Positions 1-64,000 of a stretch of 64,000 nt of DNA are shown here, piece after piece. How positions within the stretch are numbered: the first letter of the stretch is position 1; every line of letters starts with the position of its first letter. A model generated the notes under the pieces. It had not been told where the DNA came from, did not search any database, and worked only from the letters and a program-made list of their open reading frames with translations. The DNA lies in contig CAYLXA010000012.1 in NCBI GenBank assembly GCA_964387845.1, forward strand, positions 1 to 64,000. The letters run 5' to 3'. The DNA comes from an uncultured bacterium. GTDB taxonomy: Bacteria; Omnitrophota; Omnitrophia; Omnitrophales; Abzuiibacteriaceae. The position numbers and the translations under genes were made by a program.

Positions 1-165
1 AAAAAAAAAAAAAATAAATTTAAAAAAAAAAAATTTTATTAAAAAAAATTTAAAAAATTTAAAAAATAATTTAAAAAAAAAATTTTTTATTATGATTAAA
101 AAATAAATTTTTTAGAGAACAGAAAAATTAAAAACCTTTTGAATTTTTACTTTTTACTTAAAAAA
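1..165. repeat. Extreme A/T low-complexity tract (runs of A and T, almost no G/C)
   Basis: Composition is visible directly. It abuts the 3' end of a minus-strand tRNA-Tyr, while the rest of the window is about 50% GC. Confidence 0.6.
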
Positions 166-248
166 TGGGGAGAGCAGGATTTGAACCTACGTAGGCTTGC
201 GCCAACAGATTTACAGTCTGTCCCCTTTGGCCACTTGGGTAACTCCCC
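166..248 (-). tRNA. tRNA-Tyr (anticodon GUA), long variable arm
   Basis: The reverse complement folds as a cloverleaf. The anticodon loop is cuGUAaa, a long extra arm is present, and the T-loop is GGTTCAAATCC. Confidence 0.8.
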
Positions 249-249
249 G

Positions 250-330
250 TTGCTCAGTCGTAAGTTCTAAGTTGTAAGTGGTAGGTAAAAAAGTTAACAA
301 CTTTGACTTACGACTTACCACTTATCACTG
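250..330 (+). repeat. Intergenic hairpin (gtcgtaagt...acttacgac; GTAAGTGGTA / TTACCACTTATCAC arms)
   Basis: An inverted repeat lies between two tRNAs. The GTGGTAAGT/CTTATCAC core recurs at about 62983–63045. Confidence 0.5.
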
Positions 331-335
331 AAAAA

Positions 336-407
336 AGCCGGCGGAGGGGATTGAACCCCCGACATGCTGTTTACAAAACAGCTGCTCTACCACTGAGCTA
401 CGCCGGC
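336..407 (-). tRNA. tRNA-Thr (anticodon UGU)
   Basis: The reverse complement reads GCCGGCGTAGCTCAGTGGTAGAGC...cuUGUaa...GGTTCAATCC, a cloverleaf. Confidence 0.8.
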
Positions 408-524
408 ATCTCGAATCGTTAATCTTATCAATTTTTAACAAAAATTCAACTGAACTAATTTTCCCAAAGCACCTTGCGCACTCGTCATCTCTTGTATTAA
501 AATCAGCCTTCACGGAGGTTATTT

Positions 525-1304
525 ATGCGAAATTGTCTGATATTGATTTTCTCTCTCTTTTTGTTTTCAACCAACGCTCACGCGAAAGTGGTCGGCCAGG
601 CGGTTGAGTACCAGCACGGCGATGCGGTGCTTGAGGGTTACATGGCCTACGACGACTCGATTGAAGGCAAGCGGCCCGGCGTGGTTGTGGTTCATGAATG
701 GAAAGGCATTAACGAATATTCTAAATCCCGCGCCGAGCAATTGGCCGAACTCGGTTACGTCGGGTTTGCCATTGATATGTACGGCAAGGGCATTCAGGCA
801 AAAGATCACGAGGAAGCCAAAAAGCTTTCGGGGCTTTACAGAAGCGACCGGAATTTAATGCGCGATCGCGCGAAAGCCGCGCTCGATACTTTGACGGCAA
901 ATCCTTTGGTCGATACTTCCAAGATTGCCGCGATCGGCTATTGTTTCGGCGGAACGACTGTTCTCGAAATGGCGCGCGCAGGATTCAATTTAAAAGGCGT
1001 TGCCAGTTTCCATGGCGGCCTCGATACACCGATGCCGGCCGATGCCGAAACGCTCAAAGCCAAAGTCCGCGTGTTCCACGGCGCCGAAGATAAATTTATT
1101 CCAAACGAACATATCGCGAATCTCGCAGCCGAAATGAAAAATGCGAATGCTGACTATAAATTTTTTGCATTTGAAGGCGCAGTCCACAGTTTTACCGTTC
1201 CGAGTGCCGGAAACGATCCTACGAAAGGAGCGGCCTATCACGCGGATGCGGATAAACAGTCGTGGCAGATGTTGAAGGAATTTTTGAAGGAAATTTTTGA
1301 ATAA
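525..1304 (+). CDS. Dienelactone hydrolase family protein with signal peptide
   Basis: An N-terminal signal peptide ends in ...NAHA. The nucleophile motif GYCFGG is present, and the fold is alpha/beta hydrolase-like. Confidence 0.7.
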   Translation: MRNCLILIFSLFLFSTNAHAKVVGQAVEYQHGDAVLEGYMAYDDSIEGKRPGVVVVHEWKGINEYSKSRAEQLAELGYVGFAIDMYGKGIQAKDHEEAKKLSGLYRSDRNLMRDRAKAALDTLTANPLVDTSKIAAIGYCFGGTTVLEMARAGFNLKGVASFHGGLDTPMPADAETLKAKVRVFHGAEDKFIPNEHIANLAAEMKNANADYKFFAFEGAVHSFTVPSAGNDPTKGAAYHADADKQSWQMLKEFLKEIFE

Positions 1305-1308
1305 AAAA

Positions 1309-1385
1309 GCCGTCATCCTGAGGAGCGAAGCGACGAAGGATCTAAGTTCGCAGATCCTTCGGCTTTGCCTCAGGATGACGTTTTT
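1309..1385. terminator. Bidirectional rho-independent terminator / palindromic repeat copy 1
   Basis: GCCGTCATCCTGAGG...CCTCAGGATGACG form a long stem followed by TTTTT. It lies between convergent genes. Confidence 0.7.
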
Positions 1386-1388
1386 GTT

Positions 1389-1733
1389 TTAAATCGCGTC
1401 GTGCCCGGCTTCTCCGGTGCGGATCCGGATACATTCTTCCAATTTTGTGACGAAAATCTTCCCGTCTCCGATTTTCCCTTGCCCGTGCTTGGCGCTTTTA
1501 ATGATCGCTTCGCAAATTTTCTTCACTTGATCATCGTTGCAGGCAATTTCGATTCTCACCTTCGGAATTAAATCCGGCACAATCACTTGGCCGCGATAAA
1601 GTTCTTCATCATCGGCCTGCCGCCCGCGGCCGGTTGCCCTTGAAACCGTCATGCGCGTGATTTGCACAGAGGCCAATGCTTCGCGGACCTCGTGAAGTTT
1701 ATCTGGCTGAAAAACTGCGGTTACGAGTTTCAT
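1389..1733 (-). CDS. glnK: Nitrogen regulatory protein P-II (GlnB/GlnK family)
   Basis: The protein is 114 aa. It has T-loop-like GRGRQ..ELYRG and the C-terminal GKIGDGKIFV motif. It lies adjacent to an ammonium transporter. Confidence 0.8.
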   Translation of the reverse strand: MKLVTAVFQPDKLHEVREALASVQITRMTVSRATGRGRQADDEELYRGQVIVPDLIPKVRIEIACNDDQVKKICEAIIKSAKHGQGKIGDGKIFVTKLEECIRIRTGEAGHDAI

Positions 1734-1744
1734 TTTTTCCTCCC

Positions 1745-3073
1745 TTAATTCACGTTGATGAGGCCGTAGCCGTATTCGCCGTGCAAACTGTGATCCATAC
1801 CGGCTTTTTCATCCATTTCAGTCATTCTGAAGCCGAACAGTTTATCGATCACGAAAACCAGCACGATTGTGACAACCGATGCATAGAGAACCGTAATTCC
1901 GACCGCAGTTACTTGTACTTGCAGCTGTTGCCAAACCGACCAGGATCCGGCAATTGATGCAGCATCTGCCATCCAGCTTGGGCGGATAAAGAACGTGAGC
2001 AAAACAGCGCCCGCCATACCCGCAACGCCGTGGATGCCGAAAACATCCAAAGTATCATCGTAGCCGAGTTTGGTCTTCAGCAAGATTGCGTTGTAGCAAA
2101 TGAAGGATGCAATAATGCCGAGCACAATAGCGCCCGGAACTTGCACCACGCCGGCTGCGGGCGTAATCGCAACGAGCCCTGCCAAAATTCCGCTCGCAAT
2201 CCCAAGACTCGTGGCCTTGCGGTGATGAAAGCCTTCCATAATCATCCAAGCTAACGCACCGGCCGCTGCCGCGACTTGCGTTACGGTAAGCGCCCGCGCC
2301 GTATCAAGGCCGCTTTGAATAGAGCTTCCGGCATTAAAGCCGAACCAGCCAACCCAGAGAAGGCCTGCGCCGGTCAATGTCATGACGAGATTGTTAGGAT
2401 GAGCCGAGATTCGCGGATAATTACGCCGCGCACCTAAATAAAGCGCCATCACAAGCGCGCTAACGCCGGATGAAATATGAACCACTGTGCCGCCCGCGAA
2501 ATCAATTGCGCCTTTTGCGCCCATATTGAAGAGAAAGCCGTCCGACGCCCAAACCCAATGGCAGAGCGGGCAATAAACGAGCAAACTCCACAGCGCGATA
2601 AAAATGCAATAACTTCGGAACTTGACTCTTTCCGCGAATGTTCCCGCGATGAGTGCCGGTGTGATAATCGCGAATTTCCCCTGAAACATGGCGAACACAT
2701 ATTCCGGAATTCCTGCCGGCATGATCGTGTCGTCAATGCCTTTTAGGAAAAGCAAATCCGGATTCCAGCCGATCCAACCGCCCAAAATGCCGGGGCCGAA
2801 GCTGAGCGCATAGCCGCACACGACCCACATGACGCCGATAATTGCCATGGCGGCGAAACTATGCATCATCGTACCGATGACGTTCTTGGTCCGGACGAGG
2901 CCGCCGTAAAACATGGCGAGGCCCGGAATCATTAAGAGAACGAGCGCTGTAGATGTGAGCATCCAAGAAGTGATGCCGGAATCGTTGGTGCCTTGTTCTG
3001 CTGCGAAGCTTAGGGTTGGAAGTAGAAGGGTGAGAAGACCGAAAAATACAAACTTTCTAATTTTAAAACTCAT
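1745..3073 (-). CDS. amtB: Ammonium transporter (Amt family) with signal peptide
   Basis: A 442-aa polytopic membrane protein with Amt-like composition, partnered with PII. Confidence 0.85.
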   Translation of the reverse strand: MSFKIRKFVFFGLLTLLLPTLSFAAEQGTNDSGITSWMLTSTALVLLMIPGLAMFYGGLVRTKNVIGTMMHSFAAMAIIGVMWVVCGYALSFGPGILGGWIGWNPDLLFLKGIDDTIMPAGIPEYVFAMFQGKFAIITPALIAGTFAERVKFRSYCIFIALWSLLVYCPLCHWVWASDGFLFNMGAKGAIDFAGGTVVHISSGVSALVMALYLGARRNYPRISAHPNNLVMTLTGAGLLWVGWFGFNAGSSIQSGLDTARALTVTQVAAAAGALAWMIMEGFHHRKATSLGIASGILAGLVAITPAAGVVQVPGAIVLGIIASFICYNAILLKTKLGYDDTLDVFGIHGVAGMAGAVLLTFFIRPSWMADAASIAGSWSVWQQLQVQVTAVGITVLYASVVTIVLVFVIDKLFGFRMTEMDEKAGMDHSLHGEYGYGLINVN

Positions 3074-3176
3074 CGAAACCTCCCGTTTTGTTTGAGTTCG
3101 GAACGGTGAAAATCATATAATTTTCTACAAAAAAGTAAAGTATAAACTTATAGATGGTAACAAAAATGTATTTGGC

Positions 3177-3569
3177 TCAGGATGTTGAAAATTGATTGCC
3201 GATAATTTCAAATTCCAAGGAGGGGTCGTGATCCGAAATGCCGTGTTTGGCAAGTAAGCTGTGAAGCGGGTGTAATTTGCGGGATTTAAACATGTCAGTA
3301 ATAGGCTCAACAGAATCTGTAAACGTTTTTCCATTTACCGTGACGCGAACGATATCGCCTTCATAGATTTCAACACCGTTTTTATCGAGCACATCCGAGC
3401 TTTCGAGCATAAAGCAATCATCATAGCCGGCACGTTTAACGGGGGTACCTTTGCCGTCATTGGTTCCGCGGTCGTCGTCGCAGAGTAAAATATAAAACCA
3501 CTTTTGGTAGCCGCGGAAATAAAACCGTTTTTCTTTCTTATGCCAAACTCGAAATTTAATTTCTCTCAT
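3177..3569 (-). CDS. YopX-like phage protein (orphan)
   Basis: The N-terminus MREIKFRVW is characteristic of the YopX family. The gene is isolated with no other phage genes nearby. Confidence 0.45.
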   Translation of the reverse strand: MREIKFRVWHKKEKRFYFRGYQKWFYILLCDDDRGTNDGKGTPVKRAGYDDCFMLESSDVLDKNGVEIYEGDIVRVTVNGKTFTDSVEPITDMFKSRKLHPLHSLLAKHGISDHDPSLEFEIIGNQFSTS

Positions 3570-3574
3570 AAAAT

Positions 3575-4021
3575 TTGTTGTACAATAACCGCCTCATGAA
3601 AAGACAACTTCCTATTATATTCATGGTTCTGCTTTTGGCTACGGCAGGTTGCGAACCCACGAATCAGGTAAAGTGGGAACCTTTTAGCGAAGCGAAATTG
3701 ACGGAAGCTGCTCAGCTTGGCAAACCTGCAATTGCATATTTTTACGCCGCTTGGTGCGCGGCTTGTTATGAGCTAAAAATAAAAACTTTCTCCGATTCGC
3801 AAGTCATCACAGCGTTAGAACCTTACGTTCGTTTGAAAGGTGATTTGTCTTTTATACGGTCTGAAGAATCCATGAAAATTTCAAGGCATTACAAAGTCCG
3901 CGGTGTTCCGACGGTTGTTTTATTCGATGCAAAGGGCGAAGCCGTCAAACGTTTTTCCGGTTTTCTCCCGCCTCAAGAATTTTTAAACTTACTTCAACCT
4001 ACGCCGGCTCCCAATGCTTAA
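3575..4021 (+). CDS. Thioredoxin-fold lipoprotein (CxxC: WCAAC); the start may be the Met at 3596
   Basis: A lipobox LLATAGC is present. The WCAACY motif fits a thioredoxin-like fold. Confidence 0.6.
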   Translation: MLYNNRLMKRQLPIIFMVLLLATAGCEPTNQVKWEPFSEAKLTEAAQLGKPAIAYFYAAWCAACYELKIKTFSDSQVITALEPYVRLKGDLSFIRSEESMKISRHYKVRGVPTVVLFDAKGEAVKRFSGFLPPQEFLNLLQPTPAPNA

Positions 4022-4754
4022 TTCACTTCAAATTATTTTGGTGCGTGCTGAAAATCCGGTGAATATCGGGCAAGCGGCGCGTGCCATGCGCAATTTCGGC
4101 GTGACGCAGCTGTCGCTTGTCAATTCCGCGCCGCATCAGGTTCAAGATGCCTATACAACCGGCTGGCGGGGCAAGGAAATTTTGGACCAAGCGAAAGTTC
4201 ACGATTCACTTCCGGCTGCACTGCAAGATTCAATTTTGTCGGTCGGTTTTACGGCGCGAAGCGGCAGGGAACGCGGCGAGCCGCGCTGGCTGATGGATTT
4301 AATCCCGGAAATGATCGAAGCGATGCAGGAAGGGAAAGTGTCGCTTGTATTCGGCAACGAGAAGAACGGGCTTTCCAATGAGGAGCTCGGGCATTGCCAT
4401 AAAATTGCGATGATTCCCGCCGAAACGGAATATTCCTCTCTTAATTTGTCACACGCGGTGTCGATTGCGCTTTTCTCAATTTACAGCAGTCTTGTGACAG
4501 GTAAAAAGAAAACCGTTAATCCTGAGCGCTATTTCACGACGCAAAGCGAATTTGACGAGCTAATGAATGATTTCCGTGAAGTTTTGAGGGTGTTGGGATA
4601 CAATGACGGCAGGCGAGGCGATGTTTTAAGCCGTACGATAAGCCATATCAGTCATTATTTTAAACGAGCAGGGCTGGATCTTCGCGAGTTTCATTTGTTC
4701 AAGGCATTCCTCGCACGGATTCAGAAAAAAGTTACCGAGCAAATGCCGATTTAA
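4014..4754 (+). CDS. SpoU/TrmH-class RNA 2'-O-methyltransferase (TrmJ-like)
   Basis: SPOUT motifs are present (NPVNIGQAARAM, GNEKNGLSNEEL, IPAETEYSSLNLSHAVSIAL). Confidence 0.7.
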   Translation: MLNSLQIILVRAENPVNIGQAARAMRNFGVTQLSLVNSAPHQVQDAYTTGWRGKEILDQAKVHDSLPAALQDSILSVGFTARSGRERGEPRWLMDLIPEMIEAMQEGKVSLVFGNEKNGLSNEELGHCHKIAMIPAETEYSSLNLSHAVSIALFSIYSSLVTGKKKTVNPERYFTTQSEFDELMNDFREVLRVLGYNDGRRGDVLSRTISHISHYFKRAGLDLREFHLFKAFLARIQKKVTEQMPI

Positions 4755-4776
4755 AGTACAAAATGAGAGGAAAATC

Positions 4777-5277
4777 ATGAAAAACGTGTTGTCGGGTTTA
4801 TTTTTAGGAATGGCCTTGCTGGTCACATCATCCATTTATGCAGAGGAGGCCAAAGTGGCACAAGTTGCGGCAGGTAAAACGGTAAAATTTGATTACACGC
4901 TCACGGTTGATGGAAAAACAGTCGACAGTTCTGAGGGTGCAGAACCGTTGCAGTATGTGCACGGACAAAGCCAAATTATTCCCGGCCTTGAGAAACAAAT
5001 GGAAGGTTTGAAAGCCGGAGATGAAAAAGAAGTCGATGTTAAGTCTGACGAAGCATATGGTCCTGTCAATCCGAATGCGTTTGTCGAAGTTCCAAAGGAT
5101 AAATTGCCGGAAGGAGAGCTAAAGCCGGGCCTTCAACTTCATTCCATGGACAAGAGTGGCCAGCCGATCGTTGCAACAATTTCTGAGGTAAAAAAAGATT
5201 CGGTGGTCATGAATCTCAATCATCCGCTTGCGGGCAAGGACCTGCATTTTAAAATCAAAGTGGTTGAGGTTGTTTAA
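4777..5277 (+). CDS. FKBP-type peptidyl-prolyl cis-trans isomerase, secreted
   Basis: A signal peptide is followed by an FKBP domain (DYTLTVDGKTVDSS..., LAGKDLHFKIKVVEV). Confidence 0.7.
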   Translation: MKNVLSGLFLGMALLVTSSIYAEEAKVAQVAAGKTVKFDYTLTVDGKTVDSSEGAEPLQYVHGQSQIIPGLEKQMEGLKAGDEKEVDVKSDEAYGPVNPNAFVEVPKDKLPEGELKPGLQLHSMDKSGQPIVATISEVKKDSVVMNLNHPLAGKDLHFKIKVVEVV

Positions 5278-5975
5278 TGATTCTACTTCGGCTGGCCGGT
5301 GAGCGCGGGCGGACGCAGATTGATTGGTTGGATAGTTATCACACATTTTCATTTGACCAATACTACGATCCGGAGAACACTCATTTTCGAAGTTTGCGCG
5401 TTATCAATGAAGATTTTGTAAAGCCCGGAGCCGGATTTCCGACACACGGCCACCGGGACATGGAAATCATCACCTATGTCTTAGAAGGCGAACTGGCCCA
5501 TCAAGACAGCATGGGAAACGGTTCAACGATCAAACCCGGTGATGTCCAACGCATGAGTGCGGGCTCCGGAGTCACGCACAGCGAATTCAATCACTCCAAG
5601 ACCAATCAGGTTCACTTGCTTCAGATTTGGATTTTCCCAGACAAGAAAGGCCTTGAACCAAGCTATGAGCAAAAGGAATTTAAGAGAGCTGAAAAACTCA
5701 ACCAGCTTTGCCTGGTTGCTTCCGGAAATCCGAAGCAAGGCGCGGTTAAAATGCATCAGGACGCCGATTTGTTTGCCTCGGTTCTGGAAAAAGGAAAGTC
5801 CGTCGAGCATTCCTTGAAGTCCGGCCGGTTTGCGTGGCTTCAAGTCGCGCGCGGTGCTTTGAAATTAAACAATCTTGTCATGGAAGCAGGCGACGGCGCC
5901 GCCGTTAGCGATGAAAAAAGAATCAGCATCTCTGCCGAAAAAGAATCAGAAATTTTATTGTTTGATTTAAATTAA
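5277..5975 (+). CDS. Pirin family protein (cupin)
   Basis: HGHRDMEIITYVLEGE and HSEFNHS are pirin metal-binding motifs. Confidence 0.75.
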   Translation: MILLRLAGERGRTQIDWLDSYHTFSFDQYYDPENTHFRSLRVINEDFVKPGAGFPTHGHRDMEIITYVLEGELAHQDSMGNGSTIKPGDVQRMSAGSGVTHSEFNHSKTNQVHLLQIWIFPDKKGLEPSYEQKEFKRAEKLNQLCLVASGNPKQGAVKMHQDADLFASVLEKGKSVEHSLKSGRFAWLQVARGALKLNNLVMEAGDGAAVSDEKRISISAEKESEILLFDLN

Positions 5976-5978
5976 TTT

Positions 5979-6560
5979 ATGAGTCAAAAACCAAAAATAT
6001 TGGCATTTGCCGGAAGTTTACGAACAGAATCCTACAACAAGAAATTGGTCAAGCTTTCCGTGAGCGGTGCTGAAAAAGCAGGCGCCGAAGTAACTCTCAT
6101 TGATCTGCGCGATTTCCAGCTTCCGATTTTTGACGAAGAACTGGAAGCAAAAAGTGGACTTCCTGAAAACGCGGTCAAACTTAAACAATTATTTCTTACC
6201 CACCAAGGCTTACTGATCTCCTCGCCGGAATACAACAGTTCCATTTCAGGCGTTCTCAAAAATACAATCGATTGGGTTTCGCGAGGCGATCCTCGCGATA
6301 AACCGCTTGCATGCTTTAATCAAAAAATAGCGGGGCTCATGAGCGCTTCGCCGGGTGCTTTGGGCGGATTGCGCGGGCTTGTGCATGTGCGTGCGATTTT
6401 GGGAAATATCAAAGTTCTGGTTTTACCCGAACAAATTGCGATTTCGAAGGCACATGAAGCGTTTAATCCGGACGGAAGTTTGAAAGATGCGCGTCAACAA
6501 TCTTCGGTTGAGAGAATTGGTGCGAGTCTTGCTCATTATGTATCCAAATTGAATTTGTAG
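5979..6560 (+). CDS. NADPH-dependent FMN reductase family oxidoreductase
   Basis: KILAFAGSLR...YN has a flavodoxin-like, ArsH/SsuE-like N-terminus. Confidence 0.65.
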   Translation: MSQKPKILAFAGSLRTESYNKKLVKLSVSGAEKAGAEVTLIDLRDFQLPIFDEELEAKSGLPENAVKLKQLFLTHQGLLISSPEYNSSISGVLKNTIDWVSRGDPRDKPLACFNQKIAGLMSASPGALGGLRGLVHVRAILGNIKVLVLPEQIAISKAHEAFNPDGSLKDARQQSSVERIGASLAHYVSKLNL

Positions 6561-6815
6561 GGTTCCGGGACCGGTTTGGCAACAAAATTCGAGGATTTTG
6601 GAAATCGTCTTTTTCAGGTCTATGTAAAACTTATTGAATTGAACGGAGTCTGGGGTTAATTCTGTAAGTCATTTTATTATAAAGACTTACGTAGTTCTAA
6701 GACAATTTAATAGTTAAGCGCAGGGCTATTAAATGGTTTAAGAAAGACAAAAATGATCAATCTTGACCGGAAAGCCTACTTTTATTCAATTCAGGAATAA
6801 GATAAAATTACTGTA

Positions 6816-9161
6816 ATGGCGAATAATCCGAAGGCTTCCTCACAGCACCAACTCAAAGCGTTGCTGGTCGAGAAGGCGCCCGATGATGCAAAGGCGCTGA
6901 TGAAGATTCTTGACTCGACCAACAACGGCCATGTCTTCGATGTTGCTTGGGTTGACAAACTCGAGTTAGGACTTACCCAATTATCCAAACATCAATTCGA
7001 TGTTGTTCTGCTTGATTTATCACTTGCCGGCCACAGAGGCCTCAACGCTATTTCCAGAATCCGAAACTTGGTTGCTCATGCACCGATTGTAGTCCTCAAC
7101 AATATTCACGACGATGAGTTGATGGTTGAAGCTGCCCGGCAAGGCGCGCAGGATTATATCGTTAAGTCAGAAATCGATGCCAAAACGTTTACGCGGCTAA
7201 TTTTATACGCGATTGAACGTAAGCGTACGGCCGAAGCACTTCAGCAGACCGAAGCCAAGCATCGCCGTCAAAACCGCGTGCTAGAAGAACTCGCCAAGCG
7301 CAAAATTCTTGATTCAGGCGACCTTCGGACGGCTGTGATGGAAATTTCGGAAGCTGCAGCGCGAACGCTCAGTATTGAACGCGTCGGTGTTTGGCTGTTT
7401 GATGATGACCGGCTAAAACTTCATTGCATTGATCTTTTTCAATTATCCACCAAAAACCACTCGAGCGGCGTTGAAATGCTTGCCGTTCAATATCCTACTT
7501 ACTTTGAAGCGCTGAAAGGTGACCGTACAGTCTCCATTAATGATGTGCAGAAAGATGCCCGGACGGTTGAAATCGCGAAAGCGTATTTCGCGCCGCTTGG
7601 TGTCAACTCGGTCTTGGCAATGCCGGTCCGGCTTGGCAGCCAAATGGCAGGCGTGGTTTGCTATGAGCATGTAGGCCCGTCAAAAGCTTGGACTTCGGAG
7701 GAAGAAAACTTCGGTGATTCGATTGCGGATCTGGTATCGCTTGCGCTAGAAGCGTTTGAAGAAAGGCGCGTCAACCGCTTGGCGTATCACGACCGGCTGA
7801 CGGACCTTCCGAATCAAATGCTTCTCATGGACCGTTTGAATCAAGCGATCATTGCCGCGCGGTTTTACAATCAAATGGTTGCGGTTTTATTTATCGATTT
7901 AGACCAGTTGAAACGTATCAATGCCACTTTGGGGCATGCTTCGGGCGATCAATTGCTGCAGGCTGTTGCCGACCGTTTGCGGAAAGCGCTTTATGAAACT
8001 GATACCGTAACCAGAATCGGCGGTGATGAATTTGCTGTCCTCCTTCCGAAAATTACGCGCATGCAGGATGTGACGCGCGTCACCGAGAAAATTTTTAACG
8101 CACTTACGCCTTCCTTTATGATCAGCGGCCGCGAGATTTCCGTTAATTCCAACATCGGTGTCAGCATTTTCCCGAATGACGGAGAAGACGCCGAAACGCT
8201 TCTGAACAACGCCAATGCCGCAGTGACGGTTGCCAAGGAGCAAGGTCGAAACAGTTATCAATTTTATTCGCCTGCCATGAATGCGCATTCACTGGAACGG
8301 CTCGTGATTGCCAACGACCTTCGCCAGGCCATGCAGAACCAGGAATTGCGGGTTTATTATCAACCGATTGTTGATTTGGAAACGGGAAAGATCGCGGGCG
8401 CCGAAGCGCTTGTCCGGTGGGAGCGGCCGCATGTGGGCTTGGTATCGCCTGCGAAATTTATTCCGGTTGCGGAAGAAACGGGACTTATTGTTCCGATCGG
8501 TGAATGGGTATTGCGGACGGCATGTATTCAAAACAAGAAATGGCAGGCCTCAGGGCTTTCGCCGATTAATATTTCGGTGAACGTTTCGCCTCACCAATTT
8601 TATCAATCCAATTTGCCTGAACTTGTCGCGAAGGTGCTTACGGAGTCGGGCCTCAATCCAACCCATCTTAAACTTGAAATTACAGAAACCGCCATCATCC
8701 AAAACGCCGAGCAAACGATCAAGGCTCTGCATGAATTAAGCGCCATGGGCGTCAAGCTTTCGATCGATGATTTCGGAAAAGGGTATTGGCCGCTCAGTTA
8801 TTTGACGAGTTTCCCGATTGACCATCTAAAAATCGATTTATCCTTTGTCCAAAACGTTACACAAAACCCGAACGACCGGGCCATCGTCAAAGCGATTATA
8901 TCGATGGCACACAGCTTGAAGCTCGAAGTCGTTGCCGAGGGCGTTGAAACCGAGGATCAGCTTGAATTTTTTCAAAGAAGCAGTTGCGATTTTGTGCAAG
9001 GGTATTTATTTAGCAAGCCGGTTCCGATCCAGGAGTTTACCAAAATGCTTTCTGAAGATAAGAAGTTGGACCTAAAAAAAGTCAAAGTTTCCAGATCGTC
9101 CGGCACCAACGGCCACAGCCGCAAATCCGTTCGCCCCATTTCGACGCGTCCCACCAAATGA
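6816..9161 (+). CDS. c-di-GMP signalling protein: REC–GAF–GGDEF–EAL
   Basis: The REC domain has phospho-Asp in VVLLDLSL, but the conserved Thr is replaced by Asn (VVLNN). GGDEF is intact (RIGGDEF). EAL is intact (EALVRW, DDFGKGY, KIDLSFV, EGVET). Confidence 0.85.
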   Translation: MANNPKASSQHQLKALLVEKAPDDAKALMKILDSTNNGHVFDVAWVDKLELGLTQLSKHQFDVVLLDLSLAGHRGLNAISRIRNLVAHAPIVVLNNIHDDELMVEAARQGAQDYIVKSEIDAKTFTRLILYAIERKRTAEALQQTEAKHRRQNRVLEELAKRKILDSGDLRTAVMEISEAAARTLSIERVGVWLFDDDRLKLHCIDLFQLSTKNHSSGVEMLAVQYPTYFEALKGDRTVSINDVQKDARTVEIAKAYFAPLGVNSVLAMPVRLGSQMAGVVCYEHVGPSKAWTSEEENFGDSIADLVSLALEAFEERRVNRLAYHDRLTDLPNQMLLMDRLNQAIIAARFYNQMVAVLFIDLDQLKRINATLGHASGDQLLQAVADRLRKALYETDTVTRIGGDEFAVLLPKITRMQDVTRVTEKIFNALTPSFMISGREISVNSNIGVSIFPNDGEDAETLLNNANAAVTVAKEQGRNSYQFYSPAMNAHSLERLVIANDLRQAMQNQELRVYYQPIVDLETGKIAGAEALVRWERPHVGLVSPAKFIPVAEETGLIVPIGEWVLRTACIQNKKWQASGLSPINISVNVSPHQFYQSNLPELVAKVLTESGLNPTHLKLEITETAIIQNAEQTIKALHELSAMGVKLSIDDFGKGYWPLSYLTSFPIDHLKIDLSFVQNVTQNPNDRAIVKAIISMAHSLKLEVVAEGVETEDQLEFFQRSSCDFVQGYLFSKPVPIQEFTKMLSEDKKLDLKKVKVSRSSGTNGHSRKSVRPISTRPTK

Positions 9162-10807
9162 ATCCTGAAATTTCCGATCCGAAATCGCTAAGCCGTATCT
9201 TGCTGATCGAAGACGACCCTGCCGCAGCCCGTATTCTAAAAGCCTCGCTTGAAAGCGAGAGAAATCCGGCAATGAACATCCAATTGGCCAGCCGGATTGA
9301 AGAAGGGCTCCGCATTCTCGGGAATTCTTCCGTTGATTGCATTCTTCTGGATTTGAATTTACCTGACAGCAAAGGGCTTGAAACCATTACGAAGATCCAA
9401 GTCCAATCTCACAATATTCCGATTGTTGTCCTAACGGGTACCGATGATGATGAGATTGCTATCGAAGCGGTCCGGCGAGGCGCGCAGGACTATGTTATTA
9501 AAGGGCGGGTGGACGGAAAGGTTTTGTCCCGCATTATTCGTTATGCGATGGAGCGAAAACGTTTCGATGAAGTGCTTCGGGAAAGCGAGGCCCGGCACCG
9601 CCAGATTGCGGCCAATATTCCGGGTGCGATTTATCAATTCATGATGAAACCCGACGGTTCCGTATCATTTCCGTATATGAGCGACGGTATTTTCAAAATC
9701 TTAGGCATTCAAGCGGAGGAAATTGAAGCGGATTCCGCCAAAGCATTCGGCATGATTATTTCGGAAGATTTGGAACCCGTTAATCTCTCGATTTCAGAAT
9801 CTGCGAAGAAAATGACAATGTGGAAAAAAGAATTCCGGATTAAAACCGCGGGCGGGCAATTGAAGTGGCTGAGAGCAACGTCAAGCCCTCAACTCATGCC
9901 CAATCGTGACATTGTGTGGGATGGTGTAATTTTGGATGTAACGGATTTAAAAAATACGCAGGAAGAGCTTCAGGATGCTAATTTAGAAATTCATCACGTT
10001 TTGGAAAATCTAAAGAAAACGCATCTCGAACTTAAGGCAACACAATCGCAATTAATAGAAGCCGAAAAAATGGATTCGGTTGGGCGGCTTGCGGCCGGCG
10101 TTGCCCATGAAGTTAAAAATCCGCTGGCGATCATGCTGCAAGGAATCGAATATTTATCGAGCGTGATCCCGCCGAATAATTTGGCCGCGCTTTCAACGTT
10201 GCGCGATATTGAAGAAGCCGTGACGCGTGCCGATACGGTTATCCGCGGGTTGCTGGATTTTTCAAGTCTTTCCGAAAGTGTGTCGCGTCCTGAGAATATC
10301 CACGACATCATTGAAGAGGCGCTGTTGCTTGCGAAGCACGAATTTGAGCGCTGTAAAATCGAAGTCGTGACGGATTTCGAGAAGAATTTGCCAAAGGCAA
10401 GGCTTGACCAAAACCGGATGCAGCAAGTTTTCGTCAATTTGATCCTTAACTCTGTTTACGCGATGGAAAATGGCGGAACGCTTAGAATTATGACCAGGTC
10501 TTGCCAATTAAAGGAATTGAATTCCTATATTCAAAGCGGCCCTTATCAACATTACTTTGGTGAAAATGACAAGGTGATTCTCATAGAAGTTATAGATACA
10601 GGAACGGGCATTCCGGCCGATATATTGGGTAAGATTTTTGAACCCTTTTTTACAACCCGCCGCGGAAAAGGCGGCACGGGCCTCGGGTTACCGATCGTGA
10701 AAGGCATTGTTGAAATGCATAACGGAAGGATTCAGTTGGTTAATCAGCCGGAACGCGGGACAAAAGCCAGCATTATTTTGAAAGCTTGCGAGGAGAAAAA
10801 GCCATGA
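9158..10807 (+). CDS. Hybrid sensor histidine kinase with N-terminal receiver (REC–PAS–HisKA–HATPase)
   Basis: REC motifs IEDD...LLDLNLPD...VLTGT...K are present. The H-box is AAGVAHEVKNPLA. The ATPase G-boxes are DTGTGI and GGTGLGL. An ATGA overlap links it to the upstream gene. Confidence 0.85.
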   Translation: MNPEISDPKSLSRILLIEDDPAAARILKASLESERNPAMNIQLASRIEEGLRILGNSSVDCILLDLNLPDSKGLETITKIQVQSHNIPIVVLTGTDDDEIAIEAVRRGAQDYVIKGRVDGKVLSRIIRYAMERKRFDEVLRESEARHRQIAANIPGAIYQFMMKPDGSVSFPYMSDGIFKILGIQAEEIEADSAKAFGMIISEDLEPVNLSISESAKKMTMWKKEFRIKTAGGQLKWLRATSSPQLMPNRDIVWDGVILDVTDLKNTQEELQDANLEIHHVLENLKKTHLELKATQSQLIEAEKMDSVGRLAAGVAHEVKNPLAIMLQGIEYLSSVIPPNNLAALSTLRDIEEAVTRADTVIRGLLDFSSLSESVSRPENIHDIIEEALLLAKHEFERCKIEVVTDFEKNLPKARLDQNRMQQVFVNLILNSVYAMENGGTLRIMTRSCQLKELNSYIQSGPYQHYFGENDKVILIEVIDTGTGIPADILGKIFEPFFTTRRGKGGTGLGLPIVKGIVEMHNGRIQLVNQPERGTKASIILKACEEKKP

Positions 10808-11205
10808 GCAAGAAAAAAATCTTAGTTGTCGACGACGAAGAAAAGTTTTGTAAGATGCTTAAATCCAATCTGGAAAAAAACGGCGAATACGAAGTCCAAA
10901 TCGAAACCAAGGGCGCCAATGCGCTGAATGCGGTGAAAACATTCAAGCCCCACTTGGCATTGATGGATATCCTGATGCCGGACTTGGGTGGATGCGATGC
11001 TGCCGTACAGATCAAGAAAGAAGAGGCGTTTAAAAATTTACCGATTATTTTCCTGACCGCGCTCGCCAAGAAAAATACTTCCGAAGTCTTCGGCGGTATT
11101 GTCGACGGCCGCCCGTTTTACGCGAAGCCGGTTCTTGCTAAGCCCGTTAAAACAGAAGAGCTCATTAAGGCGATCGAAGAAAATCTCGCAAAGCCTGCCG
11201 CCTGA
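10804..11205 (+). CDS. Single-domain response regulator (CheY-like)
   Basis: It has VVDDEE, LMDILMPD, IFLTA and K. ATG overlaps the stop of the histidine-kinase gene (ATGA). Confidence 0.8.
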   Translation: MSKKKILVVDDEEKFCKMLKSNLEKNGEYEVQIETKGANALNAVKTFKPHLALMDILMPDLGGCDAAVQIKKEEAFKNLPIIFLTALAKKNTSEVFGGIVDGRPFYAKPVLAKPVKTEELIKAIEENLAKPAA

Positions 11206-11262
11206 TTCCGCTCTTGACCGTCTGCAAATCCTTACTATAATCAGTGAACCGTAAGGATTTAT

Positions 11263-11829
11263 ATGACGAATACTTCGCATCTTCAAGTCATTAAGCAGGA
11301 ATTACTTCCCAAATTAAAGTCACAAGCCTTTATCCGGCTCGACAAACCGATTACCCTCGCATCCGGCAAAACAAGCCAAGTGTATTTTGACGGAAAACAA
11401 ATCACGCTCATGCCTGAAAATGCTCTTTTATTTGCGCGCGGGATTTTAGAGCTTGTGGCTGATAACAAAATCGACGCGGTCGGCGGGCCCACATTAGGTG
11501 CCGATCCGATTGCAACTGCCGTAAGTTTAATGGCCTATCTGGATCGCGGCAAAAAAATCCCGGCTTTTATTGTGCGCAAAGAGCCGAAAAAGCATGGCCT
11601 TCAGAAATTAATCGAAGGTTATCAGCTTAAAAAGGGCGATAAGGTTCTCATCGTCGAGGATGTCATCACGAGCGGCAAATCGGTTTTGGAAGCGATCAAA
11701 GTCGTCGAATCGATCGGTGCCGTGGTTGCGCAGGTCGCGTGCCTGGTGGACCGAAAAGAAGGCGGGACGCAAGCTCTTTCCCAATACCGTTTCACCCCGC
11801 TTTTCGTGCGCGAAGAAGTTGAAAGTTAA
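11263..11829 (+). CDS. pyrE: Orotate phosphoribosyltransferase
   Basis: A PRPP-binding motif LIVEDVITSGKS is present, on a type I PRTase fold. Confidence 0.7.
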   Translation: MTNTSHLQVIKQELLPKLKSQAFIRLDKPITLASGKTSQVYFDGKQITLMPENALLFARGILELVADNKIDAVGGPTLGADPIATAVSLMAYLDRGKKIPAFIVRKEPKKHGLQKLIEGYQLKKGDKVLIVEDVITSGKSVLEAIKVVESIGAVVAQVACLVDRKEGGTQALSQYRFTPLFVREEVES

Positions 11830-11832
11830 TTT

Positions 11833-12648
11833 ATGAGACTTTTGGAATTCCTCATTTCTCCCATTCAAAGTCTTTACAGCCCCGCATTTTATAGAGCAAA
11901 GCTCAAAGCGTCTTCCAAGTATGGTTTCTTATATTTACTTTATCTCGCAGCCGTCGGCACCGTCGCTTTAGTCAGTTTATTTCAAACGAAAGCCATGCCG
12001 GTTGTGGACCGATTTTCTGAGTGGATGATCCGTGAAATGCCCGAAATCGTTGTGACAGAGGGAATTGTATCAAGTCCGGTTGAACAGCCGTATACGATGA
12101 AGCATTCCGAATTCGGGATGATTTTAATCCTGGATTCCAATAAAGAGAGTTTAAAGCCGGATGAAATCGGCCAAGCCGCCGTTTTTATCACGAAAAGGTT
12201 GATCTATGTTCATAATCCGGTTCAAAACGACACGCAGATCATAGACCTTGCGCAATCTTATGAAGACCTCAAAAAACAAGGCAAGCAAGTGCAGCCAGCG
12301 CGCGTAGACGGAGAAATGCTGCGCCGCCTTTATAATCAAATGAAACCGTCGCTTGCGGCGGTTATCGGAATTGTTACTTTTATTTATTTATTTCTATGGA
12401 AATTAGGCGCGGCGTTTTTGTATTCGCTGATTGCCGTGATCTTCAACCTCTTCCGCGAGAAAAAATACCCTTATCCTGCGCTTTTTAATATCACGATTTA
12501 TGCAATGACAGCAGTATGTGTATTACAGCTGATCGGGCTTTTAACGCAGAATCTTGCGCTCAATATACAGCCGTGGATTGCGATCGGAATTACAACCGCT
12601 TATCTGGGATTGGTTTTCTTCGTTGCCGCACCGGACGAGCCCCGCTAA
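11833..12648 (+). CDS. Hypothetical polytopic membrane protein
   Basis: Several hydrophobic helices are present. No recognisable catalytic motif was found. Confidence 0.5.
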   Translation: MRLLEFLISPIQSLYSPAFYRAKLKASSKYGFLYLLYLAAVGTVALVSLFQTKAMPVVDRFSEWMIREMPEIVVTEGIVSSPVEQPYTMKHSEFGMILILDSNKESLKPDEIGQAAVFITKRLIYVHNPVQNDTQIIDLAQSYEDLKKQGKQVQPARVDGEMLRRLYNQMKPSLAAVIGIVTFIYLFLWKLGAAFLYSLIAVIFNLFREKKYPYPALFNITIYAMTAVCVLQLIGLLTQNLALNIQPWIAIGITTAYLGLVFFVAAPDEPR

Positions 12649-12731
12649 ATCGGCAGCCCCGCGTCGCTTTGCTCCTGGGGCGCTAATCCGCTTTGATGAA
12701 TAATCACTTGGGAATTTTAATGTGGCGGATT

Positions 12732-12802
12732 AGCGGGTGGAGGGAATCGAACCCTCGACTCCTGCTTGGAAGGCAGGGGCATTACCACTATGCAACACCC
12801 GC
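12732..12802 (-). tRNA. tRNA-Gly (anticodon UCC)
   Basis: The reverse complement reads GCGGGTGTTGCATAGTGGTAATGC...cuUCCaa...GGTTCGATTCC. Confidence 0.8.
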
Positions 12803-12804
12803 AA

Positions 12805-12890
12805 ATTAGAAATTCAAATCTCAAATCTCAAAATTCAAAACGACGGGCTTTTGATATTTGAAATTTGGATTTTGAATTTGTATAGACATC
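12805..12890. repeat. Intergenic imperfect hairpin with tandem AAATCTC units
   Basis: AATTCAAATCTCAAATCTCAAAATTCAAAA is mirrored by TTTTGATATTTGAAATTTGGATTTTGAATTT. Confidence 0.4.
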
Positions 12891-12917
12891 TTACCGATTT
12901 TTAGCGCGAAATCAAGA

Positions 12918-13484
12918 TTGCTGGACATTCGTGGTACAATGTTTCTCATGAAGCAAATCATCATTCTGGCCATGCACGGCCAATCACCCTCCGATTTTCC
13001 AAAGGCCGAAAAGATGGAGTTTTTCCGTCTGCACTCCCAATTGAGTCATTTGACAGGCAAGGCAAGGGAAGTAGCCCAAAAGCGTCATGACGAAATTGAG
13101 ATCAAAATGCGCAAGTGGCCCAGAACCCAAGAAAATGACCTCTACTACTTCGCTTCCTATGAATTAGCCGAAGCGCTCGCAAAAGCATCGGACAGCAAGG
13201 TGATTGTCGGTTTTAATGAGTTTTGCGCACCGGATATTGACCAAGCGATTGATGAAGCCGTTAAGCTTTCTCCCGATCAAGTCTGTGTGATTACCCCCAT
13301 GATGACTCGGGGAGGTGGCCATTCTGAACACGAAATTCCTGAAATCGTCCGGGAATCCCAAAAAAAGCACCCACAAGTACCTATAATGTATGTTTGGCCC
13401 TTCGACTCTTCTGCGATCGGAGAGTTCCTTGCAGCTCAGGTTGATCGTTTTTTGGCAGGAAAAACCGCCTCGAAACCCTCATAG
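12918..13484 (+). CDS. CbiX/SirB-like chelatase family protein (start probably the Met at 12948)
   Basis: LAMHGQSP and PMMTRGGGHSEHEIPE resemble the His-containing motifs of CbiX. Confidence 0.4.
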   Translation: MLDIRGTMFLMKQIIILAMHGQSPSDFPKAEKMEFFRLHSQLSHLTGKAREVAQKRHDEIEIKMRKWPRTQENDLYYFASYELAEALAKASDSKVIVGFNEFCAPDIDQAIDEAVKLSPDQVCVITPMMTRGGGHSEHEIPEIVRESQKKHPQVPIMYVWPFDSSAIGEFLAAQVDRFLAGKTASKPS

Positions 13485-13630
13485 TTGTATCCTTTTGACA
13501 CGTTTTATAAAAAAATTATAAGTATATATATTTAAACAACTTACGTAATTTTTTGCGAAACACCTAAAAAATCATTTTTATTCCTAAAAACCATACTCGA
13601 AAAAAAATCGTATTTTTTTCAAATTAACTA

Positions 13631-13658
13631 TTGACGAAGATTTTGGTTTTGATAGAAT
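13631..13658 (+). promoter_or_regulatory. Sigma70-type promoter (TTGACG -N16- TAGAAT)
   Basis: A near-consensus -35/-10 pair lies about 150 bp upstream of tRNA-Thr, rpmG, tRNA-Trp, secE and nusG. Confidence 0.55.
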
Positions 13659-13806
13659 GCTTCACCTTTTCGCTCTGGGGAAGACTGTGTAAGTTTGTTC
13701 AGTTTTCTCAGTTGTTCAGCGAAAAAAATTTCTAAATTGCTGCTGCCCTGACTTTGTCAGGACTGCATCAATAACAATCATCATTATTTATTTTTAGATG
13801 ATGATT

Positions 13807-13879
13807 GCTGCTGTAGCTCAGTTGGTAGAGCACGTCCTTGGTAAGGACGGGGTCATCGGTTCAATCCCGATCAGCAGCT
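13807..13879 (+). tRNA. tRNA-Thr (anticodon GGU)
   Basis: GCTGCTGTAGCTCAGTTGGTAGAGC...cuGGUaa...GGTTCAATCC. Confidence 0.85.
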
Positions 13880-14044
13880 GATTGTGAAAAGTTTTTTGGT
13901 AGAGAAGGCGGAAGTGTCGTGGTTTGGTGTCGCTGAAATTCTCCCCTCGAATCTGATGAGGGTCCTACCATCCATTAAGTCGAAGACACAAAAGCATTGA
14001 AAAACAAGACGGTGGAGTTTTTTCATTTTTTTTAATGGTTTAAG

Positions 14045-14194
14045 ATGCGCGAAATTATCACGTTAGCTTGTACCGAGTGCAAGCGGCGTAATTATACGAC
14101 TCGGAAGAATAAGAAGAAAACAACCGAACGGCTCGAACGGAAAAAGTTCTGCCGATTCTGCCGGAAACACACGGCTCACAAAGAAACAAAATAA
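14045..14194 (+). CDS. rpmG: 50S ribosomal protein L33
   Basis: Translation gives [50 protein letters not shown] Cys4 Zn-ribbon is present. It is missing from the ORF track because it is under 60 aa. Confidence 0.85.
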
Positions 14195-14231
14195 TGAACC
14201 AGGGTCGCGGCAGTTTGGCGTACGGAAACGA

Positions 14232-14302
14232 AGGAGCGTCGGTTAATGGTAAACCACCGGTCTCCAAAACCGGAACTGCAGGTTCGATTCCTGCCGCTCC
14301 TG
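14232..14302 (+). tRNA. tRNA-Trp (anticodon CCA)
   Basis: AGGAGCGTCGGTTAATGGTAAACC...cuCCAaa...GGTTCGATTCC. Confidence 0.85.
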
Positions 14303-14363
14303 TAGTTGTGGTCGGAGCTGGCAGTCACCTGAAATAATTCGAAAGAAATCAGGCAATCAACAA

Positions 14364-14549
14364 ATGGCGAGTAAATTTTTTTCATTTTTTACGGAAACAA
14401 AGCAGGAATTAAGCCGGGTCAATTGGCCGAGCCGAGAAGAGCTTGTACAGTCTACCTGGCTGGTAATCGTGGTGACGATGATTTTGGCGCTTTTTATCGG
14501 TGCCTGCGATTTCGTATTCTCTTTTTTAGTTAGAGTTGTTTTAGGTTAG
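14364..14549 (+). CDS. secE: Preprotein translocase subunit SecE
   Basis: The protein is 61 aa with a single TM helix. It sits immediately upstream of nusG. Confidence 0.8.
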   Translation: MASKFFSFFTETKQELSRVNWPSREELVQSTWLVIVVTMILALFIGACDFVFSFLVRVVLG

Positions 14550-14554
14550 GAATT

Positions 14555-15085
14555 ATGAGCGCTCGTTGGTACGTAGTTCATACGCAAACAGGTGTGGAAG
14601 CGAAGGTCAAGACGAACTTGGAAACTCGCGCACAGCTGGCGGGGCTTTCGCACATGATTCACCAGGTTTTGATTCCGACCGAGAAGGTCAGCGAAGTCAA
14701 AGAGGGAAAGAAAAAGATTTCAGAGCGCAAATTTTTCCCCGGGTACATTCTGGTGGAAATGGATTTGACCGACGAAAGTTGGTACCTGGTAAAGAATACG
14801 CCGGGCGTTTCTGGATTTGTCGGATCGGGCAAGAAGCCGATTCCGCTGGGCGACTCGGATATTCAAAACGTGTTGGTTCAGCAAAAAGAAAAAGCTGAAA
14901 AACCGAAGCCGAAGGTTGAATTTGAGATCGGCGAAAACGTGCGCGTGAAGGAAGGTGCCTTCGCGAATTTTAACGGGACAGTGGAAGAAATGAATCCGAA
15001 CCGCGGCAAAATGAAAGTGATGGTCAGCATTTTCGGGCGTCAAACGCCGGTTGAGTTGGAATATTGGCAGGTAGAGAAGATCTAA
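14555..15085 (+). CDS. nusG: Transcription termination/antitermination factor NusG
   Basis: An NGN domain plus a C-terminal KOW are present. Its position is conserved. Confidence 0.9.
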
Positions 15086-15095
15086 GAGAAAAACA

Positions 15096-15518
15096 ATGCC
15101 TAAAAAAATTACGACAAAAATTAAATTGCAAGTAACAGGCGGACAAGCGAATCCCGCGCCGCCAATCGGCCCCGCGCTTGGTCAGCACGGCTTGAACATT
15201 ATGGATTTCTGTAAGCAGTTCAACGAGAAGACCAAGGATAAGCAAGGCATCGTGGTTCCGTGCGTCATTAGTGTTTATGAAGACAAGTCTTTTTCTTTTA
15301 TTATGAAAACGCCGCCCGTGGCGAATCAGTTGAAGCGGGCAGCGGGCCTCGCGAAAGCAAGCGGTGAGCCGAATAAGCTTAAAATCGGAAAAGTGACGCG
15401 TGCAGACGTTGAGCGGATTGCCAAAGACAAGATGGCCGACCTCAACACAAACAAACTCGAAAGTGCCATGAGAATGGTGGAAGGCACGGCGCGCAGCATG
15501 GGAATTGAAATCGCATGA
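15096..15518 (+). CDS. rplK: 50S ribosomal protein L11
   Basis: Conserved sequence [11 protein letters not shown]. Confidence 0.95.
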
Positions 15519-16228
15519 GACCGAAAAGCAAACGATATAAATCAATCGCAAATGTAGCGGAAAAGGGCAAGCTTTATCAAGTTGCCGAAGCCATCAAGCT
15601 GCTTAAGCAGCTTCCGGCGCGCAAGTTTGATGAAAGTTTGGAGCTCCATTTCCAGCTCGGCATTAAGCCGGATCAATCGGGTGAAATGGTCCGCGGATCC
15701 GCGGCGCTTCCGTTCGGCAGCGGTAAAAAGGTCCGTATCCTTTGTTTCTGCAAAGGTGAAGGCGTAAAAGAAGCTGAAGCCGCCGGTGCTGATTATGTCG
15801 GCGCAGAAGAGTTGATTGCAAAAGTGCAGGGCGGCTGGATGGATTTTGACGCGGTTGTGGCGCATCCCGATATGATGCGTGAAGTCAGCAAGCTTGGAAA
15901 AGTTTTAGGCCCCAAAGGCCTTATGCCCACCCCGAAATCAGGAACCGTTACTACCAATTTACCGAAAGCAATTAAAGAAATTAAAGCAGGCCGCGTCGAC
16001 TTTAAAAGCGACAAAACAGGCGGGCTTCATGTGTCATGCGGAAAACTTTCTTTCGAAGAAAACGCGCTTGTCGGAAATGCTACTTCCGTAATTAGCGCAG
16101 TTGTTCAGGCGAAACCGCAAGGCGCAAAACCCGATTTTCTGAAACGTGTTTATATGTCCTCGACACAAGGCCCCGGAGTTCAGCTTCAAGTTTCACAATT
16201 CACCGCAGCAAAAGAAGAGAACGACTAA
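15515..16228 (+). CDS. rplA: 50S ribosomal protein L1
   Basis: Conserved sequence and operon position. Confidence 0.95.
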
Positions 16229-16229
16229 A

Positions 16230-16760
16230 ATGAATAAAGAAAAAACACCCTCAGCTGAAAAAGAACTGCTGTTAAATCAATTATTGCAAGTCCTCGAGGG
16301 ATCGAACTATGTGTTTTTTGCCAAGTTCAAAGGCATTTCGGCCTCTGATCTTAACGACCTCCGCCGGAAATTGGACAAATCCACCGAGCGCGTGCTCGCC
16401 GTCAAGAACAGCTTGGCGAAAATCGTTTTAGAGAGGATGAATGCCAAGGAAGCGCACAACTTTTTGGACGGCCAAGTTCTGATGGCGGTCGGTAAAAATG
16501 ATCCGCAGATTGTTTCAAAAGTTCTTGTGGATTTTGCGAAAGACAAAGAAAATTTCCAGTTGCAAGGCGTTTTTATTGATCAAAGAGTTTTGCAAAAGCA
16601 ATTTGTGAAAGAATTAGCCGCATTACCGTCAAAAGAGCAATTGATTGCATCTGTGGTGGGCGGCATTAAAGGACCGATTAACGGTTTTGTTCTGGGCTTG
16701 GGACAAGTACTGCGGTCGCTTGTGAGTGTGTTGGACCAAGTCCAAAAAAGCAAAGCGTAA
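16230..16760 (+). CDS. rplJ: 50S ribosomal protein L10
   Basis: The start is the internal ATG (MNKEKT...), 1 nt after the rplA stop. The track ORF begins at an upstream TTG. Confidence 0.85.
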   Translation: MNKEKTPSAEKELLLNQLLQVLEGSNYVFFAKFKGISASDLNDLRRKLDKSTERVLAVKNSLAKIVLERMNAKEAHNFLDGQVLMAVGKNDPQIVSKVLVDFAKDKENFQLQGVFIDQRVLQKQFVKELAALPSKEQLIASVVGGIKGPINGFVLGLGQVLRSLVSVLDQVQKSKA

Positions 16761-16800
16761 TTACGCGGAATTTTAAATTATTCTTGGAAGGAGAATAACA

Positions 16801-17247
16801 ATGTCAACAGAGGCAACTGTCATGGAAAAAACAGAAGAAAAAGAAAGCGTTAACTTGTCAGACAAGTTAGCAAAGATCTTAAAGGCGATCGAGGAGCTCA
16901 CAGTGTTAGAGCTTGCCGATTTGGTGAAAGGCCTTGAGAAGCGTTTTGGCGTATCAGCTGCAGCAGCCGTTGCAGTCGCAGCGCCTGGCGCAGGTGCGGC
17001 AGCCGGAGCAGGTGCGGCAGCAGCAGCCGAAGAGAAGACCTCATTTCAGGTCGTTCTCGCCAGTGGTGGAGATAAAAAGATCCAAGTGATCAAAGAAATC
17101 CGCGCATTGACCAACTTGGGCCTCAAAGAAGCCAAGGACCTTGTCGAAGGTGCCCCGAAAGTGATTAAAGAAGGCGCCACCAAGGACGAAGCCGCTAAGA
17201 TTAAAGCTGCCGTTGAAGCTCAGGGCGGAAAAGTAGAAATTAAGTAA
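16801..17247 (+). CDS. rplL: 50S ribosomal protein L7/L12 with long Ala/Gly hinge
   Basis: The C-terminal domain ...[11 protein letters not shown]...[10 protein letters not shown] is conserved. The hinge is [24 protein letters not shown]. Confidence 0.95.
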
Positions 17248-17249
17248 GG

Positions 17250-17345
17250 GAGAGAATCCACAGGATTCTCGAACACTTATTCTGAGGCCTTTGGCCGAAG
17301 AGGGGTCTGCGTTTAATCGTAGACTGCTTCGGTAGCTAACAAAGT
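17250..17345 (+). promoter_or_regulatory. rplL–rpoB intergenic attenuator-like hairpins
   Basis: GAGAATCCACAGGATTCTC is a perfect hairpin. GGCCTTTGGCC is a second stem in the 130-nt spacer. Confidence 0.4.
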
Positions 17346-17378
17346 GCCTCGCAATGACTCTTAAAGAAGGAGTAACGA

Positions 17379-20300
17379 ATGCCACCATTAATTGAGCGCA
17401 AGTCGTTTGCAACGATTCAAGATGCAATGGATTTGCCGAATTTAGTTGAAATTCAAATTCGGTCATATCAGGAGTTTTTGCAGACAGAACGTGCAAAAAA
17501 GCGCCGCAAGCGTCAGGGTTTGGAAGCCGTATTCCAGGAAGCGTTTCCGATCGAAAGTTTCGATGGAACCTGCAAATTGGAATACTTAGGGTATGTTTTG
17601 GGAAAACCCAAATACTCGATTCCTGAATGCCGCAAGCGCAGCATGACTCATGCCGCTCCTTTAAAAATTCGGCTTCGCATTGTCCGCAAAGGGGAAGCGA
17701 AAGAACAGGAAGTGTATATTGGCGAGTTGCCTCTCATGACCGAAACGGGCACCTTCATTATTAATGGTGCCGAACGTGTTGTGGTCAGCCAATTACACCG
17801 TTCACCCGGCATTTCGCTTGAACAAACGCTCCACCCAAGCGGCAAAAAGATTTATAGCGTCCGCATTATTCCGTATCGCGGCGCCTGGATTGAATTCGAA
17901 GGCGACATTAATGACATTCTTTATGCGTACATTGACCGCCGCCGCAAAATTTTGGCGACGACCTTGCTTCGCTCAATCGGATTTTCGACCAGCGAAGACG
18001 TTATTAAAGCTCTTTACGCGACTGAGAAAGTGAAAGATTTTGACCGCGGTTCTTTCAAGAAATTAGAAAACACAGTTCTCGCAAAAAGTATTTTAGATCC
18101 AAAGTCAAAAGAAGTTTTAATTCCGGCCGGCACCAAGCTGACCAAGGAAGTTTTAACAACGCTTGCCAGCCATGATATTTCGGATCTTGAAATCATCCGC
18201 GGAAATCAAGATGATTTCGCGATCTGCAAAACGCTTGAGCGCGACCAATACAGCAGCAAAGAAGAAGCACAAATTGCGATTTACCGCAGGACCCGGCCCG
18301 GCGATCCGCCGACTCCGGAAAGCGCGCAGGATTTGATTAACAAATTGTTCTTTGATTCACAGCGTTATGATCTCGGCCAAGTCGGCCGGTTTATGATTAA
18401 CCGCAAACTTTCTCTGGATGTTCCAATTGAGAAAACCGTGCTGCGTCCCGAAGACGTTGCAAAAGCAGTTCAAGCACTCTTGAGACTCCGTAGCGGTGAA
18501 TTGAAAGTTGATGACATCGATCACTTGGGCAACCGCCGCGTCCGTTCAGTCGGCGAATTGCTTGAGAATCAATTCCGTGTCGGCCTTGCCCGCATGAAGC
18601 GTTCGGCGCTTGAGCGGATGTCAATTTACGATTTGGATGCCGCGATGCCGCACAACCTGATCAACCCGAAATTGATTTCGGCTGCGATCAAGGATTTCTT
18701 CGGCAGAAGCCAGTTGTCGCAATTTATGGATCAAACGAACCCGCTCGCCGAACTCACGCACAAACGTCGTCTTTCGGCTCTTGGGCCCGGCGGTTTGTCG
18801 CGCGAACGCGCAGGCTTCGAAGTCCGCGACGTTCATCCGTCTCACTACGGCCGTATTTGCCCGGTTGAGACACCGGAAGGCCCGAACATTGGTTTGATCG
18901 CGTCGCTCAGTACTTTTGCACGCGTTAACGATATCGGATTTTTGGAAAGCCCGTACCGCAAAATCGAAAAGGGCCGAGCGACCGAAAAGATCGATTTTCT
19001 ATCTGCCGATTTGGAAGATAAGTATGTGATTGCGCAAGCCAACGCCCGTTTGGATAAGAAGAGCAACTTTGTTGATGACTTGGTTGCGACACGATTCCGC
19101 GGAGATTTCCCGAAAAAAGATCCGCGCGAAATCGATTACATGGACGTTTCGCCGCGTCAGCTGGTGTCGGTAGCAGCTTCATTAATTCCGTTCTTGGAGC
19201 ATGACGACGCAAACCGCGCACTGATGGGTTCGAACATGCAGCGCCAAGCGGTTCCTTTGATGGAAACCGAAGCGCCGCTCGTCGGAACCGGTATGGAATA
19301 CCGTGTGGCGGTTGATTCCGGAGCGGTTGTCAGCGCAAAAGAGCGCGGAACCGTTAAGGCCGTTTCGTCAAACGAAGTCGTTGTCGATGACATTGTTTAT
19401 AAATTGAGAAAGTTTGAACGTTCCAACGCCGGCACTTGCATCAATCAGCGTCCGCTCGTGGAACTTGGACAAAAAATTAAGCGCGGCGATGCAATTGCAG
19501 ACGGTGCAGCCACTCAAAAGGGTGAGCTCGCGATGGGTCGTAACGTGCTCGCGGCATTTTTGCCTTGGCGCGGATACAACTTTGAAGACGCAATCGTGCT
19601 CAGTGAAAAACTCGTGAAGGAAGATACTTATACTTCGCTTCATATCGAAGAGTTTGAAATCGAAGCGCGTGATACGAAGCTCGGCAACGAAGAAATTACG
19701 CGCGATATTCCGAATGTCTCGGAAGAAGCGCTGAAAGATTTGGACGAAGAAGGTATTATCCGCATCGGCGCGGAAGTAAAACCGGGCGATATTTTGGTCG
19801 GAAAAATCACGCCGAAATCGGAAACTGAATTGTCGCCTGAAGAAAAACTTCTCCGTGCAATTTTTGGTGAAAAAGCAGGCGATGTCCGCGATGCGTCTCT
19901 CACGGTTCCTCCGGGAGTCGAAGGCGTGGTGGTGGATGTGAAAGTGTTTGCGCGTAAAGAATCGCGCGCCCGCACACGCGAAGAGCGCCGTCAGGAATTT
20001 AAAGAAATCGAAGATATTAAGGAACGTTATCAATCCCGGATCGATACGCTCAAACAGGAGCGTTTGAACAAAGTGTCCGGCATGATTATCGGCAAGCGCT
20101 TATCGGATGATTTGGTGGACGATGTGCTCGGCGAGGTATTGCTCAAGTCCGGTAAAGTGATTGACAAGAAAGACCTTAAAAAGTTTGAAGATTGTGATTG
20201 GGAATCCATCCGCATTGAAGATGAGCCGGAGCTCGAAGAGAGCATCCGCAAAATCGCGCGTGTGTGGAGCGATGAAATCGACGAGCTCGTTGAAGAACGT

Positions 20301-21185
20301 GCCCGCGAAATTGATCGTGTGAAAAAAGGCGACGAACTTCCGCCCGGCGTCATTAAGCGCGTGGTAGCGTATGTTTGTTCGAAGCGCAAAATTTCGGTCG
20401 GCGATAAAATGGCAGGCCGTCACGGGAACAAAGGCGTGATTGCGAAAATTCTGCCTGAAGAAGATATGCCGTTTTTACCGGATGGCACACCGGTTGAAAT
20501 CGTACTCAACCCGCTCGGCGTTCCTTCGCGTATGAACGTGGGCCAAATTCTGGAAACGCACTTGGGTTGGGCGGCAAAAGCGCTCGGAATTCATGTGATG
20601 ACACCGGTTTTCTCCGGCGCATCCGAATCCGATATCAAGGCGCTTTTAAGGGAAGCAAAACTTCCTGAGGACGGTAAAGTGATTTTAAGGGATGGCCGCT
20701 CAGGAAACCGTTTTGATGAAAAAGTAACCGTCGGCTACATCTATATGATGAAACTTGCGCACATGGCGGATGACAAGATCCATGCGCGTTCGATCGGGCC
20801 TTACTCGCTCGTCACACAGCAGCCGCTCGGAGGCAAAGCACAATTCGGCGGTCAGCGGTTCGGCGAAATGGAAGTATGGGCACTCGAAGCTTACGGCGCC
20901 GCGTTTACACTTCAAGAGCTTTTGACAGTAAAGAGCGACGACGTCGTTGGTAGAACCAAAGTTTATGAAGCGATCGTTAAGGGTGAGCCTGCGCTTCATG
21001 CAGGAACGCCGGAATCGTTTAACGTGCTCGTGAAGGAATTACAAAGCCTTGCTTTGGATATCCGTCCCGAAAAGAAACAATCGGCGATCCGCGCAAGCGA
21101 AAAGGCCGAGAAGCCGCTCAGCAGCGCACAGAAACGTTCTGAAGAACGTAAAGAAAAAGCCAAAGAAAAATTGGGAATAGCATAA
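17379..21185 (+). CDS. rpoB: DNA-directed RNA polymerase subunit beta
   Basis: Length is 1268 aa with conserved beta-subunit blocks. Confidence 0.97.
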
Positions 21186-21194
21186 GGAACCCAC

Positions 21195-24100
21195 ATGACA
21201 GTCAATTACGAAGATGTAAATGTATTTGATTCTGTGACAATTAAAATTGCCGCACCGGAAGCAATCCGTTCATGGTCGCACGGCGAGGTGAAGAAGCCCG
21301 AAACGATCAATTACCGGACGTTGAAACCGGAGAAGGACGGCCTTTTTTGCGAAAAGATTTTCGGTCCGGTCCGTGACTATGAATGCAGCTGCGGAAAATA
21401 TAAGCGCATCAAGCACAAAGGCGTGATTTGTGACCGCTGCGGCGTTGAAGTGACGCAGGCCAAGGTCCGCCGCGAGCGCATGGGCCATATTGAACTTGTG
21501 ACCCCGGTATCGCATATTTGGTTTTTCAAAACCATGCCTTCCCGAATCGGAAATCTCCTTGATTTAAGTGCCCGCGCCCTCGAAAAAGTCCTTTATTACG
21601 AAGATTACATCGTTGTTGATCCCAAAGAAACACCTCTTAAACCCAGACAGTTGCTTTCAGAAGAAGAATATGCCAAAGCCGTCGAACAATACGGCTCTAC
21701 CGCTTTTGTCGCCAAGATGGGCGCTGAAGCGATTAAAGAATTGCTCGCGCAGCTTGAGCTTGATAAGCTCGGCCAAAAATATTCACGCCAGGTAAATTCA
21801 TCAAAGTCCAAACAAGCACGTGCCCGCGGCGTTAAGATTTTGAAAATCGTCGAAGCGTTCCGCAAATCAGGCAACAAACCGGAGTGGATGATTTTGGACG
21901 TGGTTCCCGTGATTCCGCCGGATCTCCGCCCGCTCGTTGCTTTAGACGGCGGCCGTTTCGCGACTTCTGATTTGAATGACTTGTATCGCCGCGTGATCAA
22001 CCGCAACAATCGTTTGAAAAAATTGATCGAACTCAAAGCGCCGGACATTATTATTCGTAACGAAAAGCGCATGCTCCAGGAAGCTGTGGATGCATTGTTC
22101 GATAACGGCCGTCATGGACGACCGGTGTTGGATGCGTCAAACCGTCCGCTCAAGTCTCTCAGCGATATGTTAAAGGGCAAACAAGGCCGTTTCCGTCAGA
22201 ATTTGCTCGGAAAACGCGTTGATTATTCGGGCCGTTCGGTTATCGTGATTGGTCCGGAACTCAAGCTCCATCAATGCGGGCTTCCGAAGAAAATGGCGCT
22301 CGAACTTTTTGAGCCGTTTATTATCCGCAAATTGAAAGAGCGCGGCCACGTTCATACAATTAAGTCCGCAAAGCGCATGGTCGAAGGAGTTCGTCCGGAA
22401 GTTTGGGACATTTTAGAAGAAGTCATCCGCGAGCATCCCGTGATGCTGAACCGCGCACCCACACTTCACAGATTAGGTATTCAGGCATTTGAACCTGTAT
22501 TAATAGAAGGTAAGGCAATCCGCATTCATCCGCTCGTCTGCACGGCTTTTAACGCAGACTTTGACGGCGATCAAATGGCCGTTCACGTTCCGCTTTCTAT
22601 GGAAGCGCAGATGGAAGCCCGTATTTTGATGCTGGCCGCCAACAACGTGTTTTCACCGGCAAGCGGACAGCCGATCACGACTCCGTCACAGGATATCGTG
22701 CTGGGCAGCTACTATTTAACGAAGTCGAAAGACGGCTGCAAAGGCGAAGGCCGTACATTTGCCGACCGCGCGGAAGCGATCACGGCTTATCAGGATGAAG
22801 AAGTTGAAAAACACACTAAGTGCAAACTTCGTCTTGAAGATGGCAAGATCATCGAAACAACCGTCGGACGCATTCTATTTAATGAGGTTTTGCCGGCCGG
22901 TTTTGAATTTGTAAATGACAACCTGAACAAAGGCAAGCTTTCGAAAATCATCGCGAAATGCTACCGCAAGTTCGGCCATGCCGAAACGATCAAATTATTG
23001 GATCGTTTGAAACAGCTCGGATTTGAAGAAGCTACGAGAGCCGGCATTTCGATCGGTATCGATGATATCCGCATTCCAAAAATCAAAATCAAAATTTTAG
23101 AAGATGCCAAGAAACAGGTGGAATCGATCGAATCGCAATATCGCAACGGTTTGATTACCGAAGGCGAGCGGTACAACAAAGTGATCGATATTTGGACGCA
23201 TACCACAGACGAAGTCGCAGACCGCATGTTCGAAGAACTTGAATCCTTCAACCCGATTTTCATGATGGCCGATTCCGGCGCTCGCGGTTCGAAGCTTCAA
23301 ATTCGTCAGCTCGCCGGTATGCGCGGTTTGATGGCGAAACCTTCCGGTGAAATTATCGAAAGCCCGATTGCGGCAAACTTCCGCGAAGGTTTGACGGTTT
23401 TGGAATACTTTATTTCTACCCACGGAGCTCGTAAAGGTTTGGCTGATACGGCTCTTAAAACCGCCGATTCCGGATATTTGACACGCCGTTTGGTGGACGT
23501 GGCGCAGGATGTCATTATTTCAGAAGACGATTGCGGTACTTTGGCCGGTATTTTTATTGAGCCGGTGTATTCCGGTGAAGAAGTGGTGGTTCCGCTTAAA
23601 GACAGAATCTTGGGACGTGTGGCACTCGACAATATTATGGACATTGTCACCGATCAACAGGTCGTGAAAGCCGGAGAAGAAATTACGGAAGCTATCGCAG
23701 ACCGTATCGAGGAACTTGGGATCGAGAAAATCCGTATTCGTTCCGTGTTGACCTGTGAAGCGAAGCGCGGCGTTTGCATTCGATGCTATGGCCGTGATCT
23801 TGGTACGAATCAATTGGTTGAGCTTGGAACCGCGGCCGGTATTATCGCTGCGCAGTCCATCGGCGAGCCCGGAACGCAGCTCACGATGAGAACGTTCCAT
23901 ATCGGTGGTACGGCATCCCGTGTTGTTGAACAGTCTTACTATAAGACGAAAAACGGCGGAACAATCAAATACCACAACTTGAAAACCGTCGTGACGAAGA
24001 ACAACGAAATTATCGTTCTTAATCGAAACGGCCAAGTCACAATGCATGACAAGACAGGCCGTGAACTTGAAGATTACACAATTCCATCCGGTGCCATTCT

Positions 24101-25247
24101 TGCTTATAAGGACGGCGAAACTGTTCCGAAGGAAGAAATTTTCGTGAAATGGGATCCGTATACGGTTCCGATTTTGACGGAAGTCACCGGAAAAGTCCGG
24201 TTCGAAGATTTAAAAGCTGGTATTACGATGAATGAAGAAATGGATGCAACAACCGGTCTGATCGAGCGTGTGATTATCGAACACAAAGAAGAATTTCATC
24301 CGCAAATCGTGATTGTCGGCAATAACGACGAAATTTTGGCGTTCTATCCGATTCCGACGGGCGCCCATATCGTCGTGAAAGATGCTCAACAGGTGACGAG
24401 CGGTACCTTGATTGCAAAGACACCGCGTAAAGTTGCGAAAACCCGCGACATTACGGGCGGTCTTCCGCGTGTGGCCGAGCTTTTTGAAGCGCGTAAGCCA
24501 AAGAATCCGGCCATTATTTCCGAAATCGACGGCATTGTCGAATTTGGTGACGTGGTGAAAGGCCAGCGGAAAATTATTGTGAAGAGTTCTTCCGGAATGA
24601 CGAAAGAATATCTCATTCCGCACGGAAAACATTTGAACGTCTATAAAGGTGACCGCGTTGTCGCAGGCGAACAGCTTGTTGACGGACCCGTCGTTCCTCA
24701 AGACATTCTGCGCGTGAGCGGCGAACGCGCGCTTCAGGAGTATCTCGTTCAGGAAGTGCAGGAAGTTTACCGTCTACAAGGCGTGAAAATCAATGATAAG
24801 CACGTCGAGGTGATTGTCCGCCAAATGCTCCGCAAAGTCCGGATCGAAGATTCGGGTGACAGCGAATTTTTAGTGGGCTCACAAGTCGATCGTTTGAGAT
24901 TCCAGGAAGAAAATGAAAAATTGGTGAAAAAGGGCAAACAGCCGGCCAAAGCAGTTCCGATCTTGCTTGGCATCACCAAAGCATCGCTTAGCACCGAAAG
25001 TTTTATTTCGGCCGCAAGCTTCCAGGAAACCACCCGCGTTCTCACGGATGCGGCGGCAAGCGGCAAGCGCGATAGCCTCTTAGGCCTTAAGGAAAATGTG
25101 ATCATGGGTCACTTAATTCCCGCCGGAACCGGCTACGAAGCGCACAGGGGTATAGAATTGATCCGCGAGCGGATTGCGAAAGCCGAAGCGACTAACGTTG
25201 CGGTAGAGAATGCACCTAAAAAAGAAGACGAAGACGAGGAAGAATAA
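21195..25247 (+). CDS. rpoC: DNA-directed RNA polymerase subunit beta'
   Basis: Length is 1350 aa. NADFDGD and a Zn-binding CxxC are present. Confidence 0.97.
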
Positions 25248-25268
25248 CCTATTTAATTTGGAATTAAT

Positions 25269-25658
25269 ATGCCGACAATCAATCAGCTAATTAGACACGG
25301 AAGAAAGGCTTTTAAAAATCGTACCAAGTCACCGGCGCTTTCGAGCAATTGCTTTAAAAAGGGCGTCTGCTTGGTTGTGCGTACGCAGACACCGAAGAAA
25401 CCGAATTCAGCGCTTCGCAAAATTGCGCGTATTCGTTTAACAAACGGCGAAGAGGTTACGGCTTATATTCCCGGTGTCGGCCATAATTTGCAAGAGCACT
25501 CAATCGTGCTCGTGCGCGGCGGCAGGGTAAAAGACCTTCCGGGCGTTCGTTATCATATCGTTCGCGGTAAATTGGATGCCAGCGGCGTTGCGGACCGGAA
25601 TCGTTCACGCTCAAAATACGGCGCGAAAGTTCAAAAACAAGCAGCAGCAAAAAAATAA
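25269..25658 (+). CDS. rpsL: 30S ribosomal protein S12
   Basis: PTINQLIR...PNSALRK. Confidence 0.97.
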
Positions 25659-25673
25659 GATTGGATTAAATCA

Positions 25674-26141
25674 ATGAGACGAAGACGAGCAGCAAAACGG
25701 AAAATTTTACCGGATCCAAAATATAAAAATTTGGTAGTCGCTAAAATGATCAACATCATCATGGAGCGCGGTAAAAAATCAATTGCAGAAGGAATTGTTT
25801 ACGGCGCATTTGACGTCGTGAAGAAAAAATTGGACAAAGATCCTTTGGAAGTTTTTAAGCAGGCTGTTGAAAATGTGCGGCCGCTTTTGGAAACCAAATC
25901 ACGCCGTGTCGGCGGTGCAACGTATCAGGTGCCTGTCAGCGTAAAACCGGATCGCGGCGCCGGGTTAGCTTTAAGATGGATGAAAACATTTGCGTATGAT
26001 CGCAAAGGCAAGCCGATGGAAGAAAAGTTGGCGGAAGAATTTATGAACGCGTTTCAAAAAACCGGTGCGGCCATTAAAAAGCGCGAAGATGTTCACAAGA
26101 TGGCCGAATCAAACCGCGCATTCGCACATTATAAGTGGTAA
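25674..26141 (+). CDS. rpsG: 30S ribosomal protein S7
   Basis: Conserved S7 sequence. Confidence 0.95.
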
Positions 26142-26153
26142 GGATTTTATAAA

Positions 26154-28238
<2,085 letters not shown>

Positions 28239-28345
28239 GAAAGTTTTCATAAATTATTATTTATCATATAAAATAAGCAACTTAACGTAACACAACTGAC
28301 TAAGTATTTAAGTTATAAAATTAAATTCAGGGTAAGGAGATAACA

Positions 28346-29545
28346 ATGGCAAAAGAAAAATTTGATCGTACAAAACCGCACGTCAATATCGGAACGATTG
28401 GTCACGTTGACCATGGTAAAACCACTTTGACGGCCGCGATCACGCGCGTACTTGCAGAGCAGGGAAAAGCTGAGTTCAAAGAATATGCGGATATCGCAAA
28501 AGGCGGTACGGTTCGTGACGAAACAAAAATCGTGACGATTGCCGTTGCGCACGTTGAATATTCCAGCGATAAACGTCACTATGCCCACGTGGACTGCCCT
28601 GGACACGCGGATTACATTAAAAACATGATCACAGGCGCAGCCCAGATGGACGGCGCGATTCTCGTGGTATCAGCCGTTGACGGCCCGATGCCCCAGACGC
28701 GCGAACACATTCTGTTGGCCCGCCAGGTCGGCGTGCCGGCGATTGTGGTTTTCTTGAACAAAGTTGACTTGGTCGATGATCCAGAGCTGTTAGATCTCGT
28801 CGAACTCGAAATTCGTGATCTCTTGAAGAAATACGAATTTCCCGGCGACGAAATTCCGATCATTCGCGGTTCCGGCCTGAAGGCGCTCCAAGCACCGAAG
28901 GATCCGAAAGCAATCGAACCCATCATGAAATTGATGGAAGCTGTTGATAGCTATGTTCCGACACCAAAGCGTGATGTCGAGAAACCCTTCTTGATGCCGA
29001 TTGAAGACGTTTTCTCAATTTCAGGCCGTGGTACGGTCGGTACAGGCCGTGTCGAACGCGGACAAGTAAAAATTAACGAAGAAGTCGAAATCGTAGGCCT
29101 CCGTGAAAAGGCGATGAAGACAACCGTCACCGGAATCGAAATGTTCCGCAAGCTTCTTGATGACGCTCAGGCAGGTGATAACGTTGGTCTCCTTCTCCGG
29201 GGCGTTGAAAAGAAAGATCTCGAGCGCGGAATGGTGATTGCGAAAACCGGCAGCGTGACGCCACATACCAAATTCAAAGCTCAGATTTATATCTTGAGCA
29301 AAGAAGAAGGCGGACGTCATACACCGTTTTTCACCGGCTATCGTCCTCAGTTCTATTTCAGAACAACGGACGTGACAGGTGTTGTAACGCTCCCGAAGGG
29401 CACCGAAATGGTAATGCCCGGCGATAACGTAACGGTTGAAGGCCAGTTGATTACTCCGATCGCAATGGAAAAGGAACTTCGATTCGCGATTCGTGAAGGC
29501 GGCCATACCGTCGGCGCTGGCGTTGTCAGCGAAATTTTAGCGTAA
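28346..29545 (+). CDS. tuf: Elongation factor Tu
   Basis: GHVDHGKTT and DCPGHADY are present. Length is 399 aa. Confidence 0.97.
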
Positions 29546-29567
29546 GTGAAAGAGTAACGTTGGCTCT

Positions 29568-29879
29568 ATGACGACTAAAGAGAAAATTCGAATCAAACTG
29601 AAAGCGTACGATCACCGCTTGCTGGATCAATCGGTGTTGGAAATTGTCAACACCGTGAAACGCACCGGCGCGCGGGTGATCGGCCCGATTCCTCTGCCGA
29701 CTGATATGTGGCGGACCACAGTTTTGCGCGGCCCGCACATTGATAAAAAGTCGCGCGAGCAGTTCGAGATGCGTACGCACAAACGTTTGATGGATATCGT
29801 AGAGCCGACGGCTCGAACAGTTGATGCTTTGATGAAGTTGGATTTACCCGCAGGTGTTGATGTGGAGGTAAAGCTGTAA
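29568..29879 (+). CDS. rpsJ: 30S ribosomal protein S10
   Basis: [14 protein letters not shown]. Confidence 0.95.
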
Positions 29880-30016
29880 CCTACTTCGGTCTTCCATCCT
29901 GGTTTTGCTCTCGCATTCACCGCAAGTGGTAGGGAGGATAAACAAGGTAAGAAGCTTCAGCGATGTGGAAGTTTTGTCTCTAGACGGATTAAATGATTGA
30001 TTGAAAAGAGAAAACA

Positions 30017-30793
30017 ATGATCGGTTTACTTGGAAAAAAATTAGGCATGACTCAAATTTTTGACGGCGAAGGCCGCCAAAAAGCTGTCACGGTTTTGGAA
30101 GTCGGCCCGTGCACTGTTCTTCAATTAAAGAAGAAGGAGACGGACGGCTATCAGGCAGTGCAGTTGGGTTTTGATGATAAAAAAGAGAAACAAACCGTCA
30201 AAGCCGAACAAGGTCATGCTAAAAAAGCCAGCACGGCGGTAAAGCGCTTTGTCCGTGAAATCCGGACGGATTCGCTTGAAGGTTTGCAGCAGGGCACCGT
30301 ATTAAAGGTGAATAATTTCGCAATCGGCGATCTTGTTGATATTACTGGAACCTCTATCGGTAAAGGTTTTCAGGGTGTTGTAAAGCGGCATGGTTTTAAA
30401 GGTTCTCATTCAATGTCGCACGGCCAGATGATGGGCCGTCAGCCGGGCTCTATCGGCTCCAACACTGATCCGGGCCGTGTGCTGAAGGGCTTGAAAATGG
30501 CCGGTCATATGGGCAACGAACAAATTACGACGCAAAATATTCGCGTATTGAAAATTGATCTCGAAAATAATTTGATGGCTGTTAACGGTTCAGTCCCCGG
30601 CCATGAAAATTCTTATGTCATTATTCGTGAAGCGATTAAAAAGCGCAGGGCGCGTACGTGGAAAATGCCGGATGCGCCGGTTGAAGAATTGAAGATTGAA
30701 AACAAGCAGGCGCCTTCTAAGAAAGCGAAGGCCGCGGCCGCAAAAGCCGCAGCAGCCAAAAAACCGGCTGCAGCACCTGCAAAAGGAAAATAA
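30017..30793 (+). CDS. rplC: 50S ribosomal protein L3 with C-terminal Ala/Lys-rich tail
   Basis: Conserved core. The tail is KKAKAAAAKAAAAKKPAAAPAKGK. Confidence 0.93.
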   Translation: MIGLLGKKLGMTQIFDGEGRQKAVTVLEVGPCTVLQLKKKETDGYQAVQLGFDDKKEKQTVKAEQGHAKKASTAVKRFVREIRTDSLEGLQQGTVLKVNNFAIGDLVDITGTSIGKGFQGVVKRHGFKGSHSMSHGQMMGRQPGSIGSNTDPGRVLKGLKMAGHMGNEQITTQNIRVLKIDLENNLMAVNGSVPGHENSYVIIREAIKKRRARTWKMPDAPVEELKIENKQAPSKKAKAAAAKAAAAKKPAAAPAKGK

Positions 30794-30796
30794 GTC

Positions 30797-31465
30797 ATGA
30801 GCAAGATTTCGGTTTTAAAATTAGATGGCAAGCAAGGCGGAGAAGTAGAGCTTAATCCGCTCGTGTTTGATGCCCGGGTCAACGAGCGCTTGTTGCAGCT
30901 TGTTTTGACGGCCTATGCCGGCAATCAGCGCCGTGGAACGCACGATACAAAAGAGAGAAAAGAAGTATCAGGCGGCGGCAAAAAGCCGTGGCGCCAAAAA
31001 GGCACCGGCCGCGCGCGCCAAGGTTCCATTCGCGCTCCTCAATGGAGAGGCGGCGGAACGGTATTTGGCCCGACACCGCGTGATTACGATACGCATTTGC
31101 CTAAAAAAATTCGCCAAAAAGCATTGATTTCAGCTTTGAGCCTTAAGAATAAGCAGGCTGAAATTACGGTGATCGAAGATATTCAATTGTCAGAACCTAA
31201 AACCAAGCATTTGGTCAAGATGTTGGATGTGCTGAAGCTCAACAAAGCGCGGAATTTGTGCGTGGTTTCATCGGTCGATGAAAAATTAAAGCGGGCGGCC
31301 CAAAATTTGAAAGAAATTTTTTCGGTAAAACGCGCAGACGACTTGAACGCCTATCATTTGCTTCGCAGAAAGCATTTGGTCATTGCCAAGTCGGCGCTTC
31401 CGGTGATTGAAAAGCGCGCACTCGAAATCATTAGCAATAAGCGAAAAGAATTGGTGAGCGCATGA
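30797..31465 (+). CDS. rplD: 50S ribosomal protein L4
   Basis: Conserved sequence and position. Confidence 0.93.
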   Translation: MSKISVLKLDGKQGGEVELNPLVFDARVNERLLQLVLTAYAGNQRRGTHDTKERKEVSGGGKKPWRQKGTGRARQGSIRAPQWRGGGTVFGPTPRDYDTHLPKKIRQKALISALSLKNKQAEITVIEDIQLSEPKTKHLVKMLDVLKLNKARNLCVVSSVDEKLKRAAQNLKEIFSVKRADDLNAYHLLRRKHLVIAKSALPVIEKRALEIISNKRKELVSA

Positions 31466-31743
31466 GCATTCATTTATACGACGTGATCGAGTCGCCGGTT
31501 ATCACGGAAAAGGGTAGTAAACAGTGGGAGCAGGGAAAATATTATTTCCGCGTCCGCAAAAACGCCACGAAACAGGATATTAAAAAAGCGGTTGAAGAAA
31601 TTTTCCGCGTCAACGTATTGCGCGTCAATACGGTTTCCATGAAGGGAAAATGGAAACGTTTGCGCTTCCAGCCCGGCAAAACCAGCGACTGGAAAAAAGC
31701 GATTGTGACGATTAAAGCGGGGCAAAAAATCGAATTCGCCTAA
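31462..31743 (+). CDS. rplW: 50S ribosomal protein L23
   Basis: Conserved sequence and position. Confidence 0.93.
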   Translation: MSIHLYDVIESPVITEKGSKQWEQGKYYFRVRKNATKQDIKKAVEEIFRVNVLRVNTVSMKGKWKRLRFQPGKTSDWKKAIVTIKAGQKIEFA

Positions 31744-31769
31744 AAGGCGGATGGAGAGGAAGTTGATTT

Positions 31770-32597
31770 ATGGCACTGGTTAAATTTAAACCAACAACAC
31801 CGGGAAGACGGTTCGGAACGACGGAGGATTTCTCCGATATTACCGCAAATCGTCCTCAAAAGTCGCTGACGGTTCCCAAACGGAAGACCGGCGGACGCAA
31901 TCTCTACGGCCATATCACCGCTTACCACATCGGCGGCGGCCATAAGCAACGGATTCGTTTGATTGATTTTAAGCGCTTGAAACACGGCGTTGCGGCGACA
32001 GTTGAAACCATCGAATACGATCCGATGCGCACGACCCGAATTGCGCTGATCAAGTATCAGGACGGCGAGAAAGCGTACATTTTAGCACCGGACGGACTAA
32101 AAGTCGGTTCAAAAGTGATGAGCGGCGAGCAGGCTGAAGTAAAAGTGGGCAATCACATGCCGCTTCAATCCATCCCGGAAGGCACGCCAATTCACAATAT
32201 TGAATTGGAGCCGGGCCGCGGCGGAAAGTTGGTTCGTTCAGCCGGTGGCGTAGCGCAAATTCTTGCAAAAGAAGGCGATTATGCGCACGTGAAATTGCCG
32301 TCGAGCGAAGTGCGGATGATCAAAATCAATTCTTATGCCACAGTTGGCCAGTGTTCGAACACGAACCACATCAACGTTTCGCTCGGCAAAGCCGGCCGTA
32401 AGCGTTGGATGGGCGTCCGTTCAATCGTTAGAGGCGTTGCCCGAAACCCGGTCGACCATCCGATGGGCGGCGGTGAAGGAAAAGCGCATGGCGGCCGTCA
32501 ACCTTGCAGCGCGTGGGGCCAGTTAAGCAAAGGTTTGAAAACACGGAATCCGCATAAAGTGACAAATAAATTTATCGTGAGACGAAAAGGAAAATAA
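31770..32597 (+). CDS. rplB: 50S ribosomal protein L2
   Basis: GRNxxGxITxxHxGGGHK. Confidence 0.96.
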
Positions 32598-32599
32598 GC

Positions 32600-32899
32600 A
32601 TGGGCCGTTCAAGAGCAAAAGGCGCGTTTGTTGACGAAAAGTTACTAATGAAAGTGCAAGTTGCACAAAAGGTCAAGGACCGCCGGCCGATCAAGACTTG
32701 GTCAAGGCGCTCGACTATTACGCCCGAATTTGTGGGCCTGACTTTTGCGGTTCATAACGGAAAATCATTTCAGAACGTATTTGCAACTGAAAATATGGTT
32801 GGCCACAAGCTTGGCGAATTTGCGCCGACCCGAATTTTCAAGAAACACAGCACATCGCAGGATAAAGCCAAAGCCGTTGCGGCCGGTGCAAAAACATAA
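32600..32899 (+). CDS. rpsS: 30S ribosomal protein S19
   Basis: Conserved core with a short C-terminal extension. Confidence 0.93.
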
Positions 32900-32902
32900 C
32901 GA

Positions 32903-33394
32903 TTGGTAAAGGAAATGCAGAATTTAGAAGCGATTAGAAAAAATTCAGCAGTCAATGCAAAAGCGGTTACGCGTTACGTGCGCGTTTCGCCGCGCAAAGT
33001 CCGTTTGCTTTTGGATATGATCCGAAAACAGCCTGTACAGAAGGCGTTTTTGATCTTGCAAGGCACGCGGAAAAAAAGTGCGCGCCTGGTTTCAAAGACG
33101 CTGAAAAGCGCTTTGGCCAATGCCCGCGATAAAAAGATGGATGAAACCAAGCTGTTTGTCCGTTTGGCATTTGCCGATGGCGGGCCGAGCATGAAACGGT
33201 TCTTGCCGCGCGCGATGGGGCGTGCCGATCAGATTTTGAAGCGCTCATCCCACATCACAGTCGTGCTTGAAGAAGGAAAAGTGAATTCATCGGAAAGTGG
33301 ATTGCCGCCCACAGAAGATAAGGCCGGCATGAAAAAGAAATTGTTCAGCAAAAAGATGGGAAAACAAAAGGAGAAAGCGCAAGCTGCCGCGTAA
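32903..33394 (+). CDS. rplV: 50S ribosomal protein L22 with roughly 50-aa C-terminal extension
   Basis: An L22 core is followed by a Lys/Glu-rich tail. Confidence 0.9.
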   Translation: MVKEMQNLEAIRKNSAVNAKAVTRYVRVSPRKVRLLLDMIRKQPVQKAFLILQGTRKKSARLVSKTLKSALANARDKKMDETKLFVRLAFADGGPSMKRFLPRAMGRADQILKRSSHITVVLEEGKVNSSESGLPPTEDKAGMKKKLFSKKMGKQKEKAQAAA

Positions 33395-33400
33395 CTGATT

Positions 33401-34165
33401 ATGGGACAAAAATCGCATCCTTACGGACTCAGGCTCGGATACATCAAAGATTGGAAGAGCAGGTGGTTTCTCCGCAACTACAAAGAAACATTGCATGAAG
33501 ATTTGGAAATCCGTAAGTTTTTGAAAAAGGAATTGGCAGCCGCCGGCGTTTCCAGCATCGATATTGAAAGGAAAAGCGGAAAAATCCGCGTGATTATTTA
33601 CACGGCGCGTCCGGGCGTGATCATCGGCCGCCGCGGGCAGGAAATCGACCGCGTGAAGGACAGCATTTCGAACATTACGAAAAACGAAATCTTTTTGGAT
33701 ATTAAAGAAGTCAAAGTTCCGCAATCCGATGCACAGCTTGTTTCGGACAACATTGCGCTTCAGCTTGAAAAACGGACTTCGTTCCGCAAGGCGATGAAGA
33801 AAGCGATTTCCGGCGCATTGTCGAAGGGCGCGGGCGGAATCAAGATCATTTGCAAAGGCCGTTTGGGCGGCGCTGAAATTGCACGCCAAGAGGGATATAA
33901 AGAAGGCAAAGTACCGCTCGGAACGCTAAGGGCGAATGTCGATTACGGATTTTCGGAAGCGTTTACGACCTACGGAACGATTGGCGTCAAGGTTTGGATT
34001 TATCACGGCGAAATTTTGGTGAAGAAAGAACAGGCTGAGCGTGCTAAGGAAAGAAAAGCACGCGAACTTGCCGAAGACAGCAAGGCAGAAAATGTAGCGG
34101 CCGGCCTCGAGCACGCGATTGAAGCGTCGATGGCGCAGCCTGACAGTTCAGCTGAAAAGAAATAA
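33401..34165 (+). CDS. rpsC: 30S ribosomal protein S3
   Basis: A KH domain and the conserved core are present. Confidence 0.95.
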   Translation: MGQKSHPYGLRLGYIKDWKSRWFLRNYKETLHEDLEIRKFLKKELAAAGVSSIDIERKSGKIRVIIYTARPGVIIGRRGQEIDRVKDSISNITKNEIFLDIKEVKVPQSDAQLVSDNIALQLEKRTSFRKAMKKAISGALSKGAGGIKIICKGRLGGAEIARQEGYKEGKVPLGTLRANVDYGFSEAFTTYGTIGVKVWIYHGEILVKKEQAERAKERKARELAEDSKAENVAAGLEHAIEASMAQPDSSAEKK

Positions 34166-34184
34166 GAATTAAAGGAGATTTGCG

Positions 34185-34592
34185 ATGTCATTAATGCCAA
34201 GCCGAGTGAAATACCGGAAAAATCACCGGGGAAAAATGCGCGGAAACGCGATGGCCGGCTATGAGCTTAATTACGGTGATTTCGGGCTTAAATCGTTAAG
34301 CCGCGGCTGGTTGTCTGCTGCTCAAATTGAAGCAGCGCGTGTGTCGATTGCGCGCCACGTGAAACGCGGCGGCAAATTGTGGTTGCGTGTGTTTCCGGAT
34401 AAATCATATTGCAAAAAGCCGGCGGAAACGCGTATGGGCAAAGGAAAAGGCGCGCCGGAGTACTATGTGGCGGTTATTAAGCCGGGCCGGATCTTATTTG
34501 AAATGGGCGGCGTTCCCGAAGAACTCGCAAAATCTGCTATGCGGATTTGCGCACATAAGTTGCCGTTCCGTACGAAATTTATTAAACGTTAA
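34185..34592 (+). CDS. rplP: 50S ribosomal protein L16
   Basis: Conserved sequence. Confidence 0.95.
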
Positions 34593-34604
34593 AGGGATTT
34601 TCAA

Positions 34605-34814
34605 ATGCCGCAGACGAAAGCAAAAGATTTACGGGGCTTAAGCGTTGACGAGTTGAGCGACAAATACGAAGCGCTCAAGAAAGAGCTTTTTCAGCTCAGG
34701 CTGCAAGCCAAGCTTCAGAAATTGACGAATGTGGCCAAAATTAATCAGACGAAGCGTTTGGCCGCGAGAATTTTAACCGTGAAGCGTGAGCTTCAGAACG
34801 AAAAGAAAGCTTAA
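34605..34814 (+). CDS. rpmC: 50S ribosomal protein L29
   Basis: Length and position. Confidence 0.9.
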   Translation: MPQTKAKDLRGLSVDELSDKYEALKKELFQLRLQAKLQKLTNVAKINQTKRLAARILTVKRELQNEKKA

Positions 34815-34816
34815 TC

Positions 34817-35080
34817 ATGGAAACGACTCAAGCCGCGGCACGTCATACAAAAGAATTGGTCGGACTAGTGATCCGGAGCAAGATGCAGAAGACCATCGTG
34901 GTCGAAGTGACGCGCCTTGCGCCGCATCCGATGTATAACAAAGTTTTGAAAATCAGGAAGCGTTACGTGGTCCATGACGAAAAAGGCGAGGCAAAAGTCG
35001 GCGATAAAGTTCGGATCGTCGAGACGCGCCCGATTTCAAAAACAAAACACTGGCGCTTGCGCGAAATTATCAAGGCTTAA
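34817..35080 (+). CDS. rpsQ: 30S ribosomal protein S17
   Basis: Conserved sequence. Confidence 0.93.
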   Translation: METTQAAARHTKELVGLVIRSKMQKTIVVEVTRLAPHPMYNKVLKIRKRYVVHDEKGEAKVGDKVRIVETRPISKTKHWRLREIIKA

Positions 35081-35098
35081 TCGGTATTTGAGGAAATT

Positions 35099-35467
35099 AT
35101 GATTCAGTTAAGGACGATTTTAGAAATTGCAGATAACAGCGGCGCTAAGCGCGCTTCGATGATCGGCGTCTTGGGCTGTCACGGCAAACAATTTGCGACG
35201 GTAGGCGACATTATCACTGCGTCAGTGAAGGAAGCGCTGCCGGACGGTGTTGTGAAGCAAGGCGAAGTAGTGAAAGCTGTGATCGTGAGAACTCGCAGCC
35301 CGATCCGCCGCGCCGACGGTTCGACCGTTCGTTTCAACTCAAACGCGATGGTGATTATCGATAACCAGAAAAATCCCCGCGGAACCCGTGTTTTCGGGCC
35401 GGTGGCACGCGAGCTTCGTGACCGCGAATTTATGAAAATTATTTCATTGGCACCGGAAGTGGTTTAA
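35099..35467 (+). CDS. rplN: 50S ribosomal protein L14
   Basis: [17 protein letters not shown]. Confidence 0.96.
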
Positions 35468-35481
35468 CAACCGGAATTTTT

Positions 35482-35790
35482 ATGAAACTTAAGAAAAACG
35501 ACCAAGTTACGGTAATTGCAGGCAAGGAAAGAGGGAAAAAGGGCAAAGTCCTGAAAGTTTTCCCGGTTGCCAATCGTGTGATCGTGGAAGGCCTGAATTA
35601 TTCGGTTGTTTATAACCGGCCGACTCAGGAAAACCCGAAAGGCGGACTTTCAAAAGTGGAATCTCAGATTCACATCTCGAACGTTCAGCTCATTTGCCCG
35701 AAATGCTCCAAGCCGACTCGGATTGGATACCAATTTTTAGCGGATAATACAAAACAAAGAATTTGCAAGAAGTGCAACGAAATCATATGA
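35482..35790 (+). CDS. rplX: 50S ribosomal protein L24 with C-terminal Cys4 zinc-ribbon-like tail
   Basis: A KOW core is present. The C-terminal tail is CPKCSKPTRIG...RICKKCNEII. Confidence 0.9.
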   Translation: MKLKKNDQVTVIAGKERGKKGKVLKVFPVANRVIVEGLNYSVVYNRPTQENPKGGLSKVESQIHISNVQLICPKCSKPTRIGYQFLADNTKQRICKKCNEII

Positions 35791-36356
35791 AACACGCAGA
35801 AGCACATACAAACGGCGCACCGACTTTATTGAAGAAGTACCGCGATCAAGTGGTTCCGGCTTTGATGAAGGCACGCCAATATACCAACGTTCACCAGGTT
35901 CCGACGCTTGAAAAGATCGTCATAAACATGGGCGTCAAGGAAGGCGCTTCAGACATTAAAATTCTGGATCAGTTGGCGCTTGAACTGGGGCAAATTACGG
36001 GCCAGAAGCCGGTCGTGACACGTGCAAAAAAGTCAATTTCGGCGTTTCATTTAAAGCAGGGTATGCCGATCGGGCTCAAAGTGACTTTACGCCGCGGAAA
36101 AATGTATGAATTTATGGAGCGCTTAATCAGCGTTGCAATCCCGAGGATTCGCGATTTCCGGGGTTATATGCCGACAGGGTTTGACGATCACGGCAACTAT
36201 TCGTTCGGAATTCAGGAGCAATTGATATTTCCTGAGGTTGAATTCGAAAAGATCAAAAAGACGCAAGGTATGGATGTAACGTTTGTGACATCCACTAAGG
36301 ACAAAGCCGAATCGAAGGAACTCCTGCAGTTGATGGGTTTTCCGTTTAAAAAGTAA
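35787..36356 (+). CDS. rplE: 50S ribosomal protein L5
   Basis: The start is the ATG in an ATGA overlap with the rplX stop. Conserved VPxLxKIVINMGV. Confidence 0.93.
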   Translation: MKHAEAHTNGAPTLLKKYRDQVVPALMKARQYTNVHQVPTLEKIVINMGVKEGASDIKILDQLALELGQITGQKPVVTRAKKSISAFHLKQGMPIGLKVTLRRGKMYEFMERLISVAIPRIRDFRGYMPTGFDDHGNYSFGIQEQLIFPEVEFEKIKKTQGMDVTFVTSTKDKAESKELLQLMGFPFKK

Positions 36357-36365
36357 GGAAAAGAA

Positions 36366-36551
36366 ATGGCCAAAACGTGTTTAGTAGTTAAAGCAAAAAG
36401 AAAGCCGAAGTTTCCAGTGCGCGCGTATTACCGCTGTTATGTGTGCGGCCGCCGCAAGGGATTGATTCGCAAGTTTCAATTATGCCGGATTTGCTTCCGC
36501 GAACTCGCAGTACGCGGCATGCTTCCGGGTGTCAAGAAATCGAGTTGGTGA
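36366..36551 (+). CDS. rpsZ: 30S ribosomal protein S14 type Z (Zn-binding)
   Basis: Length is 61 aa with CxxC...CxxC. Confidence 0.93.
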
Positions 36552-36561
36552 AAGGAATATC

Positions 36562-36963
36562 ATGGGAGCTCCCACAGATCCGATAGCTGATTTTTTAACC
36601 GTCATTCGAAACGGTATACAGGCCAAGAAGGAGAAGGTCACGACCCGTGCTTCGAATATGACGCTGAAAATCGCTGATATTTTGAAACAAGAAGGTTTTA
36701 TCGATAATTTCAAATTAATCGAAGAATCCGGCAAGCGTACGATCCGGATCCAGCTTCGTTATTTTAAAAATAATCAACCGGCGATTCGTGCGCTTGAGCG
36801 TATTTCGAAGCCCGGCATTCATTATTATGTCGGCGCCAAAGAAATTCCGCGGGCACTCGGCGGTTTGGGAATCACGATTTTGTCGACTTCAAAAGGCATC
36901 TTAACGGACCGCCAGGCAAGAGAAGGCCATATCGGCGGCGAAGTCGTTTGCAAAGTTTGGTGA
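36562..36963 (+). CDS. rpsH: 30S ribosomal protein S8
   Basis: The internal ATG gives a canonical N-terminus. Confidence 0.92.
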   Translation: MGAPTDPIADFLTVIRNGIQAKKEKVTTRASNMTLKIADILKQEGFIDNFKLIEESGKRTIRIQLRYFKNNQPAIRALERISKPGIHYYVGAKEIPRALGGLGITILSTSKGILTDRQAREGHIGGEVVCKVW

Positions 36964-36967
36964 AGTT

Positions 36968-37504
36968 ATGTCACGAATTGGTTTAAAAGCAATTGCAATT
37001 CCCTCAGGAATCAAGGTTAACGCGACTCAGGCCGCGGTAACTGTGGAAGGCCCGAAGGGTAAATTGGAAATGAAAATCGATCCGCGGATTAAAGTATCTG
37101 TGAAAGATGGACAGATCAGTGTTGCGAGATCCAAGGACGAACGTTTGGATAAAGCGCTGCACGGGTTTACGCGAAGCTCGATTCAAAACATGATTGCAGG
37201 TGTTGCGAATGGCTACGAAAAAAACCTTGCCATCGAAGGCGTCGGTTTTAAGGCAGCGATTCAAGGAAAAACGCTGCAGCTTGCGCTTGGTTTTTCGCAC
37301 CTGATCAATTACACGATTCCTGAAGGCGTTAAAGTAGAAGCGCCGAAACCAACCCAAATTTCGGTGAAAGGAATCGATAAGCATTTAGTCGGACAGGTGG
37401 CGGCTGATATCCGCCAGTTTTTTGAGCCCGAACCCTACAAAGGAAAAGGCATTCGTTACGTTGGCGAGCATATTCGCAAGAAACAAGGCAAAACAGTCGG
37501 ATAA
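36968..37504 (+). CDS. rplF: 50S ribosomal protein L6
   Basis: Conserved sequence. Confidence 0.95.
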   Translation: MSRIGLKAIAIPSGIKVNATQAAVTVEGPKGKLEMKIDPRIKVSVKDGQISVARSKDERLDKALHGFTRSSIQNMIAGVANGYEKNLAIEGVGFKAAIQGKTLQLALGFSHLINYTIPEGVKVEAPKPTQISVKGIDKHLVGQVAADIRQFFEPEPYKGKGIRYVGEHIRKKQGKTVG

Positions 37505-37518
37505 GACGGAGCAGGAAA

Positions 37519-37881
37519 ATGGCATTTACAAAGGACGAACTTTTAAAACGCAGGCATATCCGGGTCAGACGGAAAATCACGGGAAACCCCGAACGTCCCC
37601 GGCTTTCGGTTCGCCGTTCGCATTTGAATTTGAACGTTCAAATTGTCGACGACTACGCCGAGAAAACGCTTTTGTCGGTTTCTTCGCTCAGCCCGGAATT
37701 CCGGAAAAAAGCGAAAAGCGCAGGCAATGTAGAAGCTGCCAAATTATTCGGACAATTTGTGGCAGGTGAAATGAAAAAGAAAGGTTTGCAAAAAATCGCG
37801 TTTGACCGCGGCGGGTATTTATACCATGGCCGTGTGAAAGCACTCGCGGATTCTTTGCGCGAAAATGGGATTCAATTTTAA
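37519..37881 (+). CDS. rplR: 50S ribosomal protein L18
   Basis: Conserved sequence. Confidence 0.95.
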   Translation: MAFTKDELLKRRHIRVRRKITGNPERPRLSVRRSHLNLNVQIVDDYAEKTLLSVSSLSPEFRKKAKSAGNVEAAKLFGQFVAGEMKKKGLQKIAFDRGGYLYHGRVKALADSLRENGIQF

Positions 37882-38471
37882 TGGCCACTGATACAAACGA
37901 AACACAGCAAGATTCAGCAGCATCAACGTCAGAAACCGAGCGTCAGCCGCAAAAGACGCGCAGGGCTCGTCCACCGAAGCGTAATTTTCAGGTTGTCGAT
38001 TCGGGCGTTATCGAAAAAGTTATTCAAATCAACCGCGTCGCCAAAGTAGTGAAAGGCGGCAAACGGTTTCATTTTAGCGCACTTGTCGTGACCGGAAACG
38101 GCCAAGGCGAAGTCGGTTATGCGCTTGGGAAAGCCAATGAAGTGTCGGATGCGATCAAGAAAGCACTTCAGCAGTCAAAACGCAGTCATTTTAAGATTAA
38201 AATGGACGGAACTACGATTCCGCACGACGTTTTCGGAAAATACGGAGCCGCCAAAGTGCTGCTTCGCCGGGGCGCTCCCGGAACCGGTATTATCGCAGGC
38301 GGCGCCGTGCGCGCGCTTTGTGAGTGCAGCGGTATCAAAGACATTTTGACCAAAAGTCTCGGCAGCGATAACGCGATTAACGTGCTCAAGGCCGCGATCC
38401 AGGGTTTCCAGAGTTTGATGTTAAGAGACGAATTGCTGGAACAGAAGAATGAAGAAAGGCAAGTATCATGA
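37881..38471 (+). CDS. rpsE: 30S ribosomal protein S5 with roughly 30-aa N-terminal extension
   Basis: Conserved core. The N-terminal tail is acidic/basic and low-complexity. Confidence 0.93.
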
Positions 38472-38917
38472 AGGCCAAGAAACCTTACCACAAGCGCCGG
38501 AAGATTATCGGGCGGGGTGTCGGTTCAGGCCATGGCAAAACCTCAACCAAAGGCCATAAGGGCCAACGCGCCCGCGCAGGATTTCAGCAGCGCCCGGGGT
38601 TTGAAGGCGGGCAAAATCCGCTGTATCGCCGTGTGCCGAAAAGAGGTTTTAATCAGTCTGACCGGAGAACATTCGCGATTGTGAATTTAGACCAGATTGC
38701 TGCTCTGAAAGATAAGGAAGTGACGCCGGAAAGCCTGCTGAATCTGGGCGTGATCCGGAAGCGGGAGGACGGGCTTAAAGTATTGGGCCGCGGCGCATTA
38801 ACCCGCGCGGTGACGATTAAGGCGCATCGGTTTAGTGAATCTGCAAAAGCAGCGATCGAAAAGGCAGGCGGAAAAGCAATCATACTTGAATTAATCAAGC
38901 AAAACGCGACTTCATAA
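38468..38917 (+). CDS. rplO: 50S ribosomal protein L15
   Basis: Conserved sequence. It overlaps the rpsE stop by 4 nt, so there is no rpmD. Confidence 0.95.
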
Positions 38918-38920
38918 TAT

Positions 38921-40279
38921 ATGTGGCAGGCGTTAAGCAATATTTTTAAAGTTCCGGATTTACGGAAAAAAGTTTTATTTACGCTCTTTATCATCGTGAT
39001 TTACCGTTTAGGCGCACATGTGCCGACGCCCGGCATTGACGGCAACGCTCTCAGCCAGTTTTTTCAGCGGATGAGCGGTGCGGGCGGAAGCCTCTTCGGT
39101 ATTATGGGGCTCTTTTCGGGCGGCGCTTTGAACCGTGCGACAATTTTTGCGCTCGGCATCATGCCGTACATCTCGGCTTCCATTATCGTCCAGCTTTTGA
39201 CGGTCGTGATTCCGTCATTTGAAAAAATGGCGAAGGAAGGCGGCGAAGAAGGCCGCAAGACACTGATTCAGTATACGCGCTACGGCACAATTATTTTGGC
39301 GCTGATTCAAACGTTTTTTATTGCTCTTTGGCTTGAGAACCCGAATGCGTTTCAAGGAACCGTGATTGTTCCGAACCCGGGCTGGGCGTTCCGTCTGATG
39401 ACGATTCTAACAATGACAACGGGAACCGCATTTATCATGTGGCTTGCCGAGCAGATTGATGAGTACGGCATCGGAAACGGCATGTCGATTTTGATTACGG
39501 CCGGCATTATCGAATCAATCCCGACTGCGATTTATCAGACTTGGGTTTTGGTTTCACCGTTTGACCTGGCGCGCCAACAGCTCGCTTATTGGAAGCTGGG
39601 GCTGATGGGGATTTTGTTCGTCGGAACCGTCGTGGGCGTGATCCTGATTATTCAAGGACAGCGCAAAATTCCGGTTCAGTACGCGAAGCAAATCCGCGGG
39701 AACCGCGTTTATGGCGGCCAAAGCACTTTTTTGCCGCTCAAAGTGAACCAGGCGGGCGTGATCCCGATCATTTTTGCGCAGTCGATTATTTTGTTTCCGG
39801 CAACGATTGCAGGATTTTTGCCGCAGCAGAATATTGTCCGCAATGTGGCCGCGTGGCTGTCGCCCGGAACCGTGCCGTACGAAGCGATTTATGCATTTTT
39901 GATTATCTTTTTTACGTTCTTTTATACGGCAATTACGTTTAACCCGATTGAAGTGGCGAACAATCTGCAGAAATACGGCGGATTTGTGCCGGGTATCCGG
40001 CCGGGGAAAAACACGGCCGATCATTTGGATTATTTGATGACGCGCATTGCATTTAGCGGTGCAATCTTTTTGGCGCTTTTGGCGATTTTCCCGAGTATCT
40101 TGAGTTCGCCGAAGGTGCTCAACATTCCGTTCTTGATTGCGAGCTTTTTCGGCGGCACGGGTCTTTTGATCATTGTCGGCGTTGTGCTCGATACCATGAA
40201 ACGGATTGAATCGCAGCTTTTAATGCGTCATTACGACGGATTTGTCCGAAAGGGTAAATTGCGCGCAAGATTTCGTTAA
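38921..40279 (+). CDS. secY: Preprotein translocase subunit SecY
   Basis: A 10-TM profile at 452 aa. Confidence 0.96.
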   Translation: MWQALSNIFKVPDLRKKVLFTLFIIVIYRLGAHVPTPGIDGNALSQFFQRMSGAGGSLFGIMGLFSGGALNRATIFALGIMPYISASIIVQLLTVVIPSFEKMAKEGGEEGRKTLIQYTRYGTIILALIQTFFIALWLENPNAFQGTVIVPNPGWAFRLMTILTMTTGTAFIMWLAEQIDEYGIGNGMSILITAGIIESIPTAIYQTWVLVSPFDLARQQLAYWKLGLMGILFVGTVVGVILIIQGQRKIPVQYAKQIRGNRVYGGQSTFLPLKVNQAGVIPIIFAQSIILFPATIAGFLPQQNIVRNVAAWLSPGTVPYEAIYAFLIIFFTFFYTAITFNPIEVANNLQKYGGFVPGIRPGKNTADHLDYLMTRIAFSGAIFLALLAIFPSILSSPKVLNIPFLIASFFGGTGLLIIVGVVLDTMKRIESQLLMRHYDGFVRKGKLRARFR

Positions 40280-40293
40280 GAGGAAGGTGACTG

Positions 40294-40974
40294 ATGCGAA
40301 TTGTGATGATGGGGCCTCCGGGAGCGGGAAAAGGAACCCACGCTAAAATTATTAGCAAACAATTTGCTTCGGCCCATATCGCGACGGGCGATCTTTTGAG
40401 ATTGAAGGTGCAGGACGGTTCTGAAATCGGCAAGCGGGCCAAAGCCGTGATGGACAAAGGCGAGTTGGTGCCGGATGAAATGGTCATTCAGATGATCAAG
40501 GAAAGGCTCCAGGAACCGGACGCGAAAAAAGGATTTGTGTTGGACGGTTTTCCGAGAACCGTTGCGCAAGCGCAAGCGCTTGATGCTCTTTTGAAAAGTT
40601 TGAAACTAAAATTGGACGGCGTTTTGAATCTTACCGTATCCGAAGCAGTGGTGCTGAGGCGCCTTTCGGGCCGGCGGGTTTGCTTAAAATGCGGTGCAAG
40701 TTTTCATGTTACAAATATTATTCCGAAGCGCGAAGGAATTTGCGATGTGTGCAATTCAGAGCTAATCCAGCGCAAGGATGATAAGCCGGAAACCATTTTG
40801 GAACGCATGCGGGTTTATCACGATAAAACCCAGCCGCTCATTGATTACTATAAGGCTTCCGGAGCCATGCATACAGTTGACGGCGACCTGGAAGTCGAAC
40901 CGCTTCAGAAGGTTTTGCAGAAGCTTTATGAAAAACTCGGCTGGCTAAAAAAAGCGCCGGCCAGTTCTCAATGA
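40294..40974 (+). CDS. adk: Adenylate kinase (Zn-lid form)
   Basis: GPPGAGKGT is present. The lid is CxxC...CxxC. Confidence 0.95.
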   Translation: MRIVMMGPPGAGKGTHAKIISKQFASAHIATGDLLRLKVQDGSEIGKRAKAVMDKGELVPDEMVIQMIKERLQEPDAKKGFVLDGFPRTVAQAQALDALLKSLKLKLDGVLNLTVSEAVVLRRLSGRRVCLKCGASFHVTNIIPKREGICDVCNSELIQRKDDKPETILERMRVYHDKTQPLIDYYKASGAMHTVDGDLEVEPLQKVLQKLYEKLGWLKKAPASSQ

Positions 40975-41750
40975 TCACGATCAAGTCCGAGCGTGAAATA
41001 GAGCTCATGCGGGAAGCCGCAGTGAAGCTGAAAAACGTTTTTTCAGAAGTAAAAGGAATGATCAAGCCGGGTGTTAAGACATCCGACTTGGACAAAAAAG
41101 CCGAGCAGGTGATTCGCGCTCAAAGCGCAAAGCCGGCCTTCAAAGGCTACCGGGGTTATCCGGCGAGTCTTTGTATTTCGATCAACGAAGAAGTTGTTCA
41201 CGGAATTCCGTCGGCCAGCCGCGTGATCGAAGAAGGCGATGTGGTCAGTATCGATGCCGGTCTTGTTTGGCGCGATTACTTCAGCGATTCGGCCAGAACC
41301 TGGGTCGTTGGAAAAGTTTCGGATCGTATTTTGAAGATGATTCAGATCACGAAACAAGCTCTTTATGAAGGTATGGATCAGATGAAGCCGGGTGCGCGGA
41401 TAGGCGATATATCCGCCGCGATTCAAAAGTGTATTGAATCAAACGGTTTCGGTGTGGTGCGGGATTATGTCGGGCATGGCATCGGAAAAGCGATGCACGA
41501 AGATCCGCAAGTTCCCAATTACGGAATGGCGGGACGCGGCCAGAAAATTGAAATCGGTATGGCACTTGCGCTTGAACCGATGGTGACCGAAGGTAATTGG
41601 CAGGTCAATGTGCTGGAAGACGGCTGGACGGTCGTGACGAAGGATAAAAAAATCGCCGCGCATTACGAAGACACGATCGCGGTAACGGCGAATGGCCCTG
41701 AAAATTTGACGGGCGAACAAACGTACCAAGAAAGCGAAGTTTGCGTATAA
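40971..41750 (+). CDS. map: Methionine aminopeptidase type I
   Basis: Conserved metal ligands on a pita-bread fold. Confidence 0.93.
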   Translation: MITIKSEREIELMREAAVKLKNVFSEVKGMIKPGVKTSDLDKKAEQVIRAQSAKPAFKGYRGYPASLCISINEEVVHGIPSASRVIEEGDVVSIDAGLVWRDYFSDSARTWVVGKVSDRILKMIQITKQALYEGMDQMKPGARIGDISAAIQKCIESNGFGVVRDYVGHGIGKAMHEDPQVPNYGMAGRGQKIEIGMALALEPMVTEGNWQVNVLEDGWTVVTKDKKIAAHYEDTIAVTANGPENLTGEQTYQESEVCV

Positions 41751-41756
41751 CCGAGT

Positions 41757-41990
41757 TTGGTCGAAAGGATTATGCCGAAAGAAGATTCGATTGAGGTAGA
41801 GGGAAAGGTCATAGAACCGCTCCCGAACGCCATGTTTCGTGTTGAATTGGAAAACGGACACGTGGTATTGGCGCATATTTCGGGAAAAATGAGAATGAAC
41901 TATATACGGATATTGCCGGGCGACAAAGTAAAAGTAGAATTATCGCCCTACGATTTAAACCGGGGCCGGATTACTTTCCGGGTTAAGTGA
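41757..41990 (+). CDS. infA: Translation initiation factor IF-1
   Basis: Conserved S1-like OB fold. Confidence 0.95.
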
Positions 41991-41994
41991 GAAC

Positions 41995-42111
41995 ATGAAA
42001 GTCAGAGCATCTGTTAAAAGAATTTGTCAAAACTGTAAGATTGTCAGGCGCAAAAGGGTTGTGTACGTGATTTGCAAAGCAACTCCGAAACACAAGCAGC
42101 GCCAAGGTTAA
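41995..42111 (+). CDS. rpmJ: 50S ribosomal protein L36
   Basis: Translation gives [38 protein letters not shown]. It is missing from the ORF track. Confidence 0.9.
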
Positions 42112-42125
42112 AAAGGAGAAAATAA

Positions 42126-42512
42126 GTGCCACGTATTTTTGGTGTTGATATTCCGAGAGAAAAACGCACGGAAATTGCGCTTACCTATTTATTCGGCATC
42201 GGCCGGGCTCTGTCGAACACGGTTCTTCAGAAGACCGGTATTGATCCCAATAAACGCGCGAAAGATTTGACCGACAAGGAAATTGCCGCGATTACGGCCG
42301 AAATTCAAAAGACTTACAAAGTCGAAGGCGACCTGCGGCGTGAAATTCAGCAGAACATCAAGCGGTTGATCGACATTCGCTCGTACCGTGGCACGCGGCA
42401 TTTAAAAGGATTGCCTGTCCGCGGCCAGCGCTCGCATACGAATGCGAGGACGCGTAAAGGACCCCGAAAAACTATCGGCGGCCTGATTAAAAAAGCACCG
42501 GCACCTAAATGA
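42126..42512 (+). CDS. rpsM: 30S ribosomal protein S13 (GTG start)
   Basis: Conserved sequence. Confidence 0.95.
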
Positions 42513-42520
42513 CAGCAGCT

Positions 42521-42579
42521 CCTGTCACCCTGAGCAGAGCGAAGGGTCTAGATTCTTCGCTTCGCTCAGAATGACGGCG
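42521..42579. repeat. Palindromic repeat copy 2 (inverted relative to 1309–1380)
   Basis: The reverse complement CGCCGTCATTCTGAGCGAAGCGAAGAATCTA matches GCCGTCATCCTGAGGAGCGAAGCGACGAAGGATCTA of copy 1. Confidence 0.55.
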
Positions 42580-42595
42580 TAAAAAGGAAACATAA

Positions 42596-42964
42596 ATGGC
42601 GAAGAAGAAAGTTAAAAATATTACAAAAGGCGTTGTGCATATTTTGGCATCGTTCAACAACACGGTAATTACGATTACCGACGTTGTAGGTAATGCGGTT
42701 TGTTGGTCCAGTTCGGGCGGTGCAGGGTTCAAGGGATCTAAAAAATCAACACCATTTGCTGCGCAAGTTGCTTCCGAGCAAGCAGCCAAAAAAGCCATTG
42801 AAAACGGTATGAAGGAAGTGGAAGTAAAAGTGTCAGGCCCCGGTTCCGGCCGCGAATCTGCCATTAGAGCTTTGCAGGCTGCCGGATTACAAATTACATC
42901 GATTAAAGACGTAACGCCGATTCCGCACAACGGATGCCGGCCGCCCAAGAGAAGGAGAGTCTAA
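42596..42964 (+). CDS. rpsK: 30S ribosomal protein S11
   Basis: Conserved sequence. Confidence 0.95.
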
Positions 42965-42967
42965 GAC

Positions 42968-43594
42968 ATGGCACGTTATACAGGACCCGTTATTCGTTTA
43001 CACCGCCGTGCAGGCGTTAATTTGGGGCTTCGCGGCCGCCGCGCATCAGATGAAAAGTATGACCGCCGCATTGATCAAGCGCCTGGCCAACACGGGCAGA
43101 ATCAGCGCTCGAAGCTTTCTAATTACGGCATGCAGCTTCGCGAAAAACAAAAGGCGAAGAAAATTTACGGCATGCTAGAACGCCAATTCCGCGTGTTTTT
43201 CGCGCGCGCAGTCCGAATGAAGGGTGTTACGGGCGAGAACCTGATTCAGCTTTTGGAACGGCGCTTGGATAACGTGGTATACCGGCTTCTATTTACAACC
43301 ACTCGGCGTGAAGCACGTCAGATGGTGAGCCACGGATTAATTTGCGTCAACGGCCACGTTGTTGATATTCCGTCTTATATTGTGAAGGTCGGCGATAAAA
43401 TTTCGCCTAAGAGTAAAGAAGCAAACATCAACCGCATCAAAGCAAGCCTTGAGAAGTGGAAGGATTTAAATGTAGCGGACTGGCTGCAATTGGATCCCAA
43501 AACCTTCGAGGCAGTCGTCGTGAGAGTTCCCACGAAAGCAGATGCCGCTATTCCGGTTGAAGAATCTCAGATTGTTGAGTTGTATTCAAAATAA
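42968..43594 (+). CDS. rpsD: 30S ribosomal protein S4
   Basis: Conserved sequence. Confidence 0.95.
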   Translation: MARYTGPVIRLHRRAGVNLGLRGRRASDEKYDRRIDQAPGQHGQNQRSKLSNYGMQLREKQKAKKIYGMLERQFRVFFARAVRMKGVTGENLIQLLERRLDNVVYRLLFTTTRREARQMVSHGLICVNGHVVDIPSYIVKVGDKISPKSKEANINRIKASLEKWKDLNVADWLQLDPKTFEAVVVRVPTKADAAIPVEESQIVELYSK

Positions 43595-43619
43595 AAAGAC
43601 CCAAGGAGGGTAGAAAGAC

Positions 43620-44615
43620 ATGGGAATTCGTTGGAAAACATTTGAAACACCAAAGCGCCTGGAAGTAGAGAAGTCAACCTTGACGCCTACTTACGGCAAA
43701 TTTGTGGCAGAGCCTTTTGAAAGAGGTTTCGGCGTCACGATCGGAAACGCGCTCCGCCGCGTTCTGATTTCATCGATTGACGGCGCAGCTGTGTCGCATA
43801 TCAAGATTGACGGCGCGATGCATGAGTTTTCGGTGATTGACGGCGTCATGGAAGATGTTGCACAAATCGTGCTCAACATCAAGAAGCTCGTGCTGCGTTA
43901 TCACGGAAAAGATGCGAAGAAAATCGTGATCGATGTGCACAAAAAGGGCGAAATTACGGGCCGCGATATTCAGGCGGATGAAACGCTTGAAATCATCAAC
44001 CCGAATCAGCATATTGCCACGCTTACGAAAGACGTTAAGTTTTATATGGAAATGGAAGTTGCGCGCGGCCGCGGCTACATGCCGGCTGACCGTAACAAAA
44101 AAGATGGTGCGCCGATCGGCTCTATCGCGATCGACTCGATCTTTTCACCGGTCACCAAGGTCAATTACTTTGTCGAAGAAACCCGTGTCGGCCAGATGAC
44201 CGATTACGACCGTTTGATCGTCGAAGTATGGACCAATGGTGCCGTAAACCCTGAAGAGGCAATGCTTTACGCATCAAACATCCTTCAGCGCCATCTCGAT
44301 ATTTTTGTCAACTACGGCGAGCTTCCGGAAGAGGAAGAAGAGGAAGAAGAGGAGGATAAAGATTTTCTTGAACTCATCAACAAACCGATCACAGAACTCG
44401 AGCTTTCGGTTCGCAGCGCCAATTGCTTGGAGGCTGCCAGCATTAAGACAATCGGTGATCTTATCCAGAAAAGCGAAGCGCAGATGCTGAAATATAAAAA
44501 TTTCGGCAAGAAATCGCTTGTTGAAATTCAAAATATTCTTACCGGCATGGGCCTGCAGTTGGGCATGGATGTTCAGGACCGGATGAAGAAAAAGAAAGAA
44601 ACAGTGGCAGGGTAA
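43620..44615 (+). CDS. rpoA: DNA-directed RNA polymerase subunit alpha (poly-Glu linker)
   Basis: NTD and CTD are present. The linker is [11 protein letters not shown]. Confidence 0.95.
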
Positions 44616-44616
44616 A

Positions 44617-45195
44617 ATGTGGCATCAAAGACAGCGCGGCAGGTTAGGGCTTGAAACGGAACACCGGGTATCGCTTTTGCGGAATCTCGCCAAGGAACTG
44701 GTCGAGCATCACCGTGTGATCACCACACGCAAACGCGCAAAAGAAGCCTCGAAGTTTGCCGATAGGCTCATTACCATTGCGAAGAAACAAACTTTGCATG
44801 CACGCCGTCTGCTCATCTCTGAATTAGGTTCAGGCTCCGAATTGGTTGCGAAGCAATTGATCGAGAAAATCGCACCGAAGTTTTCCGACCGTAAAGGCGG
44901 CTATACGCGCGTGCTTCAATATAAATTCCGAAAAGGTGACGGTGCCGAACTTGCGCTATTAGAGTTTTCGACCCAAATCGCTGAGCCGAAAGCGCCGAAG
45001 CAAAAGAAGGAAAAGAAGAAAAAGCCGGAAACGGGTGAAGCAAAAAAAGAGCACGCTCATCCGCACACACACGAAAAGCCAAAAGAGCCGAAAAAAGAAG
45101 CCAAAAAGGCCGAAGAAAAGAAAACCGGCGAGACCCCGAAAAAGGGCGGTTTCCTGGGCGGCCTTCGTAAATTCTTAACCGGCAAAGACGAATAA
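44617..45195 (+). CDS. rplQ: 50S ribosomal protein L17 with roughly 70-aa Lys/Glu/Pro-rich C-terminal extension
   Basis: An L17 core is followed by a low-complexity basic tail. Confidence 0.9.
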   Translation: MWHQRQRGRLGLETEHRVSLLRNLAKELVEHHRVITTRKRAKEASKFADRLITIAKKQTLHARRLLISELGSGSELVAKQLIEKIAPKFSDRKGGYTRVLQYKFRKGDGAELALLEFSTQIAEPKAPKQKKEKKKKPETGEAKKEHAHPHTHEKPKEPKKEAKKAEEKKTGETPKKGGFLGGLRKFLTGKDE

Positions 45196-45198
45196 TTC

Positions 45199-46383
45199 AT
45201 GAGCCGATTGGCCAATCGCGTTCAAAAAGTCACGCCTTCGCAGACGCTTGCCATCGAAGCAAAGGCCAAGCAGATGAAACAGCAAGGCATTAACGTTGTT
45301 TCGTTTTCTGCCGGCGAGCCCGATTTCGATACTCCGGATTACATTAAAGAAAAAACCATCGAATCCCTGAAAAAGGGTTTTACCAAATACACGCCTGCAC
45401 CGGGAACGCCCGAATTACGCGAATCCATTTCCAAAAAATTGGCTGCCGAAAACGGCTTAAAATATGATCCGAGCCAAATCATTGTTTCCTGCGGCGCCAA
45501 GCATTCGATTTACAATATTTTCCAAGTGCTGCTAAACGAAGGCGACGAAGTCGTATTCCAGAGCCCGTTTTGGCTGAGCTACCCTGAAATGGCAACATTG
45601 GCGGGCGCCAAGTCCGTTATTGTTCCGACTACTAAAGAACAGGACTACAAATTATCCGCTGCAGCGCTTGAAAAAGCCATCACGCCCAAAACCAAATTGC
45701 TCGTACTCAATTCACCGTCTAACCCGACGGGAGCCGTGCTCAACAAAAAAGAATTAATGGAAATAGCGGAAGTTTGCAAAAAGAAATCCATTTTTGTCCT
45801 GAGCGATGAGATTTACGAAAAACTGGTTTACGACGGCGAAAAGCATTATTCGATCGGTTCTTTCGATGAGGATATTTTGAAATTGACGATTACCGTCAAC
45901 GGCGCAAGCAAAGCTTACGCGATGACCGGCTGGCGCCTGGGTTATGCGGCTTGCCCGAAGGAAATTGCAAACGCTGCGTCTTCGCTGCAAAGCCATTCCA
46001 CATCAAACCCGACATCGTTTGCACAAGTCGGCTTTCTGGAAGCTATTAAACAAGGCGATAACTTTCCAAACCAGATGCGCGAAGCTTATGAAGTGCGCAG
46101 AAACTTGATGGTCGATCTTTTGAATGAAATTCCCGGCTTCAGCGCATTTAAGCCGAAGGGTGCTTTTTACGTATTTTGCGATATTTCCGGAACCAAAATG
46201 TCTTCGTTAGATCTTTCTGCCAAGCTGCTTGAAGAAGCCAAAGTGGCGGTTGTGCCCGGTGTTGCATTTGGCGACGATAAAGCGATCCGCCTCAGTTTCG
46301 CGACGTCGGAAACCCAAATCCGCGAAGGCGTCAAACGTATTGCCGAATGGTTCAATAAGAGCCCGGTTTCTGTTAAGTCGTAA
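45199..46383 (+). CDS. Class I/II PLP-dependent aminotransferase (aspartate aminotransferase-like)
   Basis: The Schiff-base lysine lies in SKAYAMTGWRLGY. NPTG is present. Confidence 0.8.
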   Translation: MSRLANRVQKVTPSQTLAIEAKAKQMKQQGINVVSFSAGEPDFDTPDYIKEKTIESLKKGFTKYTPAPGTPELRESISKKLAAENGLKYDPSQIIVSCGAKHSIYNIFQVLLNEGDEVVFQSPFWLSYPEMATLAGAKSVIVPTTKEQDYKLSAAALEKAITPKTKLLVLNSPSNPTGAVLNKKELMEIAEVCKKKSIFVLSDEIYEKLVYDGEKHYSIGSFDEDILKLTITVNGASKAYAMTGWRLGYAACPKEIANAASSLQSHSTSNPTSFAQVGFLEAIKQGDNFPNQMREAYEVRRNLMVDLLNEIPGFSAFKPKGAFYVFCDISGTKMSSLDLSAKLLEEAKVAVVPGVAFGDDKAIRLSFATSETQIREGVKRIAEWFNKSPVSVKS

Positions 46384-46434
46384 CGATTTTCCTCCGTTTT
46401 TCTTTCCCCGAGTTTCCTAGTATAATTCAAATTT

Positions 46435-48336
46435 ATGAAATCCCTTTTCCAGCTCCGGGTCGGAGAAAAAATAGAAAAAGACGAACTCATCGACAAACTT
46501 TTCGAACTCAATTATGTCGAGGAGCGCTCCGTCGGTTCCCCGGGTGAATTTGCGCATCGGGGCGGTATTGTCGATATTTACCCAATCTCTTACCGCGCGC
46601 CTGTGCGGGTTCATTTTCATCTAGACCAAATCGAATCCATCCGCGATTTCTCGCCCGAGCAGGGCAAAAGCCTGACCACATTCGAAGAACTTTTCCTGAT
46701 GCCGGCAAGCGACCTTTTTCTCAAACGAAAGAGCCGGATGCGCGAGCGTTTTGAATCCTTTGAGCCCTTAACCGAAATCGGCGACGTCAAACAGGGCTCT
46801 TTGGTTGTTCATCTCCAGTATGGCGTGGGGCGCTTTTTAGGCGCCAAAATGCTTAATATCGACGGTAAATCAAAACGCCACCTGGCCATTGAATATGCCG
46901 ACAAAGAGATCCTTTACGTTCCTGCAGACGGCCATGAACCGATTGAGCGTTACATCGGCGTTGAGGGCAAGCGGCCGAAACTCACCAAACTCCACAGCAA
47001 AGAGTGGATCCGCATCAAAGAAAAGGCGCGGCTTGCGGCACGCGGCGTTGCGCGTGATATCGTCACGCTGCAGGCGAAGCGCAGCATCTTAAAAGGATTC
47101 GCGTTTGCCGAGGACCACGATTGGCAAAAAGATTTTGAAAATAAATTTCCGTTTGAACTTACACCCGACCAAAAAAAATCGGTTGAAGAAGTGAAGCGCG
47201 ATATGGAAAGCGAAAAACCGATGGACCGTTTGATTTGCGGCGATGTGGGTTACGGAAAAACCGAAGTTGCGTTCCGCGCTGTTTTCAAAGCCGTCATGAA
47301 TGCCAAACAGGTTGCGATTTTAGCGCCGACCACGATTTTGGCGGAGCAGCATTATGTGGTCCTGAAGAAACGCGCCAAAGATTTCCCGGTAAAAATAGAG
47401 CTTCTCTCCCGGTTTCGTTCGAAAGCGGAACAAAAAGAAGCAATTCGCCAAGTGGCGGATGGCGCTGTTGATGTGATTATCGGGACACACCGGCTTTTGT
47501 CGTCTGATGTGAAATTTCGTGACTTGGGACTTGTCGTGATCGATGAGGAACAGCGCTTCGGCGTCCGCCACAAAGACCGCTTGAAGCATTTGCGCGAGCT
47601 GGTTGATGTTCTGACGCTCACCGCAACGCCGATTCCGCGTACGCTTTACCTTTCGCTTTTGGGATCACGCGATATGTCGATTATCAGCACGCCGCCGAAG
47701 CAGCGGCTCCCGATTATTACGCAAGTTTTGGAATTCGATGATCTGATCGTGAAACAAGCGATTGACCGCGAGCTTGCACGTAAGGGCCAGGTTTATTTTG
47801 TCCACAACCGGATTGAATCCATCGAAAAAATCCACGCGCATTTGCACGGGCTTTTGCCGCGCATCAAGTTCGGTGTGGCGCACGGGCAAATGAATGCACA
47901 TGAACTTGAAAAAGTGATGACGCAATTTATCGACGGCAAAATTGATTGCCTGATTTCAACCAACATCATCGAATCCGGCCTCGATATTCCGAACGTGAAT
48001 ACGATCTTAATTAACCGCGCGGATGCATTCGGTTTGGCGGATCTGTATCAATTGCGGGGCCGTGTGGGGCGCTATCATACGGAACGTCAGGCCTATGCCT
48101 ATTTCTTGATTCCGCGCAACTGGGTGATGACGCAGGATGCCGAAAAGCGGCTTTCAGCGATTGAGCGCTTCAGCGAACTTGGTTCCGGCTTTAAAATCGC
48201 GATGGAAGACCTCGAAATTCGCGGTGCCGGGAATGTGCTCGGGGAAGAACAGAGCGGATTTATTTACCAAGTGGGGTTTGACCTCTACTGCCGGATGCTC
48301 CGAAAGGCCATTGACGAGGAAAAATCCCATCTGTAA
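46435..48336 (+). CDS. mfd: Transcription-repair coupling factor Mfd, minimal form (D2–RID–translocase; no D1a/D1b/D3/D7)
   Basis: The helicase motifs are GDVGYGKTE, DEEQRFGV, TATPIPRT and QLRGRVGR. The RID-like stretch is VVHLQYGVGRF. Length is 633 aa against about 1150 for canonical Mfd. Confidence 0.75.
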   Translation: MKSLFQLRVGEKIEKDELIDKLFELNYVEERSVGSPGEFAHRGGIVDIYPISYRAPVRVHFHLDQIESIRDFSPEQGKSLTTFEELFLMPASDLFLKRKSRMRERFESFEPLTEIGDVKQGSLVVHLQYGVGRFLGAKMLNIDGKSKRHLAIEYADKEILYVPADGHEPIERYIGVEGKRPKLTKLHSKEWIRIKEKARLAARGVARDIVTLQAKRSILKGFAFAEDHDWQKDFENKFPFELTPDQKKSVEEVKRDMESEKPMDRLICGDVGYGKTEVAFRAVFKAVMNAKQVAILAPTTILAEQHYVVLKKRAKDFPVKIELLSRFRSKAEQKEAIRQVADGAVDVIIGTHRLLSSDVKFRDLGLVVIDEEQRFGVRHKDRLKHLRELVDVLTLTATPIPRTLYLSLLGSRDMSIISTPPKQRLPIITQVLEFDDLIVKQAIDRELARKGQVYFVHNRIESIEKIHAHLHGLLPRIKFGVAHGQMNAHELEKVMTQFIDGKIDCLISTNIIESGLDIPNVNTILINRADAFGLADLYQLRGRVGRYHTERQAYAYFLIPRNWVMTQDAEKRLSAIERFSELGSGFKIAMEDLEIRGAGNVLGEEQSGFIYQVGFDLYCRMLRKAIDEEKSHL

Positions 48337-48391
48337 AGCAGGCCCAGAGAGGTTGAAAAAAGGGCTTCTGTGTGATAACTTAAGAATTCTT

Positions 48392-49372
48392 ATGTCTGCC
48401 AAAATCTTTAGAAATACACTTCTTTTATTGCTTGCAGCGTTGCTTCAAAGCACTTTCGTGCACGCCAGGGAAGCGCTTGTGGACCGCATTGTGGCAACCG
48501 TCAGCGACGAAGTCATCACGCAAAGCGAATTAGACGCGCTTTTTCGTCCTGTTGCCGAACAGTTCCAAGGTGTTTATCAGGGGCAGGAACTCATGGAAAA
48601 ATTAACGGAGACTCGGAACAAACTGCTCAGCCAGCTGATTGAAGATAAGCTGGTTTTGCTTGAAGCCAAGCGGATGGACATTGATGCATCGGAATCAGAA
48701 ATCAACGAGCGGCTCGATGAACTAAAAAGCCAATTTCCGGATGAGGCGGCTTTTCAGAAGGCTTTAGAGGATCAGCAAGTTACTTTGACCACTTTGAGAA
48801 AGCGCATGGCGGAGCAGGTTATTATTCAAAAACTTCATTATATAGAGATTCGCCAGAAAATCATTGTTTCACCCTCCGAAATTCAGGAGTATTTCAATGC
48901 TCATCCAGAACAGTTTCAAGATAAAGCCAAAGTGGAAATTTGGACGATTGCTATTCGAAAGAAGCCTGAAGCTGCCCAGCGCGGCATCGCGGATGAAGCC
49001 GCAAAACAAAAAGCTGAAATAATCCTAAAGGAATTAAGATCCGGCAAGGATTTCTCAGAGATTGCCAGGAAAGAATCCGGCGATTCTCATGCGGCGAAGG
49101 GCGGTTTGATAGGCATGGTTCAAAAAGGCGATTTGATAGAGGAAATTGATAATGCTATATTTCAATTAGAATCGAATCAGATTTCGGATATTGTAGAAAC
49201 TGCCCATGCTTATCATATTTTTAAAGCCGGGAGCAAGCAGCCTGAAAAAAAACTGACATTCGAGGAAGCCAAAGACCAGATTTCGGATTTTCTTTTCCGT
49301 CAGAAAGCCAGCACGCGTTTTAAAGAATGGATGCAAGAACTTCGAAAAAAATCCTACATTTCAATCCGGTAG
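48392..49372 (+). CDS. surA: SurA-like periplasmic chaperone / parvulin PPIase
   Basis: A signal peptide is followed by a SurA N-domain and a parvulin domain (SGDSHAAKGGLIG). Confidence 0.7.
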   Translation: MSAKIFRNTLLLLLAALLQSTFVHAREALVDRIVATVSDEVITQSELDALFRPVAEQFQGVYQGQELMEKLTETRNKLLSQLIEDKLVLLEAKRMDIDASESEINERLDELKSQFPDEAAFQKALEDQQVTLTTLRKRMAEQVIIQKLHYIEIRQKIIVSPSEIQEYFNAHPEQFQDKAKVEIWTIAIRKKPEAAQRGIADEAAKQKAEIILKELRSGKDFSEIARKESGDSHAAKGGLIGMVQKGDLIEEIDNAIFQLESNQISDIVETAHAYHIFKAGSKQPEKKLTFEEAKDQISDFLFRQKASTRFKEWMQELRKKSYISIR

Positions 49373-49379
49373 TGATTCG

Positions 49380-50360
49380 ATGCCTCGCCAATCAATAATT
49401 GCCGTGACGATGGGCGACCCGGGCGGTATCGGCCCCGAAATTATTCTGAAAGCCTTAAAATCCTGCAAAAAGAAACAATCGCAGCCAATCTTGGTTGTCG
49501 GCAGCCGGGCGGTATTTGAATTCGCGGGCAGAAAATGCCGCGTTTCCATTCCTTTTCATTTCATCTCTGAGCTTGATCAATTCCGGCTTCGGTCTGATTC
49601 AATCAATTTTTTGGATATCTCGCGAGAAACCGAAAAATCATTTGCGCCCGGAAAAGTTACCCGCGCCAACGCAAAACTCGCTTTCAAAAGCCTCGAAACA
49701 GCAGCGCGCCTTGCCAAAGAGAAAAAAGTTCAAGGCATCGTAACGGCGCCGGTTCACAAAGAGGCAATGCGGCTTGCGGATCCTCATTTTGTCGGTCACA
49801 CCGAATATTTAGCGAAAGTGTCACGAACGAAAGAATTTGCGATGCTTTTTCACAGTCAATATTTCTGCGTTACACTTGTAACGATCCACGTGCCGCTTCG
49901 GAAAGTTGCGGACACAATTACGGCGCAAAGTATCCGGTCCAAAATCAGGCTGACTCATGATTTTTTGAGGAAAAAACTCAAAATCAAATCTCCCCAAATT
50001 GCCGTTGCGTGCCTCAATCCGCACGGCTCCGAATTCGGGCCCGAGGAAGACCAGACCATTATTCCGGCAATCAAATTTGCCCAAAAGCAGGGAATAAAAG
50101 TCTCAGGCCCGCTTCCGGGCGATCAGGTTTTCCACGATGCCTATCAAAAGAAATATCATGCGGTTGTAAGTATGTATCACGACCAAGGGTTAGCGCCGTT
50201 TAAAATGATTGCGTTTGACACCGGCGTCAACGTAACTGTCGGTCTTCCCTTTATCCGAACGTCTCCCGATCACGGCACTGCATTTGATATTGCCTACCGA
50301 AACAAAGCAAACCCGACTTCGTTTTCTCAAGCTCTTCAGTTTGCCCTCCAACTAGCTTAA
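49380..50360 (+). CDS. pdxA: 4-hydroxythreonine-4-phosphate dehydrogenase
   Basis: PdxA family motifs (MGDPGGIGPEI, HTEYL). The position after surA matches the E. coli surA-pdxA-ksgA arrangement. Confidence 0.8.
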   Translation: MPRQSIIAVTMGDPGGIGPEIILKALKSCKKKQSQPILVVGSRAVFEFAGRKCRVSIPFHFISELDQFRLRSDSINFLDISRETEKSFAPGKVTRANAKLAFKSLETAARLAKEKKVQGIVTAPVHKEAMRLADPHFVGHTEYLAKVSRTKEFAMLFHSQYFCVTLVTIHVPLRKVADTITAQSIRSKIRLTHDFLRKKLKIKSPQIAVACLNPHGSEFGPEEDQTIIPAIKFAQKQGIKVSGPLPGDQVFHDAYQKKYHAVVSMYHDQGLAPFKMIAFDTGVNVTVGLPFIRTSPDHGTAFDIAYRNKANPTSFSQALQFALQLA

Positions 50361-50505
50361 TTTAAGTACTAAATAGTTCTATTTATAGCTATATATATGT
50401 AAATTATCACCTAAAAATTTGACTTTAACCATCATCTCAGATATATTATTATCTAATCACTCAGTAAAATCTAAATTCCGTTTTGGACGGGGGTTTTTAC
50501 CCTTC

Positions 50506-53500
50506 ATGAAACAAAAATTAAAGCCGGCAGAGCGCTTACTCATAGCGTTGTTTGTATCGATCTTCACGTTTTCTGCGGTGGTATCGGCTGCTCCTCAGTC
50601 TTCCGGCTTTCTACACGCTTACGAGGCAGAAAGTTTTCTGGGTCCTGTATTGGCATCGCTCCCGCGTGATGTCTCCAAAGTTAGCGAGACATTCGTTCCT
50701 GCCCATTGCTCAGTCGGTCAAGCGGATTGCCCGGTTATTCTGCACATCCAGGATGCCCACGCCAATCCTGAAGCGCAAAAGCATATTCAAGAAATTATCG
50801 AGGCCGTGTACCGCCGGTTTGGTAATGTCCGGATTGCCGTTGAAAATGCGGAAGGGCCGCTTGATCCGGAGATTTTCAATCGCTCACCAATCGATCCTGT
50901 TATGCGGGAGAAGATCGTTCAGGCTTTGGCGAATGAAGGCGAGCTCACTGGCGCAGAATTGTTTTTGCTGGATCTTTACAGAGAAGGGAAAGAAAAGCCT
51001 GCTCATGTTCCCGTATTGGGTGTTGAGGATCAGGCGTTGTATTTTAAAAATTTGGATCGTTACTTAACGCTTTTACAAAATCGAAAAACCATCGACGCAT
51101 CTTTCTCAAAACTGAACGATCTTTTTGTCCGAACGAAAAGCCTTCACTTTAATCCGGCGCTGAAGCAGTTTGATGACGAGCGCAAAGCGCATTCTCAAAA
51201 CCGGCGTGAACTTTTGTCATATTTGAAAACACTGAATGCTCGGGCTCAGTCGATCCTCAATACAGACTTGTCCGATCCTATCGAACAGCTCCGCTTTCCA
51301 AATTTAACCCGGCTTGCGCGTCTTGGGCAATTGGAAGAAAGTTGGAAAGATGAAGAATTAAGTGAAGAAAGAGCGCAGTTAGAAGCAGAATTGCTTAAGC
51401 GGGGAGGTTCGTCGGATGTGATAGCCGAACTGATTCAATCGATTAAAGCGCTTAGCCAGAAACCGGAAAAATTTGGTGTTGATTTTAAAATCGCGCCGCG
51501 TCTATTGCTCGAGCAGATGGAATTTTTTGCGCGTAGACATCAGGTCAATTTAGCTTCCTACTCTCGCCTCATTCGTTTTGTTTCGTTTCAAGTTTTACAG
51601 TCTGAAATTAATGCGGTAGAGCTTTTTGGTGAAATCCACCATTTGGAAAATTCGATTTTAGGCCGCCTGGCCGAAAGTGCAGAAGAAAAAAAGCTCGTTG
51701 AAATCGGCCGGTCTATGGCGTTGCTTCAGAAAATGTTGCACGGAGAAGTGACTAGAGCGGACAAAGAGCGCTTTTCTGAACAGCAGAATCAAATAGGTCC
51801 CGCCGCAATTGTTGGAGAGTTATTTGAGCTTAATCCAAAGATATCATCGACAATCCGTGCAGATATGATTCAGCCGATTGAGCTGTTGAAACGGTTTTTG
51901 TCGGCGTCTGCCGAGTTTTATCATGGCGCAGAGGCGCGCGAACATGCCATGATCGACAAAGCGCTTCAGATGCTGCCCAAGCGCAACTCATTTACGCTTT
52001 CAGAAATACAAAACAGTAATAGGCAGGTTCTTGTTTTAATTTCAGGAGGATATCACACGGGTGGTTTCGAACAAATTCTTGAAGCAAAACAAATTCCTTA
52101 CGTAGTTGTATCACCTCGCATGTTCTTGCCCATAGACGATCAAATGTATGCGCGTGTCATGTTGGGTCGTGATGATGAAATTTCAGGCCTTTCTTCCGGA
52201 ACCGCACAAAATATCTTTAGGCCTCTTTTGACATGGAATATTAACTCTGCGCATCGAAATCAAACGCTGGTTCGGCTGCAAGAATCCCTGCAGGCGCATG
52301 AAAGCAGAAGCGAGTTAAGAGCTGATCAGCCCAACGTCCGCTTTTTATCGCGTACCGCGGAAGCTGAAGTGATGCAGTTCGTGCAGGATATTAAGAAAAG
52401 GTTTGAGAATAAATATTATAAATTCATCGAGGAACCAAAGATTCTTGAGGGTGTTGCTGCTTTTTTTGGATTGAATGAGGAAAACGATCTTCTTCTACAC
52501 GAAAAAGCAAAGCAGATTCTATCTTACTTAATCAAAAAAACGAAAAGAGAAGTTAAAGAAATGTATCGATCGCAAATCGTTGAGGCTCTTACCAAAGTTA
52601 CGCGTCACTCAACAGGTGCTCATCGTTTTATGCCGCTTGCGCTTGCCGTTGTGAACATGTTCCGCGGCCAGAATATTTTTTCATCGGATATTATCAGCGA
52701 ACTTGTCGCTATAGACAATTCTTTCGAATATTTAAGAAATACAGATCACCTTTATGCCAATCCTTTTAACGTCGAGTCTAACTGGATTTCTGACCATTTG
52801 CCAAAATTGGCGATTCCCAGAATTCCTTCAAAGAGAGTATATCGATGGCTGGATATTGGATCCGGCCCTAAGTTGGATGGAGCACCTACCCTTCATTTGT
52901 TAAACGAAACTTTCAAAAGCGCTTTACCGGATGCGCGGTTTGAGTTTGTCGGTACAGACAACTTCTTTCCGGCTTATTCATTCGATGACGAATCAGTTTT
53001 ATTTTTTACCGGCCGGATTTCTTCTAGCCCATTTAATTCCGATGCGTTTCGTAAATCAGGCAAGATGAATTTGGCGGACGTTACTTATTTGGATGCCAAT
53101 TTTCCTCAGAATAATGTGATGGATGAGAGATCTATGGAAGGGATGTTTAAGGACGGGCCGTTTGATTTTATTTCTTTAAGCATGGCCCTTCATTTTTTGC
53201 GGGAGCCTGACGAGGAAATAAAGAAATTGGCGTTATCGAGCAATAAAGGTGAAGACCAATTTGAATTTTATGACGAATCAGGCAGCCGGATTCGTCCCAC
53301 GCCTACTTATTTGCTGACCGAAACGCAAAGAAGAGTCATTTGGCGCTTAATGCGAAACCTGTCTGACAACGGCATTTTATTTTTAAACTTACCTTGGGGC
53401 CCCGAATATGCGAAAAATCACAACCTTGATCTATTTTTAATCATCCAACGCGAAAATGCCGTTGCGTTTAAGCTTTACACTCAGGCGATTCCCTTTAGAC

Positions 53501-54594
53501 CAACGCTTCGAAAGTTTTCATCCGGGGATTATTTAACAGTCGGTTATCAAGGTAAAGAAAAAATGGGAACCGTTTATCATAGCCCGGGGATATTTCATTT
53601 ATATCCCGGCCGCGATGAAGCTTTCTACAACCAAGTGCGGACTTTTCTTCACATAGCAGACATTATGGTTTACCGGCATCAGGAGAGAGATAAATCTGCC
53701 TGGTCTAGCGTTATGCGTGCAGCCGAACAAATTGCAAATCATGCGTCGCTGGAAGAGATATTTCGTAGTTATATGGCCAACGTTCCCGACCATGAAGTTA
53801 CAAAAGGATTGATCTTGAACAAGGTCCAGCAGTTAGAAAAAACGGTGACAGATAGCCGTTCTGAGCTTCGATTTTCGTTTCAAGACGTAGTTGAAGAATT
53901 GCAAGCCATCATTGACGCATCGCAGCGTGCCGGATTTACTCCGGTTCCTGAATTTTTAAAGACCCAGCATCCTAATTTGTCAGCTGATTTGAGCCGGATT
54001 GGTGAACTTACTTCTGTTTTGCATGCAATCACTTTTCCAAATACACAGAAACCACAACCTGTAGTGGGCCAGGTTGTGAAAGTGATTGATGCCCAAGATT
54101 TTGATCCCGCTCAATATCAATCCGTAATGGATGATTTGATCGATCGTGGAGTCAAATTGGTTCTTGCAGTTCAAAATCACAATCCGCAAACTTTTAAAGC
54201 TATCAAAAACAAGCTGAATCAATTGCTGATTAAAGCCGCACAAGAAAAAGGTTTTGCACCGGATGATGTCATCAACCGGCTGGCTGTTGAATCGTTTAGC
54301 TCGGCGACTGCGCAAGAAATTCAAAAATTGATTGCAACACGGGATTTGATTAATGCATCCGCAGTAATTTCCGAAGATTCAAGCATCTTAGAAAACGTTC
54401 GGTCCGCGCTTCGATTTTTAGATGACACACGCCACGAGCCGGAGTTGTCTGCCGTTGCATTGAAGGAAGTTGTAAAAGCGGTTACGAATCCGAAAGCGGT
54501 TCAGAATCGTTTTGGCGTGATCAGTTTAAGCGATTGGTTAAGTACGAAACTGACGGTGATCTTAGGCGAGCGTCAGGCAGCGATATCTGCCTAA
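50506..54594 (+). CDS. Large uncharacterised secreted or membrane-anchored protein (1363 aa) with TraB/GumN/TIKI-like and methyltransferase-like motifs
   Basis: The N-terminus is a signal peptide or TM anchor. ILHIQDAHAN...IAVE and LISGGYHTGGF resemble the two His motifs of TraB/TIKI. WLDIGSGPKLDG resembles SAM MTase motif I. The ORF may start at 50419. Confidence 0.6.
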   Translation: MKQKLKPAERLLIALFVSIFTFSAVVSAAPQSSGFLHAYEAESFLGPVLASLPRDVSKVSETFVPAHCSVGQADCPVILHIQDAHANPEAQKHIQEIIEAVYRRFGNVRIAVENAEGPLDPEIFNRSPIDPVMREKIVQALANEGELTGAELFLLDLYREGKEKPAHVPVLGVEDQALYFKNLDRYLTLLQNRKTIDASFSKLNDLFVRTKSLHFNPALKQFDDERKAHSQNRRELLSYLKTLNARAQSILNTDLSDPIEQLRFPNLTRLARLGQLEESWKDEELSEERAQLEAELLKRGGSSDVIAELIQSIKALSQKPEKFGVDFKIAPRLLLEQMEFFARRHQVNLASYSRLIRFVSFQVLQSEINAVELFGEIHHLENSILGRLAESAEEKKLVEIGRSMALLQKMLHGEVTRADKERFSEQQNQIGPAAIVGELFELNPKISSTIRADMIQPIELLKRFLSASAEFYHGAEAREHAMIDKALQMLPKRNSFTLSEIQNSNRQVLVLISGGYHTGGFEQILEAKQIPYVVVSPRMFLPIDDQMYARVMLGRDDEISGLSSGTAQNIFRPLLTWNINSAHRNQTLVRLQESLQAHESRSELRADQPNVRFLSRTAEAEVMQFVQDIKKRFENKYYKFIEEPKILEGVAAFFGLNEENDLLLHEKAKQILSYLIKKTKREVKEMYRSQIVEALTKVTRHSTGAHRFMPLALAVVNMFRGQNIFSSDIISELVAIDNSFEYLRNTDHLYANPFNVESNWISDHLPKLAIPRIPSKRVYRWLDIGSGPKLDGAPTLHLLNETFKSALPDARFEFVGTDNFFPAYSFDDESVLFFTGRISSSPFNSDAFRKSGKMNLADVTYLDANFPQNNVMDERSMEGMFKDGPFDFISLSMALHFLREPDEEIKKLALSSNKGEDQFEFYDESGSRIRPTPTYLLTETQRRVIWRLMRNLSDNGILFLNLPWGPEYAKNHNLDLFLIIQRENAVAFKLYTQAIPFRPTLRKFSSGDYLTVGYQGKEKMGTVYHSPGIFHLYPGRDEAFYNQVRTFLHIADIMVYRHQERDKSAWSSVMRAAEQIANHASLEEIFRSYMANVPDHEVTKGLILNKVQQLEKTVTDSRSELRFSFQDVVEELQAIIDASQRAGFTPVPEFLKTQHPNLSADLSRIGELTSVLHAITFPNTQKPQPVVGQVVKVIDAQDFDPAQYQSVMDDLIDRGVKLVLAVQNHNPQTFKAIKNKLNQLLIKAAQEKGFAPDDVINRLAVESFSSATAQEIQKLIATRDLINASAVISEDSSILENVRSALRFLDDTRHEPELSAVALKEVVKAVTNPKAVQNRFGVISLSDWLSTKLTVILGERQAAISA

Positions 54595-54595
54595 T

Positions 54596-55477
54596 TCAAA
54601 GTGCGATTTTCTCTTTTTTCTCAATTACCTGAGCCAAATTCAGAAAATCCTTCAGCAGCAATTCTTCCGCACGCTTTGTGGATTTGATTCCGGATTCTTC
54701 AAGCGCTGATTCAATTACGGCTTTTGGATAAATCTCGCGAAATCCGTGGCTCACGGCGTTTAAAACATTCTTCCTGCGCTCGTTAAAGGCAAACCGCACA
54801 ACCTCAAAAAACAAAGTTTCATTCACATTCGGTTCTTTTCCGTGAAAGACGAACTTCGCAACACTGGATTTTACTTTCGGTTTTGGTGAGAAGCAGCTCG
54901 GCGATACATCAAACTCACGTGTCACGTCCGCGTAAAACCTCGCAAGGATTGTCAAGCGCCCGTAGTCTTTCGTACCGGGCTGCGCGAGCATCCGGTCAAT
55001 AATTTCTTTCTGCATCATCAAAACCGCATAATCGATTAATTTCCGGTGGTTGATCAGAAACAAAACAATCGGGGTTGTGATGTAGTAGGGAAGATTACCG
55101 ACGACTTTCAGAAGTTTTGCACTTGGTTTTTTCTTAGGCAAAATTTTGGAAAGATTAAAACTTAAGATATCGCCTTCAATTACAGTTAGATTCTTACTTG
55201 AGCTTCCAAATTCAGATCTTAAAATATTGGCAAAGCGCGGGTCTTTTTCGATCACGGTGATATTAGCGCCGGTTAAAAGCAGCTGATCGGTCAAAGCACC
55301 GAGCCCCGGGCCAATCTCAAGCACCAAATCTTCCGGTTTCGCATCAACGAGAGCGATGATTTTGCGCTGAATATTGGGATCAATGAGGAAGTGTTGTCCG
55401 CGAATACCGGCAACCGTAATCTCATATTTACGAAGGAGTTCCAACTGTTTTTGCATTTGGGGATTATACGGCTTCAA
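54596..55477 (-). CDS. rsmA: 16S rRNA (adenine1518/1519-N6)-dimethyltransferase
   Basis: VLEIGPGLGALT and the remaining KsgA core are present. Confidence 0.9.
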   Translation of the reverse strand: MKPYNPQMQKQLELLRKYEITVAGIRGQHFLIDPNIQRKIIALVDAKPEDLVLEIGPGLGALTDQLLLTGANITVIEKDPRFANILRSEFGSSSKNLTVIEGDILSFNLSKILPKKKPSAKLLKVVGNLPYYITTPIVLFLINHRKLIDYAVLMMQKEIIDRMLAQPGTKDYGRLTILARFYADVTREFDVSPSCFSPKPKVKSSVAKFVFHGKEPNVNETLFFEVVRFAFNERRKNVLNAVSHGFREIYPKAVIESALEESGIKSTKRAEELLLKDFLNLAQVIEKKEKIAL

Positions 55478-55537
55478 GCTCCCGGCTACAAGCTACAAGC
55501 TTTTTGCCTGAAGCCTGTGGCTTGAAGCTTGTAGCTG

Positions 55538-55566
55538 TTGACGGTGCTCTCTAGACATGCTACTAT
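55538..55566 (+). promoter_or_regulatory. Sigma70-type promoter for gatCAB (TTGACG -N17- TACTAT) within a CAAGCT-rich palindromic spacer
   Basis: A consensus -35 is visible. The -10 lies 28 nt upstream of the gatC ATG. Confidence 0.5.
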
Positions 55567-55594
55567 CTCATTTATTCAAAAGGACTTACGAAAA

Positions 55595-55882
55595 ATGTCA
55601 GAGAAATTTGATATCGATAAAATAGCAAAACTTGCCCGGGTAAGTCTCAAGCCCGAAGAGAAGGCCAAATTGGCCAGTGATTTGGAGAAAATCCTGGGCC
55701 ATATTGATGAACTCTCCAAACTTGATACCAAACATGTCGAACCCACCAGCCACGTTTTGCCATTAGAGAACGTATTTCGAGAGGATGTCGTAAAACCTTC
55801 CAAAGTCCGTGACGAAGTGCTGGATCATGCACCCAAACGCGAAGGTAATTTTTTCAAAGTCCCGAAAATCATCGGGGAATAA
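55595..55882 (+). CDS. gatC: Glu/Asp-tRNA amidotransferase subunit C
   Basis: The protein is 95 aa when started at the internal ATG. It is followed by gatA and gatB. Confidence 0.85.
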
Positions 55883-55890
55883 CTTCTTCC

Positions 55891-57321
55891 ATGGATTATC
55901 ACAAACTCACCATCCGCGAAACTTCAGAGCTTCCCAAGAAAAATTCAGGCGAAGTGTCTTCAATTTTTAAATCATTGGCCTCCCGCGCTCAAGCGATTGA
56001 TCCAAAAGTAAAAGCTTATCTGAAAATTCAAAAAGACGCACCGGACGTTAGCAAACTTCCAAAGGGCCCGCTTTTTGGCGTTCCGGTTTCGATTAAAGAC
56101 AATATTTGCACGCATGGATGGGAAACAACCTGCGCATCAAAAATTCTCACAGGCTATATTCCGCCATATGACGCGACCGTCGTCCGGAAATTAAAAGAAG
56201 CCGGCGCTCTGATTTTTGGAAAGTGCAATATGGATGAATTCGCGTTTGGTTCTTCCACGGAATCTTCGGCATTCCAGAAAACCGCGAATCCTTATGATTT
56301 ATCGAGAGTGCCGGGCGGCTCAAGCGGCGGTTCGGCGGCGGCGGTTGCGGCGGACGAAGCGATTTGTGCGTTAGGGTCTGACACGGGCGGTTCCATTCGT
56401 CAGCCGGCGAGCTTGTGCAATGTTGTAGGCGTTAAACCAACTTACGGCCGCGTTTCGCGTTATGGCCTTATCGCATTTGGTTCAAGCTTGGATCAAATTG
56501 GTCCGCTCACGAAAACGGTTGAAGATGCCGCGATTTTGCTCAACGTCTTAGCAGGGCACGATCCGCTCGATTCCACTTCTGCCAATGTTCCGGTTCCGGA
56601 TTATACAAAGTCTCTCGCAAAAGATGTGAAGGGCCTCAAGATCGGCCTTCCGAAGGAATATTTCGCAAAAGGTCTCAGTCCCGAAGTGGAAAAGGCGATT
56701 CGCAATGCCGTGAAAACCTATCAAGATTTAGGCGCGAGCGTTCATGAGATCGCATTGCCGCACACGCCTAACGCGGTTGCGGTCTATTACGTGGTTGCCG
56801 TCGCGGAAGCAAGCTCCAATCTCGGCCGTTTTGATGGCGTCCGTTACGGCGCTCGCGCGGAGGCGTCCAATTTGCTTGAGATGTATCTCGAAACGCGCAA
56901 TCAAGGATTCGGCGCGGAAGCAAAACGCCGGATTTTACTCGGCACGTTTGTGCTCTCAGCGGGATATTACGAAGCGTATTATTTAAAAGGTTTGAAAGTA
57001 AGGACTTTGATTAAGAACGATTTCGAAGAGGCGTTTAAAAAAGTGGATGTGATTCTCGGGCCGACGGCCCCTGAACCGGCGTTTAAGATCGGGGAAAAAT
57101 CGAGCGATCCGCTCTCGATGTATCTCTCCGATATTTATACGATCCCCGCCAACTTAGCGGGCGTCCCGGCGATGTCGCTTCCGGCTGGTTTTTCCGAGAG
57201 TGGGCTTCCGATCGGAATGCAGCTCACGGCAAAGCCATTCGACGAAGAAACCCTCTTTCGCGCAGGCAGCGCGTTTCAAATGGTAACCGATTTTCATAAG
57301 CGAAAACCTCAGCTTTCTTAG
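55891..57321 (+). CDS. gatA: Glu/Asp-tRNA amidotransferase subunit A
   Basis: Amidase signature [13 protein letters not shown]. Confidence 0.95.
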
Positions 57322-57384
57322 ATTTATTTAATGTATCGTTTGGTGTTTAGTGAAGTTAACTTTTAAAAAGTCCAAGTACACAAC

Positions 57385-58839
57385 ATGAGTGAATTTGAAC
57401 CCGTTATCGGCTTAGAAGTACACGTTCAGCTCAAAACCAAGAGCAAAATATTCTGCTCTTGTTCAGCCGCTTTCGGCTCGGAACCGAACGCCAATACCTG
57501 TCCCGTGTGTCTGGGGCTTCCGGGATCACTACCAGTTCTCAATAAAGAAGTGATGCAAGTAGCGATAAAAGTTGGACTTGCGTTAAATTGCAAAATTGCC
57601 AATAAGATCAAATTTGACCGGAAGAACTATTTTTATCCTGACCTGCCGAAGGCTTATCAGATTTCGCAATATGATATGCCGGTTTGCGCAAAAGGCCACC
57701 TCACGATTGAAGTGAAATCCAAAAAAGACGGCAAAGACGCAGCAATCGAGAAAAAAATCGGTATCACGCGCGCGCATTTGGAAGAAGACGCCGGAAAATT
57801 GATTCACGAAGGCGTTAAAGACGGCAGCTGGGTCGATTACAACCGCGGCGGCGTTCCGCTTCTTGAAATTGTCTCAGAGCCCGACATCCGCTCGCCGGAA
57901 GAAGCGTATGAATATTTGCATTTATTGAAATCAATCTTGCTTTATTTGGATGCGAGCGATTGCAATATGGAAGAAGGAAGTTTGCGTTGTGATGCAAATG
58001 TTTCTGTCCGGAAAGTCGGCGAGACCAAATTAGGAACCAAAGTCGAAATCAAAAACATGAACTCTTTCAAAGGCGTTCAGAAAGCGATTCAATATGAAAT
58101 CGAGCGCCAGTCGCGCGCGATTGAGTCGGGCGAGAAAATTGTGCAGGAAACACGGCTTTGGAATGAAGCCAAAGGTGAGACGGCCACAATGCGCTCCAAA
58201 GAAGAAGCGCATGACTATCGATATTTCCCGGAGCCGGATCTTGTGCCGTTTACTTTAACGGATGCCGAAATCGATACAGTGCGCAAAAAAATGCCGGAAC
58301 TTCCCGAAGCACGCACGAAACGTTTCCAGAAGGATTTCGGGCTTTCGGAATATGACGCTTACTCACTGGTGAGCGACAAGCCGCTTGCCGATTATTTTGA
58401 AAATTGCGTGAAAGAAAAGGTCAGCGCAAAACTTGTCAGCAATTGGCTTCAAACCGAACTGATCGGCGCGCTCAACGAACGAAAAATCCCATTTTCATCC
58501 AACCCTGTTTCATCAAAAGATTTAGCAGGGCTTATCAGATTAATTGAAAATAATACGATCAGCGGGAAAATTGCCAAAGATGTACTTCCGGCGATGATTG
58601 ATGAGAAACAATCCGCTGAAACAATCGTCAAAGAAAAAAATCTCGTGCAAGTGACCGATACGAAAGCCATTGAAGAGATCGCGAAGCGTGTGATTTCCGC
58701 CAATCCAAAAGTAGTGGAGCAATTTAAGGGCGGCAAAACACAATCGATCGGATTTTTGGTGGGGCAGCTTATGAAAGAAACCGGCGGGAAAGCCAATCCC
58801 AAAATCGCCAACGAAATTCTAACCAAATTGCTGAGCTAA
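57385..58839 (+). CDS. gatB: Glu/Asp-tRNA amidotransferase subunit B
   Basis: Conserved GatB sequence. Confidence 0.95.
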   Translation: MSEFEPVIGLEVHVQLKTKSKIFCSCSAAFGSEPNANTCPVCLGLPGSLPVLNKEVMQVAIKVGLALNCKIANKIKFDRKNYFYPDLPKAYQISQYDMPVCAKGHLTIEVKSKKDGKDAAIEKKIGITRAHLEEDAGKLIHEGVKDGSWVDYNRGGVPLLEIVSEPDIRSPEEAYEYLHLLKSILLYLDASDCNMEEGSLRCDANVSVRKVGETKLGTKVEIKNMNSFKGVQKAIQYEIERQSRAIESGEKIVQETRLWNEAKGETATMRSKEEAHDYRYFPEPDLVPFTLTDAEIDTVRKKMPELPEARTKRFQKDFGLSEYDAYSLVSDKPLADYFENCVKEKVSAKLVSNWLQTELIGALNERKIPFSSNPVSSKDLAGLIRLIENNTISGKIAKDVLPAMIDEKQSAETIVKEKNLVQVTDTKAIEEIAKRVISANPKVVEQFKGGKTQSIGFLVGQLMKETGGKANPKIANEILTKLLS

Positions 58840-58840
58840 T

Positions 58841-59785
58841 ATGCGCGCCCGCCGCCGGGGCAGGGGCCCCATCGACCGCGAAGTTGTCATTTTTGCAGCC
58901 TTTATTCTGTTTACCGGATTTTTTATCGGATTTTTGTTGGGTCGGCAATCCGTTTCACAAAAACCGGCGCCCGAAATCATAACAATTGAAAAGCATGTGC
59001 CATTACCGGTTCCGCAAGTTCCCAAAGAACAGCCGAAAGAAATTTATCCCGAAGTAAAACCCGAGGCACCGAAGCAGGAGCGCAGCGTTTTGTCTTACAT
59101 TAATCCGTTTACCAAAAAGAAACCCAAAGCGCCGCGGATTGCGATCGTGATTGATGATGTCGGAAACGGAAGTAAATTAGAACAGCTGGTTTGGGATTTG
59201 CCAGAGCGGGTTACGCTTGCGATTTTGCCGCGGCTGTCTCATTCGCAATATTTTGCAGACGAAGGCAGAAAGCGCGGTTTTGAGATTATTCTGCACCAGC
59301 CGATGGAACCGCTAAATTCCAAAGAAGCGGATGATGTCGGAATAATCCGGGCCAACATGAAAGAAAATGAAATCCGGAAAATTTTGGATGACAATCTGAA
59401 AACAACGCCCGGCGTCATCGGCGTTAACAATCACCGCGGTTCAAAGGTAACGCAAGACCGCCGTGTAATGAAAATCATTTTGGAAGACCTGAGATCTCGC
59501 GGACTTTTTTTTCTGGACAGCATGACAAGCGCTAATTCGGTCGGCTGGCGCGAAGCGGATAAAATTGATTTGCCGCACTTGAAGCGCGATGTGTTCTTGG
59601 ACAACGAACTCAATCCGGAATATATCCGCCATCAATTTGAAGACCTGCTTGCAATCGCCAAAAAACATGGTCACGCGGTCGGAATTGGGCATTACAAAAC
59701 AAATACGTTAACTGTTTTGAAGCATGAAATTGAACAAGCCCGTGAAGCCGGCTTTCAAATTGTGCCGCTAAAGGATCTGCTTTGA
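58841..59785 (+). CDS. Divergent polysaccharide deacetylase family protein (YibQ-like), membrane-anchored
   Basis: An N-terminal TM helix is present. IAIVIDDVG...GVNNHRGS... matches the YibQ family pattern. Confidence 0.55.
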   Translation: MRARRRGRGPIDREVVIFAAFILFTGFFIGFLLGRQSVSQKPAPEIITIEKHVPLPVPQVPKEQPKEIYPEVKPEAPKQERSVLSYINPFTKKKPKAPRIAIVIDDVGNGSKLEQLVWDLPERVTLAILPRLSHSQYFADEGRKRGFEIILHQPMEPLNSKEADDVGIIRANMKENEIRKILDDNLKTTPGVIGVNNHRGSKVTQDRRVMKIILEDLRSRGLFFLDSMTSANSVGWREADKIDLPHLKRDVFLDNELNPEYIRHQFEDLLAIAKKHGHAVGIGHYKTNTLTVLKHEIEQAREAGFQIVPLKDLL

Positions 59786-60807
59786 TGATTACTTTGGGAA
59801 TTGAAACATCCTGCGATGAAACGAGTTGTGCGATCTTAGAAAATGCGGACAAACTGCGCGCGAATATTATTTCATCGAGTCTTGCCAAACATAAACCCTA
59901 CGGCGGTGTCGTGCCCGAAATTGCGTCGCGGCATTCTTTGGAAGCAATCGATGTTGTTTATGAAACTGCGCTCAGGGAAGCGCGCGTAAAACCAAGCGAC
60001 ATTGATTTGGTTGCGGTCACCCAAGGCCCCGGCCTTATCGGCTCACTTTTGGTCGGCGTATCGTTCGCTAAAGCGTTGTCATTTGCGCTGGATGTTCCTT
60101 TAGTCGGTGTTCATCATCTGGAAGCGCATCTGGCTTCCAATTTTGTGCTCCAGAAAAAGCCGAAAGGCCCCTACATCGGTTTAATTGTTTCAGGCGGCCA
60201 CACGAGCATTGTTCATGTCAAAGGCCAGAAAATTGAAGAGTTGGGTTCGACTGTTGATGACGCAATCGGGGAAGCGTACGATAAGACGGCGAAAATTTTA
60301 GGACTCGGTTTTCCGGGCGGGCCCGTCATGGATAAACTTGCGCAGCAAGGAAATCCAAAAGTGCACTCATTTACGAAGCCAAAGATTGACGGCCGCTATA
60401 ATTTTTCATTCAGCGGTATTAAAACTGCCGTTTTACATTTGGTTTGCGGCCAGAAAATGGAAAAGTCGGCGAAATGGAAAGGCCAAAAGTTAAATGACCT
60501 CGCCGCCAGTTTCCAATCGACCGTTGTGCGTTGGTTGGTTGAGAAAACCATGCTGGCCTGCGAGGAGAAGAAAGTAAAAACCATTGTTGTGGGCGGCGGC
60601 GTGAGCGCTAATTCGAAATTACGCTTAGAACTTCAAAATGAATGCAAGCTTCGCGGATATAAACTTTTTATTCCGCCCCTGAGCCTGACGACGGACAATG
60701 CGCTCATGATCGCGCGCCTTGGCTATGAGAAATTCAAACAGGGAAGGCGATCCGGATTTGATTTGACGGCCGATCCAAATCTTAATATGGAGCTTGTGAG
60801 CGCATGA
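59782..60807 (+). CDS. tsaD: tRNA N6-adenosine threonylcarbamoyltransferase
   Basis: A Kae1/Gcp fold with HHLEAH. Confidence 0.93.
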   Translation: MMITLGIETSCDETSCAILENADKLRANIISSSLAKHKPYGGVVPEIASRHSLEAIDVVYETALREARVKPSDIDLVAVTQGPGLIGSLLVGVSFAKALSFALDVPLVGVHHLEAHLASNFVLQKKPKGPYIGLIVSGGHTSIVHVKGQKIEELGSTVDDAIGEAYDKTAKILGLGFPGGPVMDKLAQQGNPKVHSFTKPKIDGRYNFSFSGIKTAVLHLVCGQKMEKSAKWKGQKLNDLAASFQSTVVRWLVEKTMLACEEKKVKTIVVGGGVSANSKLRLELQNECKLRGYKLFIPPLSLTTDNALMIARLGYEKFKQGRRSGFDLTADPNLNMELVSA

Positions 60808-61565
60808 TGACGCAGGAGGCGATTCAGGAAATTTTAAGACAAACCGGATCGCAGAAATTATCTCCCGAAAAAGCTTTTTCCAAATTAAAAAACCTATCCT
60901 ATGAATCGCTCAAATTTGCCAAAGTTGACCATCATCGTCTTATCCGAAAAGGTTTACCGGAAGTAATATTTGCTCCCGGCAAAACTCTTTTGCAATTAAA
61001 GAAGATTATCACAGCTATTTTGAAATCCAAGCAGCCGCTTTTGGTCACGCGTCTCGATGAGAAAACTTTTTCCGGACTCAAGAAAGCGTTTCCGAAGCTT
61101 CAATATTCGAAACATGGGCGAGTCGCTTATTTTGCTCCCGGCAAAAACGGCAAGTACCATAAAGCATCTGTCGCAATTGTGACAGGCGGTACAAGCGATC
61201 TTCCGGTTGCAGAGGAAGCAGCCATTACGCTTGAAGTAATGGGTATTCCGGTCTCTCGAGTTTTTGATTGCGGTGTCGCGGGGCTTCATCGATTACTTGA
61301 TCGCGTTCAGGAAATCCAGAAAGCGAATCTTGTGATTTGCGTGGCAGGGATGGAAGGGGCTTTGCCGAGTGTTTTAGCAGGTCTTATCGATAAGCCCGTG
61401 ATCGCGGTTCCGACCAGCGTTGGTTATGGCGCCAATTTTGAAGGGCTTTCGGCGCTTCTTACGATGATGAATTCCTGTGCGCAAGGCATCAGCGTTGTCA
61501 ATATCGACAACGGTTTCGGCGCCGCCTGCTTCGCCCTCCAAATCCTCAAAAGTATTCAGAGCTGA
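60804..61565 (+). CDS. larB: LarB-like (PurE-family) nickel-pincer cofactor biosynthesis protein
   Basis: The C-terminal PurE-like block is VAIVTGGTSDLPV...VAGMEGALPSVLAG...PVIAVPTSVGYG. Confidence 0.6.
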   Translation: MMTQEAIQEILRQTGSQKLSPEKAFSKLKNLSYESLKFAKVDHHRLIRKGLPEVIFAPGKTLLQLKKIITAILKSKQPLLVTRLDEKTFSGLKKAFPKLQYSKHGRVAYFAPGKNGKYHKASVAIVTGGTSDLPVAEEAAITLEVMGIPVSRVFDCGVAGLHRLLDRVQEIQKANLVICVAGMEGALPSVLAGLIDKPVIAVPTSVGYGANFEGLSALLTMMNSCAQGISVVNIDNGFGAACFALQILKSIQS

Positions 61566-61905
61566 GATATTTCTCTTCCGCTTTCCTCCGCGCGATGATT
61601 TTTAGCCTAACCGGCTAGACAAAAATCATCGTGCTCAGCCTATTCTGAAAAATTGAGCCATTCAATTTTTCAGCATAATGGCGCTCCAGAGAAATATCTC
61701 AGCTCCTCATGACCTATACGCAAAGGAGCTCAGAGAATGTTGCGAAGGCGGCTCGCGCAGCTCGTTGAAGCTTGGTCCCCCGCCGCTTTATTTTGCAAGC
61801 GAAGTAGCGGGGGTTCAACGAGCGAGCGCGCAGGCAGGCGCAAGCCGCGGGAGCGTGCGAACTGCCGGCGCCGGAGTAACATTCTCTGAGCTCTTGGCCT
61901 CTGCT
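61566..61905. repeat. Highly structured intergenic element: nested inverted repeats plus a roughly 170-bp GC-rich palindrome
   Basis: The outer IR is GAGATATTTCTCT/AGAGAAATATCTC. The inner IRs are CGATGATTTTT/AAAAATCATCG and CTGAAAAATTGA/TCAATTTTTCAG. The long arms are GGAGCTCAGAGAATGTT/AACATTCTCTGAGCTC. Mirror-image ORFs were predicted on both strands. Confidence 0.6.
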
Positions 61906-61916
61906 AAAACACTCGA

Positions 61917-61945
61917 TTGACAGGGAGAGGAGGGCAAGATAGAAT
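61917..61945 (+). promoter_or_regulatory. Consensus sigma70 promoter for hisG (TTGACA -N17- TAGAAT)
   Basis: Both hexamers are perfect or near-perfect, 28 nt upstream of the ATG. Confidence 0.65.
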
Positions 61946-61972
61946 ACGCAACTCATTTAAGGAATTAAAGAT

Positions 61973-62842
61973 ATGAAACTTAAGCTTGCATTGCCAAAGG
62001 GAAGCCTGGAAGAAGCGACTTACGATTTGTTCCGTAAGGCGGGCTTTAATATTGTGCCTACCTCGCGCTCTCTTTATCCCAGTGTGGATGATGAGGAGTT
62101 GGAAGTGGTGCTTTACCGTCCGCAGGAGATGTCGCGCTATATTGAAGACGGCGTCATTGATTGCGGCATTACGGGCCTCGATTGGGTTGCTGAAAATGGA
62201 TCCGACGTCCTGGAAGTTGCCGAGCTTTCCTATTCCAAACAAACCACGCGCCCGGTCCGCTGGGTTCTCGCGGTTCACGAAGATTCTAAATTTAAATCCA
62301 TCCAAGATTTGAAAGGCAAGAAAATCGCGACCGAGCTTATTAATGTCACTAAAAACTACCTGAAGAAACACAAAGTGAACGCCGAAGTGGAATTTTCGTG
62401 GGGTGCCACGGAAGGCAAGCCGCCGGTTTTGGCGGATGCGATTGTCGAAGCTACCGAAACGGGAAGCAGTCTTAAAGCCAACCGCTTGAAAATTATTGAT
62501 ACCGTTCTGGAATCGACCACGCGCTTTGTCGTCAACAAAAAGAGCAATCAGGATCCCTGGAAACGCCGCAAGATCGACAACCTGGTTTTACTTTTAAAAG
62601 GTGCTATGGCCGCGCGGAGCAAAGTCGGTTTGAAAATGAATGTTGCCAAGAAAGATTTGGAGAAAGTGATTAAGATCTTGCCGGCTTTAAAAAAGCCGAC
62701 GATTTCAAATTTGTCCAGTGATGGTTGGTACGATGTTGAAACCATTATTGACGAAAAGATTGTCCGAGAGATTGTGCCGGAACTGAAAAAAGCCGGCGCC
62801 TCGGGAATTGTTGAGTATCCATTAAATAAAGTAATTTTCTAA
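61973..62842 (+). CDS. hisG: ATP phosphoribosyltransferase, long form
   Basis: The long form is 289 aa and includes a C-terminal regulatory domain. Confidence 0.9.
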   Translation: MKLKLALPKGSLEEATYDLFRKAGFNIVPTSRSLYPSVDDEELEVVLYRPQEMSRYIEDGVIDCGITGLDWVAENGSDVLEVAELSYSKQTTRPVRWVLAVHEDSKFKSIQDLKGKKIATELINVTKNYLKKHKVNAEVEFSWGATEGKPPVLADAIVEATETGSSLKANRLKIIDTVLESTTRFVVNKKSNQDPWKRRKIDNLVLLLKGAMAARSKVGLKMNVAKKDLEKVIKILPALKKPTISNLSSDGWYDVETIIDEKIVREIVPELKKAGASGIVEYPLNKVIF

Positions 62843-62864
62843 ATATAAACGGGAGAGGTCAAAA

Positions 62865-62963
62865 GTGCCTTGCGGAAAAAAGCGTAAAAAAGCGAAGATG
62901 AACAAGCATAAGTGGAAGAAGAAACGCCGCAAACATCGCCATATGAAGAAGGCGTGGTCGTGA
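62865..62963 (+). CDS. Small Lys/Arg-rich protein, candidate bS22-like (AURKAIP1/DUF1713-type) ribosomal micro-protein
   Basis: A GGGAGAGG SD is 6 nt before GTG. Translation gives VPCGKKRKKAKMNKHKWKKKRRKHRHMKKAWS. An alternative ATG is at 62898. It is missing from the ORF track. Confidence 0.45.
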   Translation: MPCGKKRKKAKMNKHKWKKKRRKHRHMKKAWS

Positions 62964-62971
62964 AGAAAAAG

Positions 62972-63055
62972 AGGTAAGTGCTAAGTGGTAAGTGGTAAGT
63001 AATGGAAGTGTAATAGAATTTTTCTGTTACTTATCACTTATCACTGATCACTTAA
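62972..63055 (+). terminator. Hairpin with G·U wobble pairs on + strand RNA (AAGTGGTAAGTGGTAAGTAA / TTACTTATCACTTATCACT)
   Basis: The inverted repeat follows the micro-protein gene directly. It belongs to the same motif family as 250–330. Confidence 0.5.
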
Positions 63056-63059
63056 TGCT

Positions 63060-63950
63060 GTGAATTCTTTAATCGTTAAGTCGCCCGCCAAAGTTAATCT
63101 GTTCCTCAAAATTACCGGAAAAAGAAAAGACGGCTATCACACGCTGGTCACACTTTTCCATCGGGTCTCTCTTGCGGACGCACTAACGCTTCGAAAAATT
63201 CCTTCGGGAATTAAAATCAAGTCTAATGTTCAAAATCTTCCCAGTGATTCGCGTAATATTATTTGGCGCGCATTCAATACACTTCAAAAAGTGAGGCCGT
63301 TTAAAGGCGGCGTTGCCGTTACGATTAAAAAGCAGATTCCAATCGGCGGGGGAATGGGCGGCGGATCTTCAAACGCTGCTTCGTTCATGCTTGGCTTTAA
63401 TCGGCTCTATCAATTGAAAATTTCACGAAAAGAACTCTTCAAAATCGGTTCTCAGTTAGGAGCCGATGTTAATTTTTTTCTAGCCGATGTGAATCAAGCG
63501 GTGGGATCGGGTGCCGGTGACAAGATTGAGCCCGTTCGGTGCCGCGAAAGGCTTTGGTTTGTCATTGTAACGATGCCGAAACCGCTTCTGACGGTAAAAG
63601 TTTATAAATCATTGGATCTTAAATGTGTTTTGGCGGGAAAGTCGCGCTTGTTGACAAACCAAAAGCGGATTGCTAGACTTCTTGGCGGTCAGTCATTCCT
63701 CAGTCACTTCAACGTTTTCCCCGAACTTATACATAACGATTTGCAAAGCGCATGTCTTCGGCTTTATCCGAATGTCCGGAAAGTTATGCGGCTTTTGGAT
63801 GAAGGCGGGTCAATCAAAGCATTGGTTTCCGGGAGCGGGCCCACTGTTTTCGGGTTGGCAAAAAGCAAGCGCCAGGCGCGTCAGATTGCAGCGTATTTGA
63901 AGAAGCATTCTCGGTTTCATAAGAAAATTTTCATAGCGCAAACAGTCTGA
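63060..63950 (+). CDS. ispE: 4-diphosphocytidyl-2-C-methyl-D-erythritol kinase (GTG start)
   Basis: A GHMP kinase motif PIGGGMGGGSSNAA is present. The N-terminus is KVNLFLKI. Confidence 0.9.
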   Translation: MNSLIVKSPAKVNLFLKITGKRKDGYHTLVTLFHRVSLADALTLRKIPSGIKIKSNVQNLPSDSRNIIWRAFNTLQKVRPFKGGVAVTIKKQIPIGGGMGGGSSNAASFMLGFNRLYQLKISRKELFKIGSQLGADVNFFLADVNQAVGSGAGDKIEPVRCRERLWFVIVTMPKPLLTVKVYKSLDLKCVLAGKSRLLTNQKRIARLLGGQSFLSHFNVFPELIHNDLQSACLRLYPNVRKVMRLLDEGGSIKALVSGSGPTVFGLAKSKRQARQIAAYLKKHSRFHKKIFIAQTV

Positions 63951-64000
63951 CCTCCAACAGGGAAGGCTTTGTGAAAATTACCGAAGTGCGCGTCTATAAG

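Follow-up and report, generated by a model that had tools for sequence, protein, structure and literature searches.

The window, a 64,000-nucleotide stretch of contig CAYLXA010000012.1 (assembly GCA_964387845.1) from an uncultured member of the Omnitrophota, carries a short mfd gene, here called mini-mfd, between an aminotransferase gene and surA; the same window holds rpoB, which encodes the presumed partner of the RNA polymerase-interacting domain (RID) of the short protein (Table 1). The mini-mfd reading frame encodes 633 amino acids plus a stop and begins at the first possible start codon downstream of the preceding stop; for reference, the canonical Mfd of E. coli has 1148 amino acids (PDB 2EYQ). 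An identical 633-aa protein has already been recorded in NCBI and in Logan assemblies. The upstream spacer contains no Shine-Dalgarno sequence and a lone TATAAT (46422-46427) that lies 7 nt before the ATG. We dropped this TATAAT as a promoter candidate, since a consensus scan gave no -35 match and site counts were at chance level.

Table 1. Features of the mini-mfd locus and its presumed polymerase partner (coordinates refer to the window, residues to mini-Mfd)
Feature	Coordinates	Strand	Basis
rpoB, presumed RID partner, beta-protrusion patch AKEQEVY	17379..21185	+	54% identity to E. coli RpoB
Aminotransferase gene, upstream neighbour	45199..46383	+	Pfam Aminotran_1_2
Upstream spacer, 51 bp	46384..46434	+	sequence read
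mini-mfd coding sequence	46435..48336	+	ORF, TIGR00580, PDB matches
D2 (UvrB-homology, UvrA-interaction), residues 6-93	46450..46713	+	PF17757 UvrB_inter 2-90/91, E 1.3e-22
Linker, residues 94-118, in place of D1b, D3 and the D3-RID tether	46714..46788	+	aligns with E. coli 435-472
D4 RID, residues 119-174	46789..46956	+	PF02559 CarD_TRCF_RID 2-57/57, E 4.9e-12
RID-motor connector and relay helix, residues 175-215 (W191 at 47005-47007)	46957..47079	+	modelled long helix 189-218
D5/translocase domain 1, Walker A GDVGYGKT, motif II DEEQ	47080..47697	+	Pfam DEAD (243-403)
D6/translocase domain 2, TRG motif and two hook helices	47701..48327	+	Pfam Helicase_C (443-547)
Downstream spacer before surA, 55 bp	48337..48391	+	D7 HMM negative in all frames
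surA, downstream neighbour, followed by pdxA	48392..49372	+	Pfam SurA_N and Rotamase

Several searches agree that the protein is an Mfd. It scores 876.1 bits against the mfd equivalog model TIGR00580.2 (cutoff 800), which places it in the Mfd/TRCF equivalog, and the match runs from profile position 283 to 820 (of 907), with one further matched stretch; against the full-length enterobacterial model NF007966 (PRK10689) it reaches 646 bits, below the cutoff of 1329. In a phmmer search of PDB chains, Mfd chains were the top matches (E ~1e-176), with residues 7-98 aligned to E. coli Mfd 130-221 (D2) and residues 80-630 to 435-987 (the end of D3/linker, RID, D5, and D6). The same search also aligned the D2 of mini-Mfd with UvrB at approximately 159-265. 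Searching the window by tblastn recovered the E. coli RID (3.9e-11), D5 (6.5e-82, 58% identity), and D6 (4.2e-67, 51% identity). Its motor is a RecG-like SF2 translocase that has the TRG motif, the relay helix, and the hooks, and the RID lies directly before it, as in the Mfd/TRCF family. Annotation names are inconsistent ("DEAD/DEAH box helicase," "CarD family transcriptional regulator," and "helicase-related protein"). CarD/CdnL regulators combine a RID-like domain with a C-terminal helical domain and have no helicase motor. We rejected assignment to this family because the RID of mini-Mfd is followed by a complete SF2 motor, and we regard the second of these names as a mis-naming.

We confirmed that mini-Mfd is an intact protein in which D2 is joined by a linker of 25 aa to the RID, after which come the relay helix and a RecG-like motor with its TRG motif and hook helices, and that D1a, D1b, D3, and D7 are absent. 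D2 is the N-terminal domain, with no D1a ahead of it, and the protein stops 2 aa beyond the D6 segment, with no D7 after it. Thus, there is neither a complete UvrB-homology module (D1a-D2-D1b) with D3 nor a C-terminal D7 (PF03461) that could latch D2. An earlier note, made from the sequence alone, had proposed this 633-aa arrangement, with D2 and RID fused to the translocase, and Pfam, alignment, and HMMs agree with it. Two of its distances hold only under particular ways of counting. The D2 string that it placed about 20 aa before the RID (residues 27-50) is 73 aa from the quoted RID string (VVHLQYGVGRF, 124-134), while the end of D2 (93) and the start of the RID (119) are 25 aa apart. Likewise, the protein was said to end about 20 aa past the TRG/hook region; the quoted hook string (GFDLYCRMLRKAIDE) occupies residues 614-628 and the protein stops 5 aa on, so the figure fits (at ~20-30 aa) when counted from the TRG motif (R596..Q606).

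Conservation varies along the protein. In the family, the linker is the least conserved segment (40% mean pairwise identity), and the TRG motif and hooks are the most conserved (80%). We built an AF2 model from a 30-sequence alignment, with moderate overall confidence (pLDDT 69.9, pTM 0.56). D2 is modelled at a pLDDT of ~86-91, and the linker region as a helix (93-107) followed by a low-pLDDT stretch (105-124). Individual domains are credible, and Mfd structures rank first when the model is searched with Foldseek. At a pTM of 0.56 the inter-domain geometry is unreliable, and we therefore rejected the model as a source for a contact between D2 and the motor in cis.

The missing domains were sought by several routes. 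Pfam found no match to PF03461 (TRCF/D7) or PF21132 (MFD_D3) in mini-Mfd and detected both in the E. coli Mfd control. A tblastn search of the whole window with E. coli D1a, D1b, D3, and D7 gave a best match of only E = 0.9. Profile HMMs for the same four domains, built from 148 canonical Mfds, gave no match in any of the six reading frames, either in the window or in the Omnitrophota loci (~430 kb of DNA in total), and all canonical controls were positive. Nor are the domains present in a divergent form: the alignment to the nearest canonical Mfd (P0122, 1136 aa), which is 53% identical across 631 aligned columns, has three clean gaps, at residues 2-137, 227-465, and 1000-1136, which together amount to 505 aa of missing sequence. 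The spacers to the neighboring genes measure just 51 and 55 bp, too little to hold the missing domains, as the earlier note had argued.

Is this short form peculiar to one genome? Among the best 120 relatives, all 120 are 629-683 aa long and identical in Pfam content, and among the best 120 relatives of a second, deeper Omnitrophota sub-clade, all 120 are 609-655 aa. In total, at least 240 protein clusters (609–683 aa) from two deep sub-clades have the architecture. Complete loci from Omnitrophota species-representative genomes have reading frames of 599-679 aa in 24 of 24 cases. Of the 150 nearest representatives at 50% identity, only 2 are short. Gene order is conserved as rpoA–rplQ–aminotransferase–mfd–surA–pdxA–ksgA, with the aminotransferase gene 5' of mini-mfd in ~20 Omnitrophota loci and surA-pdxA-ksgA 3' of it in most, a shared synteny that identifies mini-mfd as the orthologous mfd. 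D2 is under purifying selection: dN/dS is ~0.13 in D2 and ~0.04 in the motor, well below 1 throughout, with D2 evolving approximately three times faster than the motor. Our literature searches (Mfd in Omnitrophica/Omnitrophota, natural D7-less Mfds, and surveys of Mfd architecture) did not turn up a description of the mini form, and neither mfd nor uvr is mentioned in the text and one supplementary file of a 2026 preprint on complete Omnitrophota genomes. The only atypical form described in the literature searched is the opposite one, in which the UvrB-homology module is lost and D7 kept.

Eight residues are invariant in 30 of 30 family members: K275, E371, R572, R596, Q606, W191, R42, and R58. 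In the motor, K275 and E371 correspond to E. coli K634 and E730, and R572, R596, and Q606 to R929, R953, and Q963. Motif II reads DEEQ (DEEH in E. coli), which we dropped as a special feature, since DEEQ is also the norm in canonical relatives. The hook-relay interface is conserved as well, with W191 of the relay equivalent to E. coli W550 and V613 (V or I in the family) to I970. On the RNA polymerase side, the RID residue equivalent to E. coli L499 is L140, and the position is I, L, or F in 30 of 30. The beta-protrusion residues that contact the RID are known from E. coli, where the I117A substitution in RpoB disrupts Mfd binding (PMC3001067). In the RpoB of the window, K118 and E119 are kept, Ala takes the place of E. 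coli I117, and 9 aa are deleted right before the patch.

The UvrA side shows both conservation and change. In E. coli, R165 and R181 are used for the docking of D7 as well as for the binding of UvrA (PMC3025350). Their equivalents in the D2 of mini-Mfd, R42 and R58, are invariant even though D7 is gone, which is best explained by UvrA binding. The E. coli F185 position is different: it is polar (E/H/D/Q/S) in 28 of 30 minis, and the conserved aromatic is lost in all 30, while in canonical Mfds the position is hydrophobic in 126 of 149 (85%) and aromatic (F/W/Y) in 114. A polar residue also occurs here in some canonical Mfds (D in Treponema loci). The polar residue implies that the UvrA interface is altered and could be weakened or lost; judging from the sequence, the UvrA affinity of mini-Mfd may have been retuned. 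As for the presence of UvrA itself, published source data (PMC10066038) count uvrA, uvrB, uvrC, recG, and mfd once each in two Omnitrophota MAGs that are at least 92% complete and belong to two classes; these are KO-based counts (mfd K03723, recG K03655), taken without regard to the length of mfd. A tblastn search with E. coli UvrA and UvrB of 432 kb around mfd loci found no uvr genes, just D2 cross-matches in canonical Mfds.

We consider it likely that mini-mfd is the single orthologous mfd of this Omnitrophota bacterium and encodes a naturally minimized, functional coupling factor that works without the D2:D7 latch. Relative to the nearest full-length Mfd, it would have arisen by three in-frame deletions that took D1a (~136 aa), D1b with D3 (~232 aa), and D7 (~137 aa). 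In the mechanism that we propose, the RID would bind a stalled RNA polymerase at its beta-protrusion, and the RecG-like motor would translocate on the upstream duplex and push or displace the polymerase. D2, flexibly tethered and never masked by D7, would then recruit UvrA2B via its arginine pair. Auto-regulation would be left to the conserved hook-relay interface and possibly also to a less hydrophobic, retuned UvrA-binding surface. We count the Ala at the E. coli I117 position of RpoB and the altered F185 surface against functional coupling.

How freely would such a protein act? In E. coli, removal of D7 or its AAA mutation raises ATPase and gives RNAP-independent translocase activity (Manelyte et al. 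2010, PMC3025350; Haines et al. 2012, PMC3488230). The ΔD7 protein also inhibits UvrA GTPase, which was read as an unmasked UvrA surface, and still supports strand-specific repair in vitro (PMC3025350); a section heading of the same paper states that it supports TCR in vivo. What is essential is the surface of the UvrB-homology module/D2 (PMC3025350). From E. coli ΔD7 (PMC3025350, PMC3488230), it is a reasonable extrapolation that mini-Mfd would be constitutively de-repressed and lack auto-inhibition, as the earlier note had suggested. Against this de-repressed reading, Haines et al. (2012) regarded a permanently active Mfd as unlikely to exist in cells (PMC3488230). W550 takes part in E. coli Mfd auto-regulation, and the W550/I970 hook-relay contact is a second regulatory layer (PMC3488230). 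Its full conservation in mini-Mfd as W191/V613 qualifies the extrapolation, as does the polar F185 position. It is possible, and we suggest it only tentatively, that a never-latched Mfd runs TCR in the Omnitrophota, with D2 always exposed on its 25-aa tether and control moved from steric masking by the D2:D7 latch and D1-D3 clamp to the hook-relay switch and to a UvrA surface weakened by the change from aromatic to polar at F185.

Other explanations have to be weighed against a functional, latch-free coupling factor. A short mfd might simply be an artefact, that is, a canonical gene that has been frameshifted, fragmented, or mis-assembled, with the missing domains nearby or in other frames. 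Prior expectation alone speaks for this, as canonical Mfds of ~1000-1390 aa make up 148 of the 150 nearest representatives. We give it next to no credence, however. The neighboring genes lie only 51 and 55 bp away, the domain HMMs are negative in six frames of the window and the Omnitrophota loci with canonical controls positive, and tblastn and these HMMs found the domains in no upstream or downstream frame of the whole window. The same short reading frame recurs in 24 independent species-representative genomes and at least 240 protein clusters, at a dN/dS well below 1. The missing parts could instead be encoded elsewhere and act in trans, either as D7 or D1a/D1b/D3 or as a second full-length Mfd. 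The DNA examined consists of loci around mini-mfd, which leaves space for such a split or duplicated system, and a database search with D7 only (the nearest canonical D7, too divergent for the word index) gave 3 uninformative matches. Yet no such reading frames occur in the ~430 kb searched near mini-mfd. More than 25 Omnitrophota genomes supply most of this DNA, with some loci extended by 1-3 kb of extra flank, and among the 240 relatives listed no Omnitrophota-labelled protein exceeds 683 aa. The K03723 count of 1 in two MAGs of at least 92% completeness and the synteny that marks the mini gene as the ortholog point the same way, and we regard a system divided in this manner as very improbable.

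A more serious alternative is that mini-Mfd is an RNAP-displacing or anti-backtracking translocase uncoupled from NER, in which D2 is kept as a cis auto-inhibitor, as a binder of some other partner, or as a stabilizer of the fold. The loss of the F185 aromatic in every one of the 30 minis (28 of them polar), at a position hydrophobic in 85% of canonical Mfds, would fit this view, as would the roughly threefold faster evolution of D2 than of the motor. There is also precedent, since the Mfds of Buchnera, Wigglesworthia, and the chloroplast persist without a repair-coupling role (PMC3488230). But those atypical Mfds lose D2 with the whole module and occur where uvrABC is absent, while here D2 alone has been selectively kept. 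In addition, R42 and R58 are invariant, uvrA, uvrB, and uvrC are present in the two Omnitrophota genomes of the published table, and some canonical Mfds, such as those of Treponema with D, are likewise polar at the F185 position. Altogether, we find uncoupling from repair unlikely.

In current structural models, masking of D2 by D7 and repositioning of D1-D3 prevent premature UvrA recruitment (eLife 2021, PMC7864632; NAR 2026, PMC13365950). Every sampled member of the Omnitrophota has kept the UvrA-binding domain without D7 and without D1a/D1b/D3, in what is apparently its sole Mfd. The domains lost are the "safety-catch" parts thought to hold E. coli Mfd off. Mini-Mfd thus amounts to a natural experiment that can tell the essential parts of Mfd from the regulatory ones, and, at 72 kDa, a compact construct for biochemistry and cryo-EM. 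If the never-latched reading is true, the E. coli-style hiding of the UvrA site would be a lineage-specific refinement, not a mechanistic requirement, and mini-Mfd would be a natural minimal TCR machine and a simpler structural target.

Among known proteins, RecG has a homologous motor with a TRG motif (NCBIfam RecG models, E ~1e-121; PDB 1GM5). However, mini-Mfd lacks the wedge domain and has RID and D2 instead, and Omnitrophota genomes carry a separate recG annotation (K03655 = 1). We rejected RecG identity because all RecG models score far below cutoff, the best at 405.9 bits against 718. Canonical Mfds (E. coli 2EYQ and those of M. smegmatis, M. tuberculosis, and T. thermophilus) share D2, RID, relay helix, RecG-like TD1/TD2, TRG motif, and hooks with the mini form, which keeps all catalytic and coupling residues. 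Unlike them, mini-Mfd is without D1a/D1b/D3/D7 and so has no D2:D7 latch and no D1-D3 clamp, and its F185 equivalent is polar. The engineered E. coli ΔD7 and D7 AAA proteins resemble it in having no functional D7 and an unmasked D2, but they keep D1a/D1b/D3, which the natural, selected Omnitrophota form has lost too.

Naturally shortened Mfds with RID, motor, and hook-relay interface are also found in Buchnera aphidicola, Wigglesworthia glossinidia, and the Arabidopsis chloroplast; these atypical Mfds are without the UvrB-homology module, and uvrABC is absent there (PMC3488230). The pattern is the reverse of ours: they have lost D2, kept D7, and have no uvrABC, whereas mini-Mfd has kept D2 and lost D7 in a phylum with uvrABC in two genomes, and it falls outside the definition of the atypical group. 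Closer in layout is a 694-aa Mfd from a Marinamargulisbacteria MAG (locus L035), in which D2 comes first and is joined by a short linker to the RID, again without D1a/D1b/D3. In contrast to mini-Mfd, this protein has Phe at the F185 position and still contains the N-terminal half of D7, in which the D2-latching E/D/R cluster is preserved. Its core is 51-53.5% identical to canonical Mfds and 47-49.7% identical to Omnitrophota minis, which suggests an independent origin. We rejected a shared origin of the two on this core identity, a comparison of pairwise identities with small margins (~2-4 percentage points). The resulting three-way contrast makes the role of the latch testable: canonical Mfds, the Marinamargulisbacteria form with D2 only and both latch and Phe kept, and the Omnitrophota form with D2 only and both lost.

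Judged on its sequence, the short Mfd encoded in the window (mini-Mfd, a name we also use for its Omnitrophota relatives) fits the definition of Mfd and fails two canonical architectural features, the full UvrB-homology module (D1a-D2-D1b) with D3, and the C-terminal D2 latch, D7. It scores 876 bits against the mfd equivalog TIGR00580 in NCBIfam (cutoff, 800); RecG was rejected, all RecG models scoring far under their cutoffs. PF03461 (TRCF/D7) and PF21132 (MFD_D3) had no Pfam match in it; both were readily detected in the E. coli control, and PF03461 also in Treponema and Phycisphaerae Mfds. By phmmer against PDB chains, residues 7-98 correspond to E. coli Mfd 130-221 (D2) and residues 80-630 to 435-987 (end of D3/linker, RID, D5, and D6), with no counterpart for E. 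coli 1-129, 222-434, and 988-1148. The earlier note had thus read the architecture correctly, with D2, the RID (D4), and the motor present and D1a, D1b, D3, and D7 missing. Its spacings of about 20 aa were loose as quoted: its D2 string is residues 27-50, its RID string begins at residue 124, and the C terminus lies 5 aa past GFDLYCRMLRKAIDE; the 25-aa spacing is that between the D2 and RID domains. A global alignment with P0122, the nearest full-length canonical Mfd (1136 aa, candidate division NPL-UPA2), shows 53% identity across its 631 aligned columns and three clean gaps totaling 505 aa. In an AF2 model (pTM 0.56), D2 is confident (pLDDT about 86-91), the motor reasonable, and the linkers low-confidence; the top Foldseek matches of this model are Mfd structures.

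Coordinates of mini-mfd, of other window features, and of compared loci
Feature	Position	Strand	Description
mini-mfd ORF	window 46435..48336	+	633 aa, unbroken, starts at first start codon past in-frame stop
UvrB_inter (D2)	mini-Mfd residues 6-93		Pfam, E 1.3e-22
CarD_TRCF_RID	mini-Mfd residues 119-174		Pfam, E 4.9e-12
DEAD	mini-Mfd residues 243-403		Pfam
Helicase_C	mini-Mfd residues 443-547		Pfam
D2-RID linker			25 aa, poorly conserved; aligns to end of E. coli D3 and tether
Relay helix	mini-Mfd residues about 189-215		
TD1 (D5), then TD2 (D6) with TRG motif and hook helices	remainder of mini-Mfd after relay helix		
Gap 1	P0122 residues 2-137		D1a
Gap 2	P0122 residues 227-465		D1b and D3
Gap 3	P0122 residues 1000-1136		D7
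TATAAT	window 46422..46427		perfect, 7 nt before mfd ATG; no Shine-Dalgarno or matching -35
rpoB	window 17379..21185	+	RID-binding beta-protrusion patch reads AKEQEVY
rpoA	window 43620..44615	+	nine-Glu run then DKD, between N- and C-terminal domains
rplQ	window 44617..45195	+	L17 of 192 aa; long, Lys/Glu-rich C-terminal tail
ORF directly after pdxA	window 50419..54594	+	1391 aa (gene caller, 1362 aa)
Signaling pair	window 6816..10807	+	response-regulator-GAF-GGDEF-EAL protein (781 aa), then, with 4-bp overlap, hybrid kinase (receiver-PAS-HisKA-HATPase, 549 aa)
Omnitrophica GWA2_52_8 mini-mfd	L024:5980-7779	+	599 aa
JACQQN01 mini-mfd copies	L037:1-378; L003		groundwater MAG, separate contigs
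Marinamargulisbacteria mfd	L035:6004-8088	+	MAG CAYHOI010000046.1, 694 aa

The shortness of mini-mfd is no artefact. As the earlier note had argued, the neighboring genes leave no space for the missing domains: the aminotransferase gene runs to 46383 and surA from 48392, giving flanks of just 51 and 55 bp. Nor is the gene frameshifted or fragmented, since tblastn and profile HMMs found none of the missing domains in other frames of the window. When E. coli D1a, D1b, D3, and D7 were searched against the six frames of the 64-kb window, the best tblastn E value was 0.9; E. coli RID, D5, and D6 gave 4e-11, 6e-82, and 4e-67. HMMs for D1a, D2, D1b, D3, RID, and D7, built from 148 canonical Mfds plus E. 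coli, were run on all stop-to-stop translations of the window and of every fetched locus. The D2 and RID models matched the window and all Omnitrophota loci fetched, and the other four matched no frame of either. The D1a, D3, and D7 models each matched the canonical relatives whose locus includes that gene part (Treponema, Phycisphaerae, Opitutae, Atopobium, and Salinispira), the weaker D1b model matched five of them, and the D7 model also matched a Marinamargulisbacteria protein. It is unlikely that the Omnitrophota genome encodes another mfd elsewhere, or a D7 or D1 protein acting in trans, and the negative HMM results across the window and fetched Omnitrophota loci count against both. The TATAAT upstream of the gene was not called as a promoter by the consensus scan; a leaderless or short-leader mfd transcript is possible.

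The short Mfd is the rule in Omnitrophota. The best 120 database relatives are 63-72% identical, all of 629-683 aa with unchanged Pfam content, and their named sources are almost all Candidatus Omnitrophica/Omnitrophota, the two exceptions being labelled merely "bacterium" or Verrucomicrobiae. Scanning a single genome for each GTDB species yielded 24 complete Omnitrophota loci, with ORFs of 599-679 aa and room for at most 45 aa before the match and 18 aa after it; Treponema, Phycisphaerae, and Opitutae relatives in the same scan have 1089-1162 aa, with about 150 extra residues N-terminally, 210 internally, and 160 C-terminally. When the search was repeated from L026, the Omnitrophota member that diverges most (its core is 55% identical to that of the window mini-Mfd), it listed 120 further clusters, all of 609-655 aa, Omnitrophota wherever named, and none with PF03461. 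An exhaustive search found that two of the nearest 150 of the 50%-identity representatives are short and 148 have 1006-1393 aa, indicating that the short form is a compact clade lying within the canonical Mfds. In about 20 fetched loci the genes are ordered rpoA-rplQ-aminotransferase-mfd-surA-pdxA-ksgA, which marks mini-mfd as a vertically inherited ortholog.

The GWA2_52_8 protein is shortened to 599 aa by an internal deletion that takes out the D2 C terminus beyond the second conserved arginine region; this could be further reduction or a MAG error. The two differing JACQQN01 copies (one 72% and the other 91% identical to the window mini-Mfd) most likely reflect a mixed bin, not a paralog; the second, a 3' fragment alone, likewise terminates without D7. 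Elsewhere in the window, the ORF after pdxA has zero Pfam matches, its sole similarity being a 24% tblastn match to a single Omnitrophota locus (L008), and contains WLDIGSGPK, by eye reminiscent of SAM-methyltransferase motif I. The signaling pair is ordinary content unrelated to mini-Mfd.

Mini-Mfds are already in databases, partly annotated and inconsistently named. Proteins of the second Omnitrophota sub-clade, the one reached from L026 (P0288, P0291, P0307, and others), carry the NCBI names "CarD family transcriptional regulator," "DEAD/DEAH box helicase," and "helicase-related protein"; in many genomes the short architecture evidently scores under the Mfd naming threshold. In the literature searched, we found nothing linking Mfd to Omnitrophota, nor any D2-RID-motor Mfd.

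Across a 30-member family alignment, the Walker A lysine, the motif II glutamate, the TRG residues (E. coli R929, R953, and Q963), the relay tryptophan (W550), and D2 R42 and R58 (E. coli R165 and R181) are invariant; the I970 position is V or I, and the L499 position in the RID is I, L, or F. In 56 ortholog pairs, D2 has a dN/dS of about 0.13, the RID and relay of about 0.07-0.09, and the motor of about 0.04, values that are approximate because dS is near 1. D2 is more relaxed than the motor, yet clearly under purifying selection, and is hence no relic in decay. In E. coli, the two arginines (R165 and R181) sit at the D2:D7 interface and have been proposed to contact UvrA as well (PMC3025350). 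Since their equivalents stay invariant though D7 is gone, UvrA binding would be the simplest explanation. Uvr partners occur in Omnitrophota: for genome 58, of order B26-G9 (94% complete), and genome 231, of class Velamenicoccia (93% complete), Seymour et al. 2023 (PMC10066038; "KO counts per genome") give a KO count of one each for uvrA, uvrB, uvrC, recG, and mfd.

The partner surfaces look altered. The F185 position, third residue of the E. coli "D2 AAA" UvrA-surface triple, is hydrophobic in 126/149 canonical Mfds (aromatic F/W/Y in 114/149); of the minis, 28/30 have E, H, D, Q, or S there and 0/30 an aromatic residue. In the RpoB patch that binds the RID (interface described in PMC3001067), the window protein keeps K118 and E119, has Ala at E. 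coli I117, and carries a 9-aa deletion relative to E. coli directly before the patch; E. coli I117A weakens Mfd binding (PMC3001067). Both interfaces have thus drifted, probably through co-evolution with their partners. We hypothesize that the polar residue at position 62 (the F185 equivalent) may reduce the affinity for UvrA and thereby keep free protein from sequestering it.

By homology, the RID is predicted to anchor mini-Mfd on the beta-protrusion of stalled RNAP, the motor to translocate along upstream DNA, and D2 to recruit UvrA2B. E. coli mutants lacking D7 or altered at the D2:D7 interface have raised ATPase activity, translocate independently of RNAP, and expose the UvrA surface (read out as UvrA GTPase inhibition); they still support strand-specific repair, and the D2 surface is indispensable (PMC3025350; PMC3488230). 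The Omnitrophota mini-Mfd is in effect a natural ΔD7 that has shed the D1-D3 clamp too, and we infer all three of RNAP binding, UvrA binding, and loss of auto-inhibition. The hook-relay interface, a separate control layer in Mfd (Haines et al., PMC3488230), is the remaining regulatory candidate (W191/V613). Recent structural papers stress hiding D2 until loading is complete (PMC7864632; PMC13365950), and the interest of mini-Mfd lies in what the short form says about Mfd regulation.

A Marinamargulisbacteria Mfd resembles the Omnitrophota minis in having D2 as its first domain, without D1a, D1b, or D3. However, D7 persists in its first half (PF03461 positions 2-60 of 95), including the E/D/R cluster, which in E. 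coli latches D2, and the F185 position, never aromatic in the Omnitrophota minis, is Phe. Its core is slightly nearer canonical Mfds than theirs, which suggests, from identities and not a tree, that N-terminal reduction arose at least twice; full D7 loss seems specific to Omnitrophota among the sequences compared. The sole natural atypical Mfds found in the literature searched, those of Buchnera, Wigglesworthia, and the Arabidopsis chloroplast, show the opposite pattern to mini-Mfd: they have lost the module together with its D2, retain D7, and occur where uvrABC are missing (PMC3488230).

Follow-up and report, generated by a model that had tools for sequence, protein, structure and literature searches.

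A long gene between pdxA and rsmA in Omnitrophota encodes a candidate exported modular carrier with a Tiki/TraB-like head and putative module delimiters

What kind of protein is encoded by the long open reading frame (ORF) that separates pdxA from an inverted rsmA in an uncultured member of the Omnitrophota? A sequence-only reading of the window, i.e., the whole stretch of 64,000 nucleotides analyzed here, had placed a long ORF between these two genes, called its product a giant and found its overall architecture unrecognizable.

The open reading frame and its genomic neighborhood

The ORF runs uninterrupted on the + strand (50419..54594), and the identity of its neighbors was confirmed by Pfam and NCBIfam, with gatC, gatA, and gatB identified by the same libraries downstream of rsmA.

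48137-49372, + strand: SurA-like PPIase (Pfam, NCBIfam)
49380-50360, + strand: pdxA (Pfam, NCBIfam)
50419..50447, + strand: promoter-like site TTGACT-17-TATATT, within the AT-rich spacer (10/12 matches, best in the region; consensus match only)
50506..54594, + strand: coding sequence of the candidate carrier protein, 1362 aa plus stop codon (from the ORF and homologue N-termini)
54596-55477, - strand: rsmA/ksgA, convergent with the long gene (Pfam, NCBIfam)

Translation likely starts at the first ATG of the frame, position 50506 (MKQKLKPAERLL...), giving a protein of 1362 aa, in agreement with the N-termini of homologues. The mechanical TTG start at 50419 falls on the -35 hexamer of the highest-scoring promoter-like site. 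The spacer ahead of the gene (50361-50505) is AT-rich, as previously remarked, with a GC content of 27% compared to 47% in the window. An identical 1362-aa protein was found in the NCBI and Logan collections, on a 98.5-kb contig; the ORF is real.

When the protein was scanned against Pfam and NCBIfam, no family reached threshold, and thus its unannotated status stands; the sole match was Methyltransf_23, below threshold at 17.3-17.8 bits against a cut-off of 27. PADLOC and PHROGs models gave no matches either, and a role in anti-phage defence or as a phage protein was rejected on these grounds.

The N-terminal module has a Tiki/TraB/ChaN/EreA-type core

The AlphaFold2 model of the N-terminal module (pLDDT 83.4) contains a central parallel beta-sheet flanked by helices, the arrangement expected of the Tiki/TraB/ChaN/EreA superfamily, and its best structural matches were all superfamily members, with ChaN on top.

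50668..52173, + strand: N-module ("head"), residues ~55-556, an alpha/beta core with a helical insertion
50749..50760, + strand: first His motif, Q82-D83-A84-H85, at the C-terminal end of predicted strand 77-83
50842..50844, + strand: invariant Glu E113, at the end of predicted strand 108-112, 28 residues past H85
51025..51027, + strand: invariant Glu E174 in a G-h-E motif, after predicted strand 170-173
51031..52005, + strand: all-helical insertion of ~320 aa, residues 176-500
51937-51939, + strand: invariant R478, near the end of the helical insertion
52045..52056, + strand: second His motif, G514-G515-Y516-H517, after predicted strand 508-514

On this model, the head is a superfamily core at the fold level, and at that level the TraB/GumN/TIKI-like fold suggested by the sequence-only reading holds. 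The two His motifs on which the suggestion was based are present, with QDAH at residues 82-85, IAVE ending at E113, and GGYH at residues 514-517, 432 aa past QDAH. Across 26 sequences, no variation was seen at Q82, A84, H85, G514, G515, or H517, and at least 90% keep D83. Predicted parallel strands carry the invariant polar residues at their C-terminal ends; all four members of a 2His/2Glu-type set, D83, H85, E113, and H517, in which Asp replaces the first Glu, follow predicted strands. The 2His/2Glu set of RRSP is reported to be essential by mutagenesis (PMC6254334), and the head can be aligned with it as D83-x-H85 to E3900-x-H3902, E113 to E3930, and H517 to H4030; the His-to-Glu spacing of 28 residues recurs in Bcr135 (His85/Glu113) and RRSP (H3902/E3930). 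The helical insertion holds a motif specific to the subfamily, IEQLRFPNLTR.

At E <= 0.1, the query did not match TraB_PrgY_gumN, Cofac_haem_bdg, or Erythro_esteras, and none of these profiles reached its gathering score; PF04187 (Tiki superfamily, ChaN family) was the only recurring weak Pfam match, in 3 of 26 members with a best E of 0.0015. Because no Pfam profile matched at threshold, the head represents a new family inside the superfamily rather than a member of an existing one. We infer that the head is catalytically active as a hydrolase, with site-specific endopeptidase activity of the RRSP/Tiki type being the most likely; the fold also covers esterases (Ere), a haem binder (ChaN), and inactive members (PMT).

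The head defines a large family of modular proteins in Omnitrophota

Searches with the head recovered 10,344 clusters at E <= 1e-3 and 7,325 at E <= 1e-30 (clusters at 50% identity), and in the best 150 of the 10,344 matches the head begins within the first 76 residues. Neither Pfam nor NCBIfam has a model for this family. Among 45 genome loci, 43 belong to Omnitrophota or unclassified metagenome-assembled genomes (MAGs) and the other two to bins labelled Planctomycetales and Myxococcales; several genomes carry more than one paralogue. Judged from its sequences, the head family is very large, undescribed, and found almost only in Omnitrophota.

At 1362 aa, the query is among the smaller complete members, so the label of a giant does not fit; the larger paralogues hold many cargo domains, including receiver (REC) arrays, GT4, UDP-glucose dehydrogenase, amylase, and TPR. 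A homologue, P0034, has the same order as the query, i.e., head, RSELR, methyltransferase, RSELR, and tail. In a syntenic Omnitrophota relative (L036), a family gene lies at the same site after pdxA, which speaks against a lineage-specific insertion, and encodes 802 aa with head and tail only. With its single cargo, the query is the simplest form within a family that counts more than 10,000 clusters, and its architecture is no longer unrecognizable. As the L036 locus lacks the methyltransferase, the link to rsmA and pdxA is positional only. An inspection of 41 loci revealed no conserved protease gene beside the family genes, and the only recurrent neighbor was an ABC-F ATPase (12 of 41 loci). 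The sequence-only reading had mentioned neither the RSELR delimiters nor the conserved tail at the C-terminus nor the Omnitrophota context.

53872..54591, + strand: C-module ("tail"), residues 1123-1362, predicted alpha/beta, ending in ...LGERQAAISA-COOH (54517-54591)

Modeled with low confidence (pLDDT 50-68), the tail has no match in NCBIfam or Pfam and shows weak similarity across the subfamily; the tails of the query and P0034 are 34% identical over 72 aa. The query closes with small residues (...AISA). The distance from the last RSExR to the C-terminus is 190-310 aa in 17 of the 24 subfamily members, and a conserved amphipathic segment of approximately 25 aa leads up to a terminal [SA][LAV] in 143 of 209 proteins.

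A predicted export signal precedes the head

50506..50589, + strand: Sec-type signal peptide or signal anchor, residues 1-28 (read from sequence)

An N-terminal signal or transmembrane anchor had been proposed, and a signal-type N-terminus is present: a basic n-region (MKQKLKPAER) is followed by approximately 19 uncharged residues forming a hydrophobic core and then by VSA and AP, with the candidate cleavage point between them. When 161 N-termini of the family were screened heuristically, 151 showed a signal-peptide-like pattern, and the median length of the uncharged run was 14 residues; by this heuristic call family heads are almost always preceded by a Sec-type signal peptide. The known Tiki, PrgY, and ChaN proteins have extracytoplasmic functions.

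The cargo is predicted to be a SAM-methyltransferase

52321..53856, + strand: cargo module, residues 606-1117, co-extensive with stand-alone homologues
52828..53475, + strand: class I SAM-methyltransferase core, residues ~775-990 (candidate motif I, invariant G-x-D after strand 2, FDFISLSMALHFL)
52846-52872, + strand: candidate motif I WLDIGSGPK, residues 781-789

The segment between the two RSELR motifs of the query (606-1117) matches stand-alone homologues of 447-534 aa from end to end. In it, helical parts lie on either side of a class I SAM-methyltransferase core, the N-terminal one carrying an invariant H-R-F-x-P; residues ~709-1119 were modeled with a pLDDT of 80-95. The stretch suspected near residue 800 to resemble SAM-methyltransferase motif I is WLDIGSGPK; W-L-D-I-G-S-x-P-K and a downstream G-x-D after strand 2 are invariant among homologues, while the G-loop departs from GxGxG. 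The modeled core shows the Rossmann-like methyltransferase arrangement, and on this model the cargo is a class I SAM-methyltransferase fold, so that the earlier suggestion holds at the level of the fold here too. The sub-threshold match to Methyltransf_23 was given by 6 of 7 members of the cargo family, for which only about nine homologues were found among 5.8 billion clusters.

Could this methyltransferase face the cytoplasm, with the hydrophobic segment serving as an anchor and the cargo methylating a cellular substrate? The position by rsmA and pdxA would then hint at housekeeping RNA or protein methylation, and the stand-alone cargo homologues are indeed located among housekeeping genes. 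The cargo needs SAM, and cargoes elsewhere in the family depend on NAD, UDP-sugars, or phosphorelay partners; methyltransferase, receiver, and nucleotide-sugar cargo thus require cytoplasmic cofactors, which counts against the exported carrier favored below unless such proteins are delivered into another cell. Moreover, a 2026 preprint (10.64898/2026.06.07.730766) reads many long Omnitrophota proteins as anchored, with their domains in the cytoplasm. Against an anchor stand the basic residues before the hydrophobic core and the AXA-like site after it, the family median of the uncharged run, which is that of a signal peptide and not of a membrane helix, the extracytoplasmic location of known Tiki, PrgY, and ChaN members, and the absence of the methyltransferase from the L036 locus. 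We consider a cytoplasmic-facing enzyme very unlikely.

A conserved pentapeptide marks module boundaries

52306..52320, + strand: first RSELR delimiter, residues 601-605, in the head-cargo linker (surrounding pLDDT 37-44)
53857..53871, + strand: second RSELR delimiter, residues 1118-1122, just past the end of the stand-alone homologues (pLDDT 39-49)

The two RSELR copies of the query are written with different synonymous codons. Across the family, the pentapeptide R-[SA]-E-h-R occurs in 197 copies versus 9.8 expected, compared to 2-16 copies for permuted or conservatively substituted versions. Its density is 1.26 per 1000 aa, against 0.19 for the remaining ORFs at these loci. Heads contain a single one of the 197 copies, where 46 were expected, and residues flanking the motif are not conserved. 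As 124 instances use 114 different 15-mers, selection appears to act on the peptide and not on the DNA. In the family member P0009, successive motifs 147 aa apart enclose receiver domains (five by Pfam), and consecutive motifs likewise flank each of the GT1, amylase, UDP-glucose dehydrogenase, and TPR cargoes. The protein comparisons indicate that R-[SA]-E-h-R is a module-boundary mark in the subfamily of the query, i.e., a short consensus recurring at module junctions and outside folded domains, as in polyproteins.

The motif is limited to one subfamily (57 of 209 proteins) and tracks the ...[SA]A tail type: it is present in 24 of 39 such proteins, compared to 5 of the 107 whose tail is of the other type. 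The subtype of the head (IEQLRFPNL) varies together with both the motif and the tail type. In the larger ...[SA]L subfamily, which has the same head, no delimiter was detected. Because that subfamily keeps the head without the motif, the head must have another role too.

A proposed polyprotein-like carrier and its alternatives

The reading that we favor, with a probability of roughly 45%, is that the gene product is a Sec-exported, polyprotein-like modular carrier that is cut at R-[SA]-E-h-R. The constant head and tail would act as a chassis around variable enzyme cargo, and after export the head would cut the linkers at R-[SA]-E-h-R, either within its own chain or in another copy of the protein. 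The predicted products are a head of ~64 kDa, a methyltransferase of 59 kDa, and a tail of 27 kDa. A later step of sorting or anchoring may depend on the tail as its signal. The many cargo domains of the larger paralogues fit a delivery of enzymes to the cell surface, or to prey or host cells, by these putatively predatory or parasitic bacteria.

The same motif could instead serve docking or recognition in the flexible linkers of an uncleaved, membrane- or envelope-tethered multi-domain enzyme, whose head would act on a substrate outside the cell, for instance as an esterase or peptidase on envelope or prey-surface molecules, or as a ChaN-like haem or ligand binder. The ChaN family is the source of the recurring weak Pfam match, the motif-less subfamily indicates that head function is independent of the motif, and published topology surveys call most long Omnitrophota proteins membrane-associated. 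A strict R..E.R with unconserved flanks, found at every junction and outside folded domains, is nevertheless what cleavage sites of polyproteins look like, and one copy per junction is seldom needed for docking. That the His/acid catalytic set is conserved in full speaks against a head that only binds. An uncleaved enzyme seems unlikely to us.

It is also conceivable, but rather improbable, that the polyprotein is processed in trans by a separate protease, for example an envelope or secreted Arg-specific enzyme or one of the C39/S8 type, leaving the Tiki-like head to another job in export, folding, anchoring, or prey attack. The motif evidence serves this reading equally well, the head is conserved in the motif-less subfamily, and in 10.1101/2023.11.21.568195 C39 and S8 domains are proposed as processing enzymes of Omnitrophota giants. 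Opposing it are the lack of a conserved protease gene adjoining family genes in the 41 loci and the co-variation of head subtype, motif, and tail type, as if working together, although shared ancestry would equally produce that co-variation.

A more specific form of the favored carrier reading is that these proteins constitute a new type of bacterial secreted polyprotein, in which the constant head and tail would see to export, after which the Tiki-like head would cleave R-[SA]-E-h-R in cis and free interchangeable cargo, possibly released into or onto prey cells. This form is doubtful as yet. If true, it would provide the first usable rule for dividing the long multi-enzyme proteins of Omnitrophota into functional products, the delimiter suggesting where they may be cut.

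Comparison with known systems

The head shares its parallel-sheet alpha/beta core with Tiki/TraB/PrgY/GumN, ChaN, erythromycin esterase, RRSP, and HopBA1, and has, like the Tiki/RRSP-type set, two strand-end His motifs plus acidic residues (D83-x-H85, E113, H517). It resembles Tiki, PrgY, and ChaN in its extracytoplasmic location, as judged by the predicted signal, but differs from the Tiki/TraB/ChaN families in that a helical insertion of ~320 aa splits the core and in that it is always N-terminal in long multi-enzyme proteins; unlike in RRSP, the first acidic residue is Asp and not Glu. CheR and other class I SAM-dependent methyltransferases are the closest known counterparts of the cargo, at a sequence similarity below the Pfam threshold. 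Compared to their usual GxGxG, the cargo has DIGS[AG]PK, and its H-R-F-x-P and A-D...Q are invariants of its own. With type IX secretion (T9SS) cargo, the family has in common the general layout only, a signal peptide plus a conserved C-terminal module; no recognized T9SS C-terminal domain was found in the C-module with NCBIfam and Pfam.

MARTX toxins carry an InsP6-activated cysteine protease domain (CPD), which cuts after Leu, and RTX repeats, and they leave the cell by type I secretion with no Sec signal peptide, whereas the family has a Sec-type signal, a Tiki-like head, and the R-[SA]-E-h-R motif instead. Neither RTX repeats nor a CPD was found in the query by Pfam or NCBIfam, and with a Sec-type signal in their place membership in MARTX was rejected; the resemblance is an analogy that concerns a possible mode of working. 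Judged by the abstract of PMC6254334 and by what is generally known of these toxins, both systems set constant termini around variable modules (effectors in MARTX), both vary their cargo repertoire between paralogues and strains, and the in-cis processing domain and short inter-module release sites of MARTX have candidate equivalents in the family.

The published Omnitrophota giants (10.1101/2023.11.21.568195; 10.64898/2026.06.07.730766; PMC10066038) are the nearest comparison by origin. These studies name C39, S8, and SecA-like domains. Term searches of the 2023 and 2026 preprints found no mention of a TraB-type head, polyprotein, or linker, and that of the 2026 preprint no mention of cleavage; West-Roberts et al. 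(10.1101/2023.11.21.568195) suspected cleavage of the giants and stated that the cleavage points are unknown. The giants described there measure at least 10,000-30,000 aa versus 1362 aa for the query. They come from the same phylum as the family, carry a signal peptide or are membrane-associated, as in the family, and share with it the methyltransferase, receiver, GT1, and TPR/HEAT kinds of cargo.

RESULTS

A long gene lies between pdxA and rsmA

The features of the region are listed below, with gene assignments based on Pfam and NCBIfam.

46435-48336 (+), short Mfd, the upstream neighbour
48137-49372, SurA-like PPIase
49380-50360, pdxA
50419-50447, promoter-like site TTGACT-17-TATATT
50419..54594 (+), long gene, a single uninterrupted ORF
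50476-50492 (+), terminator-like hairpin TTCCGTTTTGGACGGGG then GTTTTT
50506, first ATG of the long gene
54596-55477 (- strand), rsmA, convergent with the long gene
Beyond rsmA, gatC, gatA and gatB

The mechanical start of the long ORF is a TTG that coincides with the -35 hexamer of the region's best promoter-like site. The first ATG yields a protein of 1362 aa, hereafter the query, beginning MKQKLKPAERLLIALFVSIFTFSAVVSA/AP..., and this start agrees with the N-termini of homologues; an identical protein is present in public collections on a 98.5-kb contig. The 145-bp spacer upstream has a GC content of 27%, versus 47% for the window, and the GC3 of the gene is moderately lower than that of its neighbours (0.42 versus 0.47-0.58). 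When the full protein was searched against Pfam and NCBIfam, no model reached threshold, the sole match being Methyltransf_23 at 17.3 bits versus a cut-off of 27, and PADLOC and PHROGs likewise returned no match. The ORF, its neighbours, the AT-rich spacer and the absence of annotation that the sequence-only reading had described were thus all confirmed.

The terminator-like hairpin lies in the leader, downstream of the promoter-like site and before the ATG; it may be an attenuator, or the match may be due to chance. The Mfd ORF encodes only 633 aa, which cover positions 283-820 of the 907-position mfd model, and the regions normally present at either terminus are absent. The immediately preceding ORF (45199-46383) encodes a class I/II aminotransferase and not the absent Mfd N-terminus, and the Mfd and mechanical SurA-like ORFs share 200 nt. 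The remaining window consists of core housekeeping genes (166-407, 12732-14302, 17379-29545 and 43620-45195), including five tRNAs, rpoB, rpoC, fusA, tuf, rpoA and rplQ; therefore, the long gene resides in a conserved chromosomal region rather than an obvious island.

The query is modular, and its head adopts a Tiki/TraB-type fold

A full-protein search retrieved 28 distant relatives of 780-2300 aa with 22-31% identity, and those with a source name were all labelled Candidatus Omnitrophota or Omnitrophica. BLAST mapping revealed that the relatives share only query residues ~10-560, always at their own N-terminus, while the C-terminal parts of these proteins hold unrelated Pfam domains. As judged by sequence comparison, the query is composed of three modules, not a single domain: a head (residues ~55-556), a cargo (606-1117) and a tail (1123-1362).

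In an alignment of 26 heads (A1), Q82, A84, H85, Q91, E113, G172, E174, F471, R478, G514, G515, H517 and P537 are invariant, and at least 90% of the sequences keep D83. The AF2 model of the head is confident (pLDDT 83.4, pTM 0.77) and displays a small parallel-stranded core (strands 77-83, 108-112, 170-173, 508-514 and 532-537) into which an all-helical segment, residues 176-500, is inserted, with H85, E113, E174 and H517 each following one core strand. All seven of the best structural matches are members of the Tiki/TraB/ChaN/Ere superfamily, i.e., ChaN (2g5g; 9.0), the Bacillus cereus 'succinoglycan biosynthesis proteins' 2rad (target BcR135; 8.6) and 2qgm (8.5), a TraB family protein (8.2), the MARTX effector RRSP (8.0), EreC (7.9) and HopBA1 (7.8). 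According to the RRSP structure paper (PMC6254334), active members of the superfamily are defined by a 2His/2Glu set, which is E3900, H3902, E3930 and H4030 in RRSP, with His85/Glu113 as the Bcr135 pair; D83-x-H85, E113 and H517 of the query fit this pattern, including the 28-residue spacing. The only Pfam family matched by more than one head was PF04187, that of ChaN within the Tiki superfamily (3 of 26 heads, best E 0.0015). Foldseek of the head model against the PDB gave no significant match, with long helices dominating the alignments, and profile searches of head and cargo against PDB sequences found nothing. A Tiki/TraB-like fold had been guessed from sequence alone, and the structural matches and His/acid pattern support it at the level of fold and motif; the head itself is a new family rather than a member of an existing one.

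The head family is large, and its N-termini are of the exported type

With E <= 1e-3 as the cut-off, the A1 profile retrieved 10,344 clusters from 1.84 billion representative proteins, and a cut-off of E <= 1e-30 left 7,325. The 150 best matches are proteins of 630-7683 aa whose head begins within the first 76 residues. The family is therefore a new and very large branch of the Tiki/TraB superfamily, with more than 10,000 protein clusters but no database model. In a survey of one genome per species, the 45 loci with head-family genes came from Omnitrophota or unclassified MAGs, except for two bins labelled Planctomycetales and Myxococcales, and several genomes harbored two to four copies. Many family ORFs exceed 3900 aa and extend past the 10-kb flank of the locus. 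Giant ORFs beside family genes carry the family C-terminal signature or another head, so tandem arrays are common.

Examples of such arrays are L016 33-9605, L044 207-9626, L006 214-8655, L027 191-9379, L005 3101-9791 and L012 12002-16672, in which the neighbouring ORFs, of ~900 to >3100 aa, have either an ...[SA]A end with RSExR motifs or a second QDAH head. The only recurrent neighbour found was a gene for an ABC-F type ATPase (~630 aa): of 41 Omnitrophota loci, 12 have one close to the head-family gene, and in one example, L021 (7686-9587), it lies immediately upstream; in the window, no ABC-F ATPase gene adjoins the long gene.

By a simple heuristic, 151 of 161 complete family N-termini possess an n-region of net positive charge ahead of a hydrophobic core, and the uncharged run has a median of 14 residues, the length of a signal peptide and not of a transmembrane segment. 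An anchored enzyme facing the cytoplasm would accordingly be an improbable interpretation of the query.

The cargo belongs to a rare methyltransferase-like family

A search with residues 571-1362 uncovered a very small second set of homologues, about nine in 5.8 billion clusters, and no further members emerged when the search was repeated with the cargo alignment; the cargo family is therefore rare, and it is uncharacterised. Six homologues are stand-alone proteins of 447-534 aa matching query residues ~600-1120, and another, P0034 (1272 aa), shares its overall architecture with the query. The stand-alone proteins span the same extent as query segment 606-1117, and their C-termini fall within ~10 residues of the second RSELR motif described below. 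Residues invariant in the query and all six include H-R-F-x-P...A...N in the N-terminal helical part, W-L-D-I-G-S-x-P-K-x-x-G-x-P-T-L, G-x-D, D-x-I-S...H, G-x-I-x-F and A-D...Q. The genes around one stand-alone homologue are housekeeping only.

In P0033 (1234 aa), the methyltransferase-like module resides behind a different, unannotated N-terminal region of ~400 aa with its own signal-like start, and a histidine phosphatase domain comes after it. This protein, which has no RSExR motif, may represent a second kind of carrier.

A pentapeptide delimits the modules

The query contains SRSELR twice, with RSELR at residues 601-605 and 1118-1122, and the same pentapeptide is repeated in its relatives. 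In the 471,000 residues of 209 head-bearing proteins, the pattern R[SA]E[LVIMFAT]R was observed 197 times, versus 9.8 expected from composition; only 2-16 copies were seen of patterns in which residues were permuted or exchanged for similar ones (K for R, D for E, etc.). The flanks are unconserved and rich in small residues, Pro and Glu. Only 1 of the 197 copies falls inside a head, versus 46 expected, and the first motif follows the head end by a median of 147 residues. Motif density is 1.26 per 1000 aa in the family versus 0.19 in other ORFs of the same loci, where the copies are mostly in large neighbouring ORFs, several of them identifiable family members.

Nearly all synonymous positions differ between the two query copies (AGC AGA AGC GAG TTA AGA versus AGC CGT TCT GAG CTT CGA), and the 124 motif instances across loci comprise 114 distinct 15-mers; selection therefore acts on the peptide. 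For the same reasons, we rejected a target-site duplication or recombination site as the origin of the RSELR pair. In a second AF2 model, both query motifs lie between well-modelled parts, in stretches where pLDDT is 37-49. Successive motifs of the protein P0009 are spaced 147 aa apart and enclose receiver domains (five by Pfam), and GT1, alpha-amylase, UDP-glucose dehydrogenase and TPR cargoes are each found between consecutive motifs. Going by sequence, the motif is a delimiter that marks module edges. A literature search for 'RSELR' returned unrelated software names only.

Residues 692-1712 of P0009 (1998 aa) form a run of near-identical ~147-aa repeats with receiver domains. The RSEVR motifs of these repeats mostly precede ENRQPLAK, and the run appears to have arisen by recent tandem duplication of one entire motif-delimited module.

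Tails define two subfamilies

The C-terminus is [SA][LAV]-COOH in 143 of the 209 head-bearing proteins (SL 66, AL 32, AA 22, SA 14, SV 5, AV 4), and both the ...[SA]L and ...[SA]A groups terminate in a conserved amphipathic segment of ~25 residues. The query, ending ...ERQAAISA, belongs to the latter. The last ~230 residues of the ...[SA]L group constitute one conserved domain (107 of 146 tails in one cluster) that no Pfam model covers. Tails of the ...[SA]A group are more diverse; an HMM of the ...[SA]L-type C-module detected neither these nor the query C-module, and the query tail matches P0034 only (34% over 72 aa).

Tails of the ...[SA]L type (e.g., P0021, P0122 and P0077) end ...L[RK]I[RK][KP][IV]D[WFY]EEIx[DE][WY]xxAxEAV[LA][RT][SA]L-COOH, a Glu-rich amphipathic end that resembles a secretion or recognition signal. 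In the cargo regions of this group, GHAGG occurs in 14 of 97 proteins versus 0.1 expected, and probably belongs to a cargo domain.

A relative carries the chassis at the same locus

In Omnitrophica bacterium RIFCSPLOWO2_12_FULL_44_17 (locus L036), the gene order is surA, pdxA, a family gene, two other genes, rsmA and gatCAB, with products 44-69% identical to those of the window; rsmA is co-oriented there and inverted in the window. The position after pdxA is therefore not unique to this genome, which speaks against a lineage-specific insertion, a possibility that the sequence-only reading had raised. Identities of 45-69% for the neighbouring gene products, together with the distribution of the family, make a related Omnitrophota genome the most likely source of the window. 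The L036 family protein (802 aa) consists of a signal, a head 33% identical to that of the query and a tail ending FRKSA, with neither cargo nor delimiter, and the window version thus amounts to this minimal chassis plus one cargo between two RSELR motifs.

The two genes between the L036 family gene and rsmA encode a Cys-rich 342-aa protein (5436-6464 +) that has a signal peptide and matches no Pfam family, and an inositol monophosphatase. A recent foreign origin of the long gene is poorly supported, given the only moderately low GC3 and the position conserved in this relative.

DISCUSSION

The N-terminus of the query is of the exported type, and its Tiki-superfamily head bears the full catalytic pattern. 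The modules meet at a strict, peptide-level motif that is kept out of folded domains; the cargo is interchangeable, and the tail is conserved. In the scheme we consider most likely, at a rough probability of 0.45, the head would act as a site-specific endopeptidase and, once the protein has been exported, cleave it at the junction motifs; this would free a methyltransferase of ~59 kDa, and the tail would provide a further sorting or anchoring signal.

The distribution of the delimiter bears on this scheme. It is present in 24 of 39 ...[SA]A proteins, with the last motif 190-310 residues from the C-terminus in 17 of the 24; of 107 ...[SA]L proteins, 5 have it, and an equivalent delimiter was sought in that group and none was found. 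Two points weaken it: the larger, motif-less subfamily has the same head, and esterases, a haem binder and inactive members are found among proteins of this fold. The shared head would suit an enzyme that stays uncleaved and tethered, with the delimiter as a docking motif, a reading that we regard as unlikely. It would also suit cutting of the delimiter in trans by another protease, which we judge slightly less probable still. Under the favored scheme of cleavage by the head, the cargo might be delivered into another cell, which would fit its cofactor needs (SAM, NAD, UDP-sugars and phosphorelay); this is speculation, although the predatory or parasitic lifestyle proposed for the phylum makes it plausible.

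Omnitrophota are widespread, uncultured and probably predatory or parasitic nanobacteria. Such a lifestyle has been proposed in published work (PMC10066038), and giant or multi-enzyme long proteins of the phylum have already been described (10.1101/2023.11.21.568195; PMC10066038; 10.64898/2026.06.07.730766), with similar cargo (methyltransferase, receiver, GT1 and HEAT/TPR). The 2023 preprint suggests cleavage of the giants by C39 or S8 peptidase domains and states that the cleavage points are unknown (10.1101/2023.11.21.568195). Term searches of both preprints (10.1101/2023.11.21.568195; 10.64898/2026.06.07.730766) returned no TraB-type head, polyprotein or linker, and those of the 2026 preprint (10.64898/2026.06.07.730766) no mention of cleavage. 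The individual folds are known, but there appears to be no earlier description of the head family, the delimiter or the head-cargo-tail chassis.

The long multi-enzyme proteins of Omnitrophota are an acknowledged puzzle, and a shared head, a strict pentapeptide and a conserved tail together give a concrete, testable rule for where such proteins are divided. Being a small, expressible one-cargo construct, the 1362-aa member makes the question of cleavage directly testable. Altogether, the query is a modular, secreted and probably processed multi-enzyme protein; although it lacks the defining features of MARTX, a MARTX toxin or viral polyprotein is its closest working analogy.

Follow-up and report, generated by a model that had tools for sequence, protein, structure and literature searches.

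A lineage-specific twin palindromic element between larB and hisG in an uncultured Omnitrophota bacterium, a candidate folded 3' UTR at a gene boundary

The window analysed here, a stretch of DNA of 64 kb, belongs to a metagenome-assembled genome of the Omnitrophota, and the best-named homologues of its HisG and LarB proteins all come from Candidatus Omnitrophica/Omnitrophota. The overall GC content of the genome is 47%. The locus of interest contains, in this order, tsaD (59782-60807), larB (60804-61565), a 407-bp spacer, hisG (61973-62842), an ORF encoding a basic peptide of 32 aa, and ispE. The genes and signals that frame the spacer are listed below; L numbers denote the related loci and contigs used for comparison.

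60804-61565, plus strand: larB, an AIRC-family nickel-pincer cofactor gene with a match to Pfam AIRC and homologues named LarB
61901-61915, no strand assigned: 15-nt stretch directly 5' of the -35 box, a perfect complement of larB codons 61366-61380 (PSVLAG motif)
61917-61945, plus strand: hisG promoter TTGACA-N17-TAGAAT, conserved in L088, L006 and L004
61973-62842, plus strand: hisG, encoding a long-form ATP phosphoribosyltransferase with matches to Pfam HisG and HisG_C

The hisG promoter is the only good promoter-like site detected on the plus strand in a consensus scan. It had been called perfect in the initial annotation, which is slightly too strong, as it matches the consensus at 11 of 12 positions (5 of 6 in the -10 box). 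The -35 box, the -10 box and the 28-nt 5' UTR (CGCAACTCATTTARGGAATTAAAGAT) are kept in the same three relatives while the promoter spacer varies, a combination that, judged from the alignments, is the phylogenetic footprint of a real hisG promoter. The structured element described below ends 24 nt upstream of the -35 box, in agreement with the earlier statements that it lies upstream of this promoter and is not the hisG leader. The 15-nt stretch next to the -35 box would form a duplex of -27.6 kcal/mol with its complement in larB, for which the chance expectation is about 5e-4 per kb. A long-range helix between these two segments (61366-61380 with 61901-61915) that would close the whole region was considered and rejected, as it lies outside the minimum free energy structure (pair probability 0.02) and is not conserved in L004.

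The spacer harbours a non-coding structured block of about 335 bp (61559-61893) which consists of two adjacent palindromic modules, A and B. The nested inverted repeats first noticed between larB and hisG are thus present and fold far beyond chance; the description as a structured spacer of about 400 bp is right about the strength of the structure and wrong about its extent, since the block starts inside larB and ends at 61893. Its parts, none of which has an assigned strand, are as follows:

61559-61705: module A, 147 bp, about 43% GC, with an 18-bp closing stem, a 3x3 internal loop, a 2-bp helix and two inner hairpins
61590-61634: inner hairpin 1 of module A, with the loop TAACC
61638-61682: inner hairpin 2 of module A, AT-rich, with the loop GCCAT and a repeat of 16 nt at 94%
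61706-61725: linker of 20 nt between the modules
61726-61893: module B, 168 bp, about 65% GC, with an 18-bp closing stem, a 3x3 internal loop, a 4-bp helix and two hairpins

The closing stem of module A is an 18/18 perfect repeat that pairs 61559-61576 (GAGCTGAGATATTTCTCT) with 61688-61705 (AGAGAAATATCTCAGCTC). As its left arm begins 7 nt inside larB, the last two larB codons and the TGA stop codon (61563-61565) fall within this arm. The C-terminal tail of LarB, LQILKSIQS, resembles the tails of other LarB proteins; this implies that the tail is native and was not supplied by an insert, so that no coding sequence was replaced. The reverse idea, in which the sequence 3' of module B (GGCCTCTGCTAAA) would be a relic of an ancestral larB 3' end, was dropped because the tail in the window is the typical one and that of L004 is the odd one.

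In module B the closing stem joins 61726-61743 to 61876-61893, with the outer 16 pairs in perfect Watson-Crick register. Viewed as a repeat it extends over 25 nt at 84% identity, 16 nt of which are perfect (61726-61750 with 61869-61893), and encloses the smaller repeats 61748-61758/61838-61848, 61760-61769/61814-61823 and 61772-61788/61802-61818. The inner parts fold into a long imperfect hairpin (61754-61830) and a side hairpin (61833-61866). The palindrome previously reported to have arms 170 bp apart corresponds to module B, in which 168 bp is the length of the whole palindrome and the arms are separated by 118-136 nt. Both modules share one architecture, in which an 18-bp stem, a 3x3 loop and a helix of 2-4 bp lead to a junction with two hairpins, and they also share 9-bp termini of the form GAGCTSAGA...TCTSAGCTC. 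An alternative pairing is available between the right arm of A (61697-61707) and the left arm of B (61724-61734).

The predicted folds are extremely stable. Module A reaches -70.5 kcal/mol (-69.8 on the other strand; z -11.1) and module B -101.4 kcal/mol (z -7.5), while both modules folded as single-stranded DNA give a z of -13.7. The region 61550-61975 as RNA has a folding energy of -194.2 kcal/mol on the plus strand (z -10.8) and -180.2 kcal/mol on the minus strand (z -8.1). These z-scores refer to dinucleotide shuffles, 100-200 per run, none of which folded as well as the native sequence. In a GC-corrected scan with 400-nt tiles, 61501-61900 is the top structural outlier of the window (residual z -5.7), with the next independent region, a tRNA cluster, at a residual z of -3.5. 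The 400-nt scan is the valid one, as tiles of 160 nt sliced the long stems and let the element go undetected. Few G-U pairs occur on either strand, with counts of 2 versus 0 in module A and 1 versus 2 in module B. Together with the equal folding of module A on both strands, this means that the data do not tell RNA and DNA apart as the selected form.

The palindromes give rise to mirror ORFs on both strands, as had been pointed out: one pair of 80 aa each and one pair of 50 aa each. Neither pair matches a Pfam domain or has a homologue, and the 80-aa plus-strand frame is not preserved in L088, where 7 of 9 differences are replacements and an early stop occurs; these ORFs are therefore not genes. 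Logan contigs L001, L088 and L089 all break within the element, which could hint at an assembly problem: L001 ends at 61734, L088 starts at the equivalent of 61819, and L089 stops shortly after the apex of hairpin 1. Against this, two independent Logan assemblies (L001 and L002) give the identical sequence, and two further samples (L088 and L089) contain variants of parts of it, which shows that the element is not an artefact of assembly. As no shuffle folded as well as the real sequence either, a chance feature or an artefact is effectively refuted as an explanation.

Adjacency of larB and hisG is found only in the lineage of the window and in L003-L005, which share 96% of HisG and 78% of LarB amino acids and about 77% of nucleotides with it. 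In these relatives, the only syntenic ones without the element, the spacer measures 78 bp compared to 407 bp in the window, the outcome foreseen if relatives lacking an insertion have a short spacer. Homology with the window starts again at CGATTGACA, the -35 box. L006, whose HisG is 98% identical, has no module B beside the promoter. In L089 (LarB 89% identical) the LarB tail is the same and leads straight into the first 56 nt of module A, and L088 (HisG 99% identical) starts in the middle of module B and contains its right half with 7 substitutions. The more distant relatives L013 and L035 have 1.5-1.7 kb between larB and hisG.

The relationships among carriers and non-carriers depend on the part of the locus. 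The 5' half of hisG in the window is closest to L088 and the 3' half to L006, so that hisG is, by its pattern of similarity, a recombination mosaic. As the window groups with L088 in the 5' half, the carriers form a clade for the segment that bears the element, with the non-carriers as outgroups. This grouping favours a single gain by insertion over loss. The element has persisted vertically in at least three strains. The comparative sample behind these statements is small and comprises one full copy and the two partial copies in L088 and L089; in a scan of a genome collection for hisG loci, the best match was 81% identical.

Conservation within the element is uneven. Gene-wide identity at four-fold sites is 64% for hisG compared with L088 and 50% for larB compared with L089, and the two parts of the element that were sampled are clearly more conserved than these sites (p ~1e-5 each). 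The earlier proposal of a structured non-coding or cis-regulatory RNA draws some support from this comparison; the Rfam searches and the search for a promoter of its own, described below, do not bear it out. In module A, the closing arm and junction differ from L089 at 2 of 31 positions, compared to 16 of 50 third codon positions in the neighbouring stretch of larB (p=0.012), while in hairpin 1 the divergence (8/31) is close to neutral. Inside module B, 2 of 55 positions differ from L088, compared to 5 of 20 in its own closing arm (p=0.013), and the spacer just 3' of the module is scrambled with indels between the two. The window and L088 are, however, also highly alike in the first 174 nt of hisG, with 8 differences in 58 third positions compared to 2 in 55 in the B interior (p=0.09). 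This local background weakens the conservation argument for module B and is compatible with the recombination mosaic. Measured against local backgrounds, the sequence evidence for conservation is mixed.

Individual substitutions point in the same direction as the fold. In L089 a compensatory double change turns C:G into G:C at the apical pair of hairpin 1 of module A, and in L088 a G to T change converts an A-G mismatch of the B side hairpin into A-U. Both changes, as read from the alignments, fit a fold that is maintained. Between strains, 25% of positions have changed in the right closing arm of B, while its outer 16 pairs are perfect in the window, which suggests that the two arms co-evolve, either through selection or through conversion within the palindrome. 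By these comparisons the element appears to be at least partly constrained.

Searches for a family or for further copies gave negative results throughout. In a scan of the whole window at the gathering score, Rfam 15 matches only tRNAs that lie outside the element and none of its other families, among them 6S, T-boxes, riboswitches, ribozymes and large RNAs of the HEARO/OLE type; for the region itself the best hits at E<=10 reach at most 15 bits with E of at least 0.4; the Rfam/Infernal scan advised at the outset thus assigns the element to no family. ARAGORN finds no tRNA or tmRNA in it. Self-BLAST shows no second copy in the 64-kb window, and none is found in the 4.8 kb beyond it on L002. 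Blastn and nhmmer detect no related copies among 87 fetched loci (~600 kb), and a regular expression for the shared termini has no other occurrence across about 607 kb of related loci. Plasmids and phages searched in distant modes gave no match, and two pattern scans of viral contigs returned a single chance 18-mer. For a 21-mer shared by the window and L088, JGI metagenomes yielded 7 matches, all of them chance hits of 21-29 nt in GC-rich contigs. Joined six-frame peptides, meant to catch spurious ORF calls on other copies of the element, have no match at E<=10 among 5.8 billion predicted proteins. Module B was also compared with 6S RNA on account of its rod-like hairpin and was rejected, as it has no match to the 6S covariance model and no open central bubble on the 5' side. 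A literature search for intergenic repeats in Omnitrophota found nothing relevant. The element is an orphan, and its kind, a palindromic insertion between genes that yields a folded UTR, is a known one.

Signals for transcription and traces of insertion are equally scarce. No sigma-70-like site occurs inside the element, and a consensus scan of 61559-61972 finds no stem followed by a T-run on either strand. The suggestion of a strong bidirectional terminator thus finds no canonical support. Like an intrinsic terminator, the element has a GC-rich stem right after a stop codon between co-directional genes; unlike one, it has no U-tract and is 335 nt long and branched, and the canonical bidirectional terminator of the same genome at 1303-1388 looks quite different. 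No target-site duplication is visible, as the flanks are ATTCA/CTCAT for A and CAAAG/TTGGC for B. The only string common to the flanking regions is the palindromic AGCT within the arms, which is inseparable from an extension of the terminal repeat.

The possible identities listed by the initial annotation (a MITE-like insertion, a cis-regulatory RNA, a small structured RNA or a terminator) were reasonable and not discriminating; its description of the feature is right in essence, its interpretation in part. One explanation that has to be weighed is that two MITE- or ERIC-like palindromes of the same family, with the termini GAGCTSAGA, inserted side by side and are now decaying as neutral selfish DNA. 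The palindromic shape, the terminal inverted repeats of 16-18 perfect bp (18 in A and 16 in B), the termini and architecture common to both modules, the presence/absence polymorphism among relatives, the nearly complete Watson-Crick pairing with its strand symmetry and the foreign-looking GC content of module B (65% compared to 47% for the genome) would all be expected of such relics. Correia/NEMIS elements of Neisseria and similar MITEs are likewise non-coding intergenic units of 100-170 bp bounded by inverted repeats, which are co-transcribed with a neighbouring gene, form long hairpins that RNase III can cleave and vary in presence between strains. Correia elements, however, exist in hundreds of copies with a TA target duplication and conserved 26-bp terminal repeats, while the element described here was found at one locus, has no duplication and has terminal arms that diverge faster than its core. 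The same holds for ERIC/IRU and REP/BIME/REPIN sequences, which resemble it as imperfect palindromes in transcribed intergenic DNA, often at gene 3' ends, that build mosaics of palindromic units and can stabilise the upstream mRNA. ERIC and REP families are multi-copy with a recognisable consensus, and REP sequences are further marked by a GTAG head and come with a RAYT transposase; the present element showed neither a consensus nor copies nor a RAYT, and its modules are branched and much larger than REP units. A MITE-like origin, as first suggested, therefore agrees with the palindromic shape and the presence/absence pattern and sits less well with the absence of a second copy from the window, its flank, ~600 kb of loci, plasmids, phages, metagenomes and proteins, and with the lack of a direct repeat beside either module, for which AGCT is uninformative. 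The 10.7-kb Logan contig L002 and the source contig cross the element unbroken, which would speak against near-identical repeats in that genome. The differences in B (2/55 in the interior and 5/20 in the arm) are the opposite of a conserved terminal repeat with a variable core and do not resemble uniform neutral decay. A neutral relic of this type is thus somewhat unlikely, though still a serious contender.

The other explanations differ mainly in what they expect of transcription and of relatives. One or two stand-alone or processed structured RNAs, forming a new lineage-restricted class, would account for the high GC content and extreme stability in a genome of intermediate GC, for the near-invariance of 55 nt in the B interior while its closing arm changes, and for the compensatory and pair-improving substitutions. 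The 18-bp closing stems could, for example, be RNase III sites that release inner domains of ~105 and ~130 nt; the twin architecture with its long perfect basal helices is reminiscent of processing stems such as those that flank rRNA or occur in lambda sib, which also lie 3' of a coding region and enclose a structured interior, an analogy that comes with no sequence relationship. Such RNAs are nevertheless unlikely, given that there is no Rfam match even at E<=10, no promoter-like or terminator-like site of their own on either strand, no excess of G-U pairs to mark a transcribed strand, no element in sister lineages and nothing similar in the other sequence searched. The modules might instead be the scar of a lost cassette, in which a gene between larB and hisG was deleted and the hairpins that bracketed it were left next to each other. 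In L027, from another Omnitrophota clade, a Band_7 gene is bracketed by repeated hairpins and in L024 and L025 the hairpins occur without the gene; L013 and L035 have their 1.5-1.7 kb gap, and shared termini are expected of repeated bracketing elements. As the 20-nt linker contains no coding remnant and the element has neither sequence nor covariance-model similarity to the L024 family, this comparison is an analogy only and a scar is improbable. Least convincing among these is a cis-regulator of hisG, be it a long leader, a riboswitch or a T-box, acting on read-through transcripts from larB. The position upstream of a histidine biosynthesis gene and the long structured spacers upstream of hisG in several Omnitrophota loci speak for it; the conserved sigma-70 promoter and short conserved 5' UTR downstream of the element, the expression of hisG without it in the closest relatives, and the lack of a T-box or riboswitch match and of a terminator/antiterminator pair with a U-tract make it very improbable. 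Explanations outside those considered here retain a small share of the probability.

Other Omnitrophota, too, have long spacers with strong folds upstream of hisG. In the clade of L024, L025 and L027, the space from tsaD to the hisG promoter contains a hairpin termed M+, a second hairpin termed mod2 and a reverse-complement copy of the first, M-, while the sister genomes L021 and L026 have a 50-nt spacer in place of this M cassette; in L027 the Band_7 gene lies between two copies of mod2. The six M hairpins share an internal-loop motif, CTCARACAG...AACTCG, and their stems of ~20 bp are wholly different in sequence yet always paired, with double changes at 24 of 29 pairs. The family has no Rfam match. 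Hairpins made of heptamer repeats would be another, unrelated cassette type at such a site, 3' of a stop codon and 5' of the hisG promoter. The M cassette resembles the element of the window in lying between an upstream co-directional stop codon (that of tsaD) and the hisG promoter, in being hyper-structured (z -7.5), in its absence from sister genomes and in not being in Rfam. By contrast, M hairpins are unbranched, have a conserved internal-loop motif and occur as two copies per locus in inverted orientation. R1, a covariance model built from the six M hairpins, finds only these six known copies with cmsearch and nothing in the window at E<=1. A kinship suggested by the same GAGCTCAGA start in the L024 hairpin was judged a coincidence, as this stem is not conserved in the L024 family; on sequence grounds, the M cassette is not homologous to the window element. 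The tsaD/larB-hisG boundary is nonetheless repeatedly occupied by hairpin cassettes, which could mean that the gap is merely permissive or that cassettes are targeted to it or useful there.

The best explanation, which we hold tentatively, is a palindromic, lineage-specific insertion that is kept as a folded larB 3' UTR and acts as a barrier or insulator. Two tandem palindromic modules would have been inserted in one narrow lineage, at what appears to be the sole permissive gap of the locus, which extends from the larB stop codon to the hisG -35 box. As there is no promoter or terminator between larB and the element, transcription as part of the larB 3' UTR is expected, and the element would be carried at the end of the tsaD-larB message. 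In this transcript each module would fold into a very stable stem-loop with a three-way junction. Termination of the classical type is not expected, since no stem is followed by a U-tract. The fold may instead protect or process the end of the larB mRNA as a 3'-end barrier, and it may hinder read-through or antisense interference at the hisG promoter, with hisG itself probably not regulated by the element as a leader. Any such role would be a dispensable one, as sister lineages manage without the element.

The element is real and unusual, and in its present state it is a modest curiosity and not a regulatory discovery. If it is a mere palindromic insertion, it would add one modest entry to the known intergenic repeats of bacteria, from a phylum for which none has been described. 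If the fold is selected, the ultra-small, uncultured Omnitrophota would possess a two-domain structure of 335 nt at a gene boundary, which may represent a new cis-acting RNA device that separates transcription units in compact genomes or a new mobile element defined by its structure. A wider reading, to which we give only a low probability, is a new lineage-restricted structured nucleic-acid element whose fold and not its sequence is selected, possibly as one case of a more general hairpin-cassette pattern in Omnitrophota. Were this pattern true, it would point either to structure-specific insertion through the recognition of single-stranded DNA hairpins, of the attC or REPIN/RAYT type, or to a selected insulator function served by interchangeable hairpins. 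As unrelated hairpin cassettes recur at this boundary in another clade, whether the fold is selected can be tested with existing metagenomes and metatranscriptomes.

Sequence comparison with a strain carrying a partial copy of the element (L088) and a relative without module B (L006) indicates that hisG (window 61973-62842) is a recombination mosaic. Over the first half of the gene L088 is nearest to the window, with 33 differences against 57 for L006, and over the last 40% the nearest is L006, with 17 differences against 59 for L088. When window 60804-62842 is aligned with positions 3161-4870 of L004, a relative without the element, nucleotide identity is roughly 77% in both adjacent genes, yet protein conservation contrasts sharply, with amino acid identities of 96% for HisG and 78% for LarB; the two LarB proteins have unrelated sequences over their C-terminal 9 residues.

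A perfect 15-nt inverted repeat joins window 61366-61380, where larB encodes its conserved PSVLAG motif, with 61901-61915, immediately upstream of the hisG -35 box. Such repeats are expected at about 5e-4 per kb, and the extended duplex is predicted at -27.6 kcal/mol; the helix is absent from the predicted MFE structure. In L089, a second strain with a partial element copy, 15/15 nt of the repeat are kept, 5 synonymous sites among them; L088 keeps 11/15 nt on the partner side, and neither arm is present in L004.

Two small features lie 3' of hisG, the hairpin being placed between the open reading frame and ispE:
62865-62963, + strand, Lys/Arg-rich 32-aa open reading frame just 3' of hisG
62969-63054, tandem-heptamer hairpin, (AAGTGGT)x4.6 facing (ACTTATC)x3.7

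The product of the open reading frame (MPCGKKRKKAKMNKHKWKKKRRKHRHMKKAWS), which we take to resemble the small ribosomal protein bS22, has no Pfam match, and the frame is omitted from the gene calls on the Logan contig. Analogous hairpins built from short tandem units are found near hisG in other Omnitrophota:
L066 2643-2776, (GGGTATC)n with arms of 59 nt
L041 3885-4269
L054 6631-6722

In a second Omnitrophota clade, the interval from tsaD to the hisG promoter is occupied by a hyper-structured cassette, unrelated to the window element and absent from Rfam:
L024 2429-2994
L025 2417-2950
L027 940-2890

It consists of a "mod2" hairpin and the hairpins M+ and M-, which are reverse-complement copies of one motif (CTCARACAG...AACTCG) and whose stems covary freely, with double changes at 24 of 29 pairs. 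In L027 the cassette holds a Band_7 gene with one mod2 copy on either side (two in all), while the tsaD-hisG gap of the sister genomes L021 and L026 is a 50-nt spacer only.

Short-read (Logan) contigs from three samples (n=3) all break within the element:
L001, end at window 61734
L088, start at the equivalent of window 61819
L089, end a little beyond the apex of inner hairpin 1 of module A (61590-61634)

Variation between strains could account for these breaks, as could interruptions that the hairpins cause in the local assembly graph.

Mobile-element genes 3' of spoVG differ by strain: the window's strain (L002 3400-7300, past the window end) carries AbiEii/AbiEi and a weak Replic_Relax match, and L003 (6559-8361) a large serine recombinase. 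This region looks like a hotspot for integration and lies about 2.5 kb away from the element.

Follow-up and report, generated by a model that had tools for sequence, protein, structure and literature searches.

The question raised by this locus is whether the narrow gap between hisG and ispE, lying close to the 3' end of the window (i.e. the whole stretch of 64,000 nucleotides of Omnitrophota DNA analysed in this study), harbours a gene for a ribosomal protein. A preliminary description, made from the letters of the DNA, had pointed here to a 32-residue basic micro-ORF with a strong Shine-Dalgarno (SD) motif, and had proposed for it the identity of a ribosomal peptide resembling bS22 (AURKAIP1/COX24/DUF1713). 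Known so far from Actinobacteria, Bacteroidota and Borrelia, the protein bS22 is described as a basic helix of 28-33 amino acid residues, about 60% of them being Lys or Arg (PMC10618245, PMC7797042, PMC12123416, PMC10081302). Based on the results presented below, the stretch 62865..62963 encodes, with a probability of about 0.9, a translated homologue of bS22.

The micro-ORF and its annotation status

The micro-ORF occupies the positions 62865..62963 of the plus strand, exactly as given in the preliminary description, and consists of 32 codons with a GTG start and the stop codon TGA at 62961-62963. It encodes (f)MPCGKKRKKAKMNKHKWKKKRRKHRHMKKAWS, the first residue being fMet due to the GTG start and not Val, as it had originally been read. 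No in-frame start codon was found 5' of the GTG at 62865. The SD motif GGGAGAGG (62851..62858, plus strand), read from the sequence and likewise noticed before, is situated 6 nt before the GTG and downstream of the hisG stop codon at 62840-62842. The encoded peptide is very short and extremely basic, its 32 residues including 13 Lys, 4 Arg and 3 His, which corresponds to 53% of Lys and Arg. AlphaFold2, run with the single sequence, modelled one helix covering the residues 4-31 with a mean pLDDT of 90, a consistent but weak indication, a lone helix being non-discriminating; the modelled helix is straight and the bend reported for solved bS22 proteins is absent from it.

It had also been supposed that routine annotation would miss this gene, and that is indeed the case. 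The exact peptide has no match in a collection of 15 billion proteins, and the gap between hisG and ispE was left without any called gene when the Logan contig of this genome was annotated. Among 10 orthologous peptides looked up in the protein collection, seven are absent, two are named "hypothetical protein" and one is without a name. A phmmer search with the peptide against 1.84 billion representatives gave no matches at E <= 0.001, a result that is uninformative because a query of only 32 residues cannot reach significance in such a library.

Similarity to bS22 proteins of solved ribosomes

When the peptide was compared by phmmer with all chain sequences of the PDB, the best match was 8fmw_V, the "30S ribosomal protein bS22" from Borrelia (Borreliella) burgdorferi (bb0822), with residues 1-28 aligned to residues 1-28 and E = 1.2e-4. 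It was followed by 7jil_5 (bS22 from Flavobacterium johnsoniae, Fjoh_1533), 9i5v_10 (bS22 from Porphyromonas gingivalis) and then by chains of mS38, the C-termini of which align to the residues 5-24 of the peptide (KKKRKKKMNKHKYRK). The bS22 chains were the only meaningful matches in the PDB. The alignments to the three bS22 chains extend over the full length, i.e. from residue 1 to residues 28-29, including the MPCG N-terminus, the identity being 68% for B. burgdorferi, 59% for F. johnsoniae and 62% for P. gingivalis. Fourteen columns are invariant in the peptide and the three solved proteins, namely M1, P2, G4, K6, R7, K8, K11, H15, K16, K18, K19, R25, H26 and K28. A profile of 28 orthologues from Omnitrophota and Kiritimatiellota, the collection of which is described below, matched in the PDB just the same three chains, again in their full length, with E = 4e-11 to 1.4e-10.

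Since a match between peptides that are basic and of low complexity may be trivial, two controls were run. A profile made from only the three solved bS22 proteins ranked the micro-ORF first among the 1919 six-frame segments of the window (E = 1.6e-5, the runner-up having 0.068). In the second control, the real order of residues scored 26.2 bits, compared with -6.9 +/- 3.1 for 5000 shuffles of the same composition, none of which reached the real score (maximum 7.6). The similarity to bS22 is therefore specific to the order of residues and not a matter of composition, and this order-specific match over the full length supports the family proposed in the preliminary description.

It has to be considered at this point whether the product could be a small basic peptide of another kind with a mere likeness to bS22, such as a mini ribosomal protein of the THX or bL38-like kind or a cationic peptide that is secreted or toxic, bearing in mind that short helices rich in Lys and Arg are hard to distinguish and that the curated models of bS22 miss the peptide. 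The matches in the PDB are, however, solely chains of bS22 and mS38, with no THX or other mini-protein at E <= 10, they are not only order-specific but also collinear from Met1, and neither a signal peptide nor a hydrophobic segment was found in the peptide, so that such an origin of the similarity is very improbable.

Concerning the individual relatives, bS22 from B. burgdorferi resembles the window protein also in its GTG/GUG start, in having been left unannotated by automatic pipelines and in the content of Lys and Arg, both lying at about 53-61%; the authors of the Borrelia study explicitly predicted, on the very grounds encountered here, that the protein would occur in other bacteria (PMC10618245). 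The window protein differs from it by a C-terminal extension of four residues (KAWS) and by W17 in place of Arg, and the two come from different phyla, Omnitrophota versus Spirochaetota. The Bacteroidota proteins from F. johnsoniae (7JIL) and P. gingivalis (9I5V), both of 30 residues and both annotated as hypothetical proteins, are likewise collinear with the peptide from Met1 and sit between h44 and h45, where they touch H70, but they begin with MPSG or MPNG instead of the MPCG of the window. Moreover, the ribosomes of Bacteroidota ignore the SD sequence, whereas clear SD motifs precede the gene in the window and its orthologues. The more remote relatives, i.e. the actinobacterial bS22 (Mycobacterium smegmatis MSMEG_0945, 33 residues; NF047430) and mS38/Cox24/AURKAIP1 (PF08213), share with the peptide the central basic core K-x-M-x-K-H/K-K; the peptide lies, however, far below the cut-offs of both models, and mS38 is longer than 100 residues and has the motif at its C-terminus.

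Curated family models

With regard to these models, the search with PF08213 (COX24_C, formerly DUF1713), which the preliminary description had suggested as a check, remained below the threshold, the peptide scoring 10.5 bits against the gathering cut-off of 23. This miss is not disqualifying because the solved bS22 proteins from Borrelia and Flavobacterium also fail, giving no match at all to PF08213; the one from P. gingivalis scored 11.7 bits. It is thus clear that PF08213 does not define the subfamily with the MPxG N-terminus. No match was obtained for the peptide in NCBIfam either, including the equivalog model NF047430 (ribo_bS22), which like PF08213 misses even the solved proteins from Borrelia and Flavobacterium.

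The syntenic orthologue from Kiritimatiellota, by contrast, passes PF08213 with 28.1 bits (cut-off 23), and it is the only orthologue that matches NF047430, although with 16.4 bits it stays below the cut-off of 34. Its matches to the chains of mycobacterial bS22, covering the residues 1-25, and to those of mS38 are weak and below the threshold (E = 0.45-1.4). Together, the PF08213 score and these weak matches provide a link between the MPxG type and the classical type known from actinobacteria and mitochondria. The current curated HMMs miss both the MPxG subfamily and the MPWA subfamily described in the following section.

Conservation and coding signature

The relatives of the micro-ORF were collected by a scan with the HisG protein over one genome per GTDB species, which yielded 80 loci; their six-frame translations were then searched by motif and subsequently by profile. 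The closest HisG in the scan, from a Candidatus Omnitrophota MAG (PCVY01000004.1), is 81% identical, and 60-74% identity was seen to many other MAGs of Omnitrophota (Omnitrophica). An intact orthologue of 29-36 codons is present in 44 other species-level genomes, on the same strand and 13-179 nt 3' of hisG, which answers in the affirmative the question put in the preliminary description, i.e. whether the reading frame is conserved in related genomes. The 44 loci are of the Omnitrophota type, some being labelled as "uncultured Planctomycetia" or "bacterium", with the addition of one Kiritimatiellota chromosome (CP120722.1). In the present analysis, the hisG context of a bS22 gene is established for Omnitrophota and Kiritimatiellota only. 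No bS22-like ORF was found in the loci of Lentisphaerota, Planctomycetota, Thermodesulfovibrionales, Bacillota and Desulfobacterota of the scan within at most 4 kb on either side of hisG. A motif of the GGAG type precedes the start codon within 22 nt in nearly all 44 orthologous loci, and three of the orthologues share the GTG start with the window copy.

The orthologues fall into two subtypes, MPCG[KR]KRK..., to which the window protein belongs, and MPWA[RKH]KQRK.... The MPWA copies and the one from Kiritimatiellota had not been part of the seed profile and were recovered by it nonetheless with E = 1.7e-9 to 3e-4, the best unrelated segment having E >= 0.67. The MPWA subtype represents a large subgroup of Omnitrophota (loci L003-L024 of the scan, e.g. 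L004 at 4890-4988), in which MPWA-KQRK replaces MPCG-KRK and the rest of the protein, including the C-terminal WS, is kept; the N-terminal switch from Cys/Gly to Trp/Ala may reflect a changed rRNA pocket in this subgroup. The orthologue from the complete genome of Kiritimatiellota bacterium B12222 (CP120722.1), MGSIKKQRRKKMSKHKRRKRRKLDRHKKK, is located 55 nt after hisG (L061, 4917-5006); it begins with MGSIKKQRRKKMSKHK and is of the MGSIKK type, similar to actinobacterial bS22 and mS38.

The substitution pattern in the aligned loci is that of a coding sequence. The mean column entropy at the codon positions 1, 2 and 3 is 0.54, 0.51 and 1.35 bits, respectively, i.e. 2.5-fold higher at the third position. 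A comparison of the window with L002, the relative closest to it, gives 14 synonymous differences on approximately 13 sites, which means saturation, and three non-synonymous ones on 68 sites; the pooled pN/pS over all pairs is about 0.23. All 45 loci keep the coding frame (+1) open, compared with 9 and 4 loci for the two remaining sense frames. The micro-ORF is thus a protein-coding gene under purifying selection.

These data bear directly on the idea of a chance ORF in an A-rich spacer, with the real function residing in a terminator hairpin or a small RNA. Such an idea may draw on the very short, low-complexity sequence rich in AAR codons, on the silence of all gene callers at this ORF and on the antisense frames, which are also open in most loci; this last feature is, however, a consequence of the AAR-rich codon content itself. 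The difference among the sense frames, the entropy at the third position, the saturated synonymous sites and the SD motifs before nearly all orthologues speak against it, as does the lack of a match to any Rfam family. Conservation of the orthologues, SD motifs and codon pattern effectively refute it, and the residual probability of a chance ORF is negligible.

Genomic neighbourhood

The gene upstream of the micro-ORF, hisG (61973..62842, plus strand), codes for the long form of ATP phosphoribosyltransferase with 289 residues, recognised above the cut-offs by TIGR00070 (178 bits) and TIGR03455 (110 bits) and also by the Pfam families HisG and HisG_C; LarB and TsaD are encoded further upstream of it. 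Downstream there is ispE (63060..63950, plus strand, GTG start), coding for 4-(cytidine 5'-diphospho)-2-C-methyl-D-erythritol kinase (TIGR00154, 208.9 bits against the cut-off of 138.7). The adjacency to hisG is observed in all 44 loci, that to ispE only in the closer Omnitrophota clade.

A promoter-like site, TTGACA-17-TAGAAT, agreeing with the consensus in 11 of 12 positions, was found by a consensus scan at 61917..61945 (plus strand), 27 nt 5' of the hisG start, and represents a candidate promoter for a transcript comprising hisG and the bS22 gene. No terminator-like site was seen between hisG and the micro-ORF in the scan. Taken together, the promoter-like site before hisG and the uninterrupted stretch behind it make it likely that hisG and the bS22 gene are transcribed together. 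It should be pointed out that an operon shared by a gene for a ribosomal protein and a gene of histidine biosynthesis is unusual, which counts against the assignment to bS22.

Just 5' of the promoter-like site, at 61726-61893, a perfect inverted repeat of 16 nt, GAGCTCAGAGAATGTT ... AACATTCTCTGAGCTC, encloses a GC-rich segment of approximately 170 nt. The folding energy of this segment is -106.7 kcal/mol (z = -5.9), and it contains mirror-image ORFs of 80 residues on both strands. No Rfam match was found for it, none of the 80 related loci has it and it occurs just once in the window; it may represent a structured RNA or else a small mobile insertion.

The hairpin noticed 3' of the ORF in the preliminary description is real. 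It is long and imperfect, composed of heptamer units (four times GTAAGTG and three times CACTTAT), and spans the positions 62975..63055 on the plus strand, so that its end is 5 nt away from the start of ispE; it is not followed by a U tract. Its folding energy of -40 kcal/mol (z = -7.5) was not attained by any of 200 dinucleotide shuffles. A simple terminator scan did not flag it because of the missing U tract, and Rfam at E <= 1 gave for it only chance-level matches to microRNA precursors, far below the gathering scores. Among the 22 relatives with an adjacent ispE, 19 have a hairpin of -23 kcal/mol or lower between the micro-ORF and ispE, and several (L013, L014, L004 and L020) possess canonical terminators with the U tract abutting the ATG of ispE; no comparable hairpin exists in three relatives, in which the micro-ORF is separated from ispE by only 3-25 nt. 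The sequences of the hairpins are unrelated between the genomes, the position and not a specific RNA being conserved. Given the hairpins at this place in relatives, several of them with a U tract, the one at 62975-63055 is probably a terminator or attenuator for the unit of hisG and bS22, or a stabiliser of its 3' end; as its own U tract is missing, the role in termination or attenuation is plausible rather than certain.

Periodic hairpins with units of approximately 7 nt are not confined to this gap, since further intergenic ones exist in the window, for example at 257-334, a similar palindrome of the GTAAGT type between tRNA-Tyr and tRNA-Thr, and at 55471-55528, with units of the GCTACAA type where an ORF of the minus strand and one of the plus strand leave a gap. 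In L002, L003, L011 and L016, periodic hairpins of the same kind, but with unrelated unit sequences, follow just after the micro-ORF. They may reflect a habit of the lineage to use tandem-heptamer terminators, or a REP-like element. As for the tRNA genes of the window, there are five of them (166-407 and 12732-14302). Two, Tyr-GTA and Thr-TGT, belong to the minus strand close to the beginning of the window, and three, Gly-TCC, Thr-GGT and Trp-CCA, are found around 12.7-14.3 kb, a layout that resembles the tRNA-flanked tuf/secE/nusG region of many bacteria, the likeness coming from the tRNAs alone.

The surroundings of ispE would also accommodate a regulatory uORF, or a leader peptide controlling ispE or the histidine genes through the hairpin, in place of a component of the ribosome. 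The micro-ORF lies directly 5' of ispE, the GTG of which at 63060 has no recognisable SD; in L006 and L007 it stops 3-11 nt before ispE, a distance that would permit translational coupling; and the peptide contains three His codons next to hisG. On the other hand, leader peptides preserve their codon content or a stalling motif and do not resemble, residue by residue and over the full length, a ribosomal protein known from other phyla, about half of the Omnitrophota loci no longer have the linkage with ispE although the peptide is unchanged in them, and the His residues are dispersed, two of them, H15 and H26, being invariant also in bS22 of Borrelia and Bacteroidota. The special case of a his-attenuator leader peptide was rejected, the ORF being located 3' of hisG, with no run of His, and the peptide rather than the codon content being conserved. 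A leader function in place of a ribosomal one is therefore as improbable as a look-alike basic peptide. The close spacing in L006 and L007 and the position of the hairpin suggest for ispE itself an expression by read-through or by translational coupling.

Proposed role of the bS22 homologue

According to the preferred interpretation, the product of the micro-ORF would be the small-subunit ribosomal protein bS22, the bacterial counterpart of the mitochondrial mS38, as a helical and highly basic protein of 32 residues. It would be translated from the GTG by means of its own SD motif, probably from a transcript shared with hisG, which the hairpin would end or attenuate before ispE.

In the solved ribosomes, bS22 resides in a pocket formed by h2, h27, h44 and h45 of the 16S rRNA, beside the decoding centre, and touches H68/H70 of the 23S rRNA, thus making an extra intersubunit bridge (PMC10618245, PMC7797042, PMC12123416). 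By homology with the ribosomes of Borrelia, Flavobacterium, Porphyromonas and Mycobacterium, the peptide would insert into the same 16S rRNA pocket next to the decoding centre, contact the 23S rRNA at H68/H70 as an extra intersubunit bridge and stabilise h44; both its incorporation into the ribosome and its binding site are predicted from the sequence. The window itself contains no 16S rRNA, the Rfam search at the gathering threshold having found only tRNAs.

In M. smegmatis, bS22 is non-essential and its loss raises the sensitivity to aminoglycosides through the contacts of Lys16 with h44 (PMC10081302). K16 is invariant in the 28 orthologues and the three solved homologues; its equivalence to the mycobacterial Lys16 relies on the apparently ungapped match of the residues 1-25 of the Kiritimatiellota protein to the residues 1-25 of 32nj_x, with a non-significant E of 1.3, and on the published description (PMC10081302).

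Implications for the bS22 family

The micro-ORF from Omnitrophota is an unannotated new member of the known bS22 family and not a new kind of system; in the literature search, no paper mentioning bS22 together with Omnitrophota or Omnitrophica was found. The view of how bS22 works is unchanged by this finding, and cases of this kind had already been predicted in the study on Borrelia. The patchiness of the known distribution of bS22 is mainly due to the small size of the gene, which is below the reach of both gene callers and curated models.

The product of hisG is the first enzyme of histidine synthesis, consuming ATP and PRPP and being under feedback control by histidine. A tempting, albeit unlikely, view is that the pair of hisG and bS22 is an ancient functional unit extending from Omnitrophota to Kiritimatiellota (PVC), with bS22, known also from Actinobacteria, Bacteroidota and Spirochaetota, being a widespread, possibly ancestral and systematically overlooked protein of bacterial ribosomes, and with a co-transcription that could tie the composition of the ribosome to the nutritional state. 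The synteny of the pair is an observation; regulatory coupling and ancestry go beyond the synteny data.

Two lineages, the uncultivated phylum Omnitrophota and, with one genome, Kiritimatiellota, are thus added to a family whose members adjoin the decoding centre and the aminoglycoside site of the ribosome, and the gene has in them a fixed genomic address just after hisG. This rule of synteny, together with the seed alignment comprising both the MPCG and MPWA subtypes, should be useful for the construction of better HMMs.
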